A DNA stretch of 64,000 nt from an uncultured Pseudomonadales bacterium (GTDB taxonomy: Bacteria; Pseudomonadota; Gammaproteobacteria; Pseudomonadales; Azotimanducaceae), in the NCBI GenBank assembly GCA_964634815.1, contig CAZWMD010000009.1:45549-109548 (forward strand), in the 5' to 3' direction. How positions within the stretch are numbered: position 1 is the stretch's first letter; the number at the start of each line of letters is the position of its first letter. Under the pieces are notes generated by a model, which saw nothing but the letters and a program-made list of their open reading frames with translations, did not search any database and was not told where the DNA came from. Shown piece by piece: positions 1 to 64,000 of this stretch. A program made the translations under genes and the position numbers.

Positions 1-777
1 CTCCTGTTCCAGCCATTGAGCGTAAGTCCCGCCGCTTCCGGGAGCGCCCAGCATGTGCTGGGCCCCCACCTTGACGTTATCCAGAGTCAGGCTGTGAACC
101 CTGTGTTGGCCGGCCAGCTCCCCGATCATCGGTCGAGGCGTAACCGTCACGCCAGGAGCCGCGGATTCAACCAGAAACAGCGAATATTCACCTCGTTTGC
201 CTGCCATCTCAGCCAACACACAGAACCAGTTTGTTTGCGCTGTTTCGGCAGGCGCCACGTCCAACACCCAGGGCTTGACGCCATCAAGACGCCAGTAGCC
301 GCCGCCAAGGTTTGTATCAGCATTTGTATCGGCATTCGTGTCGGCAATGGGGGCAGCACGGCATTGAATCTGCGCCAAATCCAGTGCACCAGAATCTTCG
401 CCCAGAGCCGGACACCAGACCACATCACCACGGGCAATAGCAGGCAGGTGACGCTCTTGCTGCGCATAAGTCCCCACCTGCTGCAGCAACGGCCCAATCA
501 GGTCTGCCCCATGCATAGACAGCTGTGGGCCACAGACCGCGGCAAGCTCCTGCTCCCATAGCAGTCGTTGCCGTGGGCTCCAGCCTGCACCGCCAGCAGC
601 GACAGGCCACTGAGGCGTTAGCCAGCCACGGCCAGCGAGGGCATCAATAAAACGTCGTTGCTCTCGCCACTGCCTGGGTCCTGGCATCTGCCAGGCGTTG
701 GTTGGCCAGGTTTCCGCGAGAAACTGGCGAACATCCTTCAAAAAATCCCGATCTGGGGCTGTCAGCTTGAAATTCAT
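1..777 (-). CDS. acyl-CoA dehydrogenase family protein, N-terminal part (3' end runs off the left window edge)
   Basis: This gene is absent from the ORF track because it has no stop codon inside the window. My minus-strand translation from the ATG at 777-775 stays open to position 1. It reads MNFKLTAPDRDFLKDVRQFLAETWP...GGGYWRLDGVKPWVLDV...YSLFLVESAAPGVTVTPRPMIGELAGQHRVHSLTLDNVKVGAQHMLGAPGSGG. That layout matches the ACAD N-terminal and middle domains, ending in the f-dv-V-p..lG..G.G type motif. The plus-strand ORF 16..561 is its shadow. Confidence 0.6.
   Translation of the reverse strand, partial: MNFKLTAPDRDFLKDVRQFLAETWPTNAWQMPGPRQWREQRRFIDALAGRGWLTPQWPVAAGGAGWSPRQRLLWEQELAAVCGPQLSMHGADLIGPLLQQVGTYAQQERHLPAIARGDVVWCPALGEDSGALDLAQIQCRAAPIADTNADTNADTNLGGGYWRLDGVKPWVLDVAPAETAQTNWFCVLAEMAGKRGEYSLFLVESAAPGVTVTPRPMIGELAGQHRVHSLTLDNVKVGAQHMLGAPGSGGTYAQWLEQE
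310..345 (-). repeat. imperfect 12-nt tandem repeat x3 encoding (ADTN)3 inside the ACAD-like gene
   Basis: The plus strand reads gtttgtatcagc / atttgtatcggc / attcgtgtcggc. In frame on the minus strand this gives ADTN ADTN ADTN. Confidence 0.8.
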
Positions 778-939
778 TGGCACAAGTTTAACCGCAAAGG
801 CCTCTGACATTCGGTCGTCAAACACTTCTCGGACGCTTCGCACGCTGCCACTGGACAAGCGCCAACAGACCGGCCAAATTGTTGCCCATTAAAAGTCACC
901 AACAAAGAGCGCCTGGGAGCGCCCGGGAGCGACTGGCAT

Positions 940-3636
940 ATGGTATTGCGGCTATTTTCCAGGTCGTCCTCTTCTTCTGACTCTGCGGACAAAAAATCAG
1001 CGGCAAAACAGGCGGCACCACAACCACAGGTGCTGCCCGCAACAGCAACTACCGAGGAGCGTGTTGCCGCTGTTCGTAACGCGGGGCAGCCGAAAGAGCG
1101 TCAGGCGCTCATCAAGGATATCGCAGACCCCAAAGCACTTCGCGATCTGGCCCAGGAACCCGACTGTCTGGCTGCCTGTGCAGATCGGCTTGCCAGTCTT
1201 GAGTCAATAGACTCAGCACTCGAGCTGGTACGAACTGCACAATCCAGGCGCACTGCACAGCCAGCAAACAGTCTGGGCGATGCTGCGATCCAACTGGCAC
1301 TACACACGCATAACAATGAACTCCGTAGCGCCCAAATCGACGCACTGAATTCTGAGCAGTCTTTGGTTGCCCTCGAACATGCCTCACGCTCAAAAAACAA
1401 AACCTGCAATCGACTCGCCCGAGCCCGCCTGGATGCTCTGCGCAGCGCCAGAGTCCAATGCGCGGAGGCTACTGCAGAAACTCTGGAGATCGCGCAACAC
1501 GCCGAACGTCTTGAGGTTGATGCCTATTTGAGTGCGCGCTACGACGCGTTGGCTCAGAAACATCAGAGAGCGAGTGAGCACCACGCACAAAGTAGCGCCC
1601 TGCTAAGACACTTCGGTGAAACAGCGCAGGCCCTTGCTGTGATGCCGAAACCTCCAAGCGTCGTTGTCGAAGAAACTGTCACCAGCGGTCCAGATTTTTC
1701 AGAACTCGCGACAAGATTTGGTGCATTCAAGAAGTCATTGATCGAAGGGGTACAGGCTAAGGATATCGCGATTGATTTAGCTCAGGCCGCAAGCGAGTGG
1801 CGAGAAGCCATTGCTCAGGCAACGCCGGATGCACAAGCAATAGAAGAAGTTTCCAGCTGCTCCAAACTCTACGAATCAGTGCGCTCCTGCGAAACGCTAC
1901 TGGAAGAACGAAAAGCAGCAATTAGCGAGTTACTCCAAAGCGAGGCACCTTTAAAGGCGCAAGACATACAGGGACTTACCCAGGACGAACTACACACTGC
2001 GTGGCAAGCCCGTGAGTTAGCCCATAATCAAACCAGATCGATCAACGAGTTAACTAAAAACCTGCGTTATCCAGGGGCAGTGAAACAACCTGATCTTTTT
2101 GCGGCACTCGAAACGCGCAGAAGTGAACTTGCAGCGGTACAACGCGCCTGCGCAGAAAAACAAAAACCTCTGGAAACAAGCTTCGATGAACAGATTAATC
2201 AACTCGATAAAGCCATTAAGTCAGGGGAACTAAAAAAAGCCGAGTCGGCCCGCGCACAGGCATTCAAGTTGCAGGACGCTCTTCCTGGTGATGCAGCACG
2301 CGGTGCAAGAAAACGCTTTGGCAGCCTCATCGCCAGCATGCAGAACCTTCGGGATTGGCAGCACTTTGCGACCGACCCAAAACGGGAGGAACTGTGCGAA
2401 AAGATGCAGGCGCTTGCCATGCAGCCCAAAGAGCCGGACGAACAGGCGGATCTGGTAAAAGAACTACGCTCGCAATGGAACGCCTTGGGTGGAAAAGGAC
2501 CCAAGGAACTCGCCAACCGATTCGACGATGCGGCTGCTCGCGCCTTCGAACCTTGCCGCCAGTACTACGCGGAACTAGCACAAACCCGGGAAGAAAATCT
2601 AAACACACGAAAGCAGATTCTCGCGCAAGTGGAAGGGTTTGTTAATGAAACTAACTGGGCCAATGTTGATCTCATCAACGTTCGGAAAATACTTGATTCT
2701 GCACGCAGTGAATGGCGAGCGGCCTTCCCGGTTGAACGGAATGCCAACAAGAAACTCGAGAAACGTTTTCAGAGCGCTACCGATGATCTGTATGCGAGGC
2801 TCAAGGATGGCTGGGGAGAAAATCTCGCTGCAAAAGAAAAACTGGTACTAGAAGCCCAAGCGCTGCTCAACAGCGAGGAGGCTTTGCCGGCGCGACTGGA
2901 TACTGCCAAGCAGTTACAGGTACGCTGGAAAGAAACAGGGCCTGCTCCTCGCGGGCCTGACCAAAAGCTATGGAAGAAATTTCGTACAGCCTGTGATGCT
3001 CTGTTCAATGCTCGGGATGAAGAACGCTCGGCTCAGCAAGCCCAATACGCTGACAACCAAACCAAAGCCAACGCACGCCTGCAGGAGTTTGCCCAGGTCC
3101 TCGAAACCACTGAGGCCGCTGAACTAGATCGCTCACTGCTTAGTGCTCTAAAACAAGACCTTAACCAAGTCGAGCACCTGGACCGCGAGATAATTAGCAA
3201 ACTTCGTACTCTAGAAGATCGCTTCAAAGCCAAGCTTGCACTCAAAGCAGCGGCTCAAAAGATCGAGAAGCTGGCCTTGTTGCGCGCCCTGGATACCCAG
3301 GCAGCCACCGCAGAGCTCAATGGAGAAGCTGTGGCCCAGGAAGTCGTTACTCAGGATGCGTTGTTTGCTGAGCGCCGGCTGGCTGAGGCCAATGCGCATC
3401 TGGATCTGGTTATCGAAGCCGAATCCCAGGCTGGCATCGATTCACCCGCAAGCGATGCTCAAAGACGCATGGAACTGCAAGTCCAGCGACTAAACGCGGG
3501 GATGAACAGCGGCGCACGGCAAACCCTTGGGGCACTCGAATTTGCAAGGCAGTGGTGTGGGCTTCAGGCAACCAACGACTCTCAGGCGCTGCGCAGTCGC
3601 TTGTTTGCAGCAGCTGAAAAACTACTGGCGCCTTAG
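940..3636 (+). CDS. DUF349 repeat protein
   Basis: The 898-aa product is helical and rich in Ala, Glu and Gln. It carries several copies of the DUF349-type unit, for example LRDWQHFATDPKREELCEKM, LRSQWNALGGKGPKELANRFDDAAARAFEPCRQYY, ARSEWRAAFPVERNANKKLEKRFQSATDDLY and LQVRWKETGPAPRGPDQKLWKKFRTACDALF. Confidence 0.7.
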   Translation: MVLRLFSRSSSSSDSADKKSAAKQAAPQPQVLPATATTEERVAAVRNAGQPKERQALIKDIADPKALRDLAQEPDCLAACADRLASLESIDSALELVRTAQSRRTAQPANSLGDAAIQLALHTHNNELRSAQIDALNSEQSLVALEHASRSKNKTCNRLARARLDALRSARVQCAEATAETLEIAQHAERLEVDAYLSARYDALAQKHQRASEHHAQSSALLRHFGETAQALAVMPKPPSVVVEETVTSGPDFSELATRFGAFKKSLIEGVQAKDIAIDLAQAASEWREAIAQATPDAQAIEEVSSCSKLYESVRSCETLLEERKAAISELLQSEAPLKAQDIQGLTQDELHTAWQARELAHNQTRSINELTKNLRYPGAVKQPDLFAALETRRSELAAVQRACAEKQKPLETSFDEQINQLDKAIKSGELKKAESARAQAFKLQDALPGDAARGARKRFGSLIASMQNLRDWQHFATDPKREELCEKMQALAMQPKEPDEQADLVKELRSQWNALGGKGPKELANRFDDAAARAFEPCRQYYAELAQTREENLNTRKQILAQVEGFVNETNWANVDLINVRKILDSARSEWRAAFPVERNANKKLEKRFQSATDDLYARLKDGWGENLAAKEKLVLEAQALLNSEEALPARLDTAKQLQVRWKETGPAPRGPDQKLWKKFRTACDALFNARDEERSAQQAQYADNQTKANARLQEFAQVLETTEAAELDRSLLSALKQDLNQVEHLDREIISKLRTLEDRFKAKLALKAAAQKIEKLALLRALDTQAATAELNGEAVAQEVVTQDALFAERRLAEANAHLDLVIEAESQAGIDSPASDAQRRMELQVQRLNAGMNSGARQTLGALEFARQWCGLQATNDSQALRSRLFAAAEKLLAP

Positions 3637-3663
3637 GTTGCGAGATGAACCTTTGGTGGTGAC

Positions 3664-5043
3664 CTAGCCAGGCAGCAACAACTCAACGCGCGCCCCGCCG
3701 AGAGGACTTGCACCCAAAGACAGTTCGCCGCCGTAGAGCGACACAAGCTCGACAACAACGGAGAGGCCAATGCCCTGGCCTTGCTTTGCGGTGTCTCCAC
3801 GACCACCGCGGGCCAGAACCTGGGCCTGCTGATCGGCTGGAATCCCCGGACCGTCGTCGTCGAGAACAATTAACACGGCGTTCGAAGGACCGCCAACAGA
3901 AGTTTCGTCAGGTTCCAACACCCGAACCTGCACTCGGGACCTGGTGTATTTAAAAGCGTTTTCGAGAAGATTACCCAGCATTTCCATAAGATCTCGTTCA
4001 TCGCCACGAAACTTCAAGTCCTGAGAGCCCGCAATATCGATCTGCAGGCCTTTGTCGCGATAAGCCGTGCGCAGCGCCTTGCTCAATCTTTCTATCACTC
4101 TGCGCACCCCAACCAGATGACCAACCACAACAGGTCCACTTGAAACCGCGCGCGACAGCTGATGCGCCACGGTGGTCTCCATCCGATCCAGTTGATCGTT
4201 AAGCAACGAACGATCCGGGGAGGTGGGATCGCGCAGTGCGTTTCGGATCACCGCAAGCGGGGTTTTCAGCGAGTGCGCCAGATCATCAAGCGCATTGCGA
4301 TGCCGCGCCCGACTGGCGGTTTCATGTTCGACAAACCGATCCAGATTGTTAGCAAGCCCAGTCAATTCATGGGGATAATCACCACTCAAAGACTGCCGTT
4401 TGCCTGCTTCAAGCTCGGCCACTTCATCCGCCATAACACGCACAGGCCGCAGTCCGACACGAACGGCCACAATCTGCACAAGCACCATTACCAGTGCCAC
4501 CCCCAACATTCCCACCCAAAGGCTGCGACGAAACTCGTTGACCTGTACTTCAAATGGTCCGCTGTCTGCCGCCGCTCTGAACAACAGCTCCACTTCTTCA
4601 CCCCTGTCCTCCCAAATCACCGCGTAGGACAAAAAGAATCGTTTGAGACCCTGCACTCGTCCATCGTAGAAACGGAAGTCCCCCGGCGCCAGCCGGTCTC
4701 CACCAATGGAGCTGGACAAGGCCGCGAATTCAACGTCGGACAGCCGCGCAGACCGCGACATCCAGAGTTCTTCGCCGTCTGTCGTTTGAACCACCGCGTA
4801 ACGCCCAGATTCCGGCTGGGACAGAACCCCCAGGGTTGCATCGTCAGGCAGATACAGACCGTCCTCGGCTTCTTCAACCGCCCCCATTACCGAGTAGATA
4901 ACAAGCTCGAGCTGTTGCTCTGCTGCCGCCAGGTTGCTTGCACGAAACGAAGCATCCAGCACCGCTCCGGTGAGCCCCAATGACACGGCGAGCACCAGGA
5001 GCGTCAGGATGAGTAGCCGTGACTGAAGTCCTGGCTTAAACAT
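3664..5043 (-). CDS. sensor histidine kinase, PhoQ-like topology
   Basis: An N-terminal TM helix (LLILTLLVLAVSLGL) is followed by a periplasmic loop of about 150 aa and a second TM helix (LWVGMLGVALVMVLVQIVAV). The H-box is LDDLAHSLKTPLAV, the N-box is LLENAFKY, and the G-boxes are DDDGPGI and GQGIGLSVV. The gene sits directly downstream of an OmpR-family regulator. Confidence 0.85.
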   Translation of the reverse strand: MFKPGLQSRLLILTLLVLAVSLGLTGAVLDASFRASNLAAAEQQLELVIYSVMGAVEEAEDGLYLPDDATLGVLSQPESGRYAVVQTTDGEELWMSRSARLSDVEFAALSSSIGGDRLAPGDFRFYDGRVQGLKRFFLSYAVIWEDRGEEVELLFRAAADSGPFEVQVNEFRRSLWVGMLGVALVMVLVQIVAVRVGLRPVRVMADEVAELEAGKRQSLSGDYPHELTGLANNLDRFVEHETASRARHRNALDDLAHSLKTPLAVIRNALRDPTSPDRSLLNDQLDRMETTVAHQLSRAVSSGPVVVGHLVGVRRVIERLSKALRTAYRDKGLQIDIAGSQDLKFRGDERDLMEMLGNLLENAFKYTRSRVQVRVLEPDETSVGGPSNAVLIVLDDDGPGIPADQQAQVLARGGRGDTAKQGQGIGLSVVVELVSLYGGELSLGASPLGGARVELLLPG

Positions 5044-5096
5044 GACGAGCGATCAGCAGAGAATCAAGACGCACTGGGTGGCAAGCACATCACCCC

Positions 5097-5777
5097 TCAG
5101 CCCGTAGATTCTGCGGCAAACCGGTAACCCTGGCCGCGCACTGTGCGAATAGGTTTGCGCGTTCCATCGGGATCCACCTTCTTGCGCAGCCGACCGACAA
5201 ACACTTCGATTACGTTACTGTCACGGTCAAAATCCTGATCGTACAGATGATCGGTGAGTTCTGTCTTCGACACAACGCGGTCTCCGTTAACCATCAGATA
5301 CTCGAGGACTTTGTATTCAAACGCGGTCAGCTCAACCAGATCGCCGGCCAACCGAACTTCCTTTTTAGCGGTGTCCAGCTGCAAATCCCCAGCGGTCATC
5401 ACCGGAGAAGCGTGGCCTGCGGCGCGCCGCAAGAGAGCATTTATGCGCGCTGCCAGCTCTTCCATATGGAATGGCTTGGTTAGATAGTCATCAGCACCGG
5501 CTTCAAGACCACGAACCTTGTCTTGCCAATGGCTGCGCGCTGTGAGAATCAGGACCGGAAACGAACGATCTTCGGAGCGCAGCGTTTCGATAACTGCAAC
5601 GCCATCTACCTTCGGCAGGCCAAGATCAATGACCGCAGCGTCGTAGCTGTATTCGCGGCCGTAATAAAGCGCTTCTTCGCCGTCAGCGGCCTCGTCTGTT
5701 ACGTACCCCTCGCCCTTGAGATACTCAACCAGCTGACTGCGCAGCGCTTCTTCATCTTCAACAATAAGGATGCGCAT
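5097..5777 (-). CDS. OmpR/PhoP-family response regulator
   Basis: The product starts MRILIVEDEEALRSQL and contains DLGLPKVDG, KPF and a winged-helix C-terminus (RTVRGQGYRF). I placed the start at the internal ATG (residue 14 of the tracked ORF 5097..5816), which gives the canonical receiver N-terminus. Confidence 0.9.
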   Translation of the reverse strand: MRILIVEDEEALRSQLVEYLKGEGYVTDEAADGEEALYYGREYSYDAAVIDLGLPKVDGVAVIETLRSEDRSFPVLILTARSHWQDKVRGLEAGADDYLTKPFHMEELAARINALLRRAAGHASPVMTAGDLQLDTAKKEVRLAGDLVELTAFEYKVLEYLMVNGDRVVSKTELTDHLYDQDFDRDSNVIEVFVGRLRKKVDPDGTRKPIRTVRGQGYRFAAESTG

Positions 5778-5837
5778 AACTAGGCTCCTGTTCCAAAACA
5801 TTATTGAGCGAGGCAAACATTCCGCTAGCCGCCCATT

Positions 5838-6257
5838 CTAGCCATCACCGATGGTGCGTAAGGGGGGCTCGGGGGGAGCAGCAGGCGGCGCACTGGTTTG
5901 CCCACTTCGTACATACAGGGTCTTGACCCGGCCACCATCCACCAGAACGCGCACTCGATAACCCAGGGAATCGCCACGTCGGGAAGGGTTTACGGAGAGC
6001 ACTCTCCCACCAAGGAGCTTTCGCGCCCGGGCGGCGGCTTGCGCGGCACTCACGCTGGGTTGGGCGACAAAGGAGCTACGCCCTGAGGCCTCGAGTTGCG
6101 TTTCGTCTTGCGCCCGATCTCTTTCAGAGTCTGCAGCAAAAGCCGCTCCTGACAACGCGCTGCTCCAAAAGAGCAGCGCGCTGGCGGCCATCAGCGGCTT
6201 CAAATGACTTGGCCGGGCACTTCTGATCCTGAGCTTTGACGAGAATAAGCTGGACAT
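5838..6257 (-). CDS. PepSY-domain secreted protein
   Basis: The product has a signal peptide (LMAASALLFWSSALSGAAFA) and a C-terminal PepSY-like segment (AAQAAARARKLLGGRVLSVNPSRRGDSLGYRVRVLVDGGRVKTLYV). It lies immediately upstream of the response regulator/kinase pair, which is a common arrangement. Confidence 0.55.
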   Translation of the reverse strand: MSSLFSSKLRIRSARPSHLKPLMAASALLFWSSALSGAAFAADSERDRAQDETQLEASGRSSFVAQPSVSAAQAAARARKLLGGRVLSVNPSRRGDSLGYRVRVLVDGGRVKTLYVRSGQTSAPPAAPPEPPLRTIGDG

Positions 6258-6307
6258 AACTCTGCCGAACGCCCATCAGGCGAAACACGCTGATTGTAAC
6301 CCATTAG

Positions 6308-6988
6308 CTAGGGGACGGGGGTGACCGAAACGCTGACGTCCAGATACCGACCCGGGTCGTAATCAAGCAAGGTGGTGTAGGTTTCGCCACCATAGGCGTA
6401 GGCCACATCGTAACCTCTGATCCGCTCCTCAGTCCGGGTGTCAGAGACCACCTCGCAGACCTGTTCTGTGCGGTAACGCACACCAGAATAGCTGTCACTA
6501 CGACGCTCGTGATTACGCCGTGAGATATCGGCCCCAATCGAACCACCCAGCACGGCACCAACGGCGGTCCCGATCTTTTTATTGGTCTTGCCATTTCCGA
6601 CCGCATGGCCCAGCGCGCCGCCCACAATGGCACCAACAACGCCTGGCGTCCGGGAGCGGTAGCCACGGGAATAGCTGTCCCGATAGCCGTTGCTGTTCAG
6701 CCGCACCCGTTCGTTTCGGCACACCTCACGGGGCTGATAGACTTCCACCGTCTCCACTACCGGGTTGACGCTCAGTACCTCTGCGCGCTGAATCTGGGAG
6801 TCATCCTGGACGCCATGGTGATAGTTTGCCATTGCCGGGGCAGCTGCGAGAGTCAGTAGTCCAGTCATCACACAGGCAACTAACCCTGGTGTTGACCCAA
6901 GCCTAATCATTGGATCGGCCAGGGTTGCCGGGGCACCAGGCCTCGTATCTGCATGGTTTGGGCAAGTGTGGGTAGTCATGGCGAACAC
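6308..6988 (-). CDS. glycine-zipper (2TM-type) outer-membrane/secreted protein
   Basis: Glycine-zipper motifs are present: GVVGAIVGGALGHAVGNGKTNKKIGTAVGAVLGGSIGADI. The signal peptide MIRLGSTPGLVACVMTGLLTLAAAPAMA suggests the real start is the ATG at 6910. Confidence 0.55.
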   Translation of the reverse strand: MFAMTTHTCPNHADTRPGAPATLADPMIRLGSTPGLVACVMTGLLTLAAAPAMANYHHGVQDDSQIQRAEVLSVNPVVETVEVYQPREVCRNERVRLNSNGYRDSYSRGYRSRTPGVVGAIVGGALGHAVGNGKTNKKIGTAVGAVLGGSIGADISRRNHERRSDSYSGVRYRTEQVCEVVSDTRTEERIRGYDVAYAYGGETYTTLLDYDPGRYLDVSVSVTPVP

Positions 6989-7229
6989 CTCTCATGTGAA
7001 TCTGATACATCAAAAAATTCAAAAACGGCGCTGATACTCGGGCATCAGGTGATCCTAAGGTAGGCAGAACTGACTGAACCGGGAATGAATGTGGAACCGC
7101 CAGTCAAATCTCGGTCTAACTTTTAGCAATAATTGTCGGATATCAGTGCTTTTGCCGGCCCCTGGAGGCCGCTAGACTGCGCCGACAACTATTTTTCGAA
7201 TCAGTCCCGGTTTCAGAGGCTCGGTCCCT

Positions 7230-10094
7230 ATGCGCTCAAACAAGCGATTTTGCTTTTTTCCTCTCGATCAACGCTCTGCGCCCACTCCAAAGCGCCACAG
7301 ATTTCCCCGAGCCCTGCTCGGGTACGGCACCCTGGTTGGCAGTCTGCTGTTGGCGGCCTGCTCAACGAGTGAGCCCAATGTGCTCGCCACAGACTCGGTC
7401 CTTGGTTCGAGTGCCGGGAGCACTACGCCTAACACCGTTGTAAAGAGTCCTAACGATGATCGTGAGTACCGTTACATCACACTGGACAACAAACTACGGG
7501 TTCTGCTGGTTGCAGATCCAGAAACAGACAAGTCGGCTGCCGCCTTGGTGGCTTTGCGAGGCAGCTTTGATGAACCCGAAGCGCGTCCGGGACTGGCTCA
7601 CTTCCTTGAACATATGTTGTTCATTGGCACAGAGAAATATCCAAAACTCGATGGTTATCAGAATTTCCTGGCTCGCCATGGCGGCAGCAGCAATGCCTAC
7701 ACCTCGGGTGATCACACCAACTATTTTTTTGATGTGCAGCCAGAAGCATTCGACGAGGCACTAGATCGATTCGCACAGTTTTTCATCGCGCCACTTTTAG
7801 ACCCCGCTTACGTCGGCCGCGAGAAGAAAGCAGTTCATAGCGAATACCAACTGCAACTCAAGGACGACGGTTGGCGCGGATTTGCAGTGCAAAAAAAGAG
7901 CATGAACCCGGACCATCCAGGTACGCGGTTTAACATCGGTAGCCTCGAAACCCTGGATGGCGACGTCCAGAGCGATCTCATCAAGTTTTTCAATGAAAAC
8001 TACTCCGCAGACCAAATGACACTGGTACTCCTGGATCGATCAACTCTCGACAATCAGGAAGCTCTTGTTCGCGAAAAATTCAGCGCAATAAAGAACTACA
8101 ACATCGGCAAACGGGCTCCCCTACCACCGGCTATCCAAAAAGATCTGTTGCCCATCGAGGTGAGACATCAGACTCTTAAGGACACCCAGTCACTAAGCTA
8201 TAATTTCCCGGTACCAAGCCTGTCCGACCATTCAGCGACAAAGCCGGGTGTGTATATTTCAAATCTGCTCGGCCACGAAGGCCCAGGTAGCCTTTACAAC
8301 CATCTTCGTGAATTAGGCCTTGTCGAGTCACTGGGCGCCTCCGCTCAGCGATTCGATAACGAAAACTCTTTTATTAGTGTGGACATCCAGCTCACAGACG
8401 CTGGAGAGTCACAGGTAAGTGTTATTACCGAAGCACTTTTCGACTATATCGAACTGATCAAAGCCGAAGGCATCAACCGTTGGCGCTACGACGAACAGGC
8501 AGCGCTCGCCAATCTGGCGTTTCGCTTTCGCGAGAAAGGTTCAGCAACCGGACTGGTCTACAGCCTTGCCCCGCTTATGGACCAGTACCCGCCAAACGAC
8601 TTGCTTACCGGCCCACAGTTGATGCGCTCGTTTGATGAGGCGGTAATAAAGCAGTACCTCAATGAACTAAACCCTGACAACGTAGCAATCACTAGAGCAT
8701 CTAACGATCAAGTTACCGATCGGGTCGAGGAATGGTTCGAAGTACCCTACGCTCTGGAAACCACTACGGTGAAATTCCATGAAGCGTCCAATCCTGCACT
8801 AAAACTGCCTGCTCCAAACCCATACATACCAAAGCGCCTTGCTCTGGTAGAGACAACGCCAAACAATCCCACACTTTCGATCTCTGAAGCTGGTCTGGAA
8901 TTGTGGAGTGCACCTGATACCGAATTTGGCACTCCCCGATCGAGCGTGTTTTTGCAGATCTCCAAGCCTGGCGGCATACGAGATGAAGGCGACGCAGCTC
9001 GAGCCCGTCTGTACGCGAGGCTTGTGCAAGATGAACTTAACGCAGGAATTTACTCTGCCGCACTTGCAGGGCTGGGATACGGAATTAGCAGCTCGGGTTC
9101 CGGTTTCAACCTGAACGTTGCCGGTTACAGCGACAAACAACAACTACTCCTTGGCGACGTGCTCAAATCCTTCAGAAACATGGAGATCAACCAAGAGCGT
9201 TTTGAGCTTCTGAAAACCGAAATGCTGACCAACTGGCGCAATTTCAAGTCTGAGCGACCCTACACTCAGGCGTGGAATGCGCTTCGCGTTGAGCTCAACA
9301 GCCAACAATTTGCCCCAGAAGCGCTCGCTGACGCGCTGCAAAAGGTAACCCCTGAAGACCTAACTCTTTGGCGCAACAAAGCACTGGAAAAAGTGGGTAT
9401 CAGAGCGCTCTTACACGGCAATCTTGATAACAGCACCGTACAGGCTCTCAAACGCAGTCTTAAAGCCAACCTGAATCTTGCGGAAGTGCCTGCAACGACC
9501 CCGGCAATTGGTGAGATAAGCGGCACGCGCAATCAAACAGTTGACGTTGATCACGACGACTCAGCAACGGTGCTCTATGTCCAGGGCGAAAATGAAACCC
9601 ATTCGGAACAGGCCCGGTTTGGCTTGCTCAGCCAGTTACTGCGTTCTCCCTACTTTACTGCGCTACGAACTGAGCAACAGCTTGGCTATGTTGTGGCCGC
9701 AGCCAACGGTCGAATGTATAAAACCCCTGGTCTTGTGTTTATCGTGCAATCTCCGGTTGCCTCCAGCGAACAGGTGAGAGCCTCGACCATCGAATTTGTC
9801 TCTGACTACCAGAAAACAATTCTGGAAATGTCTGCTGAAGAGTTTGCTGCCGCAAAAGGTGGTTATCTCAATGAGCTGCGAGAGAAAGACAAGAATCAGC
9901 ATGGCCGAGCCGGTCGTTACTGGAGTGATTTGCTGTTCGACATCACCACTTTTGATGGTCGCGAGCGGGTGGCAAAGGAAGTGGAGCAGCTAACACAGGA
10001 ACAGATGGCTCAGGCCGTCAAAATGCTGGGAGCAAAGCTTGAGTCTGAATATTTCCAGGTCTCCAGTCCTGGCAAGTTTAAATCAGATGCCTAA
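7230..10094 (+). CDS. ptrA: M16 (insulinase/pitrilysin family) zinc protease, lipoprotein-type signal
   Basis: The inverted zinc motif HxxEH is present in GLAHFLEHMLFIGTEKYP. At 954 aa the size is close to protease III. The N-terminus carries a lipobox (LLLAAC). Confidence 0.8.
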   Translation: MRSNKRFCFFPLDQRSAPTPKRHRFPRALLGYGTLVGSLLLAACSTSEPNVLATDSVLGSSAGSTTPNTVVKSPNDDREYRYITLDNKLRVLLVADPETDKSAAALVALRGSFDEPEARPGLAHFLEHMLFIGTEKYPKLDGYQNFLARHGGSSNAYTSGDHTNYFFDVQPEAFDEALDRFAQFFIAPLLDPAYVGREKKAVHSEYQLQLKDDGWRGFAVQKKSMNPDHPGTRFNIGSLETLDGDVQSDLIKFFNENYSADQMTLVLLDRSTLDNQEALVREKFSAIKNYNIGKRAPLPPAIQKDLLPIEVRHQTLKDTQSLSYNFPVPSLSDHSATKPGVYISNLLGHEGPGSLYNHLRELGLVESLGASAQRFDNENSFISVDIQLTDAGESQVSVITEALFDYIELIKAEGINRWRYDEQAALANLAFRFREKGSATGLVYSLAPLMDQYPPNDLLTGPQLMRSFDEAVIKQYLNELNPDNVAITRASNDQVTDRVEEWFEVPYALETTTVKFHEASNPALKLPAPNPYIPKRLALVETTPNNPTLSISEAGLELWSAPDTEFGTPRSSVFLQISKPGGIRDEGDAARARLYARLVQDELNAGIYSAALAGLGYGISSSGSGFNLNVAGYSDKQQLLLGDVLKSFRNMEINQERFELLKTEMLTNWRNFKSERPYTQAWNALRVELNSQQFAPEALADALQKVTPEDLTLWRNKALEKVGIRALLHGNLDNSTVQALKRSLKANLNLAEVPATTPAIGEISGTRNQTVDVDHDDSATVLYVQGENETHSEQARFGLLSQLLRSPYFTALRTEQQLGYVVAAANGRMYKTPGLVFIVQSPVASSEQVRASTIEFVSDYQKTILEMSAEEFAAAKGGYLNELREKDKNQHGRAGRYWSDLLFDITTFDGRERVAKEVEQLTQEQMAQAVKMLGAKLESEYFQVSSPGKFKSDA

Positions 10095-13000
10095 CGCTTA
10101 AGCCAAGGCCAAACAGTCCTCGGTGGGGAGGCAAGTGACATGTCATCCCCGTTTAAACTCAGGTTTGGGTTGTAAAAAGGGTCCTGTTCCAGGGCATCAC
10201 CCCAACGACGCTGCATGTAATGCACTTCTTTCTCAAATCGCTGAAACTTGTCGTCATCCATATCGGAGCCGCGACTGGCTGATTCCATATGAAATAATGT
10301 CGCATGCGGCGTCCACAAATTACGATAACCAGCCTCCCTTAGCCTCAGACAAAAGTCGACATCATTAAAAGCAACGGCCAGGTTTGTTTCATCCAAACCA
10401 CCTAGTTCCTCATAGACTGAGCGCTTAACAACCAGGCACGCACCTGTTGACCCCGAAAGTTCCTGGCAAAGCTGCAGCCGGCCGAAGTAGCCTGGGTGAG
10501 CCACATCAACGTTTCTATGAAGATGATTTGCCACGCCCATAACACCAAGCACAACCCCACCATGTTGAACACTGCGATCGGCATAAAGCAGACGGGCACC
10601 CACACTACCCACGCCTTCCCGGACAGCCAGAGCCATCATCTCACTTAACCAGTCGTCTTCTATCATTTGGATGTCGTCGTTTAACAAACAAAGATATTCA
10701 GATTCAACATGATCTACCGCAAAGTTGTTGATCGCTGAATAGTTGAACGGCTTGTCGTAGCGCAGCACCCGAACATTCGCTTCCTTTTCAAGGGACTCAA
10801 GCAACGCAAGAGCAGCTTCATCACGACTGCCGTTATCGATAACGACCACTTTTACATTTTCATAACTGGTTTGATTCAGCAATCCAGCCATACAGTCACC
10901 GAGCAGTTGCGCGTTATCGCGAGTAGGCACGATAACGGAAACTTCTGGCCGCTTTTTAGGTAGAGGCCAGCGAACACGTAAATACCCGCCTACTCCAGCA
11001 GGTTCTACGACAACGCCAGCTTCGTCTTGCAGATGCTCCTGCACCGCACGCACACCTGCAGCCACTGCTCGATCCAGGTGGTCAGTAGAAAAAGAACCCG
11101 AGCCACTAAAGACTCGCCAGTGATAAAGAATATGGGGAATATGAGCGATGCGATTGGGCTGAGAGTACTTCACTACCCGTAACGCAAGATCGTGATCCTG
11201 ACTTCCGTCAAGATCACATCTCAGGCCACCAAGCTTCTTTATGAGTTCTGCACGATAAACCCCAAGATGGCTGATGCAATTCTGGCCCAATAACAGTTCG
11301 TAGTTAAAACTCGACTTAAAGTAGGGTTCGTATCGGACACCATGCTCATCAATCTTGTCTTCGTCGCTGAATAGCAAATCAAGCTCCGGGTTCTGATTGA
11401 GCTCATTCACCACCATATAAAGCGCTCGAGCAGACAGAACGTCATCGTGATCAAGCAGTGCAACAAACTCACCCTCAACCATCTCCAGAGCACTATTGGT
11501 ACAGTTAGCTATTCCACCCTGCTCGTCCCGAAAAACATAACGCACTCGGGCATCGCGTTTTGCATACTCCTTAATAAGACGGCGTGGCTCATCTTGAGGT
11601 GAGTGATCGTCGGCAATACACAGCTCCCAGTTGTCATAAGTCTGGGCTAAAACTGAATCAATACAGGCCTGCAGGTACTCAGGAGATGTGTTGTAGACCG
11701 GCAACACAACCGACACCAACGGCTGATACTTGAAGCCTTGGTGATGACGACGCATGGCGTCAAGATCAGCCTGTGAGAACGTATCGTACTTCGCTATCCA
11801 TTCTATGTAACTTTCGCCAGTGGCGTGCGACAGCCCAAGCCTCTTGGCGGCAGCTGTCTGGTTTCGCAATCGTTTAACGCTGTCAATCAGTCCTCGCTGT
11901 TTCAACCCGGCAATAGCACGACGCCGCCCATCTGGTGAACGCAAAGCCCGGATAACCGAGCCGGTGGCGCTGGATGACTGACCAAGACGGCGCAAGAGTG
12001 GATTTTTTCCAGCCTGCAGCCCACGGCCGATAAGTCGAAGTGGCGCCGAAAACCGCCAGGAAGTACTGGCTTCCATTTGCCGGATATGATCAGTTAGCTT
12101 CAATGCCAGAGTTTCGTTGTGAACACTTTGTTGACTGGTATCGGCGAGACTCTGTTGTACGTCTGTTAGCAAGTTACGGACTTCAGACAGCTCTTGTCGC
12201 AGAGCTGCTTCGCGGGCTTCTATCTGCGCCAGTTGCTCTTCTCTCTGCGCTAATTGACTCTCACTCTGGGCCAGTTGCTCCTCGTGCTGTGCATTGCTTT
12301 CTCCAAGCAACAACACGTCTCTTTCCAATTCAACGCGCTCTTGATTCAAACGCTGAGTGGTTTGTACCGCTTCATGACGTTGCGCATCAATACGACTGAG
12401 CTCACTGCGTAAACCCAGAATATCTGATGCTTGCCGCGCTTCTCGATGCAGCGGTAGAGACATGCTATTGAATTTCTCTCGAACCTGACGCTCCTGCGCG
12501 GGCGACAGCTGGGTGAGCCATTCGATGGCCTTGCTCTGAGATGCACCAACGCCAAGCACCCCAAGGCCATGACCATGCTCGAACGCAAAAGACGGATATT
12601 GAGTAGAAATCTCGCGCCAAAATTCTTGTACGCCGAAGTCACGTTCATACACGTTAATGTCATGAAAAAGCACTACCGCTCTGTCACTGAGCTTGGGTAG
12701 CCAAGTTTCGAAATCATGGCTCACCGCATCAAGCGTATGTAACCCGTCGATATGTAACAGATCGATACTGCCATCCGCAAACTTGCCGACTGCATTGTCA
12801 AAGGTTGTTCGCACCAAATCAGAAAACGCCGCATAGCGTTGATCATGATATTCTTTCAGCTCGATGTAGGTTTCGCTCGGATAGTCTCCGGTATGCGAGT
12901 CACCGTCCCAGGTATCTATGGCATGTGCACGAGTAGGCAGCTCGAGATGTTTGATCGCCTGACAAAATGCACAGTAGGAAACTCCGCCGTGGGTGCCAAG

Positions 13001-13129
13001 CTCAACCAGGCTGTCCGGTGCTACCGCGTCAATAATCCAGAAAGCAAAAGGCAAATGACCAATCCACGCACTTGAAATATCAATGCGCTCGGGGTGCAAG
13101 GTCATGATCGGGCGATTTAGTTTCTGCAT
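10091..13129 (-). CDS. multidomain enzyme: class I SAM methyltransferase-like domain, coiled coil, then two family-2 glycosyltransferase domains
   Basis: The N-terminal region (LVELGTHGGVSYCAF...IDLLHIDGLHTLDAVSHDFETWLPKLSDRAVVLFHDI) looks like a Methyltransf_24/CmcI-type fold. Residues about 240-350 form a heptad-like coiled coil (EEQLAQSESQLAQREEQLAQIEAREAALRQEL). The first GT2 signature is VSVVLPVYNTSPEYLQACIDSVLAQTYDNWELCIADDHS. The second is VSVIVPTRDNAQLLGDCMAGLLNQTSYENVKVVVIDNGS, with LLNDD further on. Confidence 0.8.
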   Translation of the reverse strand: MQKLNRPIMTLHPERIDISSAWIGHLPFAFWIIDAVAPDSLVELGTHGGVSYCAFCQAIKHLELPTRAHAIDTWDGDSHTGDYPSETYIELKEYHDQRYAAFSDLVRTTFDNAVGKFADGSIDLLHIDGLHTLDAVSHDFETWLPKLSDRAVVLFHDINVYERDFGVQEFWREISTQYPSFAFEHGHGLGVLGVGASQSKAIEWLTQLSPAQERQVREKFNSMSLPLHREARQASDILGLRSELSRIDAQRHEAVQTTQRLNQERVELERDVLLLGESNAQHEEQLAQSESQLAQREEQLAQIEAREAALRQELSEVRNLLTDVQQSLADTSQQSVHNETLALKLTDHIRQMEASTSWRFSAPLRLIGRGLQAGKNPLLRRLGQSSSATGSVIRALRSPDGRRRAIAGLKQRGLIDSVKRLRNQTAAAKRLGLSHATGESYIEWIAKYDTFSQADLDAMRRHHQGFKYQPLVSVVLPVYNTSPEYLQACIDSVLAQTYDNWELCIADDHSPQDEPRRLIKEYAKRDARVRYVFRDEQGGIANCTNSALEMVEGEFVALLDHDDVLSARALYMVVNELNQNPELDLLFSDEDKIDEHGVRYEPYFKSSFNYELLLGQNCISHLGVYRAELIKKLGGLRCDLDGSQDHDLALRVVKYSQPNRIAHIPHILYHWRVFSGSGSFSTDHLDRAVAAGVRAVQEHLQDEAGVVVEPAGVGGYLRVRWPLPKKRPEVSVIVPTRDNAQLLGDCMAGLLNQTSYENVKVVVIDNGSRDEAALALLESLEKEANVRVLRYDKPFNYSAINNFAVDHVESEYLCLLNDDIQMIEDDWLSEMMALAVREGVGSVGARLLYADRSVQHGGVVLGVMGVANHLHRNVDVAHPGYFGRLQLCQELSGSTGACLVVKRSVYEELGGLDETNLAVAFNDVDFCLRLREAGYRNLWTPHATLFHMESASRGSDMDDDKFQRFEKEVHYMQRRWGDALEQDPFYNPNLSLNGDDMSLASPPRTVWPWLKR

Positions 13130-13282
13130 CTTCTACATCAGAGCTCTTGAAATTCGAAACCTGTTTTCCGGGCCATATCCTGATAAACCAGCACAGTGTA
13201 CAGATCGTTCGAGATGAATCTATCCTCAGACGCAGCCAGGGTTAAATCGGCCAAGGTTAGCCACCTCATTTAGGCCGCTCCT

Positions 13283-15391
13283 TCAACTCGATGGCACACG
13301 ATAATTCAAATCACGAGCGTAGGGTGGCAGCGAATCCAGCAAGGTTCTGCCGTAGCGCTTCGTTACGAGCCGCTTGTCGAGGCAGGTAATCAGTCCGTGA
13401 TCGCCTTCGTGTCTAATCAGACGACCACAGGATTGCACCAGTCTGATGATAGCGTCGGGTACTGAGATATCCATAAACGCGTTGCGCCCCTGCGACTCTA
13501 CCCATTCCGCCAATGCTTGATCCAACGGATCATCTGGCACAGAGAAAGGCAGCTTCACCAGGATGACATGGCGACAATAATCGTCAGGCAAATCCACCCC
13601 TTCTGCAAAACTTGCGACTCCAGCCAGGTAAGCAGCTTCTCCAGCGTCCACACTAGCCCGGTGTTCGTTCATGAGTTTCTGTTTACTTCCTGATCCCTGC
13701 CAGCGGATAGAATCAGACAAATCCATCGGTAACAAAGCCCGAACTTCCTTCAACTGGCGCCAGGACGTGAAAAGAATCAGCGCGCTGGTCCGTTCTGCAA
13801 GCAAACCAGGCAAGAGCTGGGCTACCTCCGCAGAATGCCCTGCAAAATCCCTGGGTTCCGTCTGCATTTCAGGAACTCGAAATGCAGCAATCCGGGCGTA
13901 GTCAAAAGGACTTGGTATACGTTGCGCCGCACAGCCCTCGGGCAGCCCTGCCCGCTCGAGAAAGCTATCGAAGTCTCCGGCGGCGGTTAAGGTGGCCGAA
14001 GTACAGATCGCTGCTTCAGCAACGTTCCACAGGGCATCCATCAACAAATCTCCGGGCAACAGCGGAGCGCTGATGAGCTCATAGTCTTCGAACTGTTGAT
14101 TAACCCAGCGAGCCCGTTCGGGGGCAGATTTATCCGCCCCATCGAGAGTCACCGGTTTAGCGTAGTCATGCATTAGACCAACAATAGATTCTGCTCTTGC
14201 CTGAAACTGTCCAACAGCACCTAACCAGTCTTCCGCCTCGAAGGCGTTGCTCCATTGACGATCCCCATCGAGCACTTCCTGCAGCATGTCTCGAACAGTT
14301 TCCAGCGCGGATTCTATCGACTCGGCACCCGGTATCGCAGCCCCGGCCGCGGAGACGATATTCTCTGGCACTTCGCCATACACAAATCGATAAGTGAGTA
14401 GCTCATCATCCCGCGCGTCAAAGGGCAGCTCGGCAATGAGATCTGACAGGGCATGCAGAACCTCTGAGAACAGCGTGCAATCCGCAGCCAGGTTTTGCGC
14501 CACACTTTCAAGCTCTCGGGGGCGGCCAAATCGCTGAGTTAGCGTTGCAACGCCGGAGGCTACGGTATCAAGCCACTGCAACGCACTACGAAGCCTGGCG
14601 CGGTGGGTGAAATGTTGCTGCGTCTTGCCCGGCAAATGATGAGCTTCATCGATGATGTAGATACAGTCTTCCGGGTCGGGCAATACCGCTCCCCCGCCGA
14701 GGCTCAGATCTGCCAACAACAGATCATGGTTGACCACAATGACATCTGCCCCTTCCAATTCGCCTCTGGATCGAAAGAACGGACACTGCTTGAAGTAGCT
14801 ACAACGATTGTTGCTACAGCCCCGATGATCAGTGGTCACACCACGCCACAGCTCCGGCTCTATGCCGTCTTCCCAGGAATCCACTTCCCCGTCCCAGTGA
14901 CCCGCGCCAAACTCGCTAAGCATCCGCTCGTAGAGTGCTCGGCCCTCCGCGTCTACTGACTCCAGGGTGGGAATCAGCTGTTGCTGAGCATCTCCCTGCA
15001 GATTGTCATCGAGCCGTTTAAGGCAGACATAACGCTGACGCCCTTTGGCCAGAGCAAAACTGAACCGAATACCCGCATTGTTTTGAAGATCAGGCAAATC
15101 CCGCAAGATCACCTGTTCCTGCAATGCCACAGTTGCGGTGGAGATAACCACTCGCTTACCCGTGGCCTTGCCGATGGGGATGGCGGCCAGCGCATAGGCC
15201 GCCGTCTTACCTGTGCCCGTGCCCGCCTCAATGGCAGCAACTCTGGGTCTTGCCCCCGAAAGTGTTCGAGCCACCAGCGCGATCATCTCCCGCTGGCCCC
15301 GTCGGCTCTTGAAATCTCGAGCTCCCAGCCAGTTACGATAACCTTGCTGGATTTCTGTTTTCACCTCATCGCTAAGCGTACTGACTGACAT
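13283..15391 (-). CDS. dinG: ATP-dependent DNA helicase DinG (XPD/Rad3-like, Fe-S)
   Basis: Walker A is EAGTGTGKTAAY and the DEAH box is IIDEAHHL. A Cys cluster (YVCLKRL...HRGCSNNRCSYFKQCPFF) is present. The N-terminus is colinear with E. coli DinG (RRGQREMIALVARTL). Confidence 0.8.
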   Translation of the reverse strand: MSVSTLSDEVKTEIQQGYRNWLGARDFKSRRGQREMIALVARTLSGARPRVAAIEAGTGTGKTAAYALAAIPIGKATGKRVVISTATVALQEQVILRDLPDLQNNAGIRFSFALAKGRQRYVCLKRLDDNLQGDAQQQLIPTLESVDAEGRALYERMLSEFGAGHWDGEVDSWEDGIEPELWRGVTTDHRGCSNNRCSYFKQCPFFRSRGELEGADVIVVNHDLLLADLSLGGGAVLPDPEDCIYIIDEAHHLPGKTQQHFTHRARLRSALQWLDTVASGVATLTQRFGRPRELESVAQNLAADCTLFSEVLHALSDLIAELPFDARDDELLTYRFVYGEVPENIVSAAGAAIPGAESIESALETVRDMLQEVLDGDRQWSNAFEAEDWLGAVGQFQARAESIVGLMHDYAKPVTLDGADKSAPERARWVNQQFEDYELISAPLLPGDLLMDALWNVAEAAICTSATLTAAGDFDSFLERAGLPEGCAAQRIPSPFDYARIAAFRVPEMQTEPRDFAGHSAEVAQLLPGLLAERTSALILFTSWRQLKEVRALLPMDLSDSIRWQGSGSKQKLMNEHRASVDAGEAAYLAGVASFAEGVDLPDDYCRHVILVKLPFSVPDDPLDQALAEWVESQGRNAFMDISVPDAIIRLVQSCGRLIRHEGDHGLITCLDKRLVTKRYGRTLLDSLPPYARDLNYRVPSS

Positions 15392-15525
15392 GTGATGGCG
15401 GCAGAATTCCTGAAGATCGGGTCGCTAAAAAGCGCTGGGGCGACTTTCTGGCGATGCAGTATTCAAAGTGACGTTACAATGGCGCAGTTTAGACGATCCG
15501 CCTATGTCGCAGTAGAGGACAAACC

Positions 15526-16677
15526 ATGCTCAAAATACAGAAACCTAATGTTGCGGTCCTGACTGGACTGCTGGCCTGCATCGCCGGCATCGCCTCCCCG
15601 GCCACCCTGGCGGTGAAACCCGACGTCACCAGGCTGGCACTTCCACCTGGTTTTAGCATTGAGGTGGTGACCAGCGAGGTACCCAATGCAAGGCAAATGG
15701 CGCTGTCGGAAAATGGCGTGCTGTACGTCGGTAGCCGCCGGGCCGGCAACGTCTATGCGGTGACTAACTGGCAGTCGACTCCACCTGAAGCAATCAAGGT
15801 CCAAACCATTGCCTCTGGACTGAAGATGCCCAGCGGACTGGTATGGCACAACAACAATCTTTACGTAGGCGCGCTGAATCAAATACTGAGCTTTGAGAAC
15901 ATCGATGAACACCTGGCATCGCCGATTGTTCCCAAAATCATCACCGACACACTACCCGACAAAGAGCATCATGGCTGGAAGTATCTGGCGATCGGACCAG
16001 ACGGAGATTTGTTTGTACCGGTAGGTGCCCCTTGCAATATCTGCAAGTCAAAAGACCCCAGGTTCGCCTCCATCTTAAAAATGAATCTGAAAACAGGTGC
16101 CGCCAGTCTCTATGCTGAGGGGGTAAGAAATACGGTGGGTATGGCCACACACCCAGACACCAAAGTGCTGTACTTCACCGACAATGGTCGCGACAGGCTA
16201 GGTGATGACGTACCGGCAGAAGAGATTAATCGCGTAACAACTCCTGGGCGACACTACGGTTACCCCTACGTGCACGCTGGCGATATTCAAGATCCAAAGT
16301 TTGGCGACGGTCACAAAGGAGAAGACTACGAGCCACCACTGCTGAAGATTCAGGCACACTCGGCGGCGCTGGGTATCGATTTCTATACCGCAGAACATGC
16401 GGGGCGAACGTTTCCTGAACGCTACAAAAACGCATTGTTTATCGCCGAACACGGCTCGTGGAATCGGACGGAAAAGGTCGGTTATCGGGTGAGCGTCATG
16501 TTCGAGACCAGCGAGGGGCCGCAATACGCGCCGTTCATTACTGGCTGGCTCGAAGGCCAGGCCAATTGGGGCAGACCTAACGACGTATTAGTGACGCCAA
16601 AAGGCAATTTGCTAATCTCCGACGATCAGACCGGCAGCATCTATCGCGTGAGTTATACCTCTTTAGATAAGTTCTAG
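15526..16677 (+). CDS. PQQ-dependent sugar (sorbosone/aldose) dehydrogenase family, secreted
   Basis: A signal peptide is followed by beta-propeller-type motifs typical of the soluble glucose/sorbosone dehydrogenase family, including HHGWKYLAIGPDGDLFVPVGAPCN, RNTVGMATHPDTKVLYFTDNGRD, GRHYGYPY and IAEHGSWNR. Confidence 0.7.
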   Translation: MLKIQKPNVAVLTGLLACIAGIASPATLAVKPDVTRLALPPGFSIEVVTSEVPNARQMALSENGVLYVGSRRAGNVYAVTNWQSTPPEAIKVQTIASGLKMPSGLVWHNNNLYVGALNQILSFENIDEHLASPIVPKIITDTLPDKEHHGWKYLAIGPDGDLFVPVGAPCNICKSKDPRFASILKMNLKTGAASLYAEGVRNTVGMATHPDTKVLYFTDNGRDRLGDDVPAEEINRVTTPGRHYGYPYVHAGDIQDPKFGDGHKGEDYEPPLLKIQAHSAALGIDFYTAEHAGRTFPERYKNALFIAEHGSWNRTEKVGYRVSVMFETSEGPQYAPFITGWLEGQANWGRPNDVLVTPKGNLLISDDQTGSIYRVSYTSLDKF

Positions 16678-16682
16678 CTGCT

Positions 16683-16712
16683 GGAGTTCTAAAAGAGCCG
16701 GAGTTCTAAAAG
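16683..16712. repeat. 17-bp-period tandem duplication (GGAGTTCTAAAAG x2) spanning the stop codon of the SLT-like gene
   Basis: GGAGTTCTAAAAG occurs at 16683-16695 and again at 16700-16712. The second copy contains the CTA (minus-strand TAG) stop at 16706-16708. Confidence 0.7.
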
Positions 16713-17341
16713 AACAAAAAACGTTTTTTGCGCTCAAGCCTTTTTCGACATCCGTTGAGCTGAGTCTGGTACTGGGTTGCGCGAGCCGCTACGGTACGAG
16801 CATAACGTTGTACCTGTGGTTTCCTACGATAACTGCCTCGAGCGTAGCCTCCCTGCCCCTCGTGATAGGCCAGATAGAGTTGCTCAGCGTTGCTCTTGGC
16901 GATCCCCAGTTTCTTGTGTGACACCGTGTTGTACCAGCCAATGAAATCAACCGCATCAGAGAACTTGTTTCTATCCGCAAGCACACTACGGGTAGCACGC
17001 TTGTAGGTATCCCAAGTGCCATTTGTGGCTTGAGCATAGCCATAAGCGCTTGAAGGCCGTTTCCAGGGAACAACGCCCAAGAGTTTTTTCCTCGGCGGTC
17101 GAGCGCGCGAATCGAAACTTGATTCGCGCTGCACAAACGCCATTTGCACTGCAATCGGTACGCCCCACCGACGCTCGCTTTTTGCTGCTGCCTTAAACCA
17201 TTTGGGATGTTCCTGAAATATCGAGCAGAGATTATCCTGACGTGCTGGTGGTTGGCTTGCACAGCCTTTCACAAACAGCAACACCATCACTGCACTAAAG
17301 ATCAGTCCACAACGTAAAAGTACTTTCTGTCGCTTACACAT
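16706..17341 (-). CDS. lytic transglycosylase-like (SLT domain 2) lipoprotein
   Basis: The N-terminus has a lipobox (LLFVKGCAS). The product also contains QMAFVQRESSFD and YGYAQATNGTWDTYKR, which are typical of the small transglycosylase-like lipoprotein family. Confidence 0.6.
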   Translation of the reverse strand: MCKRQKVLLRCGLIFSAVMVLLFVKGCASQPPARQDNLCSIFQEHPKWFKAAAKSERRWGVPIAVQMAFVQRESSFDSRARPPRKKLLGVVPWKRPSSAYGYAQATNGTWDTYKRATRSVLADRNKFSDAVDFIGWYNTVSHKKLGIAKSNAEQLYLAYHEGQGGYARGSYRRKPQVQRYARTVAARATQYQTQLNGCRKRLERKKRFLFF

Positions 17342-17344
17342 GAG

Positions 17345-19429
<2,085 letters not shown>

Positions 19430-20863
19430 TCACGCACGGCGCGACATGTTTCTGCGAGTGAACTCGGCAACTCTCTGCCGATAATGTTCGGTGCTTTGGC
19501 GAGTTAAACGATTAAACTGCTCATCGCATACCTCTGCATCGAGCTGCCGTGCCAACTTATCGGCTACCGTTAACATATCGGTAAACACCTTGGTGGCCTG
19601 ACCGGAACAGGGCAACTGCATAAACAAACACAAGCCTCGAAATTCCTCTCCGGGCATCGATTGAAGGTCAAAATAGCCAGGCTCGGTGACGCTGGCGATA
19701 CTGTACTGGCTAAGCTTGGTGACCGGATCGATGCGATGAAAGATATTCATGTCACCAAATTTGATTCCGTTGCGAAGGAACAATTCCAAGACATCACCAC
19801 CATGGAACGGACGTGATTTAGCAATCACATTAAGGACAACCAACTCTTCGGCTGGAGCCTGATTCACACTTGGTGTATTGCTGATTTGTTGCCTGCGCGG
19901 TTGATTGTCCTGACGATCATCTCGAACTGGCGTCATCTCCGGAAATTCAACAATAGGTTCGGGTGACAAACTGAGCTGCTCCTGCTCGGGCAGTGATTTG
20001 GCTGCCTCTTGCGCGGCAAGTTTTGCTTCGTGTTGCGCACGCGCTTTTGCGCGAGCTTTCTGACGCTTCTCCGCATCTATGCGGGCCTGTGCTTCACGCG
20101 CTTCGGTTTCGAGACGCTGCAAACGCTGCGCTTCGATCTTTGCCTGCAGTTCCGCTTCCTTTGCAGCCTGGAGTTTGATCCGCTCGCGCTCCATGGCCTC
20201 TTGCTTGATCCGCTCCTGCTCTACTCGAACTCGCTCAGCCTCAATCTCTTCAGGTAGCGGCGGTTCAAACTGTTTGCGTGGAGGAGTAGCCGCCTGGTCA
20301 GGTGTGATCTGCTTTTTGGGGGGCAACTGAGAAACTGGTGTGGGCTGGGCATCCGTTAATAGTGGTGCCGGCTCAACACCTGCGGCGGTGCGAGCCGCAC
20401 AGCGCTCCTCCAGCGCCTCCATTTCAAGATCAAGAGTGGCTTGTTCTGGCTGATAGCCCGCGTCAAAATCTCCCTCATCAATCTCTACTTCGGGTGCCAG
20501 GGTTTCTGAAGCACTGGCCACCGCATCGTCGAGTGCTATGAGTGCTTCTTCCAGCGGATCAATTGCCGCATTAGACTCGTTAGCAAAACCAAGATCATCA
20601 ACATCCGGCCAATCATCTGCCAGAGGCCTGCGCTCCTGAACCCGAAGTGCATCGTAACCAACTGTTGGTGTCACCCGAGCACCGCCGTTAGGCAATTCTC
20701 CGCTCAGCAGAACCATGTCATCCAGATCGCCCTCGGGCAGATCGGTTTCAATAGCCATGCGAACGTCGTTTTTCCTCGCCCGGTAGGCAGTCCAGAAGCC
20801 ATGGCAAATCACAGCCACGATCAACATCGTGCCGATTAGCAAAATCCAACTTTTTATATCCAA
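19430..20863 (-). CDS. zipA: cell division protein ZipA
   Basis: An N-terminal TM anchor (ILLIGTMLIVAVICHGFW) is followed by a long charged and P/Q-rich linker. The conserved C-terminal FtsZ-binding domain is present (VLNVIAKSRPFHGGDVLELFLRNGIKFGDMNIFHR). The gene sits between smc and ligA, as in many gammaproteobacteria. Confidence 0.85.
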   Translation of the reverse strand: MDIKSWILLIGTMLIVAVICHGFWTAYRARKNDVRMAIETDLPEGDLDDMVLLSGELPNGGARVTPTVGYDALRVQERRPLADDWPDVDDLGFANESNAAIDPLEEALIALDDAVASASETLAPEVEIDEGDFDAGYQPEQATLDLEMEALEERCAARTAAGVEPAPLLTDAQPTPVSQLPPKKQITPDQAATPPRKQFEPPLPEEIEAERVRVEQERIKQEAMERERIKLQAAKEAELQAKIEAQRLQRLETEAREAQARIDAEKRQKARAKARAQHEAKLAAQEAAKSLPEQEQLSLSPEPIVEFPEMTPVRDDRQDNQPRRQQISNTPSVNQAPAEELVVLNVIAKSRPFHGGDVLELFLRNGIKFGDMNIFHRIDPVTKLSQYSIASVTEPGYFDLQSMPGEEFRGLCLFMQLPCSGQATKVFTDMLTVADKLARQLDAEVCDEQFNRLTRQSTEHYRQRVAEFTRRNMSRRA

Positions 20864-20976
20864 TTCAACTCTCCTCAGACCCGGAGTGTAATGTCGTCTG
20901 TACAGCGAAAAAGCTGTCTGTCCAAGTCAATCCCGGAATAACGGCGCAACCCGCGCGTGCTCCGGCACTTGGCAAA

Positions 20977-23900
20977 CTAAACCGCTGCGAGTTCTGCTGC
21001 CTCCTCCACGTCAACAGAAACCAGACGAGACACTCCTGCCTCATGCTGTGTGACACCCATAAGATGGTCGGCCATCTCCATGGTCAGCTTGTTGTGAGTA
21101 ATCACCACAAACTGAACGTCGGCCGACATCTCTTTAATCAGGTCGGCAAATCGCACGACGTTGGAATCATCCAACGGAGCATCAACCTCATCGAGTAAAC
21201 ATACTGGCGATGGGTTGAGTTGAAAAATTGCAAAGATCAGCGCGATTGCCGTCAGCGCTTTCTCTCCACCTGATAACAGGTGAACAGAAGCGTTACGTTT
21301 ACCCGGCGGCCTCGCCATAAGCGAAACCCCGGTATCGAGCAGATCCTCCCCGGTAAGTTCTAAACTGGCGTGTCCACCGCCAAATACTTTAGGAAACAGT
21401 ACGCCGAGCCGTTTATCGACCTCTTCGAAGGTTTCTTTGAACCTGATACGAGTTTCCTTATCGATTTTGCGAATAGCGTTTTGCAGTGTTGCAAGCGCCT
21501 CTTCCAGATCCGCAAACTGGGCATCCAGGTAAGTCTTACGCTCACTCTGGCTTTCGTATTCATCGATGGCTGCCAGGTTAATCGGCCCCAACCGATTAAT
21601 CCTTCGATCCATCTTCTCTAATTCTTCACTCCAGGCAGCGTCGGTGGCATCTTCCGGCAAGCCTTCTTTAACCGCCGCAAATTCCATTCCGGTAGCTGCA
21701 AGCTGCTCACGGAGTGTTTCCGATTTCACTTTCATTCCCTGGCGATCGACTCGAGCCGTTTCGAGCTTGCCACGCAACGCCTCTAGCGCCGTTTCATAGC
21801 CGCCACGGGTTTCTTCCTGAGTACGAATATCCCGATCAACCTGCTCTAGCGCTCCGCGGAGTTCAGACAAGCTCGATTCGGTGGTCACACGCTCTGCAAG
21901 TAAGGCTTCAAGTTGAGTCTGAAGCTCCGGCAGGGGTTGTTGTGAACTCTCAATACCTTCGGTGATGGCTTTGCGACGTTCGACCAACTCTTCGGTTTGC
22001 TGCAACAGACGTTCGCGGGTGTTTCGCGCGGCGTCCAAATGAGAGGTCACACTTTGCAATTCAGAATTGACTTCGTGAAACCGGTCCTGAGCAGTTCGAG
22101 ATATCTGACGCGCCTCTTCAAGGCGTGAATTATTTGCATCGCGTTCTTCAAGCAACTGTGAGCGGCGCTCAGACTGGGCTTCACGAATAGCCTCGGCTTC
22201 ACCCAGTTGATTGCGTGCCTCACCCAATACGAGCGTCTCGGCAGTTACCTGGGCTTCAATATCGCTGCGCTCTTTGGTCAACCGTTCACGACGTGATTCG
22301 GCTTCTTCGATACGCACCTGCTTGACCCCAAGATCCGCCCGGAGTTGACCGAGCACACGATCAAGCTCTGCAGAACGATGTTGCAGGGTTTCGCGCTGAG
22401 CTTCACATTGCTCAATCGCTGACTTGTCGGTTATCACTTTGTTTTGCAAGTCAGAAAGCCGCTGTTCGGCCTCTTCAAGCGCAATGGATAGCGTTTCGAT
22501 TTGCTGCGCCCGCTGAATAATACCGGTCTCGTTTTCTTCACCGCGGATGGCCCGAACCCAGTCACACCCAAACCAGAGACCGTCCCGAGTCACAATACTT
22601 TCAAAATTTCCAAGTGATGAGCGTTGCTGCAGAGCCACTTGAATTGACTCTGCGGCGTACACGCCATCGAGTAACGCTCCCAACCCCAGTTCATCACCGC
22701 GAACAAGCGTTGCCAGTAAAGGCAATGCCCCGTCGGCACTGGTTTGAGTTTTTCCTTCGAATAATGTCACGGTGCCACTGGGCAATGCGGCCAACGCCTG
22801 AGCGTAACCGTCAATCCCGTCAACACGAATAGCCTGCAAGTCGGCACCCAACACCGCTTCAACAGCGACTTCCCAGCCAGGCACTACGCTTAGCTGTTCA
22901 GCAAGACGAGCTCCGCCACCCAGGGACTGATCTCGAAGCCAGCCTTGAACATCAGTATTGTGCTGACCTAAAGCGGCCTGTTGCACGGCTTCGGTGGCTG
23001 TCAATTCATGGCGCAGGTCATTTACTGAACCACGAGACTCTTCGAGCGACCGTTCGGTGTTCAACAAGGTTTCGCGCGCTGCAGCGAGGGCATCCAGCGT
23101 GCCCGCGACTTCAGACTGGATCTGTTGCTGCTGATCCTCGGTTTGGCTAATTTGCGCCTGGAGCGAATCCACATCGTCTGTGACTTCTGAATCGGTATCT
23201 GCTGCGGCTTCCATCTGCAACTGCTGCATCCGTCCGCGAAGACGCTGCAAGAGATTTTCAACATGGTCTATTCGAGTTGCCTGCACCTGGGCATTTTGCT
23301 CGGCTTGCGATGCCTGCCGACTGAATTCTTCCCAACCCGCCTGCCAATCGTTGACCTGAATCTCGACGCCACCCAGTGCTTCTCGTGCCGTCTCGTCGGC
23401 CCCTCGGGCCTCATCCAGCTGCGGGCTAAGGGCATCAAGCTGCGCTGACAATTCCTTGATTCGCGCATCATCCATTTCCAGCTGCCGTCGAGCCTCAGAG
23501 TCGCGGGTGCTGACCGTATCGAGATCCAGCTCAAGCTGCGCAACCCGCTGCTGGTTGTATTTCAGCGCCTCTTCGATCCGGTTGATATCCGAACCAAATT
23601 TATAGAACTGGGATTGCACCGAGTTGAGTTTTTCGCTGCGCTCACTGTATTCGAGTCGCGACTTTTCAATCTTGGTCTCTTCAGCCTGAATCTGGGCCTG
23701 TTTTTCGGCCCGTTGGTTTTCGAGCTCTGAAATGGCGGTTTCCCGCGCAGCCAACTCTTCATCCACTGCCAGCAGACGCAACGTATAGAGCTGGGCCGTC
23801 AGCTCACGTTCAATGTCCTTGAACTCGCGATACTTGGCAGCGGCGGTGGCTTGTCTCTTCAGTCGAGACAGCTGCTTGTCCAGTTCTTCACGAATATCAT

Positions 23901-24483
23901 TGAGCCGATCGAGATTCTCAACCGTATGTTTAATTCGGTTCTCGGTTTCGCGCCGACGCTCTTTGTATTTGGAAATGCCAGCGGCCTCTTCCAGATACAC
24001 CCTGAGCTCTTCAGGCTTGGCCTCGATAAGCTGGCTGATCATGCCCTGCTCAATTATTGAGTAGCTGCGAGGGCCAAAGCCGGTACCCAAAAAGACATCG
24101 AGAATATCCCGGCGCCGGCACTTCTTGCCGTTTATAAAATAGGTGGATTGAGCGTCTCGGGTGACCTGGCGCCGAATAGCTATCTCAGCGTAGCTCGCGT
24201 ACTCCCCACCAATTCGGGCATCTGAGTTATCAAATAACAGCTCAACGGTTGCCATGGCGGTAGGCTTGCGCGCGGAGGAGCCACTGAAAATCACATCGGT
24301 AATGGACTCGCCCCGCAGCTGTTTGGCCGAGCTTTCGCCCATGACCCAGCGCACGGCATCGATGACATTGGACTTGCCGCAGCCGTTAGGTCCGACAACC
24401 GCACTACGATCGCCAGGGAAACGCACCGTGGTCGGGTCGACAAACGACTTAAAGCCCGCCAATTTGATCTGTTTCAGGCGCAC
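20977..24483 (-). CDS. smc: chromosome segregation protein SMC
   Basis: The 1168-aa product starts [14 protein letters not shown] and has Walker [10 protein letters not shown]. Long coiled-coil arms flank a hinge. The C-terminal signature [18 protein letters not shown] and Walker [11 protein letters not shown] are present. Confidence 0.95.
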
Positions 24484-24786
24484 AGGCTAGACCCGGTCAA
24501 AGCGTCGTGCAGGACGCCCTACGAAGAGAAGAATTGTAAGCTGAGCAAGAAGCCGCTTCTGTCGCTGCATCGGGTTCAAATAGCCGAAGAAAATGCCGCC
24601 AAGGCGAAGCGAGTTAGTCTAAAGGGAAAGGAGCACCTGGGTAAGCCCCCTGACATTGATCAGAGTGAAAAAAACGTGAGTTTTTTGCCCCGGGCAGGGT
24701 CTTGAGATTGTCCAACCCCGCGGATCAGGACGCTGCGGGTCCAGGACCCCGTCCGGCGGAGCCTGGATCCCCGCGATAGGGAGGGT

Positions 24787-25677
24787 TTAGCCTATCGCAA
24801 GACGGGCATCACGGCGCAACATTGCTTGCAAAATTTGCCGAATACGCTCGGCATCATGAGCCGAAGTCGCATCAAACAGTGCCTGGGCACAGCGTCGGGT
24901 ATCGCCGGGATCAAACGCCGGATTATTGCTGGCAAGCAACATCAGACGCCGGGCTGAACCGGACAGACCGCGCAACAAATCAGCGGTGAAATCGTTGTCG
25001 ATACTCGCCTGGGGAAGTTCAAAGAACGCCTGTCGGGCAGCAACCAGCTCGGGAAAATCTTCCGCCTCAATGGCCGCATTGATCCGGGCCAGGCCCGCCT
25101 TAAGGGGCGCCAGAGCGGCCGCATTAGGACGTCTGCTTGCCAATTCGGTAAACAGCGTACCTGTCACCTGTGCAATCACCTCGGCGATGCTGGCGAGTTC
25201 ACTATTGTTCAGTGGTCTGACGAGGGCGCCTCGGCGGGGCAATATGCTCACCAAATGACGCCCCTCCATAACCAGCAGGGCTTCGCGCACTGAGCCGCGA
25301 GATACGCCAAGATCCCCCGCCACCTTCAGCTCCTGAATGCGCTCGCGTGGTGCCAGGGTGCCAAAGACAATACCGTCTTCGAGATGCCGGGCGATACGCT
25401 CAACGGTACTTACCGCCACCGCAGGCGGCTCTCCGGTTGGAGCTGTGTTTTCCGCAGCCACCGCAACATCTGCGTTTGCGCTGGTCGCTCTCAGGGTCGC
25501 TGGTTGATTCTTTGTTTCTGGAGCGTCCGAAATCGGCGCTGCGATGGTATTGGACACGTCAAATGCTCCTGCTGTTACTGTTCTCTGCTTATTTGAGACA
25601 GGGTAGACCGCAGAATGTTTCCAAATGTTCCGAAAAATATGCGTATTGAGGCTTAAAAATGGTAATCGACTGCTCAA
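24787..25677 (-). CDS. GntR/FadR-family transcriptional regulator
   Basis: The wHTH segment is IARHLEDGIVFGTLAPRERIQELKVAGDLGVSRGSVREALLVMEGRHLV, followed by an FCD-like helical C-terminus. The tracked ATG adds about 90 aa of low-complexity N-terminus. An alternative GTG at 25557 is preceded by AGGAG plus 8 nt. Confidence 0.8.
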   Translation of the reverse strand: MSSRLPFLSLNTHIFRNIWKHSAVYPVSNKQRTVTAGAFDVSNTIAAPISDAPETKNQPATLRATSANADVAVAAENTAPTGEPPAVAVSTVERIARHLEDGIVFGTLAPRERIQELKVAGDLGVSRGSVREALLVMEGRHLVSILPRRGALVRPLNNSELASIAEVIAQVTGTLFTELASRRPNAAALAPLKAGLARINAAIEAEDFPELVAARQAFFELPQASIDNDFTADLLRGLSGSARRLMLLASNNPAFDPGDTRRCAQALFDATSAHDAERIRQILQAMLRRDARLAIG

Positions 25678-25693
25678 TCGCCAGTTTGAGGGC

Positions 25694-26944
25694 CTATCCA
25701 GCTGGTCTCAGCTCTGCCCGCAGAAGAATGGGTTGGTTGGTTGCGGTCAGTTCCAATGGCTTCGATTGCCACTGCCAATCCCCCGGACCCGCTTGCGGGC
25801 GGCCGGTCAGAGACAACCGGGCCACTATTTCCACCGTCCCCGCACCTGACAATGGGTTTGCCGGATTCATACTCACCGCATCATCCAGTCGAATCTGCTC
25901 CGTAATCCCGGCCACAGGGCGGCGCACCACCGCATAAGGAATGCCACCACCTACTGGCCGGGCAATGACAAACAGCACAGCATCTGCAGGAGGCTCGCCG
26001 GCTAGAGACAGAGCGACATCGATGGTCGGTCCGGATACCCCCAGCGAGGCCCTGGCCTGGTCATAGCCCTGCGCCAGCAGGTCACGTTGCTCCTGGGTTA
26101 AGTTGTTAGACAATGCGCTATTGAGATAGCTGACTGCCGTTGCAAAGTCGTCACTGCGAAACGCTGCCAGAGCCAGCATGTTTAGTACCATCGGCTGGTT
26201 CGGCTGGGTGCCAAGTACCCGCTGAGCGATCTCCCGGGTTGCCTCAGACAGCTTCCCGTTATCGGCCAGCAGGCGTGCTTGTAACCAATACAAATCCAGG
26301 TTCGGGTCAGCCCCCACCAACTCAGAGGCAGCTTCAAAGGCATCTGAGGCCTGGGTATAGGATTGCAATTTGAGTTCACCAATACCCAGCAAATACCAGC
26401 TACCTGCGGCCTCCGGATCTCTGGCAACGTGGGCTCGCAGACCTCCTGTGAGCCTGCGCAATTGCATGATCGCGGGGTCTGAGCCATCCCCTTTCATTTC
26501 GCCAAGCGAGGGTAGCTGGAGTATCTCTCTCGCTTCTTCTAATTGATCGGCGCCGGGTGTGCCAAGACTCCAGTAAGTGAACAGCGGGCCAACCACCAAT
26601 AAGGTCGCTGCGGCAAGCTTGGGACCAAGGCCCAAACCTCGGGGGGTTGAAAGTCCGTTGGATGCGTTTGCTGCTTCCCCCTGAGCACCGGCTGGGACAG
26701 TCAGGCGGTCATCAAGCAGTTGCCGCGCCTTGTCTGCAAGCAGCGCTGACCGAGCCGAGTCGTCAAGCGTGCGGTCTTCTAACAACTCACGTTCGAAGGC
26801 TTGATAGAGCCCCATATTGTAGGCGTCACGGGCGTCACCGGAGTTTCTTTGCTCTGACTGGGCGTCAGACCTGGTGCGCGACCAAAGTGGCCAGCAAAAC
26901 ATCACGGCCAGAAGCGTCAAACCAGCCAGGGCCAACTCAAACAT
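25694..26944 (-). CDS. ccmI: cytochrome c-type biogenesis protein CcmI (CycH), TPR
   Basis: This is the last gene of the ccm operon. The N-terminal TM segment is MFELALAGLTLLAVMFCWPLW, followed by TPR-like repeats. I set the start at the ATG 26944, which overlaps the ccmH stop by 8 nt (ATGTTTGA). The tracked ORF instead extends to 27031. Confidence 0.75.
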   Translation of the reverse strand: MFELALAGLTLLAVMFCWPLWSRTRSDAQSEQRNSGDARDAYNMGLYQAFERELLEDRTLDDSARSALLADKARQLLDDRLTVPAGAQGEAANASNGLSTPRGLGLGPKLAAATLLVVGPLFTYWSLGTPGADQLEEAREILQLPSLGEMKGDGSDPAIMQLRRLTGGLRAHVARDPEAAGSWYLLGIGELKLQSYTQASDAFEAASELVGADPNLDLYWLQARLLADNGKLSEATREIAQRVLGTQPNQPMVLNMLALAAFRSDDFATAVSYLNSALSNNLTQEQRDLLAQGYDQARASLGVSGPTIDVALSLAGEPPADAVLFVIARPVGGGIPYAVVRRPVAGITEQIRLDDAVSMNPANPLSGAGTVEIVARLSLTGRPQAGPGDWQWQSKPLELTATNQPILLRAELRPAG

Positions 26945-27476
26945 CAAGCTGCCCTGCGCGCTTGTCAGATCGCGCGGGGGTCTTTGACCCGCTGCCGAGT
27001 TCAGCAACCAGTGCCTCAAGCTGCTGGGCATCCTCCTCGCTTAGCGCCGGAGCTGATCCCGGCAACTGTGGCTGACGGCGAGCGAGTTTAAAAACAACCA
27101 GCACCGTTGCCAGAAAACCAAGCCCGGGTAACAGCCAAAGCAACAGTGTGTTGGCACGTACCGGCGGATCATAGAGCACAAAGTCTCCGTATCTGTCCTG
27201 CAGAAATTCAAGGATTTGAGAATCAGACTTGCCCTCTCCCAGCAATCGGTGGACCGTCACTCGCAAGTCTTTGGCAATGGGGGCATCTGATCCAGCTATG
27301 TTGACGTTCTGACATTTGGGGCAGCGAATTTGCCCGATGAGTCCGCGATAGCGCACCTCATGCGCTGAAGAGTCGAAATTGAACGTATCAACTGTACTCG
27401 CAGCATGAGCCGAATACGGCTGGGCTGTAGCAACGAATACGCCAAGGCCAAGCAAAATAAAGAGCAACCGAGGCAT
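26937..27476 (-). CDS. ccmH: cytochrome c-type biogenesis protein CcmH
   Basis: The product has a signal peptide and the motif IRCPKCQNVNIAGSDAPIAKDLR (CxxC), followed by a TM segment. Confidence 0.85.
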   Translation of the reverse strand: MPRLLFILLGLGVFVATAQPYSAHAASTVDTFNFDSSAHEVRYRGLIGQIRCPKCQNVNIAGSDAPIAKDLRVTVHRLLGEGKSDSQILEFLQDRYGDFVLYDPPVRANTLLLWLLPGLGFLATVLVVFKLARRQPQLPGSAPALSEEDAQQLEALVAELGSGSKTPARSDKRAGQLDV

Positions 27477-27478
27477 GG

Positions 27479-28078
27479 CTAGTTAAAGAACTCCATATTT
27501 TTCAACCGAGGCTCGAGTTCATTGGCCCAAATGCGGGGATTAATATCGCCAACCCGCTTGTACACAATTTGCCCCTGAGCATTCAGTAAAAAAGATTCCG
27601 GCGCGCCATAGACGCCGAGATCTACGCCGAGCTGGCCATCAAGATCTTCAATATGAAACTTATAGGGGTCACCATATTTCGCCAGCCATTGCCGGGCCAG
27701 CTCTGGCCTGTCTTTGTAGTTGACTCCAACAATCGGCAGACCATAGGTTTCCGAGATACGGCGCAGTTCATCATGCTCGGCAAGGCAGGTGGGGCACCAG
27801 GTAGCCCAGACATTGACCAATACAATTTGTCCCAACAAATTGTCCCGCGTTGCAAACTGTTCCGCCCCCCCAGTTCCCCGGGTATCCAAAAGTCTCGCTC
27901 GAAACTCCGGGAAGGGTTTGCCGAGTAACGCAGACGGTAGTTGCTTACGATCGCCCAACTGAAATCCAATATAGGCAATCACAACTATCGCCAGGAACAA
28001 CAGCAGCGGAATAAACAGCCTGCTGCGACTAATTATCTGGGGGGCATCAGACACTGCCGATATCTCCGGTTGTGTCAC
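27479..28078 (-). CDS. ccmG: thiol:disulfide interchange protein DsbE/CcmG
   Basis: The product has a TM anchor, the thioredoxin motif WATWCPTC and GVYGAPE. Confidence 0.9.
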
Positions 28079-30068
28079 GAGCGGTTAGTTTTGCGAGTGA
28101 CGAAAGCGCTGATTCTTTCTCACGTGCAGCGAGTCGCCGATAACGCTTATCAAACAGCGCCCAGGTTCCTCCAAGAGCCATTAGCATGGCCCCAAACCAG
28201 ACCCAGCGAACAAGAGGCTTATGCTGCACACGTACCGCCCAGGCTGATTTGCCCGTGGTCTCATCGCTACCCAGTGCTTCGCCTAAAGAAACGTAGATAT
28301 CTCGCAGAAATCCGGGCTCGATGGCCGCCTCGGTCATAATATTGTTGTTGGCCTGATAGCGGCGCTTCTCGGGGAAGAGCTCAAAGACAGCCGTTCCCTC
28401 GGTGACAATAAAGTGTCCCTGATCCGCCACATAATTGGGACCTTGAACGGGCTTAACGCCAACAAATTCGTAAACCAGACTGCCGGCTGCAAGACGGTCG
28501 CCCGCCACCATGCGAAGATCTTTTTCAAAGGAATAGATACTGGTTACCGACACACCGATTATGGTCGCTGCAAAACCCAGGTGGGCAATAAACATACCCC
28601 AGTACGCTCCGGGGGGGCGCGAACCCGCTGCAAGACGCGCCCAGAGATCCACAACATGGGAGCCAACGATCCAGCCCGCGAGCAGCAGTGCGCCAAGCAC
28701 AGACCAGGAGATTTCCGCATCAGATAGCAACAGTATAAGAGTTGGCAGTATCAGCCCCAATGCAAACGCGCAGGCACCGCCTAAAGCCATGGACCGCAGA
28801 ATTTTCTTAATCGGCGTGTTCTTCCAGCGCACCATGGGCGATAACCCCAGAGCTAGCGCCAGGAGCACCATAAGCGGAATAAATATGCCGTTGAAGTAAG
28901 GCGGACCCACGCTGATCTTTCCGCCGCCAGTAAGCGCTTCGTAGGCAATGGGCCAGAGTGTTCCGAACAAAACTACCGCCATGGATAGCACCAGCAGCAG
29001 ATTGTTCACTAACAACAAAAGCTCGCGACTGAGGCCGCCAAAGCCACTGCGAGACCGAATCACCGGAACACGCAAACCATAGAGCAGCAGCGAGCCACCA
29101 ATCACCACAACCAAAAATCCAAGAATGAACAGACCGCGTGTCGGATCCACAGCAAAGGCATGCACGCTGGTCAGCACACCACTACGAACAATGAATGCAC
29201 CCAGCAGAGACAATGAAAAAGCGGCAATGGCAAGCAGCACCGTCCAACTCTTAAAGACCCCACGCTTTTCAGTGACTGCCAGCGAATGAACAAGCGCTGT
29301 GCCCACGAGCCACGGCATAAAGGACGCATTTTCCACGGGATCCCAAAACCACCAGCCTCCCCAACCCAATTCGTAGTACGCCCACCAGCTACCCAGGGCA
29401 ATCCCCACCGTTAAGAACGCCCAGGCAACATTGGTCCAGGGCCGACACCAACGAGCCCAGGCGCCATCCAGCCGGCCACCCAGGAGGGCCGCAATCGCAA
29501 ACGCAAAGGCGACTGAAAAGCCCACGTAGCCGGTGTACAACATAGGTGGATGGACAATGAGGCCAAAATCCTGCAACAACGGATTCAGATCGGCTCCGTC
29601 AGGCGGCGGTAGTGGCAAGAGCCTTTCAAACGGGTTGCTGGTAAAAAGCAGGAAGGCGATAAAGCCCAGATTCAGCAAACTCATCACACCAAGCACCCGG
29701 GCGCGAAACGCGTCTGGGTAGGCCGCGTTGGTTGCTGCAACTGCTGTCGTCCAGGCGGTCATAATGAGCGTCCACAGTAAAAAGGAGCCTTCGTGTGCAC
29801 CCCACAGCGCACTGACTTTGTAATACCACGGCAGCAAAGAATTGGAATTGCGCGCGACGTAGGCCACTGTGAAGTCGTCTTGCAAAAAAGCATGCAGCAA
29901 GGCAATGAAAGCGAGCAGAACAAAAAACATCTGCCCAAACACCATCAATCGGCTGCCACTCATGAGCGGTTTGCTCAGACGCCAGGCGCCATAGAGGCCA
30001 CCGGTGCTCCCAAGCAACGCAAGTGCCCCAGCCAATATCAGCGCAAAATGGCCAATCTCAGTGATCAT
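28047..30068 (-). CDS. ccmF: cytochrome c heme lyase subunit CcmF
   Basis: The 673-aa product is a polytopic membrane protein. It starts [12 protein letters not shown] and contains the Trp-rich [18 protein letters not shown] motif. Confidence 0.95.
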
Positions 30069-30640
30069 GATCCGCTACCCTGTCGCACCGGCCATTCGGC
30101 TGCCGGCAATTCGTTGCCTCTGGGCGAGGCTCCAGCCGGCGTGACCGGGGTGGGCAGAGTGGGAGTCTTTGGCATGCCGCCAGGCGTCTCATCAGCAGCG
30201 CCTGGGGAATTTTGTGCCATGTTGGCTAGCTCCGGCGGCATGTAGTTTTCGTCATGCTTGGCCAGCACCTGTTCCGCAAGAAACACACCGTTATCATCTA
30301 GCTTACCTGTCGCGACAATGCCTTGGCCCTCGCGGAACAGGTCGGGAAGAATGCCGGTATAGAGGACGTCAAAATCGGCTCCGGCCAGATCAGAGAGCGT
30401 GAAACGGACTTCCAAACCATCACCGCCATGAGAATCTGAGCGTTTCACACTGCCTTCCTTAACCATACCCCCGGCACGAATCCGTTTATCAACCGGTGCC
30501 TCGCCTGAGACAATTTTGTCAGGTGGATAAAACAGATTAACGTTCTCTTCCAACGCCAGCAGCAGAAATCCAACCACAGCAGCGGCACCAAGAAACAGGT
30601 ATCCAATCAGAATCAATCGCTGCTTGCGCTGCGCTTTCAT
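30065..30640 (-). CDS. ccmE: heme chaperone CcmE (with extended Pro/Ala-rich C-terminal tail)
   Basis: The N-terminal anchor is followed by [21 protein letters not shown] and the heme-binding region [13 protein letters not shown]. The stop overlaps the ccmF start by 4 nt. Confidence 0.9.
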
Positions 30641-30855
30641 AATCCGGCCTCAAGATCATTGGATTGACCACGTCCGACGGCATTCTGCTGGCTGCGCTTA
30701 CGCTGGGCCACCAGCTCGCGACGAGTTTTACTGTGGGTGTGGACACTGTGCCACGCCAGACCCACTAGCACCAAGAAAGTCAGCCCGTAGGCGAGCCACA
30801 CGTAAAATCCGTGACTGCCCATCGCCAAAAATTCACCAAAGCTGTCAAACGCCAT
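30637..30855 (-). CDS. ccmD: heme exporter protein CcmD
   Basis: This small single-TM protein ([35 protein letters not shown]) lies between ccmC and ccmE. I chose the internal ATG of the tracked ORF 30637..30969, which overlaps the ccmC stop by 11 nt. Confidence 0.65.
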
Positions 30856-31669
30856 TGGGATGTTCCGCAGACGCCGACACAGACGATGACAAAGTTGGGG
30901 CTGCATCAAGCGCCTGAACCCAGCGCGTGTTGGCGTGCTGTCGGAGAACCAGGTTGCGCATTCGGGCAATCATTACCGTTGCCAGGAAACAATAAAATCC
31001 AAGTACATTGACTAGCAAAGGCAAATACATAGAAGCCGGCATCGCTGGCCGCTCTGTAAGAGACAGGCTGGAGGTCTGATGCAGCGTATTCCACCACTCT
31101 ACGGAGTACTTGATGATCGGTATGTTCACCAGCCCCACAATCGCAAGCACGGCACAGGCTCGCCCCGCTGCCTCTGCCCGAGGCACAGCCCCGCGCAAGG
31201 CAAAAAGCGCGATATATAAAAACAGCATGACCAGAGTGGAAATTGTGCGCGCATCCGATACCCACCAGGCCCCCCAGGTCGGCCGACCCCAGATGCTGCC
31301 GGATGCCAGCGCCAACGCGGTTAGCGCCATTCCAACAGGCACACCCGCCTCTAGTGCTATGTCGGCCATCTTCATACGCCAAACCAGCAACACCAATCCA
31401 GCAGCACCGAGCATCATGAAGCAGGATTGCGCAACGATTGCCGTCGGCACATGCACAAACATAATCCGGTAGCTGTTGCCCTGCTGGTAGTCCACTGGGG
31501 CAAACGCCAGGCCCCATACGGTACCGATTAACAAGAACAAGACCGCAGCACCGCCAAACCAGCGTTGCCAGCTGCCGCCTATCTCATAGAACCAGCGCGG
31601 CGACCCAAGCTTGTGCCAGAGCTGAGTCAGCCAGCCTTGTTTGTTCACCACATCGGTTTTGTTGTTCAT
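30845..31669 (-). CDS. ccmC: heme exporter protein CcmC
   Basis: The product is a polytopic membrane protein with the WWD-type motif [15 protein letters not shown]. Confidence 0.9.
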
Positions 31670-31731
31670 GCAAGCGTTCTCGCTGGTGCCTGGATGATTC
31701 TACTACAGTGCCGAGCGTACAGTGCCGAGCG

Positions 31732-32400
31732 CTACTGCTCGACACCAATCTTCAGAGCAGCGGCAATGGCGAAGGGGGCCAGTGTCACCGCTCCGGCCAG
31801 CAGTGCACACAAAATAAGTAGCGGAAACCTGGGTGCGTCGCCAAACAACAGGGTCTCACTAACCGCTGTACCAAAAATGAGTACTGGCACAAACAGTGGC
31901 AAGATAATAAGCGCAAGCAATGTGCCTCCCCGGCCCGCACCGAGCGTTAAGGCGGCACCAATACCGGACAGCAGCGTGATGGTTGGTGTGCCCAGTGCAA
32001 GGCTCAGCATCAACAGGGGTATTTGCTCCGCCGGCAAGTGCAACATCAGCCCCGCCAGAGGAGAAAGCAGCGTGAGCGGCGCCCCGGTAACCAGCCATTG
32101 CGCACAGGCTTTACCCAATACCGCCAGATACAAGGGTCGTGCACCGAGTACCAGCTGCTCAAGCGACCCATCATCGTAATCTTGACGGTATAACCCTTCC
32201 ACAGATAACAGCGCTGCCAGCAACGCAAGCACCCAGACAACTCCGGGCGCAATACGGGCAAGCACCGCCGGATCAGGGCCAACCCCTAACGGAAACAAAC
32301 TAACCACCAGCAGAAAGAAAGCCAGGGGATTAAGGATCTGGCTGGGCTGCCTCAGGTTAGCTCGAACATCGCGCGCCGCACTTGCCCAAAAAATACTCAA
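31732..32400 (-). CDS. ccmB: heme exporter membrane protein CcmB
   Basis: The 222-aa product is a six-TM-like protein lying between ccmA and ccmC. It contains FFLLVVSLFPLGVGPD. Confidence 0.9.
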   Translation of the reverse strand: MSIFWASAARDVRANLRQPSQILNPLAFFLLVVSLFPLGVGPDPAVLARIAPGVVWVLALLAALLSVEGLYRQDYDDGSLEQLVLGARPLYLAVLGKACAQWLVTGAPLTLLSPLAGLMLHLPAEQIPLLMLSLALGTPTITLLSGIGAALTLGAGRGGTLLALIILPLFVPVLIFGTAVSETLLFGDAPRFPLLILCALLAGAVTLAPFAIAAALKIGVEQ

Positions 32401-33068
32401 GGCCCCAAACTCAAGCCACTGGCATCGTCTGGCGCAGCAACGGTGGCAACGGAGGCAAGATCCAGGGTTATGCAGTTATCAAACGGCAGTGCCTGGTGAG
32501 TTGCACAGACGGCACTGCCGCCACGTTCCACATGCTGTGCAAGCACTCGCCCCAAAAGTCGAGATCCTGGTTTGTCGAGAGCAGTAAGAGGTTCATCCAA
32601 TAACCACAGAGGTGCTCTGGATACCAACAAACGTGCAAGCCCAACACGTCTTAGCTGACCCGCGGAGAGCGATGCGCAGCGTACTGATTCATAGCCTGCC
32701 AAACCCACCGACTCTAGGGCTTCGGTCAGTGAATTCACCTCAGCCCGTTTCAGCCCCACATCTGATGGGGTAGCACCAGGCGCATCGATGTGCGACAGGA
32801 ATCGCAGGTTTTCAATGGTAGACAATTGGCCGCACATCCCCGGCTTGTGCCCGCAGTAGAGCAAGGGCGCTGAGGAAATCTCGCCCGAATAGTCAGGGTA
32901 CAGACCGGCGATGCAACGCAATAACGTTGATTTCCCTGCACCGTTTGCGCCTTCTAGCGATACCACCTGGCCAGGATCGAGCCGCAGCTGCAGTTGGCTG
33001 AAAAGAACTCTGCCATCACGCACGCATTCCAGATCATCGACCTGCAGCAAGGCCTTATCCGCACCCAT
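32397..33068 (-). CDS. ccmA: heme exporter ATP-binding protein CcmA
   Basis: Walker A is GANGAGKSTLLR, the signature-like segment is LSAGQLRRVGLARL, and Walker B is LWLLDEP. Confidence 0.9.
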   Translation of the reverse strand: MGADKALLQVDDLECVRDGRVLFSQLQLRLDPGQVVSLEGANGAGKSTLLRCIAGLYPDYSGEISSAPLLYCGHKPGMCGQLSTIENLRFLSHIDAPGATPSDVGLKRAEVNSLTEALESVGLAGYESVRCASLSAGQLRRVGLARLLVSRAPLWLLDEPLTALDKPGSRLLGRVLAQHVERGGSAVCATHQALPFDNCITLDLASVATVAAPDDASGLSLGP

Positions 33069-34474
33069 CAGTCACTAACTACTCGATAGCACGGCTCATA
33101 AGTTGAACCGGGCAATTTCATGCGGCCTTGAGCGACAAAAGAACGCAACACTTCATCAAGCATACGGGTAATTTCCTTATCGCCCTTGATTTCAAGTTTG
33201 CCAAACTCACGGATGCGGGCCACACCTTCCGCCTTCACATTGCCACCAACGATGGCTGAGAATACACGTCGCAGATTGATCGCCAGTTCGTGAGCAGGCA
33301 GATCGCGGGTTAAGCCCAACGCCCGCACGTTTTCGTGGCTTGCATCAAAAGGCAGCTGGTGGCCCGGAGGGATATGCAACTGCCAGTTAAAGTAAAACGC
33401 ATCCCCGGTCCGCCGCCGCTGCGCTCGAACTTTCTTGACCGAGCGCGCCATGCGCCGGGCAACACCGCGGGCATCTCCCACAATGACCTTGTAGTAAGAT
33501 CGCGCCTGCTCCCCAAGGACCGTAGTGATCAGTTTGTCGAGTTGGGCAAAATACTCCGCCGCGTTTGCTGGCCCCGTGAACAGCAAGGGCAACTCAATGT
33601 GCTCATTCTTGGGGTCCATCAATATGCCGAGCATATAAAGCACTTCCTCAGCGGTACCCACGCCCCCTGGAAATACAATAATGCCGTGCCCCAAACGAAC
33701 AAAGGCCTCAAGGCGCTTTTCAATATCCGGAAGAATAACCAGGTGATTGACCATTGGATTGGGCGATTCCGCGGCAATTATCCCCGGTTCGGTTAATCCA
33801 ATATAGCGTGCACCTAACCGACGCTGTTTAGCGTGCCCGATGGACGCACCCTTCATGGGACCTTTCATCGCCCCAGGGCCACAACCGGTACAGATATCCA
33901 GCCCCCGGAGACCCAGGTGATAGCCTACCTCTTTGGTGTACTCATACTCTTCACGCGCAATAGAATGACCACCCCAGCAGACCACCAGATTCGGCCGCTG
34001 ATCCGGGTCCAGGAGCCGCGCATGACGCAAGATCTGAAATACAGAATCTGTAATCTCTTTGCTGGCAGCCTCGTCTTCATCCTCGCCAGTCAAGGTAACT
34101 GCAGGTGGGCGCACTTCGGTTGCCGTATAAACCACATCGCGCAGCACAGCAAACAGATGCTCGCGAACGCCCTCAACCATGCGACCGTCTACAAAGGCGG
34201 CTCGAGGGGCGTTACGCACAATCAGTTTCAAGCCGCGTGTTCGGCGTGACACCTCAACTGAAAAGTCGGTGTAGCGCTCAAACAACTCATGCGCGTCGTC
34301 ACCATCATTGCCCGTATTCAGTACCGCCAATGCACAACGCCGGAATGTCTCGAGCATCTCCAGATGTTCCGGCAACTGGGTGGCCTCAGTGAGCACCTCA
34401 ATCTCACGCTGACTCAAAAGCTCCATCGTGCCGCGCGGACCGACCTGGGTATCAACTGTTTTTCGTTGTGTCAT
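33068..34474 (-). CDS. ppnN: LOG-family nucleotide 5'-monophosphate nucleosidase PpnN (YgdH-like)
   Basis: The 468-aa product contains [16 protein letters not shown] and the LOG motif PGGVGTAEE. Its size and layout match E. coli PpnN. Confidence 0.8.
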
Positions 34475-34494
34475 CTTGCAGCGCTCTGGGATCG

Positions 34495-36651
34495 CTAGTT
34501 AGAAGCTGAGCGTCGTGGAGTGAACTCCACACCCACGTAAAGCTGCCTGGGCAACCCCGGGAAATATCGGAAATTGCCAAACGCAAAGTCCGCACGATCA
34601 GCATATTCCTCATCAAGCAAATTTATCACCCTGGCAAACACGCGAACGTTATCCCTGACCTGCCAGCCACCACGCCAATTAAACACAACATGGCCATCAT
34701 AGTCGGCCGTGTTGGCTGCGTTGATGTAATGCTGGCCAACGCCCGTCAATTCCAGTTCAGATGTGAGGGCTGCCGTGGGTTGATATCGCCAGCGCGCACT
34801 GCCTAGCCACCGCGGAGCAGTGTCTACATCATCCCCATCACTGATGGGTTCAGCACCAAAGGAACCATCAAAGTCATACTTGTGTCTGGCATAGGACACC
34901 ACGATATCAAAATTGTGAGCCTCCCCAAGCGCATACTCTGCGCTTACCTCAATACCCTGGGATCGGGTCGCTCCATTACTGACGTTGAACCCTTCGCCAT
35001 CCCGGAATATGAAATCGTCGGTATCATCAAAATAGGCCGCAACCTCCACCTGCGCGGTCTCTCCAACCCAGCGGGCTCCCACTTCAAAGGAGCGCAGACG
35101 CTCGCTGTTCAGATCAGTGGTTTCCTGGCCATTTTGCAGACGATACAACTCCGTTGCCTGGGGTGGACGAAAACCGGTGCTGAAGGTGGCATAGGTGGCT
35201 AGGCGATCGTTCACCTCATAGTTCACGCCGAGTCGGCCTGCTACATTGGTGAAGTCATCTTCTCCCGATGGCGGCCGCGTATACAAACATCCGCCAAATC
35301 CGCACTCTGTGCCGTCTTCCCGAGTATTGCCCGTTAAGAAGAGATTCTCGTAGTCGTAGTTAAGTGTTTCGACGCGCAGGCTATGAACCAGCGACACGCG
35401 GTCTGAGAGTTGGTAATCCACATTATAAAATAATGCGGCCAGCAAACTCTCAACCTCGTAGTCATAGTGAAGGCCCTCGGGGCGTGTTTCTATCAAAAAC
35501 GCAGAGCCAAGAGTTGGACCTTCCTGATCTTCTTTTAACGCCCCATCCAGCAATTCGAGAGTGACACCTACGGTGGCCGAATAGCGCTCACCTACCCGGC
35601 CGAATTGGGCAGTTACGCCGCCACTGGTCTGGTCATTGGTTTCAAGTGGCTGACCAGGTAGAAAGTGTTGAAAGAAAGCCATGCCGGAACGTCTTATATA
35701 AGGTGTTATCGACAGAAATGAATTGTCGCCGATTTCCGTCTGCCAACGGCTGGATGCACGCAGGGACCAAGCATCTCGAAATGCTTCAGGATTTGGATTG
35801 GAATCCCGCAGATCATCGTCTTCAAAGGCCTCAAAACCAAGCACAAAGCCGCCTGTTTCCTGATTGAGGAGCGTGGCTGAAAGTAACGTGCTTACCTGCC
35901 AGCGCCCGACCTCAGCATCGTGATTGATTACCAGTTTTTGCTGCGAGTAACCCGTGTCATCACGAAAACCGTTGGTTGAGGTCGACTGTGCCTTAACGCC
36001 AAAGCTCTGGCCATTGATCTCGGTGCCATACTCCGCCCGGACTTGATAATAATCGAAGGGTCCACCCTCAACACTTAAGCCCAGGCCTGATTGCGGAGTT
36101 CGTTGCAATACGTTAATCGCGCCGTGAACCGCGTTGCCACCAAACAGGGCTCCGGCCGGACCACGCATCACTTCAATACCACTGGCTTGCTCATGGTTAA
36201 CCTCAAAGAGATTATTAATATTGCAAAACCCGGCGGGCCGAATAGGTACGCCGTTTTCCAGAAACAGAAACTCGCCACAAGCACCGGCGCCGGTGAGTAC
36301 AGGTGAGCGAATAGCGGTTAGATGCTCCTGGCCTGATCCGCGAGACACCCAGGCGCCAGCTACCCGCGATAGCGTTTCACTGATGTGCGTTGGGCGAATC
36401 AGGTCAATCTCGTCGGCATCAAGAGTGGTCAGAGAACCCGTGTCACCCACCCGACCTTCAAGACTGCCGGTGACCAGAATTTCTTCGATAGCCGTATCAG
36501 CAGTTTCCTGGTCACCTGCAAAGGTAGCGGAACTAACTCCTAACCCACCCACTAGCAGACAAGCGGAGACCCACAGGGTACAGGGCCTGTTCTTCTCTAA
36601 TGGGGACGTTAAAGAAGGAGCTAAAGACCGTACAGAGATAGAGATAGACAT
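34495..36651 (-). CDS. TonB-dependent outer-membrane receptor
   Basis: The product has a signal peptide ([18 protein letters not shown]) and plug motifs ([76 protein letters not shown]). A long beta-barrel follows, ending in LYVGVEF plus 8 aa. I set the start at the internal ATG 36651; the tracked ORF runs to 36780. Confidence 0.85.
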
Positions 36652-36828
36652 AGGTTGATCGGTTTTACTGCTTTTGACAAAAGACCGGTCGCAGGAAGAG
36701 AGCACTGCGGCCACGAACGTTAGGGTGTCTATCGTCATTCGTCGACAGAGCCGACGCAATTTAGCGAATTTCAGCGCCAAGAGATACCGAGGGTCCCATC
36801 AGGCTGCTGTATTGCAGGAATCCGCTGC

Positions 36829-39800
36829 CTACTCCCAGCCCCCAAACTGACTCATATCAAACCCCGTATCGGAGCCAGCATCTGCGTTGCGGGCCCGAAT
36901 ACCTGGCAATCGTTCGACAAAACGCCGTACCGAGTTTCGGTCAACTTTCAACCGGAACTGCAGGAAGGGACCATGCCGGGTGTAGTCCGCAGCAACAAAA
37001 TCATCATCGACAAAGCCGGTGAAGTTGTAGCCCAGTCTGACCCACATGTCGCGGCGCAGGCTGCGACTCACGGTCAGTCCGGCGCTGACACTCGCAACGT
37101 CACTGAAAGCCGCATAGGTCACATTGGCTTGTGATCCAAGGGTCCACTTGGGGGTCACGTCGTAGCGCGCAGCAAAGCCCAGGAGCCCGGTATAGCCACC
37201 AAAATGATCATCGCCAATCCGATCACGAACATACTTGTTGCCTAAATTCAGACTCCACTCCAGGCCTGGGCGGGGATCTTCGTCCGCATCCAGATTACGA
37301 TACGGATCGCGTTTGTAATTGATGTTCATGTTATGAACAATTTTTCGGGTACGCGTGTCGAAGGTTGAATCCAGCAAATCATCTTGACTGAGGTCGAGAC
37401 GGCTCAACGTAGTCCATCGCGAATTGACTGGCCGCCAGGCAATGCCAAAACGCAGGTCTGTGGTCCGCCGTTCAATGCCCTCGGCGGTATCTTCATCAAA
37501 TACTGCGCCAGACAGAGAGAAAATATTGCCGTCGCGCAGCTGATGACTGATACCAAGCAACAGGTTGGCACGATCACTGCGATCGCCACTATGGTATTCA
37601 ATTCGGGCGCTGGCATCCCACTGCTCACGGCGATAACCCAGACCAACAAAACCGGCGGTGAAATCTTCGTTCAATTGCAGTCCTGTTGTAGAGAGTGCGT
37701 TAGAAAACGCGCCACTTGCTGCCGGTTGTCGAGGTGCAAACACCAAACCATCAGGATCATCAGCCAGACCATTCTCTTCGAGGGTGTTAACGCGGTCCAG
37801 ACCTACATCCAGTAACCAGTAATCGCTGATCCGAAACTGCTGCAAAACACCGCTGGTGGCAAAGAGTCGTTCGGCGTTCTCAGAGATTTGCCGATCCACT
37901 CGGGTATGCACATTGGCTCCAATCCAGGATTGCGCTCGAATCCCGGCCCGGGTGTCCTGGGTATCCCGATCACTGCCCCAGGTGAACTCCTGTTCCGCAA
38001 ACACCGTGATGCCTTTGGGCAGTCGATAATCCACGCCACCGATCACCCGTGTTGGGAAATCGGCACTGTCACCACCGCTATTCAAGCCAATCTCGGCATT
38101 TCCTCTGAGTTGCATGCGGCCCTGAAACAGAGGCTGGGCGATACCTGCAAGAAGTTGTTCTGACTGCAGATTGCGTCCACTCGCGGCAGTTTCATCGACC
38201 TTGCGGGCACCTAACAGCAAACTGGTTGATCGAAGCCTGTAATCTGCTTCAACGCCATAGATGTCTCGCTCACCACCACCAACACCAAGGTCTTGCTGGC
38301 GCTGTGCTTCTGCACGAACAGTGAGTTCATTGCGAACGCGAACTTCCCCTTCCACACCAAAGCGTCGTAGACCCGTCGTTAACGCAGACTGTTGCCCCAA
38401 ACCGAAGCTTGCGTCTTGTTCTCTGAAGAATATTTTTCCGGCGATGCGCTCGCTCTCGTGTAAAAACTCAGCTCGAAAAGCTTCACCTTTGCCGGTTGCG
38501 TCCGAATCAGTGGCGGCAGCCTCGGCTTCTATTCGGTTACTTGCTCCAAATTGCCACTCAGCGTCGAGGCCAACCAGACTGCCACCAACACCAGGTGTTG
38601 CGTCGTCAACGTAGCTTATACCGACCTCGTTCTCGCCAAGACCAGGCGCGTAAGCCACCCGGCCTCCCGCAACAATTTCGTTCTGACGACCGTCAATCTC
38701 GTACTCAACTTCAATAAACTGTGGGTTAAAACTTGCATCCTGGCTTTCAATGGGTCTTTTAAAGATCAGCGTACCGGCGTCGTAATCGATACTGTAGTCC
38801 ACAAATCGGGAGAGACTTACAGTGCTTAGAACCTGATCCAGAGCAAATCGATCCCGCACAACGATACGAACACGTTCGCCGTTACGCACCAGTCCACCAC
38901 GACTCAATCGATACACACCAGAAGTGCCGTCTCCGGCAATGGTGTCGAGCAAGAATCCTTGATCAGTATTGGCGCCAAATACTGAAGCCTTCCAGTCGCC
39001 TTGATAGTAGTCGGCCTTAATGCCATTCAACCTGCGCGAGTAACGAGTAAGTTCACCACGGCTCAGTTGGGTATCAAAATCACCTACCAATAACGCCGCC
39101 ACATCTCGTTCCAGCTTCAAATACAGCTGCCGCGACGTGTCGTTATCAAAGGCCTGTTCTGCACCATCACCGTATAGCGTGTAGAACCGGTTGGGATCAA
39201 TCTGTCGGCGGAAATTCCGATCCTCAGATCGATCGCTGTCGTAACCCAGGGTAAGCAACCACTCGCCGCGAACCTGGCCCTTCGCGTAAAAAGACAAACG
39301 CCCATCCGTCATCACATCTTCCGGAGCATCGCCATCCAACGGCTGCTCGTGAGGCGCAATGGTATTGTACCCGAGGGTGCCTTCGGCCAGTCCAACCAGC
39401 ACCCATTCTCGAGCAACCGGCTTAAGTCGCGCGCGAATGTTCTTTTGCCTGTTGCGATCGAAAGCAAAGTACAGCTGCACCTCTCCCGCCTCGGTTGTTG
39501 GCTCAAGTGCGAGGTATGCCACGCCATCGCTACGGACTATATAACGCTGAATGCCCTGACGACTGCTGTCTGAGAGCTGGCTAAGCGCCTTGTTTTCATC
39601 CAGCGTCCGATAAGGTGCAGAAAGGTTGAATTCACCTGTCATACCCGGGCGGGCGGGCCGATCTTCTCTATCAAACAGTCGAACAGCTACAACCGGGGGT
39701 GTAATGCCATCCGCGATCAAATTAGACGACTCGAGCGCAAGCTCGGCGCGAACCGGAACACCAGAAAGCCAGGCTACCCGTTGGATAGATTCAATTTGTG

Positions 39801-42800
39801 TGCCGTCTTGGGTTTCGAATTGACTGGACAACATGTTGTATCCGTCATTTAGAACGACGTTCTTCCACAAGGTAACAGCATTACCTTGTTCACGGTTCAC
39901 AACGATGCTGTCAAAAGTCAAAGGATCAACAAGGGCGCCATTCACCAACAAACTTGGCCGCACACCCAGCTTGTGTTTCACCGCAACGGCGATCGCAGGG
40001 TTGGCTGGATTGGAATCGACCAGCGGCCAGACAAATTCGGCGGCCTCGTTCTGCGTCGCGAGCCACTGGGCATCAAAGTCAGGACGCGGGTCAGGCTCAA
40101 TATCGGGCAACACATCTGGCACCGGACTATGGATCGTGCGCTCCCCGGTTAGCTGCACAACGGCGACTTCACTGGCTGCGGAAATCGCACCCGAACCAGG
40201 CTCAGCAACACGAATTTTGACATCCGCCTCCTCGCCTGCGGCGACCTGCCGACTCTTCAGCGGTTGCGCTGTTCGTCGATCACTTGCATGCCACGCGCCC
40301 AGCGGCTTGTCCCTGTTAGAAGAATTTTCTCCGCCTTTGGGATTTCTTTCAGAAATACCCAGCGCGCGTTTTCTCGCAGCGCGTTGGGCTGGTGTTTGTA
40401 CATCTTCAGTCTCCTGCCAAACGATGCCGCGTTGATCAGCGCGAGCGTCTGAATCACTTATCGCCGTTATGTTCAAACTGCTGGGAGCGGCTGTGTTCAC
40501 ACTGGCCACAACCTGGGGTAGTTGATGCGCAAAGTCGCCCATTCGAAAGCGCGCTGTAGCGCGAGTTGCATAGCGCTGCTCGCGACCGGCAACCTTGGCT
40601 CGAAACATTAGTTGCGCAGAAAACTCTCCCTCTGGCAGATCGAGTTCAAAGAATACAAGGCCGTCTCTATCGGGGCCGGTGCCTGGCGTCGGCAATCCGT
40701 CAAAGGTTGCACTACCCCGCGTGTAGTCCAGCCCTTCGGGTAACAACACTTCCAGCCTGAAAGCGGACAGTGGCTGAGGGGCATCGCCTTGCAACAGGTA
40801 GCGATATTGCATCTCGCCGTTCTTGTAGCGAGCCAACAACCGGCCCTGCAGAGGGCCCTGCGCCACACCAGGAGCCTGCACTCGAAAGTCTGCGCGCCAC
40901 AACGACCCGCCCTGAAGCTCCACAAACTGTGTGGTCGATGATTCCGCGAAGCGGTTGTTGCGTTCACACGCCAGCGGCTCAAGGTCACGAGGCAGAGTAG
41001 ATACTTCCAAGTGAACAACATGAGCGCCCGGTTGCAAACCTTCAACATGGTATCTGCCCTGCTCATCCGTCAGCACAAAGGTACCGTCCTCGAGCAATAC
41101 CCGAACACCCGGTACCGGAACACCAGGCTCATTGCAGGGCCCGGCCAAAACCTGACCCACAATGGTTCCAAAGTTGCGTAACAGATCGTCCTGCACAAAC
41201 ACAACGGCTTGCGCACGGTTGCTTGTCGCCACGCCTTGCCCTGATACCCACGCGTTGTTTACAGCACGTCCTTCACGTGCACCTGGCGTAACCTCAACAA
41301 CATAGGTTAGAGCGAGTACTTCTAATGGGCCAATATCGGGAAGTGCAATCGTCAGCGACCGGCCTGTCGAATCAAATGTCACCGGAGTGCCGTTTGGCAC
41401 AGCGCCATCGAAGCGAAGTGAATCCTCGACCAGTCGGAAACCTCGAGGCAACTGGTCATGCAACACCAGCTCACCGAGTCGCCCGTTAGCCGGATTATTA
41501 ACATTCAGCGAATATTGAACAACATCGCCAACGGCAACCGTATCTCGGCTGGCGATCTTCTCAATGAAAACTTGCGCAGCCAAAACATCAACAGGCACCG
41601 ACCCACCTACCGAGCGCGCGTTTGTCAGTGTGAACACCTCGCCACGCTCAAACGGGCCTTCAAAGAACAACGAGAGCTCATCGTCGCTGGCCAGCGTAGG
41701 GAAACCGAGACCGGCAGGCGGCTCTACCAGCAATCGGTAGCTGCCCGGGGCAACGATAGGAAATGAGAATTGACCCGGAGCAAAGTTCGTCACCCTGCCC
41801 GCATCATCTGTAACAGAGCCGCCAGACACTACAGTAGATGGAAAGCCTGATACCCCATCTGCTGCCAGAACCGTCACAGGTTGCCCGGTCACCGCATCAA
41901 CAAGTGTGATTCGGACACCATCAACCAATGAACCATCTACCGCGTTGAAAACCAGGCCCGTGGCGTCAATACCACCAACCAAATCAATACTGTCCTCTTC
42001 GTCATCCGGATCAATGTAGCTAAACAAAATATCCGCGCCATTAGGACTGGATACCAAACAATCACCTGGAACTGAGGCACCCTCAGTACTTTGGATGTAA
42101 CCAACAAATACCCCACTGGAAAGATCCGTTTCGGTTAGAACTATTGATTCGTGATCAGCCCCATTGGCACTCGAAATGGATACTCTCACCGTATCTACGG
42201 CGTTCAAAGAGAGATCCTGGTCGGGGTCTACGATCTCAACGAACAGCGCATCTCCCGCGCTATAGAGGGTATTCGTAACAAGGCTAAGATCGGTCACTGG
42301 ATAATCGATTCCCACAGAATCAGTTGCGGGAGCGAGCACGATATCGGAGCCTCCTGCAACACAAATCCCCTGAGGATCCGACACCAGAAGGTCGCCACCG
42401 GTTTCTCTGATGGCACGGTGCAAACGCCCGATTGCCGGGGTTGGCGGTTGCAACTGCAGATCTAGCGGAACGTCGACAACAAACAGTCCTGATTGCCCTA
42501 CTGCAAGTGGGTCACCACGCGAGCCCGGTTCCAGCGAAAAGGGTGCGCCAGAAAGCGTCTGCAGTTCGGCGTCGGTGACTACCGATGGAAACACGTATCG
42601 CCCGGGGGGAACTATTTCATAGCGATACTGACCGGGTGCCAGTGTTGGAAAGCGGAACTCCCCAGTACCAAAGGCATACACCGTGCCTGAAGCATCCGTA
42701 ACTGTGCTTCCACTTAATAGCGTAGAAGGAAAAGCGCTAGCCCCATCGTCTCCGAATACAGCTGCTGGATTACCTGTCGCTGCGTCTATCAGGGTAATCA

Positions 42801-44148
42801 GAGCACCGTCTATCAAGTGTCCGTCAACGGCCCCAAAAACGCGGGAGCGCGGATTTACAACCGCCGCGGTACTTGCAAATATACTGCCGTCGATGGCATT
42901 GGTGTAGGTAGCAAAGATCTGGTCGTTTGGCGCAACAAAGAGCACGCAGTCTCCCGGCGCAGAAGATACAGCTACCGTTTGAATGTAGCCAAAAAACTCA
43001 CCGGTGTCGGTTCCGGTTTCGGAAATTGCAAGCGTTTCAGCATCACCCGCCGTTCCTTCCAGGCGAACAAACACACTATCTATCACCGCAGGGTCAAGAT
43101 TAGCTCCCGCGTCGCTGACACGGAAGAAAGCAGTGCCTCCTGCGCGATAGACTGAGGTAGAGCTTAAGTCGATGGAAAGCGGAAAAGTGTAGAGAGTGCC
43201 GTCTGCTTCGTTTGAAGTTGCGATCGCAGCAAAGCTCCCTGACGTGGCAGCATTATCACTACAGGATGTCAGTGGGACATTCTGTGGCGACCCCAGCACA
43301 CTGTCAGGAGCAAAGAAATCTATAACGGCAGTGTTAGCCGGCAATCCCACCTGCAAGGTATGGGGAGTGCTAATCGTCAATCCACCCTTATCGGTAGCTG
43401 TAATGACTACAGTAATCGGCGGACCTGGAGGTAGGCTAACCCCCGGCGCTAACCGCAGCTCACTACCGACTACAACAAAACGATTGTCGTCAACGGTGAA
43501 CGTGTGGTTGTCTACATTATCCGGGTCGGTAACGCTGAGCGGCCCAATAACTGCACCCGGCGCGTTTGGAGGAACAGATGTTGCCTCAAGAGTAATGCTG
43601 TCGGGCGCTTCGTTAACATCGAGAATGGTTACAGTCACCGGAACAACAGCGCTTTGTCCGGCGGCATCAACAACCGTCACCTCAAGAACGATAGGCGCAT
43701 CAACTTCAAAGTTAAACACCGTACCAGGCGCAAGTTGCAGACTATCGCCATCAACAATAAATCTGTCATCGGATACGCTAAAGGTGTGCGTATCCGTAGA
43801 ATCAGTGTCAGTAGCATCAAGCACACCCAAAACGACGCCGTCGTCGTTTTCCGGTACTTCAAAATTGGTAAGCGTCAATCCCGTCGGCGGTGAGTTACCG
43901 GCGAATGGGTCGGCCACTATGGTGACACTACTGGAGGTCTCAACGGGCGAACCAGAAGCCAGATAGCTCGCGGTAGCCGTGTTGGTAATGGGGGTGTTTG
44001 GGTCGATGGCGTAAGCCAGAGAGGCACACAGCATCTGCAAAACAAAAATTACCGCGGAAAGAGGCATACCTCCAGCACGGCACGGCGTTACCGCCCCGAC
44101 CTTGCTGGAGGATGCCTTATCCATGCGGTACTTATCGACCGAAAACAC
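36829..44148 (-). CDS. giant (2439 aa) secreted multidomain protein: cadherin-like repeats, duplicated Ig/CarboxypepD_reg-like modules, DUF11 domains, Big_1-like domain and a C-terminal beta-barrel-like region of about 860 aa
   Basis: The signal peptide is [20 protein letters not shown], and the start (GTG 44148, ATG 44124 or ATG 44067) is unresolved. Residues about 85-268 form two cadherin-type repeats ([28 protein letters not shown]...[29 protein letters not shown]). Residues about 318-845 form two paralogous modules. Residues about 858-985 look like DUF11 ([34 protein letters not shown]). Residues about 993-1050 look like CarboxypepD_reg ([10 protein letters not shown]...[32 protein letters not shown]). 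Residues about 1460-1562 look like an invasin/intimin Big_1 domain ([22 protein letters not shown]). From about residue 1575 to 2403 there are alternating amphipathic strands with aromatic ends ([39 protein letters not shown]). Confidence 0.75.
   Translation of the reverse strand: [2439 protein letters not shown]
41614..43197 (-). repeat. intragenic duplication: two paralogous modules of about 220 aa (residues about 318-550 and 626-845) in the giant protein
   Basis: The two modules align by eye. [55 protein letters not shown]...PGDCVL matches [55 protein letters not shown]...[58 protein letters not shown] matches [52 protein letters not shown]. Confidence 0.8.
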
Positions 44149-44165
44149 TTACTACTAACTCTGCC

Positions 44166-45521
44166 CTAGGCGTCGTTAATAGTTACGAAATACAGGACAA
44201 ATGCTGTCTCTTGAGGCGCGCAGGTCCCTAGAGTCGCAGATGACACATCGATTTCGTTAGGATCAGCCGTGAAGGCTTGTGACGTGTTGGTATTGCTACA
44301 AGTAACAATAGTAACCTGATCGTCATTGATCGAACCGGGCAACGTGAAGGTTACGTTGTCGACTTCGGCTGACGGATCCACATCTATCGTCAAGCTGGTC
44401 GGCATGTTGATAGTTTCAGTAGACGTATTGCCTACAGAGACTGCCGGCGTTGGAATGTTATCTCGCAGGAAGGACATCGTAATCGTGCCACCGCCCAAAA
44501 GTTCATCATTCTTTGCCGCAATCACATACATCACAACAGCACCAGGAATCGCTTTGGGGTTATCGCCCGAAACCGCACCTGCAGCATCGAAAAACTGCGC
44601 TCCCGAAATCGGATCCCAGACTGTTTGCGAAGTTTTCACCAGCAATACGCCCGGAGGCAGAATAATGTATGCACTGGTATCTGAGTCCTGACCATTGTTG
44701 GGAACGTCTGTTGTTGTTCCACCGGTCGACGCGTTGAAGTCATAGACCAGGTCTTCTGAGGAATGCGGACCAACATCTGCAAACACAACTTCTACCGTGG
44801 CTGGATCATCAGCAACGTCCACTGCGCCGGTAAAACCGGGAGCGTTGTTGCCGTTGTCATCACCCTCTATTGGCTCTTGGGCGCCCGTATAGTGGGTCGC
44901 AACCAACGAGTAGGTTGCAATCTGATCAACGGTTGCGGTGCCCGGAACATCTACAACCACCAGAACTGATGTAGTGATGTCTTCGCCAAGCTGTGAGCCA
45001 AGGCCAGCGTCCAGATCGTACTCACCAGAGGCGGTAGGCACCAAAACGGTATCGACGCCATCGTCGAACAGTCCATTTCCATCGGTGTCAATCGCTACCA
45101 GAATGGCATCGTCATTAAACGAAGGAAACGGACCCGCTCCTGTTGGAGGACCCGCAAAGGCGCTAACGCCTACACCGTCCTGATCGACAACTCCCAGCAA
45201 AACCGAGGTTGCATCGTTACCCGTGTTGGTGACATTGAATCGCAGTGCAGGAACGCCAGTTTGGCCGGCAAATTCCTGACCCGGCGCGACACTAACGTAG
45301 TTAGAGTCCGTCGCTTCAACGTTAAGAGCAAGCTTTCTATCTACCACAAAGGTAGCATCAGCTGTCTCGGAGATAGGCGGGCCTCCTCCTACGGTGTATT
45401 CCAATGACACACTGTTAACGACACTGGATCCAGCGTCGGTGCCCGCAGCAAAAGACGGGATAGACCCGGCCACTGCGCAAGCTACGATCAGGCCTTGCCC
45501 AATCTTTCTGAAGTACTGCAT
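44166..45521 (-). CDS. secreted 451-aa acidic beta-rich protein, paralogous to the 367-aa protein; C-terminal DUF11-like domain
   Basis: The ATG is preceded by GGAAGGA plus 6 nt. The signal peptide is MQYFRKIGQGLIVACAVAGSIPSFA. The mature N-terminus AGTDAGSSVVNSVSLEYTVGG is shared with the 367-aa protein. A Ca-binding-like DxDxDG segment is present (AIDTDGNGLFDDGVDT). The C-terminal part (KAIPGAVVMYVIAAKNDELLGGG) resembles DUF11. Confidence 0.7.
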   Translation of the reverse strand: MQYFRKIGQGLIVACAVAGSIPSFAAGTDAGSSVVNSVSLEYTVGGGPPISETADATFVVDRKLALNVEATDSNYVSVAPGQEFAGQTGVPALRFNVTNTGNDATSVLLGVVDQDGVGVSAFAGPPTGAGPFPSFNDDAILVAIDTDGNGLFDDGVDTVLVPTASGEYDLDAGLGSQLGEDITTSVLVVVDVPGTATVDQIATYSLVATHYTGAQEPIEGDDNGNNAPGFTGAVDVADDPATVEVVFADVGPHSSEDLVYDFNASTGGTTTDVPNNGQDSDTSAYIILPPGVLLVKTSQTVWDPISGAQFFDAAGAVSGDNPKAIPGAVVMYVIAAKNDELLGGGTITMSFLRDNIPTPAVSVGNTSTETINMPTSLTIDVDPSAEVDNVTFTLPGSINDDQVTIVTCSNTNTSQAFTADPNEIDVSSATLGTCAPQETAFVLYFVTINDA

Positions 45522-45636
45522 GGTTTGTCCTTCCGTTACTTCAAGTTACAAAAGCAAACACACCGAAGCCCAAAAGCCCGGTGCGTTTCCGTTTTGCGCA
45601 GCCGTCGTAGCCGCGCGACAGGTATCGAACGGATGA

Positions 45637-46185
45637 CTATTTCAGTCTCACGTTGAACGACACCGTTCCTGTTGCACCCGGCTCAAGGCCTGGCGCATAG
45701 ACCCAACGAATGGTCGTATAGTCACTGGCATTCGCTGGAGCTTCAGAACCGTTTTCCGAGACGCGAAGTGCACTTGGCGGACCAAACTGCGCTCCTGCAT
45801 CTACGGAATAAAGAATTTCGGCGGCCTCACCAACGGCAGTGCCTTCCAGATATTCGGTATTACCCGGTACCGGGTTGGTTATAACTACCGAACCGGCATC
45901 AACAGCCTCTTCGCCGACATTGGTAAAGCGCACGGAGTAACGAAGTTCGTCACCCGGAATAACGCGATTGGGTGGCACCAGGCGGCGCTGAACGCGGCCC
46001 TGATCATCTACATAGCGGTCAACCTTATGTACTTCGTTAACCAGCTCTACGCGAGCCTGCGCAAAGGGAGCGGCAAAACTTGCGCTCACTGCTAATACAG
46101 CGGCAACCTTTGTGAGCGTCGAAAGGCATTTCTTCTGCAACAGTGATTTGCAAAAGTTTTGATGCGAACATTTTTTAAGAAACAT
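45637..46185 (-). CDS. secreted single-domain DUF11 (TIGR01451-like conserved repeat) protein
   Basis: The signal peptide ends in AVSASFAAPFAQA. The DUF11-like core is VIPGDELRYSVRFTNVGEEAVDAGSVVITNPVPGNTEYLEGTAVG...YTTIRWVYAPGLEPGATGTVSFNVRLK. The start is probably the second ATG (46185), which is preceded by GGAGGA; the tracked ORF starts at 46200. Confidence 0.7.
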   Translation of the reverse strand: MFLKKCSHQNFCKSLLQKKCLSTLTKVAAVLAVSASFAAPFAQARVELVNEVHKVDRYVDDQGRVQRRLVPPNRVIPGDELRYSVRFTNVGEEAVDAGSVVITNPVPGNTEYLEGTAVGEAAEILYSVDAGAQFGPPSALRVSENGSEAPANASDYTTIRWVYAPGLEPGATGTVSFNVRLK

Positions 46186-46266
46186 AGATCCTCCGATCAT
46201 TTGTGTTTGTCAGCCAATCCCCTGCCTGCAAAAACAGGTGGGACCTCTTTGGGTAAGGAAAGGCAT

Positions 46267-47370
46267 CTACTGGACAATGGCCTGATACTCGATAGTCAGA
46301 CTCGTGGGGCCAGAGACATCACCAAAGTTCACTTCAATGGTGTCGCCGGTTACGCCGGTGTTATCCACACCAGCAGGTAAAAGGTCGTCGTCAGCCTCTT
46401 CGCCCGCGGGCAAACCAACAACGGAAAGAGAATTTGAGGCGTACAAAAGCTCGCCAGGTACAGGATCGGTAACCACTAGCGACTGCGCAGAACCAGTACC
46501 AAAAAGCTCCACGAGTACGCGGTAGCTAACAACACTGCCAGGCACGACACTGCTGCCGCCAGAAGGGTCGGCGATATCAAAAGCAGTTTTGGTGATGGTG
46601 ACGCCAACGTTGTTAACCAGATAGTCGTGACGATCAGCAAACAACGGATTGGCCAGGTTGTAGCTCAGACCTACCATCGCATCGACAGTACCCGACCCAT
46701 TCGAGCGATTGTCACCGAGACCGCTGAAGACATCACCGACCCCAGGAAAGCTCACCTGTGTTGGGTCATCAGTTCCTGCACCGGTGACAATCGTTGTGGC
46801 CACAGCACGCAATTCGAGCAGCGCTGTTTCATCAACCGACACGCCAGGTGGAATGTCTGCAGTAACGTAAATCAAGAGAGATTCGTCGGGCACCAAGACT
46901 GGGTCATTGGTACCCGCGATGTACTCCTCATCACCGCCAGGGCCGGACTGGAAGCCAGCAATACCGTTGGATTCGAGATACAGGGTGTTAAAAACAGGGT
47001 CAAAGTCGTCACCGCCCAGCGCCGTCTGGCCAATCAGCCGAAAGGCTTCCGTGCCGTTACCCAGGTTAGTCAGCGTGTAGCTCTGAAGAGCCTCGATCTG
47101 TCCCGCAACAACTCCCACAGAACTGGCATCAGCGCTGATGACAGAGACTTCCAATAGCTCTTGAACAAAGAAGGTGTTGAGGCTGCTGGCAGTAAGGTCT
47201 GCGCCACCCAGGGTGTAACTCAGAGTGACGGTATTTGGGACTTCCTCGCCTGCGCCAGTTCCACCGGCCCAGGAAAGATCGGCGCACAAACACACAAGCA
47301 CGGCAAAGACCCACGCGATACAAAAGTGCGCTGGTCTATGAAATAGCCCTGTGTAAGCGGTGCTTTTCAC
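46267..47370 (-). CDS. secreted 367-aa acidic beta-rich protein, first gene of the cluster; C-terminal DUF11-like domain
   Basis: The GTG start is preceded by AAGGA plus 4 nt. The signal peptide ends in CADLSWA. The mature N-terminus is GGTGAGEEVPNTVTLSYTLGG. The C-terminal DUF11-like segment is VVPGSVVSYRVLVELFGTGSAQSLVVTDPVPGELLYASNS. Confidence 0.7.
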   Translation of the reverse strand: MKSTAYTGLFHRPAHFCIAWVFAVLVCLCADLSWAGGTGAGEEVPNTVTLSYTLGGADLTASSLNTFFVQELLEVSVISADASSVGVVAGQIEALQSYTLTNLGNGTEAFRLIGQTALGGDDFDPVFNTLYLESNGIAGFQSGPGGDEEYIAGTNDPVLVPDESLLIYVTADIPPGVSVDETALLELRAVATTIVTGAGTDDPTQVSFPGVGDVFSGLGDNRSNGSGTVDAMVGLSYNLANPLFADRHDYLVNNVGVTITKTAFDIADPSGGSSVVPGSVVSYRVLVELFGTGSAQSLVVTDPVPGELLYASNSLSVVGLPAGEEADDDLLPAGVDNTGVTGDTIEVNFGDVSGPTSLTIEYQAIVQ

Positions 47371-47525
47371 GAGATCCTTATCGTTATCAGTCGCGAACCG
47401 GAAGGTTCGGGTACATCCACAGGAGCCACATCGTGTGGTCCTTTAGAAGCTCGGGGGACTGTAGATAAGGGCAGCAACGGAGTGCGTGACGGGACGCACA
47501 GTGTCAATGCATCGTTGCCAAAAGC

Positions 47526-47538
47526 GGCGCACTGCGCC
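47526..47538 (-). terminator. weak candidate intrinsic terminator downstream of yheU
   Basis: GGCGCA-C-TGCGCC forms a short GC hairpin. It is flanked by an A-run and a T-run (AAAGCGGCGCACTGCGCCAATTTTTG), so the minus strand reads hairpin followed by GCTTTTGG. The stem is short, so this is only suggestive. Confidence 0.3.
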
Positions 47539-47632
47539 AATTTTTGCGGGATTAGGTCACGCTTACTGCATGAGCCAGACAAAGGGTGACCCAGTCGAGG
47601 TTAACCCTGAGAAGTCGCCGGGTTAAGGTTTA

Positions 47633-47860
47633 CTAGGGGTCATCTGAAGTACGCAGGGTCGTACTTTGTGTTTCGGGATCGAACCAGATTTCCGCGTCTC
47701 CATTCTTTAGCAGTTGGCGCACAGCCAGTCGTTTTGCCTGGAGTGTCAGAGCGTCGTGACCTTCGCGAAAATCACCATAATCCGTGCCCTCACGCAGCAC
47801 GTAGTCATCAACAACGCCGTTTAGCGCCTCATCTGAGAGCTCTTGATAGGGTATCTTCAT
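47633..47860 (-). CDS. yheU: YheU family protein (UPF0270)
   Basis: The 75-aa product reads [30 protein letters not shown]. This is colinear with E. coli YheU (..[28 protein letters not shown]..). Confidence 0.75.
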   Translation of the reverse strand: [75 protein letters not shown]

Positions 47861-48046
47861 TTATAGACGTACTTGTATGGGCTTAATGGCCAAGGGGCTA
47901 GTATATCGCCCCATTTCTGCCAGATTCGGTGTTTAATGGTACAGGTCGCAAATGGCCCCACAGGCCGGGCGAAGCTCATGTCGAACATCTAAGGGTGTGA
48001 AATGCTCCGCAGCTATCCATAATAGGCTTGTCTAATATTCTGAGTT

Positions 48047-48067
48047 GTACGGCAGGTTCTGCTGTAC
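48047..48067. promoter_or_regulatory. imperfect palindrome upstream of the response-regulator gene (candidate operator)
   Basis: GTACGGCAG-GTT-CTGCTGTAC has 9-bp arms with one mismatch. It lies about 75-90 nt upstream of the ATG at 48140. Confidence 0.25.
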
Positions 48068-48139
48068 TCGAAATTCACGGGGTTAGCGGCCAATACCACA
48101 AGGATTGGTTCGCCCCCGTTCCAACAGGATTGGGAACTC

Positions 48140-48847
48140 ATGTCAGAACAAGATCACATACTGGTAGTCGAAGACGAGCCAATAACCCGAGAACAGCTCG
48201 TGGCGTACTTCGAAGAAGAAGGCTTCAAGGTAACCTCTACCGGTTCAGGCGACGAGGTTCTGCCGCTTGTACAAAATTCCGACATTATCCTGGTATTGCT
48301 GGATATCAAGCTGCCTGGAAAGGACGGCCTGACACTAACCCGGGAGATTCGGGTTCAATCAGATCTCGGCATCATTCTGGTCACGAGCAAGCAAGAACAG
48401 ATCGATCGCATCCTCGGTCTTGAGAGCGGTGCAGATGATTACGTAACCAAACCGTTTGACCCTCGAGAGCTATTGAGCCGTTCACGCAACCTTATCCGGC
48501 GTGTACAGCTGCAGCAGAAACAGCGCAAGAAAAACCATCTACGCACCTTCGATGGCTGGACTCTCGATCTGAACAAGCGCGAGCTGACATCCCCGGAAAA
48601 CGAAAAGCAAACACTGTCCGCTGGCGAATACCAGTTACTACTGGCATTTATGGAACAAGCGGGCGAAGTAATGAATCGGGACCAACTGATGAACCGAATC
48701 CGCAACCGCGAGTGGTTCCCGGATGATCGCTACATCGACGTACTTGTTGGGCAGCTACGGAAAAAACTGGGTGAGAAGGCCGCTAACGCCAAGATTATCT
48801 CAACCATCCACGGCACCGGCTATCTGTTCACACCAGAAGTGGCATAA
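48140..48847 (+). CDS. OmpR-family response regulator (ArcA/TorR-like)
   Basis: The product contains ILVVEDEPITREQL, LVLLDIKLPGKDG, GADDYVTKPFDPREL and a winged-helix C-terminus (ISTIHGTGYLF). Confidence 0.9.
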   Translation: MSEQDHILVVEDEPITREQLVAYFEEEGFKVTSTGSGDEVLPLVQNSDIILVLLDIKLPGKDGLTLTREIRVQSDLGIILVTSKQEQIDRILGLESGADDYVTKPFDPRELLSRSRNLIRRVQLQQKQRKKNHLRTFDGWTLDLNKRELTSPENEKQTLSAGEYQLLLAFMEQAGEVMNRDQLMNRIRNREWFPDDRYIDVLVGQLRKKLGEKAANAKIISTIHGTGYLFTPEVA

Positions 48848-48992
48848 ACTTAGGCCAAGGACGAGTAATACGCCAAGCGCACATTGCGCAATTTAATAGA
48901 CGTATTACCAGAACTTTGACCCCTTGGCGCCTAACTGCATCGGACCCTCGAAGGCAGGTCTCGTCCAAGGGTTCCCGAGACGACGTTAGGCC

Positions 48993-51900
48993 ATGGCTCA
49001 AGCAGAACACACGTTGATCTACGAGAGCGCATCTACCCTGGTGCGCCGCCGCACGGCGGACGCTTCCCGCGATGGCATAAATGCTATTTCGGGACCAGAC
49101 AGCACTGTGATCAGCAAATCGCTGAAACCCCACGCCGCCACTCCGACGGCGATCTCTCGCTACTACCACGAATTCACCGTCAATCAGTCTTTGACGTCAA
49201 ACTACGTGTGTCGCGCACTCAGTTTCGATGAGCGCCTGCCAGAGATAACGCTAGAGGACACCGGCGGTGTCGCGCTGAAACTTCTGATAAAGCGCAACGA
49301 TCTCGACTGGGAGGACAAGCTACATATCGCAACCGAACTGTGCCGAGCCGTCCAGTCTATTCACGACGAAGGTGCCGTACATCGCGATCTGAATCCAGCC
49401 AATGTCATCGTTAACCTGGGTACCGAAAGCCTGAAGCTGATAGATTTTGGCCTGGCGACTCTTGCATCTCGGGAATACAGCGAGGTAGAGGCAGGTCAGC
49501 TGACCGGCACTCTGCCCTACATTTCTCCCGAGCAAACGGGTCGAGTGAATCGACTAATCGATTACCGTACCGACCTTTACTCTCTGGGAGCAACCCTGTA
49601 CGAACTCTTCGCCGGTGCTCCCCCCTTCGTTAACACCGATCCACTCGAACTCATCCACAGCCACATCGCCCGCACACCCGCACGTCTTTCAAGTCTCAAA
49701 GAAGACCTGCCGCGCTGGCTTTCGGATATCGTGCAAAAGTTACTGGCCAAGCAACCTGAAGATCGCTATCAAACCGCTGAGGCCGCCCGGGCAGACATAG
49801 AACTTGGCGCCGCCACCGTCTCACAAGCGCCGGGTGACGATGTTGTGCCATTTGTACTGGGCCGGACAGACTCAAAAGGTCAGCTCACTCTGCCACGTAA
49901 GGTTTATGGTCGAGAGCAAGAAGTTGCCAAACTCGAAGAACTCTCGGTACGTGCAGGAGACGGCGAGTCTTTGATTGTCCAATTGATTGGCGCTCAAGGT
50001 ATCGGCAAACAAAGCCTGACCAAGATGTTTGCTGCCCAGTTTCGCCAAAATGGTGGGCTATCAGCGACTCTGGATGCATCGCGAGATAATGAGGGCCGCC
50101 AGGAAGGACAACCAAAGGGTGCGCTGGATATCGCGCGTCAGCTATTGCGACAGGTGTTATCCCGAGACGACGAAAGCTCAAATGCTTATCTGACCAGACT
50201 AAGAAACCTCGGCGAAGATGCCGTCGAAGCGCTGCGCAATCAAATCCCAGAACTGGCGATGGTTTTCCAGCAGCCCATGCATCAGAACGCCGAGCCTGCT
50301 GACCAGGTACTGCAATCTCTTCTCAAATCGTTGTCGCCCATAAGCCTGCTGATTGTGCTGGAGCAACCCCAGCGTTGGGATCGCAGCGACCTGCGGGAGC
50401 TCATCGACGATCTGATGTCGCTCAACAATGTGATTATCATATTGTCGATGGAATCGGCCGCGGACCTCGATATCGACGCCTACCGCCTGCGCACTACCCA
50501 TATCGAGCTTGCCCCTCTGGGCAGACCTGCAGTAAGGCTGTTACTGGCCGAGATGTTTTCTCACACCGAGGCAAAGGTGCGAGAGCTTGCGCAAGAAATC
50601 CATGACAAAACCGAGGGCTATCCAAGTCAGGTGATCAGCCTGCTCTACGAATTGCATGCAAAACGCGCCGTATTTTATGACCCTCTCGATGGCGGCTGGT
50701 CATGGCAAATTGATGCCATCCGGAGTCACTATTTCACTGACAATTCGGTAGAACGGATATCTAACCTGCTATCCCGCATGCCAGAACGGACTCTTGAATT
50801 ACTGCGTATCGCGGCCTGTCTCGGCAACAACTTCAATGCTGCAGCACTATCGCAGTTGTCTCTGACCGAACACAGTGATGAAGCTGATGTTGCCAAAGAA
50901 CTCAACTATGCCCTGAATCTGGGGGTGGTGGCGAATAAACAGGCCAGCTTCGATGATGGCCCGCTCTATCGTTTCGCCCATACCGATATTCGCGCCCGAA
51001 TCTATGCCGACATGGGCGATGCCGAGAAATCTCGATTACACCGCGGCATCGCTGATCACCTGATGTCTCGCTCCGCAGCGATCTCCAATCCATCAAATCA
51101 GACTGTGCGTCTTGAAGGCGAACGACTGATCCTCATGGCGGAGCACATGAACGCTGCAACCAACCCTCTGGTTGCTGACGCTGAGGCGTTGAATCAGGTT
51201 GCTTATCACAACCTGCTGGCGGCCAAAGAACTGTTGCGCCAGCAAGACTATCGAGCCGCCTTCAACATGGCGCACACCGCATTGCGACTTTATTTGCGCG
51301 GTGATCTGGAGGCTTCACTACTCAATCAGGAGCTAACCCTGTGTGCCGCAGAGGCCGCTTTTCTGTGCCCAGACTTTGACCAGCTGGAACGCCTGCTTGC
51401 CGAATCTGTTAGCAGCAACCTTACTCTTGATGAGTTCGGCATACGCATGGACTATGCCAGAAACAGACTCAGCGAAGGCCAGGAGCAAGCGCTTTCCTCA
51501 ATCAGGCAGCTCAGCCCGCTGCCCGCAGCCTCACGGTTTGCACCAACGGTACAGCCGCTGGCTCATGACCAGACCATCAAGAGTTGTACCGACGCCGAGT
51601 TCCAACAGCGCGCCAGGTTATGCGCCTACGCCCTGCCCCTTGCGTTGCAGCTCGGCGACGACACTCTGATCAAACTGGCGGCTCGTATAAATGAACAAGC
51701 TGCAAATAGTGCTGGTTATTGTCCTGAAATCAGCTATCTACTCGCCGTTCAAGCTACGTGGGAGCATCACAAAGGCCATCACGAGAAAGCCGAAGTATTG
51801 GCAAATTCTGCTCGTGAACTCGCCAGCCACTGGTCGAACAATCAGTTTTCGATCAGAGCACGTGCAACCCTTTATGGCCTCTACGATGGCTGGGTTGCAC

Positions 51901-54900
51901 CCTTTGATACCAGTCTATCGATGTTAGGCGATGCCGTACGCGAATCTATCGCGCTTCGTGATTATGAATTCGCAGGCCTGGCTGTGAATTGGTTTGCATC
52001 TAACGCGGTGCTACGTGGCATGGATCTGACATCGCTGGGTCGTCGTCTGTCGCTGCATGTTGATCAGCTAAGCGACTACGGCAATCTGTCGAACGTCAAT
52101 GTCGTCAGATACATTTCAGGCATGATCGATAGCTATGTTGGTCTTGAGCGAGGGTCAACAGAAGTAACCACAACAGGCAACATCGAGCCGATTCCGGAAT
52201 CTCTCCCTCGGCTCGATAACCCAATGGATCGGCTGGCAATAGGCACGCTTTACGTACATCGTGTTTATTTTGCGGTGGTCTTTAATGACTATCATGGCGC
52301 TCAGGATGCCGTAGAACGCGCGCAGGAATACATGCCATCGCTCATTGGCTCACCGTTACACATTACCCTTACCTTCTGTGAAGCTCTGATCGCTTTCCAA
52401 ATCGGTTCTCGCAGAAAAACCAAGAGAGATAGCTTTCGGCTTCACAAACTTGTTCCGGCGTTAAGAGCAGGCCAAAAAGAACCTCGAAAACAACTTGCAA
52501 CGCTGAAAAGCTGGGCAAAAAATACACCTTTTGCAGTACCCAAAACCACACTGGTTGAAGCGGAGTTACTCTGGCATCGCGGCGAGCACAATGAGGCACT
52601 TGAGTACTACGAGCGCTCTGCATCGCAGGCACGAGACCTTGGGCTGGTTAATGATGAAGCCATCGCGTACGAGCTTGCGACCAGACGCTGTGATGAGCGT
52701 GGTCGCCGAGACTTCACAAAGCTCTTTGCGCGCAGCGCCCATCAGGCCTACACACGCTGGGGTGCGGTTGCAAAGATCGATGCCCTGGAAGAAGAGTACC
52801 GCAGCCTGCTGCGGGAAATGGGTGAGGGTCACAGCAAACTAAGCCTTGCTGATCTTGCAGACTTGACCGTCCGCGATTTCCAAAGCCATTCGCACACCTA
52901 TCACTCCCACGAATTTAACGAACGACTACTCGATACAACCACTGTGCTTCGGGCGGCCCAAGCATTGTCCGGCGAAATTATGCTGGATCAGGTGCTCGAG
53001 AAGCTCTTGCGCTTGACCCTCGAACACGCGGGAGCCCAAAAGGCAGCGATGCTGCTCACTACCGATAATCGGCTCTACCTGGAAGCTGTTGCTGCTGTTG
53101 ATGGCGGTGAGACGCGACGCATCAATCCACCCATACCCATGGAAGCATCAACAGAAGTGCCGCTGTCAATTATCCAGTTTGTCAGCCGTACCAAACAGGT
53201 TCTCGTACTGGGTGACGCCACCCAAGAGGATGTGTTCACTCAAGATCCCTATGTGGTGCGCGGTAAACCGCTCTCCGTTCTCTGTCTGCCGATTTTGCAT
53301 CGCGGCGAACTCACGGGCGTGCTCTACGTAGAACATCGCTGGCTCTCAAACGTGTTTACGGAACAACGCGTTGAAGTACTCAACCTGTTGTCATCCCAGG
53401 CCGCTATCTCTATTGAGAACGCGCGGTTATATGGCGACCTGCAAGGAGCCAGAGACGACTATCGCGCCCTTTATGACAGCGCCATAGAAGGTCTTTTTAG
53501 AATATCCGGACAAGGCACACTGATTCGCGCCAACCCTACACTTGCTGAGCTTCTTGGTTTTGACAGTGTAGATGGCTTGTTACTCGAATATCGCGAACTT
53601 CTTGATCGCGTGTTTCTTGAGCGCGAAAAAGCTCAGGAGTTTTTGTCTAAACTCGACGAAAACTCGCAAGTGACAGCCTTCGAAGCCAAAGCACTGACTC
53701 GCGATGGTCGAGAATTTTGGATGTCAATCGCTGCGCGGATCACCGATGACAAAGATGACGGCGAGTTTATTGATGGTTCTATAATTGATATCACCGCGCG
53801 AATCGAGAGCGAACAGGCAGAGAAGCAACGACAGATTGCAGAAGCAGCTACTCAGGCCAAAAGTGAATTCCTCGCGAACATGAGCCACGAGATCCGCACA
53901 CCAATGAACGCAATCATTGGCTTTTCAGAGCTGACTCTGGATACCGAACTGGATAGAGCGCAGCGAGAGTACATAAGCTCAATTCGCCGAGCCTCAGAAT
54001 CACTTCTTAATATCGTTAACGATGTGCTCGACTTTTCCAAGATCGAGGCTGGAAAACTGGATCTGGAATCGGTGCCTTTTGAGCTCGACTCTATGCTGGA
54101 AGAACTAGAGCGATTGTTTCGCACCGAGTTTCGCAAGAAAAACATACAACTGGTAATTTCAAACAAGGCAGATAGACACCCTGATTTTCCAGAAAACTCT
54201 GTGGTACTGGGCGATTCACTGCGCTTGCAACAAGTGCTGGTTAATCTTGTAGGTAACGCCCTGAAGTTCACTACTGAAGGACAGATCGCTGTTGAAGTAG
54301 AAGTCGATCGTACCTTTGTCCTGCCCACCGGTGAACCACAGATCGTATTGTGTTTTGCAGTGACAGACACCGGCATCGGAATCGATGAAGATCAGCAATC
54401 CAGACTGTTCGAATCTTTTGAGCAGGCGGAATCCTCCACGACTCGAAACTATGGCGGCACAGGACTCGGATTGACAATTTGTCGGCGCCTGGTCGATATG
54501 ATGAAGGGCGAAATCACGGTGAGCTCCACTGTCGGTGAAGGTAGCCGATTCGAATTCACGGCTCAGGTAGGTTACGCCAAAGGCGAAATAGAAGTGGTTC
54601 AACGGCGCGCAATGACACGCGATCGCTCGAGCCAACTGTTCCAGGACAAGCGGGTTTTGCTTGCAGAGGACAATCCGATCAACCAGCAACTTGCACTGGC
54701 CTTTCTACAGCGGGCCGGGGCAAGTGTTGAAATCGCTGAAACAGGCAGACAGGCGGTCGCCCGGGCGGTCGCAAACACCTATGACGTTATCCTGATGGAT
54801 ATCCGTATGCCGGAGATGGATGGGCTGGAGGCGACAGCCGAGTTACGCAAGCAAGGTCTTTTAGTACCGATCATCGCCGTCTCCGCTGATGCTATTGGCG

Positions 54901-55502
54901 AGCGGCGCAGTCGTGCTCTTGAGGCTGGTTGCAACGGTTACGTCACCAAGCCAATAGACTTCGATACTCTGGTGTCCGAGTGCAGTGAGCACATGGGGCT
55001 TACTCTGGAAACCGAAGAATCACCTCGCAGACGAGCAACAGACACCGCGCAGGACCAGGACGAAAACGTCGCTCTGTTGAAACGAGTACCCGGTATCGAC
55101 GTTGGACTTGCGATCAAGAATCACAATGACAACGTGAAACTCATGCTCAAACTCATGGGCGACTTTGGTACCTACTATGGTGATGCAGGTCCAAAAATCC
55201 GGACATTCTTACTCAATGGAGAATGGGAAGAAGCAGAACGTCTGGCTCACAACCTGCGAGGCGTTGCAGGCTCCTTTGGCGCGACTGATCTGCAAGAAGC
55301 CGCAAAGGTTCTTGAACTAGCACTTGTACGCGAAGATGGAAGCGACGAGTTACCTGGCGCACCGGGCGGTAAAATGGAAGAAGAAACCTCCAAGAACCTG
55401 TTGGGTCTCGCACAGAGTTTTGAAGTTGCGTTAAATGAGGTATTGGAAGGCGCAGAAGCGCTGGCAAGCAAGGAAGTAAGGCTGCGCGAAGGCGACGCCT
55501 AA
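48993..55502 (+). CDS. 2169-aa Ser/Thr-kinase-like / P-loop NTPase / helical-repeat / GAF / PAS / hybrid histidine kinase (HisKA-HATPase-REC-HPt)
   Basis: The kinase-like core has HRDLNPANV at 49380-49406, DFG at 49443-49451 and [22 protein letters not shown]. The P-loop is GAQGIGKQS at 49989-50015. A GAF domain lies at about 52930-53440 and a PAS domain at about 53455-53800. The H-box is [11 protein letters not shown] with its His at 53886-53888. N and G boxes are GNALKFT, DTGIGI and GGTGLGL. The REC domain ([10 protein letters not shown]...[12 protein letters not shown]) has its Asp at 54798-54800. The HPt segment [12 protein letters not shown] has its His at 55248-55250. Confidence 0.9.
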
Positions 55503-56383
55503 TCGATCGCCAGCAACGGTAGCGTTTCGACTTCGCGTTTTAACCCGGAGAAGTCGAAAAGCCCTGTATCAGCAAGCTGCGATGGCGAAATATGACTCAG
55601 AGCGCGCGCGATGTTCTCCACCCGGCCCGGCTGTTCAATGTCCCACTGCGACAGCATCGCCTTTACCTTGGCCCGCTGCAAATTAGGCTGCGAGCCGCAC
55701 AGATTGCAGGGAATGATCGGGTGAGACCTGGCTTGCGAAAACGCCTCAATGGTTTTCTCCCGAGCGTAGTAGAGCGGTCGAATCACCACATTCGCGCCAT
55801 CATCACTCAGCAACTTGGGTGGCATGGACTTTAGCGTACCGCCAAAGAACATATTTAAGAACAGGGTTTCAACGGCGTCGTCCAGGTGATGGCCGAGAGC
55901 TATCTTGTCTGCTCCAATTCGCTTTGCATGGCTATAAAGAATGCCCCGTCGCATTCGTGAGCAGACGGGACAGGTTGTTTTTCCCTCGGGGGTCAGCTCC
56001 TTAACGATTGAGTAGGTGTCTTCCTCCAAAACGTGATACTCAACACCAAGGGATTCCAAATATTGCGGCAGTACATGTTCCGGAAAACCTGGTTGTTTTT
56101 GATCAAGGTTCACCGCAACTAACGAAAACTCTACCGGTGCATGGCGCCTTAGACTTAGCAGGACATCAAGCATGGTATAAGAGTCTTTGCCACCCGACAC
56201 GCACACCATCACCTTATCGCCATCTTCGATCATCGAATAATCAGTGACCGCCTGACCGACCAGACGTCGCAAACGTTTCTGTAACTTGTTGAATTCGTAA
56301 TGGGCGGCGCGATTGGTCACAAATCTGGGCTCAAATATCCGGGGGGTAGATTCTGCACGGCGCAGCACAAGCCCGCAATTCAT
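55499..56383 (-). CDS. ttcA: tRNA 2-thiocytidine(32) synthetase TtcA
   Basis: [41 protein letters not shown] contains the PP-loop SGGKDS and is colinear with E. coli TtcA. The Cys motifs CPVCSRMRR and CNLCGSQ are present. Confidence 0.9.
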
Positions 56384-56386
56384 TGT

Positions 56387-57904
56387 TTATGCAGGTAATC
56401 CGGCCTCTTCAGCAGTGTCCGACTGGACTTCGCTGTGCCTGGGAGATTGGCTGAGGTAGTGTTTGGCCGCGTTGGCCGGCATCGGGGGGCTGAAGTAATA
56501 CCCTTGAATCTGGGCGCAGCCCAGTTCAGCCAGAACCTTAAGCTCTGACGCCTTTTCAACACCCTCAGCAACAACATCGAGCTGTAGTTGCCTGCCCAAA
56601 GCAATAATTGACTCAATCAGCCTCCGATCGGCTGACTGGGAAGTTGACTCCGGCTTGAGTGCATTAACAAAGGATCGATCAATTTTTAGCACATCAAAAT
56701 CAAACTCTCGCAGATGGCTGAGCGAGGAGTAACCGGTGCCAAAATCATCCAATGCAATCCTGGCCCCCAAACGGCGCGCCTTGACCAAAAACTCACGGTA
56801 CAGTTCTTTGTCGTCAACCAACAAACTCTCCGTAATCTCCAGCGTCAAACGCGCAGTTTCAGGAGAATCCAGCAGCTGCAGCAGTTTCTCGGCATCCGCT
56901 GCATCACCCAGCTGGCGAATACTGATATTGATCGACAGGCGAAGATCTGGATGACCAGTTTGCGCCCAAGTACGCAATTGCCGCTGAGCTGTTTGAACAA
57001 TCCAGTATCCAATCTCGACGATCAGCCCGGTCTTCTCAGCAATAGGAATGAAATCCTGAGGTGAGACAAGGCCACGGGTAGGATGGTGCCAGCGAAGCAA
57101 CGCCTCGAAAGACACTACTCGATCTGAAAACTGGTCTACCAATGGCTGGTAGTAGAGCTCAAATTGATCCTCAATAAGCGCGCTCCGCAGCGCAGTTTCC
57201 AGCTCATACAATGTCTGCGCGCGGGTATTCATAGCTGATTCATAATGAACTGCATCGTTTCCGCCAGACCGAGCGGCCTCGGCGCAGGCCAGGTCAGCTT
57301 GCTGAAGTATTTCTCCAACACGCATTGGTGATTTTTGGGTTGGCTGATCGAGCGCTTTAGACAAAACACGTACGCCAACACTTGCCGTGACAGTCACCTC
57401 TTTATCAAGCACAGAAAATGGCTTTGACATTGCCGTGACGATTGCAGAGGAAATTTGCGACAGCTCTTCAGAGTCACTCAACGCCTCCAGCAATACTCCA
57501 AACCGTCCTCCGCCCAGCCGGGCCAGGGTATCGGTTTCTCGCACCGCCATCTTCAGGCGGCGGCCTGACTCTCTTAGAACCTGATCTCCGACGATGTACC
57601 CCATCGAGTCATTGAGCCGACCAAAGCCGTCGAGATCGATCGTAAGCACAGCACCAGCGTGAACCTCTGTTGACCCTGAGGCGTTCTCCATAGCATCCAG
57701 AAAACCCTCGAGCCTGCCACGAAACAGGCTGACGTTCGGCAGCCGGGTGAGCTTGTCGCGATGGGCTTGCCAAAGCGCCAGACGTTCAGAGTTACTATTC
57801 TGGCTGCTAAATCGCAGCGCACGAAAACAGACATAACCAAGGGCAAACACAAGGCCCAGAGTCGGCAGCAGCAGTTGAGAAAGCGGTGAGGGAAGTTCAG
57901 CCAT
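56387..57904 (-). CDS. membrane-anchored GGDEF-EAL protein (degenerate GGDEF, intact EAL)
   Basis: The product has one N-terminal TM helix. The GGDEF position reads GGGRF (57500-57514). The EAL domain carries FEALLRW, DDFGTGYSS and EGVE. Confidence 0.9.
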   Translation of the reverse strand: MAELPSPLSQLLLPTLGLVFALGYVCFRALRFSSQNSNSERLALWQAHRDKLTRLPNVSLFRGRLEGFLDAMENASGSTEVHAGAVLTIDLDGFGRLNDSMGYIVGDQVLRESGRRLKMAVRETDTLARLGGGRFGVLLEALSDSEELSQISSAIVTAMSKPFSVLDKEVTVTASVGVRVLSKALDQPTQKSPMRVGEILQQADLACAEAARSGGNDAVHYESAMNTRAQTLYELETALRSALIEDQFELYYQPLVDQFSDRVVSFEALLRWHHPTRGLVSPQDFIPIAEKTGLIVEIGYWIVQTAQRQLRTWAQTGHPDLRLSINISIRQLGDAADAEKLLQLLDSPETARLTLEITESLLVDDKELYREFLVKARRLGARIALDDFGTGYSSLSHLREFDFDVLKIDRSFVNALKPESTSQSADRRLIESIIALGRQLQLDVVAEGVEKASELKVLAELGCAQIQGYYFSPPMPANAAKHYLSQSPRHSEVQSDTAEEAGLPA

Positions 57905-58028
57905 ACTCCAATAAAGTTAGTAGAGGAGAAACAGGGTGCAACTTCGTCAATTCTTTGCCGCGGCTGTGTCGATAACCTGCTGGAATGCAGTTGCAATGCA
58001 GTTGTGTTGTTAAACAACAGACTCAGAA

Positions 58029-60467
58029 CTAATCAAGGCCCCTCAAGACACGCATCGGTGGGCTGGCAATCAATGAGCGCGAACCTGTTAGGCCAACAGT
58101 AGCAACCAACAACGCGCCAGCAATAGGTGCCCCCAACCAGAACCACCCATGGAATACGGGTTGTAGCTCAAAAATCTGAGTTTGCAACAGCGCAACCGCC
58201 AGCTCAGCGCCGGCGACCGCAAGCAGACCAGACAGAGCGCCGAGTGTTAAAAATTCAACAGCCAAAGAACCGGCAATTAACCCTCGTGTGGCACCTAAAG
58301 CACGTAACAGTCCATGTTCTGCAAGCCGCTCGTCACGACTTGACTGAATGCTTGCCAGTAACACGAGCGCGCCAGAAACCAGCACTAGTCCGAGGACCAA
58401 TTCAATGGCTTGAGTGACCCGATCAACAATAGACTGCACCTGCTCAATTATATCTTCCATGGGAATCACACTGACCGTAGGAAACTCGCGCAGGAACTCG
58501 TTGAGGGCACGCTGCTCTGATCTGGGCAGGTGAAAGCTGGTCATAAAGGTTGTAGGGATGTTCTCAAGCATCGCCGGAGAAAAGATCACAAAAAAGTTGG
58601 GCCGCATACTGTCCCAATCCACGCGCCGCAGGTTTGTGACCCGGCCGGATATCAGGGCTCCAGCCACATCCACCGACAGCGTATCGCCAATACTCAAACC
58701 ATGCTCCCGGGCATAGTCGTCTTCGAGCGAAATCAACTTTTCACTTGAGTCCGGCGCCCACCAATCGCCTTCTACGAGGACATTCTCCGCAGGCTTTTCA
58801 GCGGCATAGGTCAGGTTACGTTCGTTATCAAGATCATTCTCAAAGAGACCTTCGCGCTGCGCATTCCACTCATCAATCGTCAGGGAATTCACTCCAACGA
58901 TTCGACCTCTAATCATGGGGAACAGCTCGCCTACCCGCTGGCTAATATTTTCGAGTTTCGCAGCAACACCGGTCACTTCTTCGGGCGTCACGTTCATCAC
59001 AAAATGGTTTGGCACATCATCTGGCAATTGTTCGCGCCACTCAGAGAGCAGTGACGTTCTAACCAGCAACAAGATAAGCAACAACATTATTGCGAGACCA
59101 AAAATCAGCATCTGCGCAATGCTGGTTCGAGATCGACGCTGAATTCCAGCCAACGCCAGGCGCCAGAACGACCCCGCTTGCATACCTAAAGCGCCAGTAC
59201 CACGTAGCGCGAGCCAGGCAACCAGAGCAAACACAATGAGTACCGATGCCACTGCACCCAGTGTGTAGAGCGTAAGCACAGCACTGCCGCTATACCAAAG
59301 CAATAAAACGATTGTTCCAAATATCGCTGCAGAGTAGGTAGCGATACCTGCAAAGTCTCCGTCCGTCAGATCTCGACGGATTACTCGCATCGGCGAAATG
59401 TTTCGCAATGCAAGAAGTGGAGGTAACGCAAAACTCAATAGGCAGATAAAACCAGTGACCGCTCCGAGAACATAGGGTTTCAGACCGGCAGCCGGCAGAC
59501 TTCCAGGAATAAGATCATTCACAAAGGCCAATACTATTTGTTGCAGCAGGTTACCAACCAACAAGCCAGCCGCGACCCCAAGCGTCCCCACAATAAGCAG
59601 CACACCAAGAAAATTTCTCAATACGACCTTGGGGGTGGCGCCCAGCGTTTTCAGCACGCCAACATGATCAAAGTGACGGCGTGAATAACGATGTGCAGCA
59701 AGCGCAACGGCCACACCGGCGAGCAACACAGCAAGCAGCCCCCCTAACAGCAGGAAGCTCTCGGCACGTCCCAACGCGTTACCAATAGCTTCACTGCTAT
59801 CGCGCGCGCCCAACCAGCGATAACGTTTTACTTCGTCGTCATTTAACGTTTCAAAGGCCGCCTCAATGTCCGCACTGTCTCCGCGCAACAAATAGCGATA
59901 ACTAATTCGGCTGCCCGGCTGCACGATCTGGGTCGCCGCGAGATCTTCAATGCGCATCAGCGCCCGGGGCGCAAGATCTGTAAAGCTGCCTCCTCTGTCC
60001 GGCTCTCGAGTTAGAACGCGAGTAACCTTCAGCGATTTGAATCCCACATCAACCTGATCACCGAGTGATAGAGACAGCGCAGGAAACAGTCGAGCATCGA
60101 GCCAGATTTCCCCGGGAAGAGGTAACTCCTGGGTCACAGCATCAGGCCCAAAGGGTTCTTCGCTCACGCGCAGTACACCACGGAGCGGATAGGCATCACT
60201 GACGGCTTTCACAGAGGCGAGAAGATTTGCCTCGGGACCGGTGTAAAGCATGCTTGCAAAGGTCACCGTTTCTGCCTGCTGAAGCCCCAATGCTCGGGCA
60301 GAATCGCGAATAGACTCCGGAGCCGGAGCTGACCCGCTGAGAACCCGGTCAGCAGCCAGGAAAGTGGCTGATTGTTCGATCAAGGCACTTTGCAGTCGAT
60401 CCACAAACAGGGATATCGCTGTGACAGAGGCCACCGCCACAACTATGGCGGCCAGAAGCAAGCGCAA
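58029..60467 (-). CDS. ybbP: FtsX-family ABC transporter permease (YbbP-like, double FtsX)
   Basis: The 812-aa product has two FtsX-type four-TM bundles separated by a large loop. It lies downstream of a YbbA-like ATPase, as in E. coli. The true start is probably upstream of the tracked TTG (see findings). Confidence 0.85.
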   Translation of the reverse strand: MRLLLAAIVVAVASVTAISLFVDRLQSALIEQSATFLAADRVLSGSAPAPESIRDSARALGLQQAETVTFASMLYTGPEANLLASVKAVSDAYPLRGVLRVSEEPFGPDAVTQELPLPGEIWLDARLFPALSLSLGDQVDVGFKSLKVTRVLTREPDRGGSFTDLAPRALMRIEDLAATQIVQPGSRISYRYLLRGDSADIEAAFETLNDDEVKRYRWLGARDSSEAIGNALGRAESFLLLGGLLAVLLAGVAVALAAHRYSRRHFDHVGVLKTLGATPKVVLRNFLGVLLIVGTLGVAAGLLVGNLLQQIVLAFVNDLIPGSLPAAGLKPYVLGAVTGFICLLSFALPPLLALRNISPMRVIRRDLTDGDFAGIATYSAAIFGTIVLLLWYSGSAVLTLYTLGAVASVLIVFALVAWLALRGTGALGMQAGSFWRLALAGIQRRSRTSIAQMLIFGLAIMLLLILLLVRTSLLSEWREQLPDDVPNHFVMNVTPEEVTGVAAKLENISQRVGELFPMIRGRIVGVNSLTIDEWNAQREGLFENDLDNERNLTYAAEKPAENVLVEGDWWAPDSSEKLISLEDDYAREHGLSIGDTLSVDVAGALISGRVTNLRRVDWDSMRPNFFVIFSPAMLENIPTTFMTSFHLPRSEQRALNEFLREFPTVSVIPMEDIIEQVQSIVDRVTQAIELVLGLVLVSGALVLLASIQSSRDERLAEHGLLRALGATRGLIAGSLAVEFLTLGALSGLLAVAGAELAVALLQTQIFELQPVFHGWFWLGAPIAGALLVATVGLTGSRSLIASPPMRVLRGLD

Positions 60468-60580
60468 CTCGCCAGATCGCCAGTCGCGAGAGGCAAGTTT
60501 CAGCGCAAGACCCAGGAAACGATGAGCTCGAGCAGGGCCAGTCGAGTTGTTCCCGGCTCCCGAGTATGTAGGCCCGGCGC

Positions 60581-61300
60581 TCAGTGGCTTTGCTCCTGCA
60601 CAAGCTGGCCCGCATCTACCGTCACACTACGGGCGCAGCGCTCTGCGAGTCGGGGATCGTGAGTAACCAGCACCAGGGTTGTGCCAAAGTCGGCATTGAG
60701 TTGAAACAGTAGTTCGGTGACCTTGGCACCCGTTGCGGTGTCCAGATTGCCCGTGGGCTCGTCTGCAAAAAGCACCTGTGGTCGGCAGGCAAAGGCCCGC
60801 GCAATAGCAACCCGTTGCTGCTCACCACCTGACAGCTGGCGTGGATAGTGATGTCCACGATCTGATAAGCCTACCCGAGCCAACAACTCGACGGCCCGCT
60901 CCGACGCATCCGCATCCCCTTTTAGCTCTATCGGCAGCATGACGTTTTCGGCCGCAGTCAGGCTTCCAAGGAGCTGAAAGTTCTGGAACACAAAGCCCAC
61001 CAACCGGCCGCGAAGTAACGCCCGGGCCTCTTCATCCAGTGTCGTCAATTCCTCTCCCGCCAGAGAAACGCTACCGCTACTGGGGATATCCAACCCTGCA
61101 AGGATGCCTAACAAGGTGGTCTTGCCCGAGCCTGAGGCACCAATCACCGCGAGACTCTCACCCGCGTCGATGGCAATGTTAATGTTCTTCAATATGGTTA
61201 GAGGCCCCGCCGCGGTTTGCACCGTTTTGGCGAGGTCCCTGGCAGCAACCATGGGCGCTCGGGACTCTGTTATCTGCGCCCCTGAACTGGATACCGACAT
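60581..61300 (-). CDS. ybbA: ABC transporter ATP-binding protein (YbbA/LolD-like)
   Basis: Walker A is [11 protein letters not shown], the signature is [14 protein letters not shown], and Walker B is [11 protein letters not shown]. Confidence 0.9.
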
Positions 61301-62159
61301 GCGTATTACTTCTTACTATTCTAGTTGTGATTCTCGTTGTGATGGCACCAAAGCCGCCCCTGATTATGTGGCAGCACGGTCATACTACTGTGAATCGGTC
61401 CGCGAGTGGCTGACCAAACATGGCCGCACTGGCCTATTCGGCCTCGTGCTTGTTCTACTGGGTGCCTGTTCCGAGCCCGATAGCCGACAAACCCCGCAAT
61501 CATCCGAACCTCTGGGTAAGCGTGCTGAGCCTTCGCACGACTCTGCACTAGAAGACGCCGGGGTCTCGACAGAAGCGGCCCTGAAAGTGCTGGTGTTCGG
61601 CGACAGCATCAGTGCAGCCTACGGCATTCGTCGCGACGACGGGTGGGTTACTCTGCTGGAAACCAGACTAAGACAACCTTATCCGAGTGCCCAGGTCATC
61701 AACGCCAGCGTTTCAGGGGAGACGACTCAGGGTGGCAGAGCCCGGCTGCAGGCAGCGCTGGACCGGCACGCTCCAGACCTGGTTATTCTGGAACTCGGCG
61801 GCAATGATGCGTTACGTGGCTATCCCGTAGACAGGTTGCGAGATAACCTGGGTGCCATGACCCAGATGAGCCAGGCCCAGGGCGCCAGGGTCGTGCTTAT
61901 GGGTATGCAGATTCCACCCAACTATGGCCCCCACTACACCCGCGAATTCGCTGCTGCCTTCAAACAGGTGGCAGACGCTCACAACGCCTACCTGGTACCG
62001 TTTTTTCTGGAAGGAGTCGCCCTGGTGGAGGGTATGATTCAGAACGACGGCATCCACCCAACCACTCAAGCCCAACCCTTGCTCATGGAAACCGGCTGGC
62101 AAGCCCTGGTTGCCACCCTGAGTGAACAGTTCCCGCTGCTGGGATCGAGCCCGGAATAG
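61299..62159 (+). CDS. tesA: GDSL/SGNH arylesterase-thioesterase (TesA-like), probable lipoprotein
   Basis: The SGNH blocks are VLVFGDSISAAYG, GGNDALRG and DGIHP. A lipobox (LVLLGAC) sits upstream of the catalytic domain. The gene is divergent from ybbA-ybbP, as in E. coli. The start is either ATG 61299 or GTG 61368. The part of the tracked ORF at 61104-61298 overlaps ybbA and is not credible. Confidence 0.8.
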   Translation: MRITSYYSSCDSRCDGTKAAPDYVAARSYYCESVREWLTKHGRTGLFGLVLVLLGACSEPDSRQTPQSSEPLGKRAEPSHDSALEDAGVSTEAALKVLVFGDSISAAYGIRRDDGWVTLLETRLRQPYPSAQVINASVSGETTQGGRARLQAALDRHAPDLVILELGGNDALRGYPVDRLRDNLGAMTQMSQAQGARVVLMGMQIPPNYGPHYTREFAAAFKQVADAHNAYLVPFFLEGVALVEGMIQNDGIHPTTQAQPLLMETGWQALVATLSEQFPLLGSSPE

Positions 62160-62171
62160 CCGCTGACACCG

Positions 62172-63161
62172 CTAATCGTCAGACACTGATGGCGCGCCCT
62201 GGGCATCGGGGCCGATATGAGTGGCGCCGCGTGCTGCCGCCAGCTCCATTTGTTTCTGACGTTCTCGAAAACCGTCACGCTGTTCAGGTTTAACTTCATT
62301 AATGCAACGCGGACAGCTGACGCCAATAACGTAGTCGGGATGGTTACTCTCTGACTTGGGCAACGGACGACGACAGGCGTGGCATTGCAAATAGTCGCCT
62401 GGCTGCAGATTCACATCCAGCGCGACCCGCTGATCAAAAACGAAGCACTCACCCGCCCAACGGTTATCGCTGCGCCCTTCCATGGTCTCCAGGTACTTGA
62501 GCACTCCGCCATCAAGCTGATAAACCGATTCAAACCCCTGGTCCAGCAGATAGGCCGCTGCTTTCTCACAGCGAATGCCTCCCGTGCAAAACATGGCAAC
62601 CCGCGGCTGACTCTTGGGATCAAGATTGTTTTCAACAAACTGTGGAAACTCTCGAAACGTTGAAGTGTCTGGGTTTATTGCTCCCGGGAAGGTACCAACT
62701 TCGACTTCATAACTGTTGCGCGTATCAACCACCACCACCTCAGGATCATCAAGCAAGGCGTTGAAGTCAGAGGCGCCAACATGTTCACCGGTACGCAGCG
62801 CCGGTGTCACCGGCCGGCCGAAGCTCACAATCTCATCCTTCACTTTGACTTTCATGCGCAGAAACGCCGCTTCACCTTCTCTAGCGGCCGAGCACTTGTA
62901 CTGCAACTCACTAAATTCAGGTTGCCCAAGCAAGAACTCCGCTAGTGCATCGAGCGCCTGTGGGCTACCCGATACCGTGCCGTTAACCCCTTCAGTGGCG
63001 AGCAACAGGGTTCCAAGTATTTTCGATTTTTCGCACAGTTGTTTGAGCGATTCACACAGTTGCGAGACGCGCTCTACGGACATCAGCGGATGAACAAAAT
63101 GATAGAGCGCCATCACCAACCCAGGGGCATCGGGCGCTTCAGTGGAAGGTAATTTAGTCAC
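62172..63161 (-). CDS. trhO: rhodanese-domain tRNA uridine(34) hydroxylase TrhO (YceA/UPF0176)
   Basis: LYHFVHP...GTLLLATEGVNGTVSG resembles the UPF0176 N-terminal domain. The rhodanese active-site loop is MFCTGGIRCEKA, and a C-terminal Cys cluster is present (CHACRRP...CPRC). I placed the start at GTG 63161, where GTGACTAA overlaps the bolA stop; ATG 63113 is the alternative. Confidence 0.8.
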   Translation of the reverse strand: MTKLPSTEAPDAPGLVMALYHFVHPLMSVERVSQLCESLKQLCEKSKILGTLLLATEGVNGTVSGSPQALDALAEFLLGQPEFSELQYKCSAAREGEAAFLRMKVKVKDEIVSFGRPVTPALRTGEHVGASDFNALLDDPEVVVVDTRNSYEVEVGTFPGAINPDTSTFREFPQFVENNLDPKSQPRVAMFCTGGIRCEKAAAYLLDQGFESVYQLDGGVLKYLETMEGRSDNRWAGECFVFDQRVALDVNLQPGDYLQCHACRRPLPKSESNHPDYVIGVSCPRCINEVKPEQRDGFRERQKQMELAAARGATHIGPDAQGAPSVSDD

Positions 63162-63501
63162 CGGACACCGGTTTGTTCTCACCCCCAAGGCAAGGTGGCG
63201 ACAAAGGTGCGCTGCCAAACCGTTTTTGCCATTCAGAGGTTGTGTAAGTGTGTATGGCCATCGCATGTACCGAGCCTGCCAGCAGATCTTGTAGCAGAGA
63301 ATTGACGGCTCGATGACGCTTTATTCGGCTGAGTTCCACAAAGTCTTCGCTGACCATCACCAGTTTGAAATGAGTTTCCGAATTGGCGGGTACATTGTGT
63401 TGATGACTCTCGTTTATCACCTCCAGGTGATCGAGTTCAAACGCCTGGGTGAGCCGCTGCTCGATTTCACTCGAGACCTTTATCCCTGAGTCGTCAGCCA
63501 T
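63154..63501 (-). CDS. bolA: BolA family protein
   Basis: The product contains LEVINESHQHNVPANSETHFKLVMVSEDFVELSRIKRHRAVNSLLQDLLAGSVHAMAIHTYTTSEW, which matches the BolA fold signature. Confidence 0.8.
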   Translation of the reverse strand: MADDSGIKVSSEIEQRLTQAFELDHLEVINESHQHNVPANSETHFKLVMVSEDFVELSRIKRHRAVNSLLQDLLAGSVHAMAIHTYTTSEWQKRFGSAPLSPPCLGGENKPVSGD

Positions 63502-64000
63502 CTTGCTTCTCCGCGTGTGGGAACGCTACCAGGATTGCAGAAATGTTATCCACTCCACCCGCTTCGTTGGCGGCATCAACTATGGCATCAAGCAATCGCT
63601 GAGGCGTTTTATGAGCCTTGAATAAGTTGTCCAAAGCAACGGGATCGAGCATATCGGTGACACCATCGCTACAGAGCATGTAAACATCCTCCGCCTGAGG
63701 AATATCCTGCAGAACTTGTACCTCAACTTCAGACTCAATACCCAATGCTCTGGTAATGATGTTTCGATTTGGGGCCGAGCGAGCCTCAGCTGGCGTCATG
63801 ACCCCGCCGTCGACAAGCTGCTGAACAACACTATGATCTCGGGTAAGTTGCACAAGCTCGCCGCAGCGATGACGGTAGATTCGAGAGTCACCAACGTTTC
63901 CCAACCAGACAACGTCTCCGATCAACTGCAGGGCAACCAGGGTTGTCCCCATATTGTTCAGGCTCGGATCGGTCTGCGACAGGGTGTAGATGGCGCGATT
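63494..64000 (-). CDS. PP2C-family Ser/Thr protein phosphatase, C-terminal part (5' end beyond the right window edge)
   Basis: The frame stays open to position 64000 (NRAIYTLSQTDPSLNNMGTTLVAL...). Conserved PP2C blocks are GTTLVAL, NVGDSRIY, LTRDHS, LCSDGV and GGVDNISAILV. The stop overlaps the bolA start by 8 nt. Confidence 0.8.
   Translation of the reverse strand, partial: NRAIYTLSQTDPSLNNMGTTLVALQLIGDVVWLGNVGDSRIYRHRCGELVQLTRDHSVVQQLVDGGVMTPAEARSAPNRNIITRALGIESEVEVQVLQDIPQAEDVYMLCSDGVTDMLDPVALDNLFKAHKTPQRLLDAIVDAANEAGGVDNISAILVAFPHAEKQDG

Follow-up and report, generated by a model that had tools for sequence, protein, structure and literature searches.

What do four consecutive genes make together when three encode small secreted proteins and the fourth a giant protein with a barrel-like end? 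The genes lie in the window analysed here, a 64,000-nucleotide stretch from an uncultured Pseudomonadales bacterium, and all are on the minus strand: P1 (46267-47370, 367 aa), P2 (45637-46200, 187 aa), P3 (44166-45521, 451 aa) and P4 (36829-44148, 2439 aa). The answer that we favour, with a probability of roughly 0.55 and on the strength of sequence and predicted structure, is that the cassette specifies a fibre whose subunits are joined from tip to base by hairpin donation, with spontaneous isopeptide bonds as probable locks and the P4 barrel as both exporter and anchor.

The cassette and its distribution

The sequence-only reading had placed four open reading frames, separated by 66, 115 and 17 nt, exactly where the ORF calls put them. 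It had also assigned each product a Sec-type signal peptide, and an n-region, a hydrophobic stretch and an AxA-type cleavage site can be recognised by eye in all four. The SD-like sequences claimed for the first three genes are present as well (AAGGA before P1, GGAGGA before P2 Met6 and GGAAGGA before P3); Met6 (46185) is probably the true start of P2, to which public gene callers give 182 aa. The first two gaps stand, but the 17-nt gap between P3 and P4 probably arises only from taking the maximal frame. A long GC-rich RNA hairpin (44063-44116, minus strand), apparent from sequence and fold between P3 and the probable P4 start, lies within the 5' end of the maximal P4 frame, and its 3' arm contains GGAGG-U-AUG at Met28 (ATG, 44065-44067). 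Met28 is probably the true start, and because of this signal the real gap is probably about 98 nt. The small products, all high in V, G, T, A and D, had been described as acidic and nearly free of cysteine when mature. Acidity holds for P1 and P3 (pI 4.05 each) but not for P2, which is near-neutral (pI 6.74), whereas the point on cysteine is borne out: the cysteines of P1 and P2 are confined to the signal region and mature P3 has two.

Strong RNA structure follows the P3 stop codon in 71% of 55 loci (median z -3.18), as against 10% of loci after P1 and 20% after P2, a pattern consistent with many subunits per anchor. The P2-P3 spacer of this genome folds into two hairpins, with a U-rich tract after the second (45556-45616, minus strand); the 141-nt fold, at -50.8 kcal/mol (z = -3.4), was matched by none of 200 shuffles. 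It is a possible attenuator, and structure comparable to it follows P2 in only about that 20% of loci.

The flanks hold core chromosomal genes (e.g. smc, zipA, ligA, ccm) and no integrase or IS genes, as had been claimed. A divergent gene for an OmpR-type response regulator (48140-48847, plus strand; Pfam Response_reg and Trans_reg_C), whose product is no part of the structure, is a candidate regulator of the cassette. The closest genome, L003, has this regulator too. In 21 loci the cassette has two-component genes next to it, and no other conserved neighbours were found across loci. A gene for a TonB-dependent receptor adjoins the cassette in this clade, a neighbour conserved in only 9 loci.

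The order P1-P2-P3-P4 recurs in each of the approximately 55 related loci whose upstream DNA is long enough, and such recurrence goes far beyond chance. The genes are syntenic in Gamma-, Beta- and Alphaproteobacteria, Desulfobacterota-type 'delta' lineages, Nitrospirota and Lentisphaeria, and a variant is carried on an Acinetobacter plasmid. P1 (91 homologues) heads the cassette in 52 loci, P3 (58 homologues) fills the slot before P4 in 55, and P2 is the best conserved of the small proteins.

None of the four proteins matched a characterised pilus or secretion family in Pfam and NCBIfam searches, which gave no hit to PapD-like chaperone, usher, sortase, autotransporter or T1SS families. The DUF11/TIGR01451 signatures ascribed to all three small products fared less well. 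Only P2 passes TIGR01451 (30.9 bits; cut-off 24); for Pfam DUF11 (cut-off 24.6 bits), P1 stays below threshold at 22.1 bits, P3 gives no hit, and P4 alone exceeds it, at 35.9 bits, along with matches to CarboxypepD_reg, SdrD_B and, weakly, cadherin. Profile-profile comparison does, however, assign both P1 and P3 a C-terminal domain of the CLIPPER family.

Truncated domains and N-terminal hairpins

In that comparison (hhalign against the complete CLIPPER profile), the P1 domain (46270-46626, minus strand) aligned with a probability of 97.8% (E 9e-13) over template columns 19-104 of 143, and the P3 domain (44169-44669, minus strand) with 96.3% over columns 21-105 of 143. Both chains stop right after strand 7, just before the 'G..avN.A.A' strand of the profile. 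Throughout the family the chain terminus lies at most a few residues from strand 7, and the truncation falls in the identical loop in three paralogous families. What remains includes a Lys and an Asp at isopeptide positions. In P1, Lys261 and Asp302 are each conserved in 53/53 loci and invariant in 59 metagenome homologues; in P3, Lys296 is kept in 55/56 loci and Asp354 in 56/56, and in set A4 Lys296 is invariant and Asp354 at least 90% conserved. The complete middle domain of P1, an internal control, lacks triad conservation. A complete CLIPPER domain also occurs inside P4 (41191-41589, minus strand; the DUF11 match at 35.9 bits), with Lys864, Asp898 and Asn964 in one chain; in an alignment to the solved domain 9IFR these coincide with its isopeptide triad Lys715, Asp748 and Asn806 (PMC12617251).

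P2 is a single truncated CLIPPER-like domain whose chain also ends after strand 7 and which has no N-terminal hairpin. Its Lys is found in only 30/56 loci, a drift that accompanies the absence of the catalytic Asp, replaced by Asn in 46/56. Extra proteins in eight loci and on the Acinetobacter plasmid combine a signal peptide, a head domain (an L-type lectin in L030, the one checked) and a C-terminal truncated CLIPPER domain with Lys and Asp present. Like the 978-aa Acinetobacter protein, they have no N-terminal hairpin, and they could be completed only by another chain.

The hairpins are found at the other end of P1, P3 and P4. The P1 hairpin (aa 36-70; 47161-47265) directly follows the signal peptide and carries the conserved motif I-x-N-x-A-x-v-x-Y with Asn46; those of P3 (aa 26-61; 45339-45446) and P4 (aa 48-80; 43909-44007), likewise on the minus strand, contain the conserved Asn36 and Asn56. 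This Asn is present in 54/55 loci for P3, where it is also invariant in 48 metagenome homologues, in 54/56 for P4 and in 44/50 for P1, the only donor in which it is relaxed. A hidden Markov model built on the P1 hairpin also matches P4 (E 4.6e-4), and a motif scan recovered 87/150 P1, P3 and P4 ORFs, 0/35 P2 ORFs and 7/697 other ORFs. Of the last group, five are clearly P4 or P3 homologues missing from the list, as judged by length and phmmer; position alone suggests that the remaining two are P1 or P4 fragments. The domains that follow the hairpin are unrelated between P1/P3 and P4 and differ by lineage within P4, so that the hairpin behaves as a portable module.

The hairpin alone gave no significant match to the profiles (probabilities 0.4-3.4%), since it is too short. 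When the native hairpin profile was added to an acceptor profile, the alignment lengthened, so that the hairpin Asn was placed in the column of the isopeptide Asn; the gains in score were small, about 0 to 7.0, with two of nine pairings slightly negative. Among reversed and shuffled hairpins, 0/18 gained in score and one reversed control did extend. Single-sequence chimeras behaved in the same way, weakly, with all scores below the Pfam cut-offs. A pairing of P2 with P1 received no statistical support (8/8 vs 36/42).

Proposed strand donation and its alternatives

We propose a surface fibre, or an extended adhesin stalk, in which polypeptide boundaries would be offset by two beta-strands from domain boundaries. 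The last CLIPPER (DUF11, CnaA-like) domain of P1 and P3 keeps the isopeptide Lys and catalytic Asp but lacks strands 8 and 9 with their Asn; P1, P3 and P4 would each present those two strands as a free hairpin at the start of the mature protein. Once exported by Sec, each donor would slot its hairpin into the incomplete terminal domain of its outward neighbour, where Lys, Asp and Asn would meet and most likely react spontaneously to give an isopeptide bond between the two chains. The chain would start at its tip with acceptor-only proteins, P2 here and lectin-headed adhesins in other lineages; P1 and its paralogue P3, secreted subunits that carry an acceptor domain as well as a donor hairpin, would elongate it, singly or in repeats; and the donor-only P4 would terminate it. 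The likely order from tip to base is P2, P1, P3, P4. The position of P2, a candidate tip cap, is uncertain because, where a lectin adhesin occurs alongside P2, the locus has two acceptor-only proteins; with its catalytic Asp mostly absent, P2 may instead be a reversible hairpin-binding chaperone. The split CLIPPER domain suggested by these sequences is a new result. Its donor and acceptor logic was absent from the sequence-only reading, and it gives a molecular rationale to the suggestion made there that the giant protein carries the small ones as subunits.

The same hairpins might instead lie on their own chains. P4 would then be an autotransporter-like fibrillar adhesin and P1-P3 independent secreted or periplasmic DUF11 proteins, serving as accessory, matrix or folding factors with any isopeptide bond intramolecular. 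Indeed, AlphaFold2 models P1 with high confidence as a compact monomer (pLDDT 91.4, pTM 0.75), a pair of tandem beta-sandwiches with Foldseek matches to Ig-like tandem domains that include SafDAA and the isopeptide-bearing AgI/II C-domains. Its hairpin is ordered at pLDDT 95-97 and so docked somewhere in its own chain, which counts against the fibre. Furthermore, DUF11/CLIPPER domains are typical of single-chain adhesin stalks (PMC12617251), and the near-invariant Asp327 and Asp329 of the P1 acceptor could in principle stand in for the missing Asn as intrachain partners of Lys. Self-containment nevertheless seems unlikely, given that P2, the lectin-headed proteins and the Acinetobacter protein have a truncated domain with no hairpin while P4 has a hairpin with no truncated domain, that unrelated domains come after the hairpin, that the truncation hits the same loop in three families, and that the strict linkage of four genes would go unexplained.

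It is also rather improbable that the strands are complemented between chains with no covalent bond, as in chaperone-usher or type V pili, with Lys and Asp serving folding or binding. The loss of the catalytic Asp (46/56 loci) and Lys (26/56) from P2 and the replacement of the P1 hairpin Asn in 6/50 loci would fit such a fibre, as would the SDS stability of BsaA N35A oligomers without the bond (bioRxiv 10.1101/2024.11.04.621531). However, across phyla, and with overall identity at about 30%, two acceptors keep Lys and Asp invariant at the exact isopeptide positions and two donors almost always carry the Asn, whereas the cis-complete middle domain of P1 conserves no triad residue.

The predicted barrel of P4 and its role

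In the favoured fibre, P4 would tether the chain to the cell through its adhesin-type stalk and, beyond a linker and two beta-sandwiches, a giant barrel of roughly 38 strands. The sequence-only reading had called the C-terminal region barrel-like, and the AlphaFold2 model (46-sequence alignment; pLDDT 78.7, pTM 0.70) indeed predicts a giant outer-membrane beta-barrel rather than a soluble domain (36943-39411, minus strand), with about 38 strands counted from the DSSP list at about aa 1580-2400. The two beta-sandwiches before it (39412-40080, minus strand; model residues 1-221, pLDDT about 85-92) are conserved across the family and are probably periplasmic. A small five-strand domain (38743-38934, minus strand; DSSP strands 386-444), inserted after about barrel strand 7, is the most conserved segment, with dense invariant columns from G383 to D432; its position in the DSSP list is plug-like, and it may lie inside the lumen. 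The module has more than 579 homologues, and its family comprises at least 2,505 protein clusters (E up to 1e-30) and at least 593 species genomes; Pfam offers no model for it, it bears no informative name, and no paper on it was found in the literature.

Foldseek matched the barrel to MtrB, SprA and LptD, then to SlpA, FimD and BtuB. These are generic large barrels, with TM-scores no higher than 0.19 when normalised to the query and 0.36 when normalised to the target; FimD and PapC (E about 5e-6, TM 0.19-0.27) are among them, and the likeness to MtrB, which sheathes MtrA, is such a match only. That the barrel is a transport or sheath channel in the style of MtrB-MtrA, LptD or SprA, with the Ig-like parts as conduit or gate, is very improbable: those three are its best matches, an OmpA domain occurs in some homologues and a TonB-dependent receptor gene adjoins the cassette in this clade, but the matches are generic, the receptor is kept in only 9 loci, the stalks hold cadherin-like and lectin-type adhesin modules, and the cassette contains no partner genes for cytochrome, lipid transport or T9SS.

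For the fibre, the barrel would serve as both usher and anchor, since it is the sole candidate outer-membrane route. The OmpA domain of some P4 homologues, which binds peptidoglycan and lies between stalk and barrel module, counts against the fibre, since it requires either that the chain pass through the barrel lumen or that the stalk be periplasmic. Clostridial BsaA offers a precedent in 'donor-strand exchange and lock' with an N/K/E triad (bioRxiv 10.1101/2024.11.04.621531), and archaeal threads provide a second one (PMC9715654). The cassette would work like BsaA and, through strand donation, like chaperone-usher pili, yet it belongs to no known family, and a literature search found no description of it. 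It is a widespread, unstudied bacterial gene set, in which the proposed isopeptide joining of P1, P3 and P4 would be a natural version of the Tag/Catcher reaction.

A conserved four-gene cassette

The products P1 to P4, of which P4 is the giant protein that ends in a barrel, are encoded by four consecutive minus-strand genes: P1 at 46267-47370 (an ORF of 367 aa), P2 at 45637-46200 (187 aa), P3 at 44166-45521 (451 aa) and P4 at 36829-44148 (2439 aa). The intervening gaps are 66, 115 and 17 nt, and the four ORFs lie exactly where the sequence-only reading had placed them. Every product has a charged n-region at its start, then a hydrophobic stretch and a site of the AxA type, and SD-like sequences precede P1, P2 (from Met6) and P3. 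Judged by curated cut-offs, the CLIPPER domain (the new name of DUF11) is present in P4, the only cassette product with a Pfam match (DUF11 at aa 862-973, 35.9 bits against a cut-off of 24.6, with weaker matches to CarboxypepD_reg, SdrD_B and cadherin), and in P2, which together with P4 alone passes the NCBIfam TIGR01451 cut-off (30.9 against 24 for P2). P1 stayed below threshold in these scans and P3 had no match at all; thus the DUF11/TIGR01451 signatures that had been ascribed to all three small products hold up at this level for P2 only. The same Pfam and NCBIfam scans bore out the earlier statement that the locus lacks known secretion and pilus machinery: no PapD-like chaperone, usher, autotransporter, sortase, T1SS, curli or Fap component was found.

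The cassette is far from peculiar to this genome. More than 579 homologues match the final 1083 aa of P4, with 35-47% identity over about 97% of the query. Most of them form the C-terminal half of a protein about 1,600-1,900 aa long, and they bear only the names "hypothetical", "DUF11 domain-containing", "TIGR01451 repeat protein" or "OmpA family"; no Pfam model covers this module. When one genome per species was scanned, relatives appeared in at least 593 genomes, among them Pseudomonadales, Woeseiaceae, Steroidobacteraceae, Thiotrichaceae, Ramlibacter, Thiobacillus, Sulfuriferula, Methylophilaceae, Desulfuromonadales/Geobacter, Desulfatitalea, Nitrospirota and Lentisphaeria; a Sphingobium carrier was found separately. 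Carriers in culture include Sphingobium phenoxybenzoativorans (L002), Ramlibacter paludis (L080) and Novilysobacter antarcticus. A HMMER search of 1.84 billion cluster representatives returned 2,505 proteins with the module at E <= 1e-30, and it is C-terminal in nearly all of the 150 representatives listed. P4 has the form that defines this family: its proteins, of about 1,500-3,000 aa, end in a unit of about 1,050 aa made up of two sandwiches and the giant barrel. Three genes precede the giant gene in fixed order: one P1-like (343 aa, median), one P2-like (165 aa) and one in the P3 slot (396 aa). Every fetched locus with enough upstream DNA kept the order P1-P2-P3-P4, so that the gene order first noticed in the window is indeed maintained in other genomes.

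The genes around the cassette are ordinary chromosomal genes, with smc, zipA and ligA further out. Gene content agrees with a gammaproteobacterial origin. Downstream, on the same minus strand, lie a TonB-dependent receptor gene (34495-36780), PpnN (33068-34474) and a ccm operon (about 25.7-33.1 kb); this order recurs downstream in L001 and in a few of the closest loci, including that of the closest genome, L003, and is therefore clade-specific synteny rather than part of the system. The window locus is also present on 19 public metagenome contigs from an uncultured organism. Public gene callers place a 75-aa UPF0270 (PF06794) gene at about 47630-47860, just upstream of P1 and on the same strand, and no such gene was seen beside the cassette in other lineages. 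A GGDEF-EAL protein is encoded on the minus strand at 56387-57904, about 9 kb from the cassette, and through it c-di-GMP signalling is possibly linked to the putative adhesive structure. When flanking ORFs were clustered over 82 loci, two-component regulators (21 loci) were the only neighbours shared between lineages. The rest of the repeated neighbours that were checked against Pfam, among them helicase, TsaB, DsbB, MutL and porin genes at some loci, have housekeeping functions and seem confined to particular lineages. Because two-component genes adjoin the cassette in those 21 loci, two plus-strand genes that lie upstream of the window cassette and diverge from it are candidate regulators: an OmpR-type response regulator gene (48140-48847) and, adjoining it, a gene for a 2169-aa kinase fusion (48993-55502) that combines a Ser/Thr kinase, AAA_16, GAF, PAS, a hybrid histidine kinase, a receiver and an Hpt domain.

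Expression may also be controlled at the RNA level. Beyond the P3 stop codon, within the maximal P4 ORF, lies a long GC-rich hairpin (44063-44116, minus strand). A hairpin at this place occurs in 71% of 55 loci (among them loci of the L002-L082 set) with a median z of -3.18, as against 10% after P1 and 20% after P2. The 3' arm of the window hairpin contains GGAGG-U-AUG at P4 Met28, and the true P4 start is therefore probably the ATG at 44065-44067. This structure may act by attenuating transcription or by hiding the ribosome-binding site, and its position over the probable P4 start fits a scheme in which subunits are made in excess over the anchor. Two further hairpins occupy the P2-P3 spacer (45556-45616, minus strand). 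The stretch of 141 nt folds at -50.8 kcal/mol (z -3.4), which none of 200 shuffles equalled, and a U-rich tract comes after the second hairpin; similar structures occur in some close relatives (L004, L007, L008 and L017) and not generally. A scan for promoter and terminator consensus sites was uninformative, giving fewer sites than shuffled sequence or no more.

Proposed division of CLIPPER domains between chains

CLIPPER domains have a CnaA-like fold and form an intramolecular isopeptide bond autocatalytically, between a strand-1 Lys and a strand-8 Asn with an Asp as catalyst (PMC12617251). In the solved domain, PDB 9IFR, these residues are K715, N806 and the catalytic D748 (PMC12617251). Alignment places them on K864, N964 and D898 of the internal P4 domain, a single domain with the complete triad. 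In CLIPPER domains the Asp belongs to a "tD.lP" motif. By hhalign, P1 and P3 each close with a CLIPPER domain (probability 97.8% and 96.3%), and both alignments end at column 104-105 of the 143 in the template, immediately ahead of the "G..avN.A.A" strand. Strand-7 sequence lies within a few residues of the C-terminus in every P1, P2 and P3 across the loci. The pattern of strands 8 and 9, "GT.(a)GT.I.N.A.v.Y.v.g......SN.v...V", is found at the mature N-termini of P1, P3 and P4, here called the donor hairpin; no such motif is present in P2. The P3 hairpin covers aa 26-61 and that of P4 aa 48-80. The truncated domains, here called acceptors, span aa 249-367 of P1 and aa 285-451 of P3; they have the Lys and the Asp only, and the Asn occurs solely in the N-terminal hairpins, so that these domains are split variants rather than standard members of the CLIPPER family.

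The residues that would form the bond (K261, D302 and donor N46 in P1; K296, D354 and donor N36 in P3; donor N56 in P4) are strongly conserved. The acceptor Lys and Asp of P1 are each present in 53 of 53 loci, and those of P3 in 55 of 56 and 56 of 56; the hairpin Asn is kept in 54 of 55 loci in P3, 54 of 56 in P4 and 44 of 50 in P1. Independent sets of metagenome sequences give the same picture: K261 and D302 are kept in all of 59 P1 homologues, and N36 and K296 in all of 48 P3 homologues, where D354 reaches at least 90%. Two internal controls behave as a split reactive domain would predict: the complete middle domain of P1 keeps no triad, and in P2, where the Asp has been lost (the catalytic position is Asn in 46 of 56 loci), the Lys drifts and is present in 30 of 56.

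Profile comparisons also point to a divided domain. When a native hairpin profile is joined to an acceptor profile, the alignment extends and the hairpin Asn falls on the isopeptide Asn column, with score gains from about 0 to 7.0. Reversed or column-shuffled hairpins gained score in no control, although one reversed control did extend; single-sequence chimeras went in the expected direction weakly, with scores under the cut-offs. The hairpin alone has no significant match to the CLIPPER profile, because it is too short. A strict regular expression for the motif matched 87 of the 150 ORFs for P1, P3 and P4 and not one of the 35 for P2, along with 7 of 697 other ORFs, five of these being clear unlisted cassette homologues and two probable fragments.

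An alternative is that the chains complete themselves. The monomer model of P1 (pLDDT 91.4) shows an ordered hairpin (pLDDT 95-97), which is therefore docked somewhere within its own chain, and Asp327 and Asp329, near-invariant in P1, might provide a same-chain partner for the acceptor Lys. AlphaFold folds donor strands back in other strand-complemented pilins too (PMC11821415), so the ordered hairpin does not discriminate between the models; nor does a Foldseek search with P1, which gave generic tandem Ig-like matches.

Donation between chains would account for how the two elements are distributed. P4 has a donor hairpin and no truncated domain, P2 a truncated domain and no hairpin, and P1 and P3 have both. 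In P1 and P3, strand 1 of the next domain begins no more than two residues after the hairpin, as at the junctions of tandem CLIPPER repeats; the P4 hairpin is followed by unrelated domains, cadherin-like in the window. The simplest reading of these sequences would be a beads-on-a-string array with chain breaks in the loop between strands 7 and 8. P1 is the only relaxed donor and P2 the only relaxed acceptor, which suggests, from sequence, a tip-to-base order P2, P1, P3, P4. Among the profile gains, the one for P2 joined to the P1 hairpin is the largest and agrees with this order, though the support is not statistical, and the correlation between the Lys/Asp status of P2 and the Asn of the P1 hairpin goes in the expected direction and is not significant. 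No further donor or acceptor proteins were found within the 64-kb window.

Certain loci encode an additional acceptor. In eight Desulfobacterota/Nitrospirota loci (L025, L026, L030, L035, L036, L042, L065 and L074) an extra gene lies upstream of P1, and an Acinetobacter plasmid variant also carries such a gene (L086, 12654-15590). The products are 800-1370 aa long and consist of a signal peptide, a head domain and DUF11; the head domain in L030, the sole extra protein scanned, is an L-type lectin (PF18483). These proteins end after strand 7 in a truncated CLIPPER domain with its Lys and Asp ("TDPvPA") and have no hairpin, and hence could be completed only by another chain. By analogy they look like FimH-style tip adhesins of this system. 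The plasmid variant, on mobilizable plasmid p4 of Acinetobacter haemolyticus w12 (CP085288, 190-204 kb), is a distant and degraded cassette. It comprises P2-like and P1-/P3-like genes, a gene for a 2008-aa P4-like protein, a separate OmpA-family gene placed after the giant gene, and a 978-aa adhesin-like gene. Frameshifts have apparently split its P1- and P3-like genes into several short ORFs, and the cassette is adjoined by a transposase gene.

The barrel and stalk of P4

The C-terminal module of P4 was modelled with AlphaFold2 from an alignment of 46 sequences (pLDDT 78.7, pTM 0.70). Residues 1-221 of the model form two beta-sandwich domains, and antiparallel strands continue to about residue 1044; about 38 barrel strands can be counted from the DSSP list, which upholds, as a prediction, the barrel-like character suspected from sequence. 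After approximately the seventh barrel strand in that list, a five-strand mini-domain (P4 aa 1739-1802) is inserted; it is the best-conserved stretch of the whole P4 family, and its position in the model resembles that of the usher plug.

Foldseek comparison with the PDB retrieved only generic large barrels (MtrB, SprA, Deinococcus SlpA, LptD, FimD/PapC and BtuB). FimD and PapC align at E of about 5e-6, with TM 0.19-0.27 and an rmsd of about 24 Å, no better than MtrB, SprA and LptD. Membership of the usher or MtrB families was rejected, since TM normalised to the query is at most 0.19. A P4-profile search of PDB sequences matched the CLIPPER domain 9IFR alone. Judged by the model and these searches, the predicted barrel is a new family and not a diverged usher or autotransporter.

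Separately, plasmids of Sinorhizobium, Kovacikia, Synechococcus NIES-970, Pacificitalea, Nitratireductor and Ralstonia encode matches to the first third of the barrel module only. These partial matches (H3-H10) share 26-36% identity and include the first barrel strands; how far they reach towards the conserved mini-domain differs by match, and one is annotated as a TonB-dependent receptor. The first third may be a wider, separately mobile module.

The stalk carries an internal duplication at aa 280-850 (about 41600-43310), each copy consisting of a domain with the motif "...L.ETG..TG.F.GYIQ" followed by a transthyretin-like CarboxypepD_reg domain. This duplication and two N-terminal cadherin-like repeats make the window P4 about 450 aa longer than the family median. 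In some relatives an OmpA module stands within the protein, between stalk and barrel, and this arrangement requires either that the chain pass through the barrel lumen or that the stalk be periplasmic.

A putative fibre and its relation to known systems

The synteny, the truncation points, the distribution of the triad, the barrel prediction and the missing known machinery are in silico results; assembly could be modelled on them as follows. After Sec export, hairpins would insert into the unfinished domains of their neighbours, bringing Lys, Asp and Asn together for spontaneous formation of an intermolecular isopeptide bond. The chain would leave tip-first through the P4 barrel, the P4 hairpin would join last, and the P4 stalk would follow the chain out. 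The P4 linker (aa 1226-1356) would stay in the barrel lumen, and the two sandwich domains would remain in the periplasm, as would the OmpA module where one exists, whether within the protein or from a separate gene as in Acinetobacter. P2 may be the tip cap, or it may be a catalytically dead decoy that acts as a hairpin chaperone. The second role would agree with how well P2 is conserved, with the loss of the Asp and with the presence of P2 alongside lectin adhesins. The full proposal is a new class of Gram-negative pilus or adhesin, in which split autocatalytic CLIPPER domains form a natural Tag/Catcher chain that is extruded through, and tethered to, the P4 barrel. That barrel, at about 38 strands the largest single-chain outer-membrane barrel yet predicted, would serve as usher, terminator and anchor at once, with P2 as the dead decoy acceptor that chaperones the hairpins. 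We hold this proposal tentatively, at a probability of roughly 0.4.

Among the closest known systems are the chaperone-usher (Fim/Pap) pili, with their FimC/PapD chaperone and FimD/PapC usher. Their subunits, like the putative ones of the cassette, are Sec-exported and Ig-like, and the unfinished fold of each is filled in from the N-terminus of its neighbour, as would happen in the cassette. Both systems have an acceptor-only tip subunit, a candidate one in the cassette (lectin-headed like FimH in some loci), a large outer-membrane barrel, predicted for P4, that carries a small domain near its beginning, and an RNA hairpin between the subunit genes and the gene for the membrane component. FimH joins a lectin to an incomplete pilin domain, a layout mirrored by the extra cassette proteins. 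The strand-complementation logic, compared through sequence, is analogous, but the fold is different: a hairpin of two strands serves as donor and a CnaA-like CLIPPER domain as acceptor, and the Lys/Asp/Asn triad would imply covalent locking. Furthermore, the predicted barrel has about 38 strands, against 24 in the usher, which also possesses plug, N-terminal and C-terminal domains; TM to FimD is 0.19-0.27, and terminator subunit, anchor and barrel are one polypeptide. The cassette has neither a PF00577 usher nor a PapD-like chaperone (PF00345/PF02753); the latter had no match among the four cassette proteins and four flanking ORFs scanned, and the 82 loci share no further conserved gene.

By sequence, the chemistry would be that of BsaA of Clostridium perfringens, a TasA-family protein in which an Asn on an N-terminal donor strand meets the Lys and acidic catalyst of a neighbour, the spontaneous, sortase-free polymerisation being termed "donor-strand exchange and lock" (bioRxiv 10.1101/2024.11.04.621531). 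The same residue set is conserved in the cassette. BsaA, however, has a TasA/camelysin-type fold, is Gram-positive, needs SipW and type IV pilus genes, forms a homopolymer and has no outer-membrane component; the cassette has no match to the TasA or peptidase M73 families and no signal peptidase gene. With equivalent chemistry by sequence and an unrelated fold, the likeness is one of functional analogy only. Archaeal threads (Sulfolobus Saci_0406) likewise combine a beads-on-a-string form with donor-strand complementation and a proposed intersubunit isopeptide bond, and a putative cap gene adjoins the subunit gene (PMC9715654). Their bond runs from Asn57 to the N-terminal amine of subunit n+2, their fold is unrelated, and, being archaeal, they have neither outer membrane nor barrel.

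Gram-positive sortase pili (SpaA, RrgB and Spy0128) use CnaA/CnaB-type isopeptide domains and have the covalent links between subunits and the tip/shaft/base plan that are proposed for the cassette. There a sortase joins the Thr of LPXTG to a pilin Lys, whereas the cassette bond would be a domain's own autocatalytic bond split over two chains. In P1, P2 and P3 a beta-strand closes the chain, and no LPXTG or other sorting motif, transmembrane segment or charged tail comes after it; no sortase family was found among the window proteins scanned. In the engineered split CnaB2 pair SpyTag/SpyCatcher, a reactive strand and the catalyst-bearing remainder reconstitute and ligate spontaneously (PMC6539128). 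That pair is man-made, CnaB-type and uses Lys-Asp chemistry, whereas the cassette split would be natural, CnaA-type, Lys-Asn, two strands long and used for polymerisation. CLIPPER/DUF11 fibrillar adhesins (for example Acinetobacter silvestris B9T28_05395, PDB 9IFR) resemble the P4 stalk, with its complete CLIPPER domain of the same triad, its adhesin-type accessory domains and, in some relatives, the OmpA module. The described adhesins are single chains with intramolecular bonds only, and split domains, companion subunits and a C-terminal giant barrel are not described there (PMC12617251).

Type V proteins (autotransporters, intimin, invasin) also unite passenger and barrel in one polypeptide and may place a Big_1-like sandwich beside the barrel. 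Their barrels have 12 strands (PF03797, or PF11924 in intimin and invasin), against some 38 in the cassette barrel, which is about three times larger, and neither Pfam model matches P4; we know of no partner subunits in type V secretion. The type V pili of Bacteroidota are built from lipoprotein precursors matured by proteolysis before strand exchange, while cassette signal peptides are of the type I AxA kind and the sole lipobox-like sequence ("IVAC", in P3) is not conserved in the P3 family. The cassette fails every membership test for the families compared, except at the level of the CLIPPER domain, and neither the cassette, nor split CLIPPER domains, nor the giant barrel turned up in the literature searched. 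We rate it as a probable strand-complemented surface fibre with an outer-membrane pore, assembled from unrelated parts.

If this proposal is correct, the loci would supply natural, orthogonal Tag/Catcher-like pairs for protein ligation, since each locus holds two or three, and a new giant barrel for the study of outer-membrane protein biogenesis and the secretion of folded domains. It would also give a reason why so many small DUF11/CLIPPER proteins are encoded beside giant ones. For the bacteria themselves, it would mean a new diderm route to covalently linked surface fibres, outside the chaperone-usher, sortase, type IV, type V and curli pathways, present in at least 593 species-level genomes and some 2,500 protein clusters from sediment, soil and water lineages and from Acinetobacter.

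Follow-up and report, generated by a model that had tools for sequence, protein, structure and literature searches.

What does the C-terminal part of a 2,439-aa protein, encoded in 64,000 nucleotides of DNA from an uncultured Pseudomonadales bacterium (the window), form, and what might it do at the cell surface? The original prediction, made by eye, proposed that Ig-like arrays give way at about residue 1575 to barrel-like strands, interrupted early by a compact soluble β domain as in ushers, the whole being fused to its own adhesin stalk and closed by a 36-aa non-barrel tail. Every peptide that it quoted was found at its reported position in the giant ORF. From its N-terminus, the encoded protein consists, in order, of a signal peptide, a conserved motif, cadherin-like and CarboxypepD_reg-like repeats and a CLIPPER/DUF11 domain, after which come an SdrD_B-like domain, a low-complexity linker, one or more Ig-like domains, the barrel and the tail. 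The leader is hydrophobic and ends ...ASLAYA, followed by IDP; signal peptides of this protein and of the small proteins described below were called by eye only. Domains of the cadherin-like, CLIPPER and SdrD_B types are characteristic of the stalks of surface fibrillar adhesins. Surface fibrillar adhesins with such domains include one with an OmpA-like anchor (PMC12617251). Features are given in window positions.

36829..44148, minus strand: giant ORF, 2,439 aa
43915..44007, minus strand: mature N-terminus of the giant protein, residues 48–78, IDPNTPITNTATASY...SSSVTIV
41230..41565, minus strand: complete CLIPPER/DUF11 domain of the giant protein, residues 862–973

A predicted barrel of about 38 strands

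The Ig-like domain that directly precedes the barrel, the barrel and the tail (residues ~1450–2439) are one conserved module. When residues 1450–2439 were modelled by AlphaFold2 from a 39-sequence alignment, the model had a pLDDT of 74.4 and a pTM of 0.61, with most barrel strands at 80–93 and the lowest confidence at the start of the barrel (52 for strand 1 and 35–70 for strands 2–4). Its secondary structure comprises the Ig-like domain up to residue 1577 and then 38 long strands between residues 1583 and 2400, in agreement with the switch that had been placed at about residue 1575: the outer-membrane-type meander begins near residue 1580. The turns after even-numbered strands are 2–7 aa long, with a single exception of 16 aa, and the long loops (28, 37, 13, 70, 15, 11, 36 and 15 aa) all occur after odd-numbered ones. 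Such alternation is classical for outer-membrane proteins and fits an even strand count, namely 38. The prediction for residues 1583–2400 is therefore an outer-membrane barrel with about 38 strands, whose closure and orientation in the membrane are inferred.

39418..39801, minus strand: Ig-like domain directly before the barrel, residues 1450–1577, present in the module of all homologues
36949..39402, minus strand: predicted ~38-strand antiparallel β-meander (outer-membrane barrel), residues 1583–2400, from AlphaFold2, Foldseek and covariation
39382..39402, minus strand: strand 1 (VLVGLAE), family motif [DE]W[IV][LM]VG[LFI][AL][ES]G

Covariation, calculated over strand columns only in an alignment of 340 sequences (Meff 281), independently concurs with AlphaFold2 and Foldseek on the meander. 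The strands form a next-neighbour antiparallel meander in the AlphaFold2 model, and by covariation 30 of the 37 adjacent strand pairs outscore all 665 non-adjacent pairs; adjacent strands account for 64% of the top 50 contacts, versus 5% by chance. The supported pairs include those that span long loops, namely 1–2, 3–4, 7–8 (over the inserted domain, with a score of 0.88), 25–26 and 37–38. No covariation signal was found for two tandem barrels or another alternative closure, the best non-adjacent pair scoring 0.48 as against an adjacent mean of 0.61. The closing pair, strands 1 and 38, scored 0.18, which is background level; strand 1 is the most conserved strand and almost invariant (mean column entropy 0.73 bit).

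All but one of the 50 matches listed by Foldseek against the PDB, with E-values down to 7e-4, are membrane β-barrels (SlpA, MtrB, LptD, SprA, TonB-dependent receptors, FimD and VDAC/Tom40), the exception being ApoB100 (probability 0.47). The barrels matched are closed ones, but the TM-scores were just 0.1–0.3, so the module has no close structural template. By sequence, no Pfam or NCBIfam model matches the Ig-like domain and barrel; the C-terminal 990 aa matched no PDB chain by phmmer and gave only chance-level PDB profile matches (glycoside hydrolase, invasin). Among 39 homologues, PF13505 (OMP_b-brl) was matched weakly in 8, and others weakly match DUF2490, OmpA_membrane and Porin_4, but Pfam models of the usher, LptD, autotransporter and BamA type were matched at E ≤ 1 neither by the query nor by the 39 family members. 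A signal peptide (by eye), diderm hosts and a next-neighbour antiparallel meander, all found here, are general marks of outer-membrane β-barrels.

That these residues might instead form a soluble β-sheet or β-solenoid array with no membrane barrel is scarcely credible to us. The strict meander of 38 long strands, with short turns alternating with long loops, Foldseek matches that are essentially membrane barrels alone, the weak matches of homologues to outer-membrane Pfam families, a β-signal-like motif on the last strand and the confinement of the family to diderm phyla all argue against such an array, for which one could cite the background-level score of strands 1 and 38 and the moderate hydrophobicity of the hydrophobic faces. 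The strands alternate amphipathically as expected, yet control Ig strands look alike, and because the same hydrophobic-face pattern occurs in soluble Ig strands we left it out of the evidence for a barrel. The AlphaFold test that had been suggested for residues 1450–2439 returned a 38-strand meander with an insert.

The insert, the last strand and the tail

39127..39237, minus strand: loop L2, residues 1638–1674, ...IDPNRFYTLYGDGAEQ...
38725..38934, minus strand: inserted 70-aa β-sandwich domain, residues 1739–1808
36943..36972, minus strand: last strand GPFLQFRLKV, residues 2393–2402, β-signal-like motif
36832..36942, minus strand: C-terminal tail, DRNSVRRF...GGWE, 37 aa

The compact soluble β domain expected early in the barrel is present in the AlphaFold2 model between strands 7 and 8; its limits, drawn before at about residues 1731–1815 (nt 38704–38958), are narrowed to residues 1739–1808 (nt 38725–38934). 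Its five short strands sit on the long hairpin of strands 7 and 8 (residues 1719–1738 and 1809–1833), its mean column identity is 69% as compared with 42% for the whole module, and it was modelled alone with a pLDDT of 82.6. Since it follows strand 7, the parity of turns and loops places it on the long-loop, putatively extracellular side, and its covariation with long loops likewise argues for that side and not the periplasmic one. By covariation the insert couples most strongly to loops L2, L7, L13 and L19 and to strands 6 and 8 at their loop-side ends; the Ig-like domain is coupled to the periplasmic side, at the short turns T1 and T2. Loop L2, which is highly conserved and modelled with low confidence by AlphaFold2, is coupled to the insert as well as to the Ig-like domain, making it a candidate lumen-lining or plug loop. 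Foldseek searches of the PDB with the insert gave nothing at E < 0.1 and no usher plug, the best match being the phage T7 fibre N-domain (E 0.11); PDB profile and Pfam scans gave chance-level matches only (peptide deformylase, DUF2460). The Ig-like domain is weakly Big_1/invasin-like (invasin at E 0.47 in the PDB profile search; Big_1 in 2 members).

In ushers, the barrel has 24 strands and the plug sits between strands 6 and 7, on a periplasmic turn, where it occludes the lumen. The suggestion that the protein is a divergent chaperone–usher usher with a plug, fused to its own fibre, arose from the early β-domain insert, and the module has further points in common with FimD and PapC: a large barrel, an Ig-like domain before it, and co-encoded Ig-like subunits without a terminal strand, which therefore seem incomplete, like pilins. 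FimD/PapC are also among the Foldseek matches (ranks 33, 46, 47 and 50), although with TM-scores of ~0.2 they are weaker than those of LptD, SprA and TonB-dependent receptors. The usher-plug reading did not survive closer inspection and is now highly unlikely: the usher family PF00577 was not matched in Pfam, PDB sequence or PDB profile searches, nor in any of the 39 members at E ≤ 1; about 38 strands are predicted instead of 24; the insert comes after strand 7, at the side of the long loops, and its fold gave no match to usher plugs; and there are neither CTD1/CTD2 domains nor a PapD-like chaperone gene, PapD_N and PapD_C having no match in the neighbouring genes.

The generic β-signal of outer-membrane barrels has an aromatic residue at the very C-terminus. 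The last strand of the module carries the family motif G-P-[FY]-x-[KQ]-[FL]-R-x-K-F, which ends in Phe in 55 of 65 homologues and in Val in the giant protein; in all 65 homologues scored the motif is internal and followed by a tail of 9–36 aa. A non-barrel tail after the last strand, of 37 rather than 36 aa, is real and not peculiar to the giant protein: tails are a family feature with a median length of 15 aa. The first ~12 aa of the tail (DRNSVRRFVERL) match its conserved start, a short helix with the family-wide pattern DQxSVRxxVxWF, and the remainder is lineage-specific and predicted to be disordered.

A widespread family and its four-gene cassette

Homologues of the C-terminal region were found down to E 1e-293 over 97% of its length. 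The family comprises at least 5,036 protein clusters at 50% identity, of which 2,589 cluster representatives match the module at E ≤ 1e-30; the 150 representatives listed all carry it at the C-terminus, with a match over its full length. At least 573 GTDB species loci bear the module, in Gammaproteobacteria, Desulfobacterota, Nitrospirota and Lentisphaeria and in diderm phyla only. Literature searches gave no description of the module family or its cassette and no characterised member.

What precedes the barrel varies. Loci of Nitrospirota and Deltaproteobacteria encode the N-terminal part and the barrel in two separate genes, which indicates that the stalk–barrel fusion is dispensable. In about one fifth of the homologues listed, the peptidoglycan-binding domain OmpA_C separates the CLIPPER/SdrD_B part from the barrel, so that at least that segment would be periplasmic; the giant protein's own subfamily has no OmpA_C. 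The original view of the barrel as fused to its own adhesin stalk therefore holds in part.

The barrel gene is the last of a four-gene cassette. Among the 50 loci with enough upstream DNA, 49, from four phyla, have p367-, p187- and p451-like genes directly upstream on the same strand.

44166..45521, minus strand: p451, Sec-exported, two domains, N-terminal GT.AG..V.N motif, paralogue of p367
45637..46200, minus strand: p187, Sec-exported, single DUF11/CLIPPER-type domain
46267..47370, minus strand: p367, Sec-exported, two domains, N-terminal motif

All three small proteins are CLIPPER-like (hhalign probability 94–97%), and p187 matches TIGR01451 at 30.9 bits, above the cut-off. When the complete CLIPPER/DUF11 domain of the giant protein (residues 862–973) is taken as the reference, each is one strand short of a full domain: the C-terminal CLIPPER-like domains of p367 and p451 are without the last strand, and p187, which has no N-terminal motif, stops at the penultimate one. 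The conserved motif at the mature N-terminus of the giant protein is common to the p367-like and p451-like proteins, and in all three it looks like the missing strand. The neighbourhood scanned contained no T9SS genes.

Possible roles of the barrel and cassette

Because the family almost always stands behind three small secreted Ig-like proteins, its members probably act as pore or anchor in a surface-assembly system not described before, a role that is inferred. In the reading that we favour, and hold about as probable as its negation, the module with its very large barrel would serve as both conduit and anchoring collar of the four-gene surface cassette. The Ig-like domain (residues 1450–1577) would lie at the periplasmic rim of the barrel and the short tail helix in the periplasm, and the long loops, with the 70-aa insert in loop 4, would make an extracellular cap or gate. 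Both the giant protein's stalk, at its N-terminus, and the three small subunits would pass through the barrel to the surface and be held there. By the standard formula for barrel geometry, 38 strands would give a Cα diameter of ~7 nm if the barrel is circular, a width that could let folded Ig-like domains through. The split-gene and OmpA_C-bearing forms would fit a periplasm-anchored stalk that passes through a separate barrel.

Such a system is best read as resembling an usher or the T9SS translocon SprA in logic and not in ancestry. SprA/Sov (PDB 6H3I/8GL8), with 36 strands, is the largest solved single-chain barrel and, as proposed for the module, is a giant barrel wide enough for folded cargo and capped at its extracellular end by loop inserts; it appears at ranks 6, 11, 13 and 24 of the Foldseek matches. 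In contrast to the module, with its C-terminal barrel of ~820 aa, SprA has ~2,400 aa of barrel and cap, occurs in Bacteroidota/FCB only, works with PorV/Plug partners and takes C-terminal CTD signals, whereas the signal-like motif shared in the module's cassette is N-terminal. The two have no sequence similarity; we rejected assignment to SprA (TIGR04189), there being no NCBIfam or Pfam match and the family occurring in Pseudomonadota, Desulfobacterota, Nitrospirota and Lentisphaeria.

Instead of exporting anything, the protein might be a plug-and-barrel or envelope tether, its lumen filled by L2, the Ig-like domain or a small protein and its N-terminal domains remaining in the periplasm to tie the outer membrane to peptidoglycan, as in SlpA or OmpA. 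This is possible if doubtful. A barrel of ~7 nm needs some occluding part, for which the highly conserved L2, covarying with the insert and the Ig-like domain, is at hand, and OmpA_C before the barrel in about one fifth of the homologues listed is equally compatible with a periplasmic location of the small proteins and the entire N-terminal region. LptE fills LptD and MtrA fills MtrB. The best Foldseek matches, SlpA/SDBC, MtrB and LptD, also point this way: LptD–LptE and MtrB–MtrA (26 strands) are the top-ranking class, large barrels that need a lumen filler and have the partner encoded nearby, and Deinococcus SlpA, with the best E-values (8agd, 7zgx, 8ae1), joins a 30-strand barrel to a coiled coil and an SLH domain and so combines a barrel with a peptidoglycan-binding domain, like the OmpA_C-bearing homologues. 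SlpA differs in its peptidoglycan-binding module and linker and in being trimeric, and has no sequence similarity to the module. With LptD and MtrB there is likewise no sequence relationship, and the module lacks a β-jellyroll, an LptE-like lipoprotein and a cytochrome, its partners being DUF11/CLIPPER-like; LptD (PF04453) was rejected on the absence of an HMM match, an N-terminal domain that is Ig-like and not a β-jellyroll, and a Foldseek likeness that is generic (TM 0.12–0.2). The tether is further opposed by the surface-adhesin character of the cadherin-like, CLIPPER and SdrD_B domains, by the lack of OmpA_C in the giant protein's subfamily, by the split-gene forms, which would have no tether, and by the three further secreted paralogous proteins with a common N-terminal motif, which exceed the needs of a plug.

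It is unlikely that the protein is autotransporter-like and exports its own passenger alone, the upstream genes encoding unrelated surface proteins. The cassette is kept in 49 of 50 loci, the passenger's N-terminal motif recurs in the small proteins, and passenger and barrel are separable into two genes; autotransporters (PF03797) and inverse autotransporters gave no HMM match and have 12 strands as against 38. The likeness to types Va and Ve lies in a signal peptide and adhesin-type domains followed by a C-terminal barrel in one chain, as in type Va, and in the Big_1-type Ig domains that adjoin the barrel in intimin and invasin.

The conduit-and-collar reading can be extended, in a form that we offer tentatively and consider rather improbable, to a new surface-fibre pathway of diderm bacteria, independent of chaperones and sortases, in which subunits are completed by strand donation. 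The CLIPPER-like domains of p367 and p451, without their last, Asn-bearing strand, would receive it in trans from the N-terminal hairpin of the next subunit (GT.AGT.I.N.A...Y...SN.V), and a Lys–Asn isopeptide bond between subunits might lock the joint. Able to accept a strand but with none to donate, p187 would form the tip; the giant protein, a potential donor whose own domain is complete, would form the base, with the ~38-strand barrel as export pore and collar. The truncated domains and donor motif make this a directly testable model of a new kind of fibre.

Should the barrel prove to be a pore for export or anchoring, folded Ig-like surface proteins would have a new way across the outer membrane, besides ushers, type V systems and the T9SS. 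The family is large and spans several phyla without a Pfam or NCBIfam model, and is tied to a cassette of secreted isopeptide-domain-like proteins. Its predicted ~38 strands exceed those of any solved single-chain outer-membrane barrel, and a substrate of 38 strands poses the question of how BAM handles it. To our knowledge, barrels of 38–40 strands exist as predictions only. Three 38-strand barrels have been predicted in D. radiodurans (PMC9388160), and a large superfamily of 38- and 40-strand barrels was predicted from contact maps by Solan et al. 2021 (PMC8346858); compared by description only, that superfamily, with its families 002/003, may be the same family as the module.

Architecture and family of the giant protein

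The giant protein, which ends in the module studied here (an Ig-like domain, a predicted barrel and a tail), has the following features outside it:

36829-44148, minus strand: giant ORF, 2,439 aa, with the module in its C-terminal third
Residues 95-176: weak cadherin repeat (Pfam/NCBIfam)
Residues 862-973: DUF11/CLIPPER domain (Pfam/NCBIfam)
Residues 1007-1049: SdrD_B/CarboxypepD_reg-like domain (Pfam/NCBIfam)
40024-40416, minus strand: charged low-complexity linker of ~130 aa (residues ~1245-1375)

Past residue ~1050, neither Pfam nor NCBIfam recognized anything, and PDB sequence searches with the C-terminal part were empty. The subfamily-specific N-terminal extension (41800-43300, minus strand; residues ~280-850) contains two long internal repeats, each closing with a CarboxypepD_reg/Cna-B-like unit (G.F.FP...PG.YR....PP); upstream of these lie two cadherin-like repeats that carry calcium-site-like DVNEAP motifs.

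When the last 990 residues were used as the query, 922 proteins were found at E ≤ 1e-3 (8,000 candidates scored), with identities of 35-58% across ~97% of the query. An exhaustive profile search identified 5,036 cluster representatives (50% identity), of which 2,589 reached E ≤ 1e-30; the module was matched end to end in 150/150 representatives listed and is C-terminal in nearly all. A GTDB scan of one genome per species located at least 573 loci with the module, in Gammaproteobacteria (Pseudomonadales, Woeseiaceae, and Steroidobacteraceae, including the cultured Povalibacter uvarum DSM 26723), Desulfobacterota, Nitrospirota, Lentisphaeria, and Zetaproteobacteria. The N-terminal parts of the homologues vary, comprising DUF11, CarboxypepD_reg, SdrD_B, OmpA_C, or none of these. 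Peptidoglycan-binding OmpA_C (PF00691) is present in about a fifth of homologues among the matches listed, where the fused order is CLIPPER, SdrD_B, OmpA_C, module; the OmpA_C slot corresponds to the ~130-aa linker of the giant protein. One Nitrospirota and one Deltaproteobacteria locus (L003 4902-11036; L024 640-6578) encode the giant protein as two adjacent genes, the first an N-terminal stalk (SdrD_B, CarboxypepD_reg, CLIPPER) ending in OmpA_C and the second a ~1,000-aa protein that is the Ig-plus-barrel module alone.

Predicted strand meander and its putative closure

Residues 1450-2439 were modeled together with 38 homologues by AlphaFold2 (protein number = query residue + 1449), giving a mean pLDDT of 74.4 and a pTM of 0.61. 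The predicted secondary structure comprises:

Up to residue 1577: Ig-like domain
Residues 1583-2400: 38 long strands
Between strands 7 (1719-1738) and 8 (1809-1833), both unusually long: inserted domain of five short strands
After the last strand: tail of low confidence with a short helix

Turns behind even-numbered strands are 2-7 residues long, with a single exception of 16, and the long connections all lie behind odd-numbered strands (28, 37, 13, 70, 15, 11, 36, and 15 residues). Such alternation is the usual signature of outer-membrane barrels, whose periplasmic turns are short and external loops long, and it agrees with an even number of strands that starts and finishes in the periplasm.

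Foldseek matched the model to membrane β-barrels in the PDB essentially throughout (E of 2e-7 to 7e-4), including SlpA/SDBC (30 strands), MtrB (26), LptD (26), SprA (36), and TonB-dependent receptors (22), but with TM-scores of only 0.1-0.3; the ushers FimD/PapC (24 strands) appeared only at ranks 33 and 46-50. The model is thus barrel-like, without a close relative among solved structures. Among 39 family members, eight matched PF13505 (OMP_b-brl) weakly and others matched DUF2490, OmpA_membrane, YfaZ, or Porin_4; none matched the Usher, LptD, autotransporter, or Bac_surface_Ag models.

Covariation was analyzed by mean-field DCA over the strand columns of 340 family members aligned to the query (effective number 281). 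Sequence-adjacent strand pairs had a mean score of 0.61, compared with 0.26 ± 0.06 (maximum 0.48) for the 665 non-adjacent pairs, and 30/37 adjacent pairs exceeded every non-adjacent one. All pairs separated by long loops were also above (1-2, 0.50; 3-4, 0.57; 5-6, 0.51; 13-14, 0.85; 19-20, 0.77; 25-26, 0.75; 32-33, 0.63; 37-38, 0.65), and strands 7-8 scored 0.88 despite the 70-aa insert between them. Adjacent strands were joined by 64% of the top 50 contacts, against a chance expectation of 5%. The covariation thus supports a 38-strand next-neighbor meander independently of AlphaFold. The switch from Ig-like to barrel-type strands claimed by the original prediction is borne out, with the Ig-like domain ending at residue 1577.

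No other closure pointing to two tandem barrels was seen in the covariation. The score for strands 1-38 was 0.18, equal to background, with power limited by strand 1 being the least variable (0.73 bit), although that strand retains a signal with strand 2; AlphaFold2 confidence was lowest in strands 1-4. We therefore take closure of the sheet into a ~38-strand barrel as the parsimonious inference rather than as a result. SprA, with 36 strands, is the largest barrel solved, and barrels beyond that size have so far only been predicted: families of 38 and 40 strands by Solan et al. 2021 (PMC8346858), and three 38-strand predictions in Deinococcus mentioned by von Kuegelgen et al. 2022 (PMC9388160). 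The family described here may be one of those predicted.

Insert, loop L2, and C-terminal tail

Conservation within the module peaks in the 77-residue stretch around the insert (residues 1739-1808), where mean column identity is 69% versus 42% overall and the family consensus reads DGTSGLYRLSR..IV.NSE.I.IETRDRF....L.R.LDY.IDY..GTLFFK.PV. Modeled alone, the insert is a compact five-strand β domain (pLDDT 82.6), for which searches of PDB sequences, Pfam, and Foldseek yielded no significant match; the top Foldseek match was a T7 tail-fibre N-domain (E 0.11), and none of the 50 matches listed was an usher plug. In a second covariation run, the insert coupled most strongly with strands 8 (15 sd) and 6 (10 sd), each at its loop-side start, and with loops L7 (11.5 and 8.2 sd), L2 (8.6 sd), L13, and L19. 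As these couplings all fall on the long-loop face, the insert is part of a loop-side, probably extracellular, cap. An usher plug, in contrast, is suspended on the periplasmic side, from the turn that joins strands 6 and 7. Thus, of the usher-plug-like topology proposed from the sequence, the compact β domain inserted early in the barrel stands, whereas its loop-side position and fold are unlike those of usher plugs.

The Ig-like domain couples to short turns T1 and T2 and to L2, a loop located as follows:

39127-39237, minus strand: loop L2 (IDPNRFYTLYGD...), residues 1638-1674

L2 ranks with the most strongly conserved segments of the family but is modeled at a pLDDT <50, and it covaries with both faces, through the loop-side insert and the turn-side Ig-like domain. 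It is a weak candidate for a lumen-spanning or lumen-lining element. The analysis establishes a giant OMP-type meander with a loop-side inserted domain and a turn-side Ig-like domain.

The last strand of the giant protein, GPFLQFRLKV, ends in Val and is followed by a 37-residue tail, so the predicted non-barrel tail holds, at one residue more than the 36 stated. A tail of 9-36 residues (median 15) was present in 65/65 homologues with a locatable last-strand motif (G-P-[FY]-x-[KQ]-[FL]-R-x-K-[F]). Its first 12 residues here (DRNSVRRFVERL), predicted to be helical, agree with the family opening DQxSVR[DE]xVxWF, and the remainder is lineage-specific. The tail is thus a family trait and not an anomaly.

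The cassette and its proposed working

Three small genes lie directly upstream of the giant gene on the same strand:

46267-47370, minus strand: p367, 367 aa, with a leader peptide
45637-46200, minus strand: p187, 187 aa, with a leader peptide
44166-45521, minus strand: p451, 451 aa, with a leader peptide
43915-44007, minus strand: mature N-terminal motif of the giant protein

Pfam identified nothing in the three at E ≤ 0.01, and two of them matched DUF11 weakly, below the cut-off (E ≤ 1); p187 is above the TIGR01451 cut-off. By profile-profile comparison, p367 and p451 are paralogous over their full length (E 4e-59), and p187 and the C-terminal halves of the other two match the CLIPPER domain of the giant protein with probabilities of 94-97%. 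Of 50 related loci in which 3.5 kb or more of upstream DNA is present, 49 carry homologues of these genes immediately before the giant gene, in the same order and on the same strand; all three occur together in 43 of those loci, across four phyla. The three secreted CLIPPER-like proteins constitute an invariant cassette.

All three stop exactly at the end of the penultimate strand of a complete CLIPPER domain, a point corresponding to residue ~954 in the giant protein, and so lack the last, Asn-bearing strand. The motif GT.[AS]GT.[IV].N.A...[YF]...SN.V, which opens mature p367, p451, and the giant protein, resembles this absent terminal hairpin, which in the domain of the giant protein itself reads AVNNAWVSG...SNRAQAVVFV. 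Across loci L001-L083, the strict pattern is present in 40/50 p367, 40/49 p451, and 51/58 giant-protein orthologues, the remaining seven of which show it by eye, and in 0/54 p187 orthologues. A missing strand together with such a motif is the pattern expected of donor-strand complementation, whether within one chain (in cis) or between chains (in trans); the motif could instead act as a signal that sorts proteins to the barrel. Complementation could possibly be accompanied by a Lys-Asn isopeptide, potentially intermolecular; the p367 and p451 families both conserve the Asp and the Lys of the first strand. Archaeal threads combine donor-strand complementation with isopeptide bonds (PMC9715654).

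If the sheet closes, the ~38-strand barrel would be ~7 nm across (our calculation from the standard geometry formula and textbook values). BAM would insert it in the usual orientation, and it would serve as an outer-membrane conduit and collar, with the giant protein's stalk and the small subunits forming the surface assembly and the loop cap (insert, L2, L7, and L13) as the gate. Two observations speak for a conduit rather than a simple covalent anchor: stalk and barrel can be separate polypeptides, and some stalks have a periplasmic peptidoglycan anchor; an Acinetobacter CLIPPER adhesin likewise has an OmpA-like anchor (PMC12617251). The main rival, in which the barrel would belong to a periplasmic tether or to a plug-and-barrel complex of the LptDE or MtrAB type, seems rather unlikely to us.

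In kind, we rate the module as an outer-membrane barrel or translocon. Of the features that define ushers, LptD, autotransporters, and SprA, it lacks all that could be tested; its likeness to ushers and SprA is loose, that of a wide gated barrel adjoining genes for Ig-like cargo. The literature searched contained no description of the module, insert, or cassette. A new assembly pathway is a real possibility for the cassette.

Directly downstream of the giant gene is a TonB-dependent receptor (34495-36780, minus strand; Plug and barrel, 761 aa), a neighbor that recurs in 15 close loci and is absent from distant ones; the association may therefore be incidental or confined to the lineage. Farther downstream (28047-34474, minus strand) are housekeeping genes for the PpnN nucleotide nucleosidase and cytochrome c maturation (ccmA, B, C, E, F). 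Divergently upstream of the cassette is a 2,169-aa hybrid signaling protein (48993-55502, plus strand; Ser/Thr kinase, AAA_16, GAF, PAS, HisKA, HATPase, receiver, and Hpt domains), adjoined by an OmpR-type response regulator (48140-48847, plus strand).
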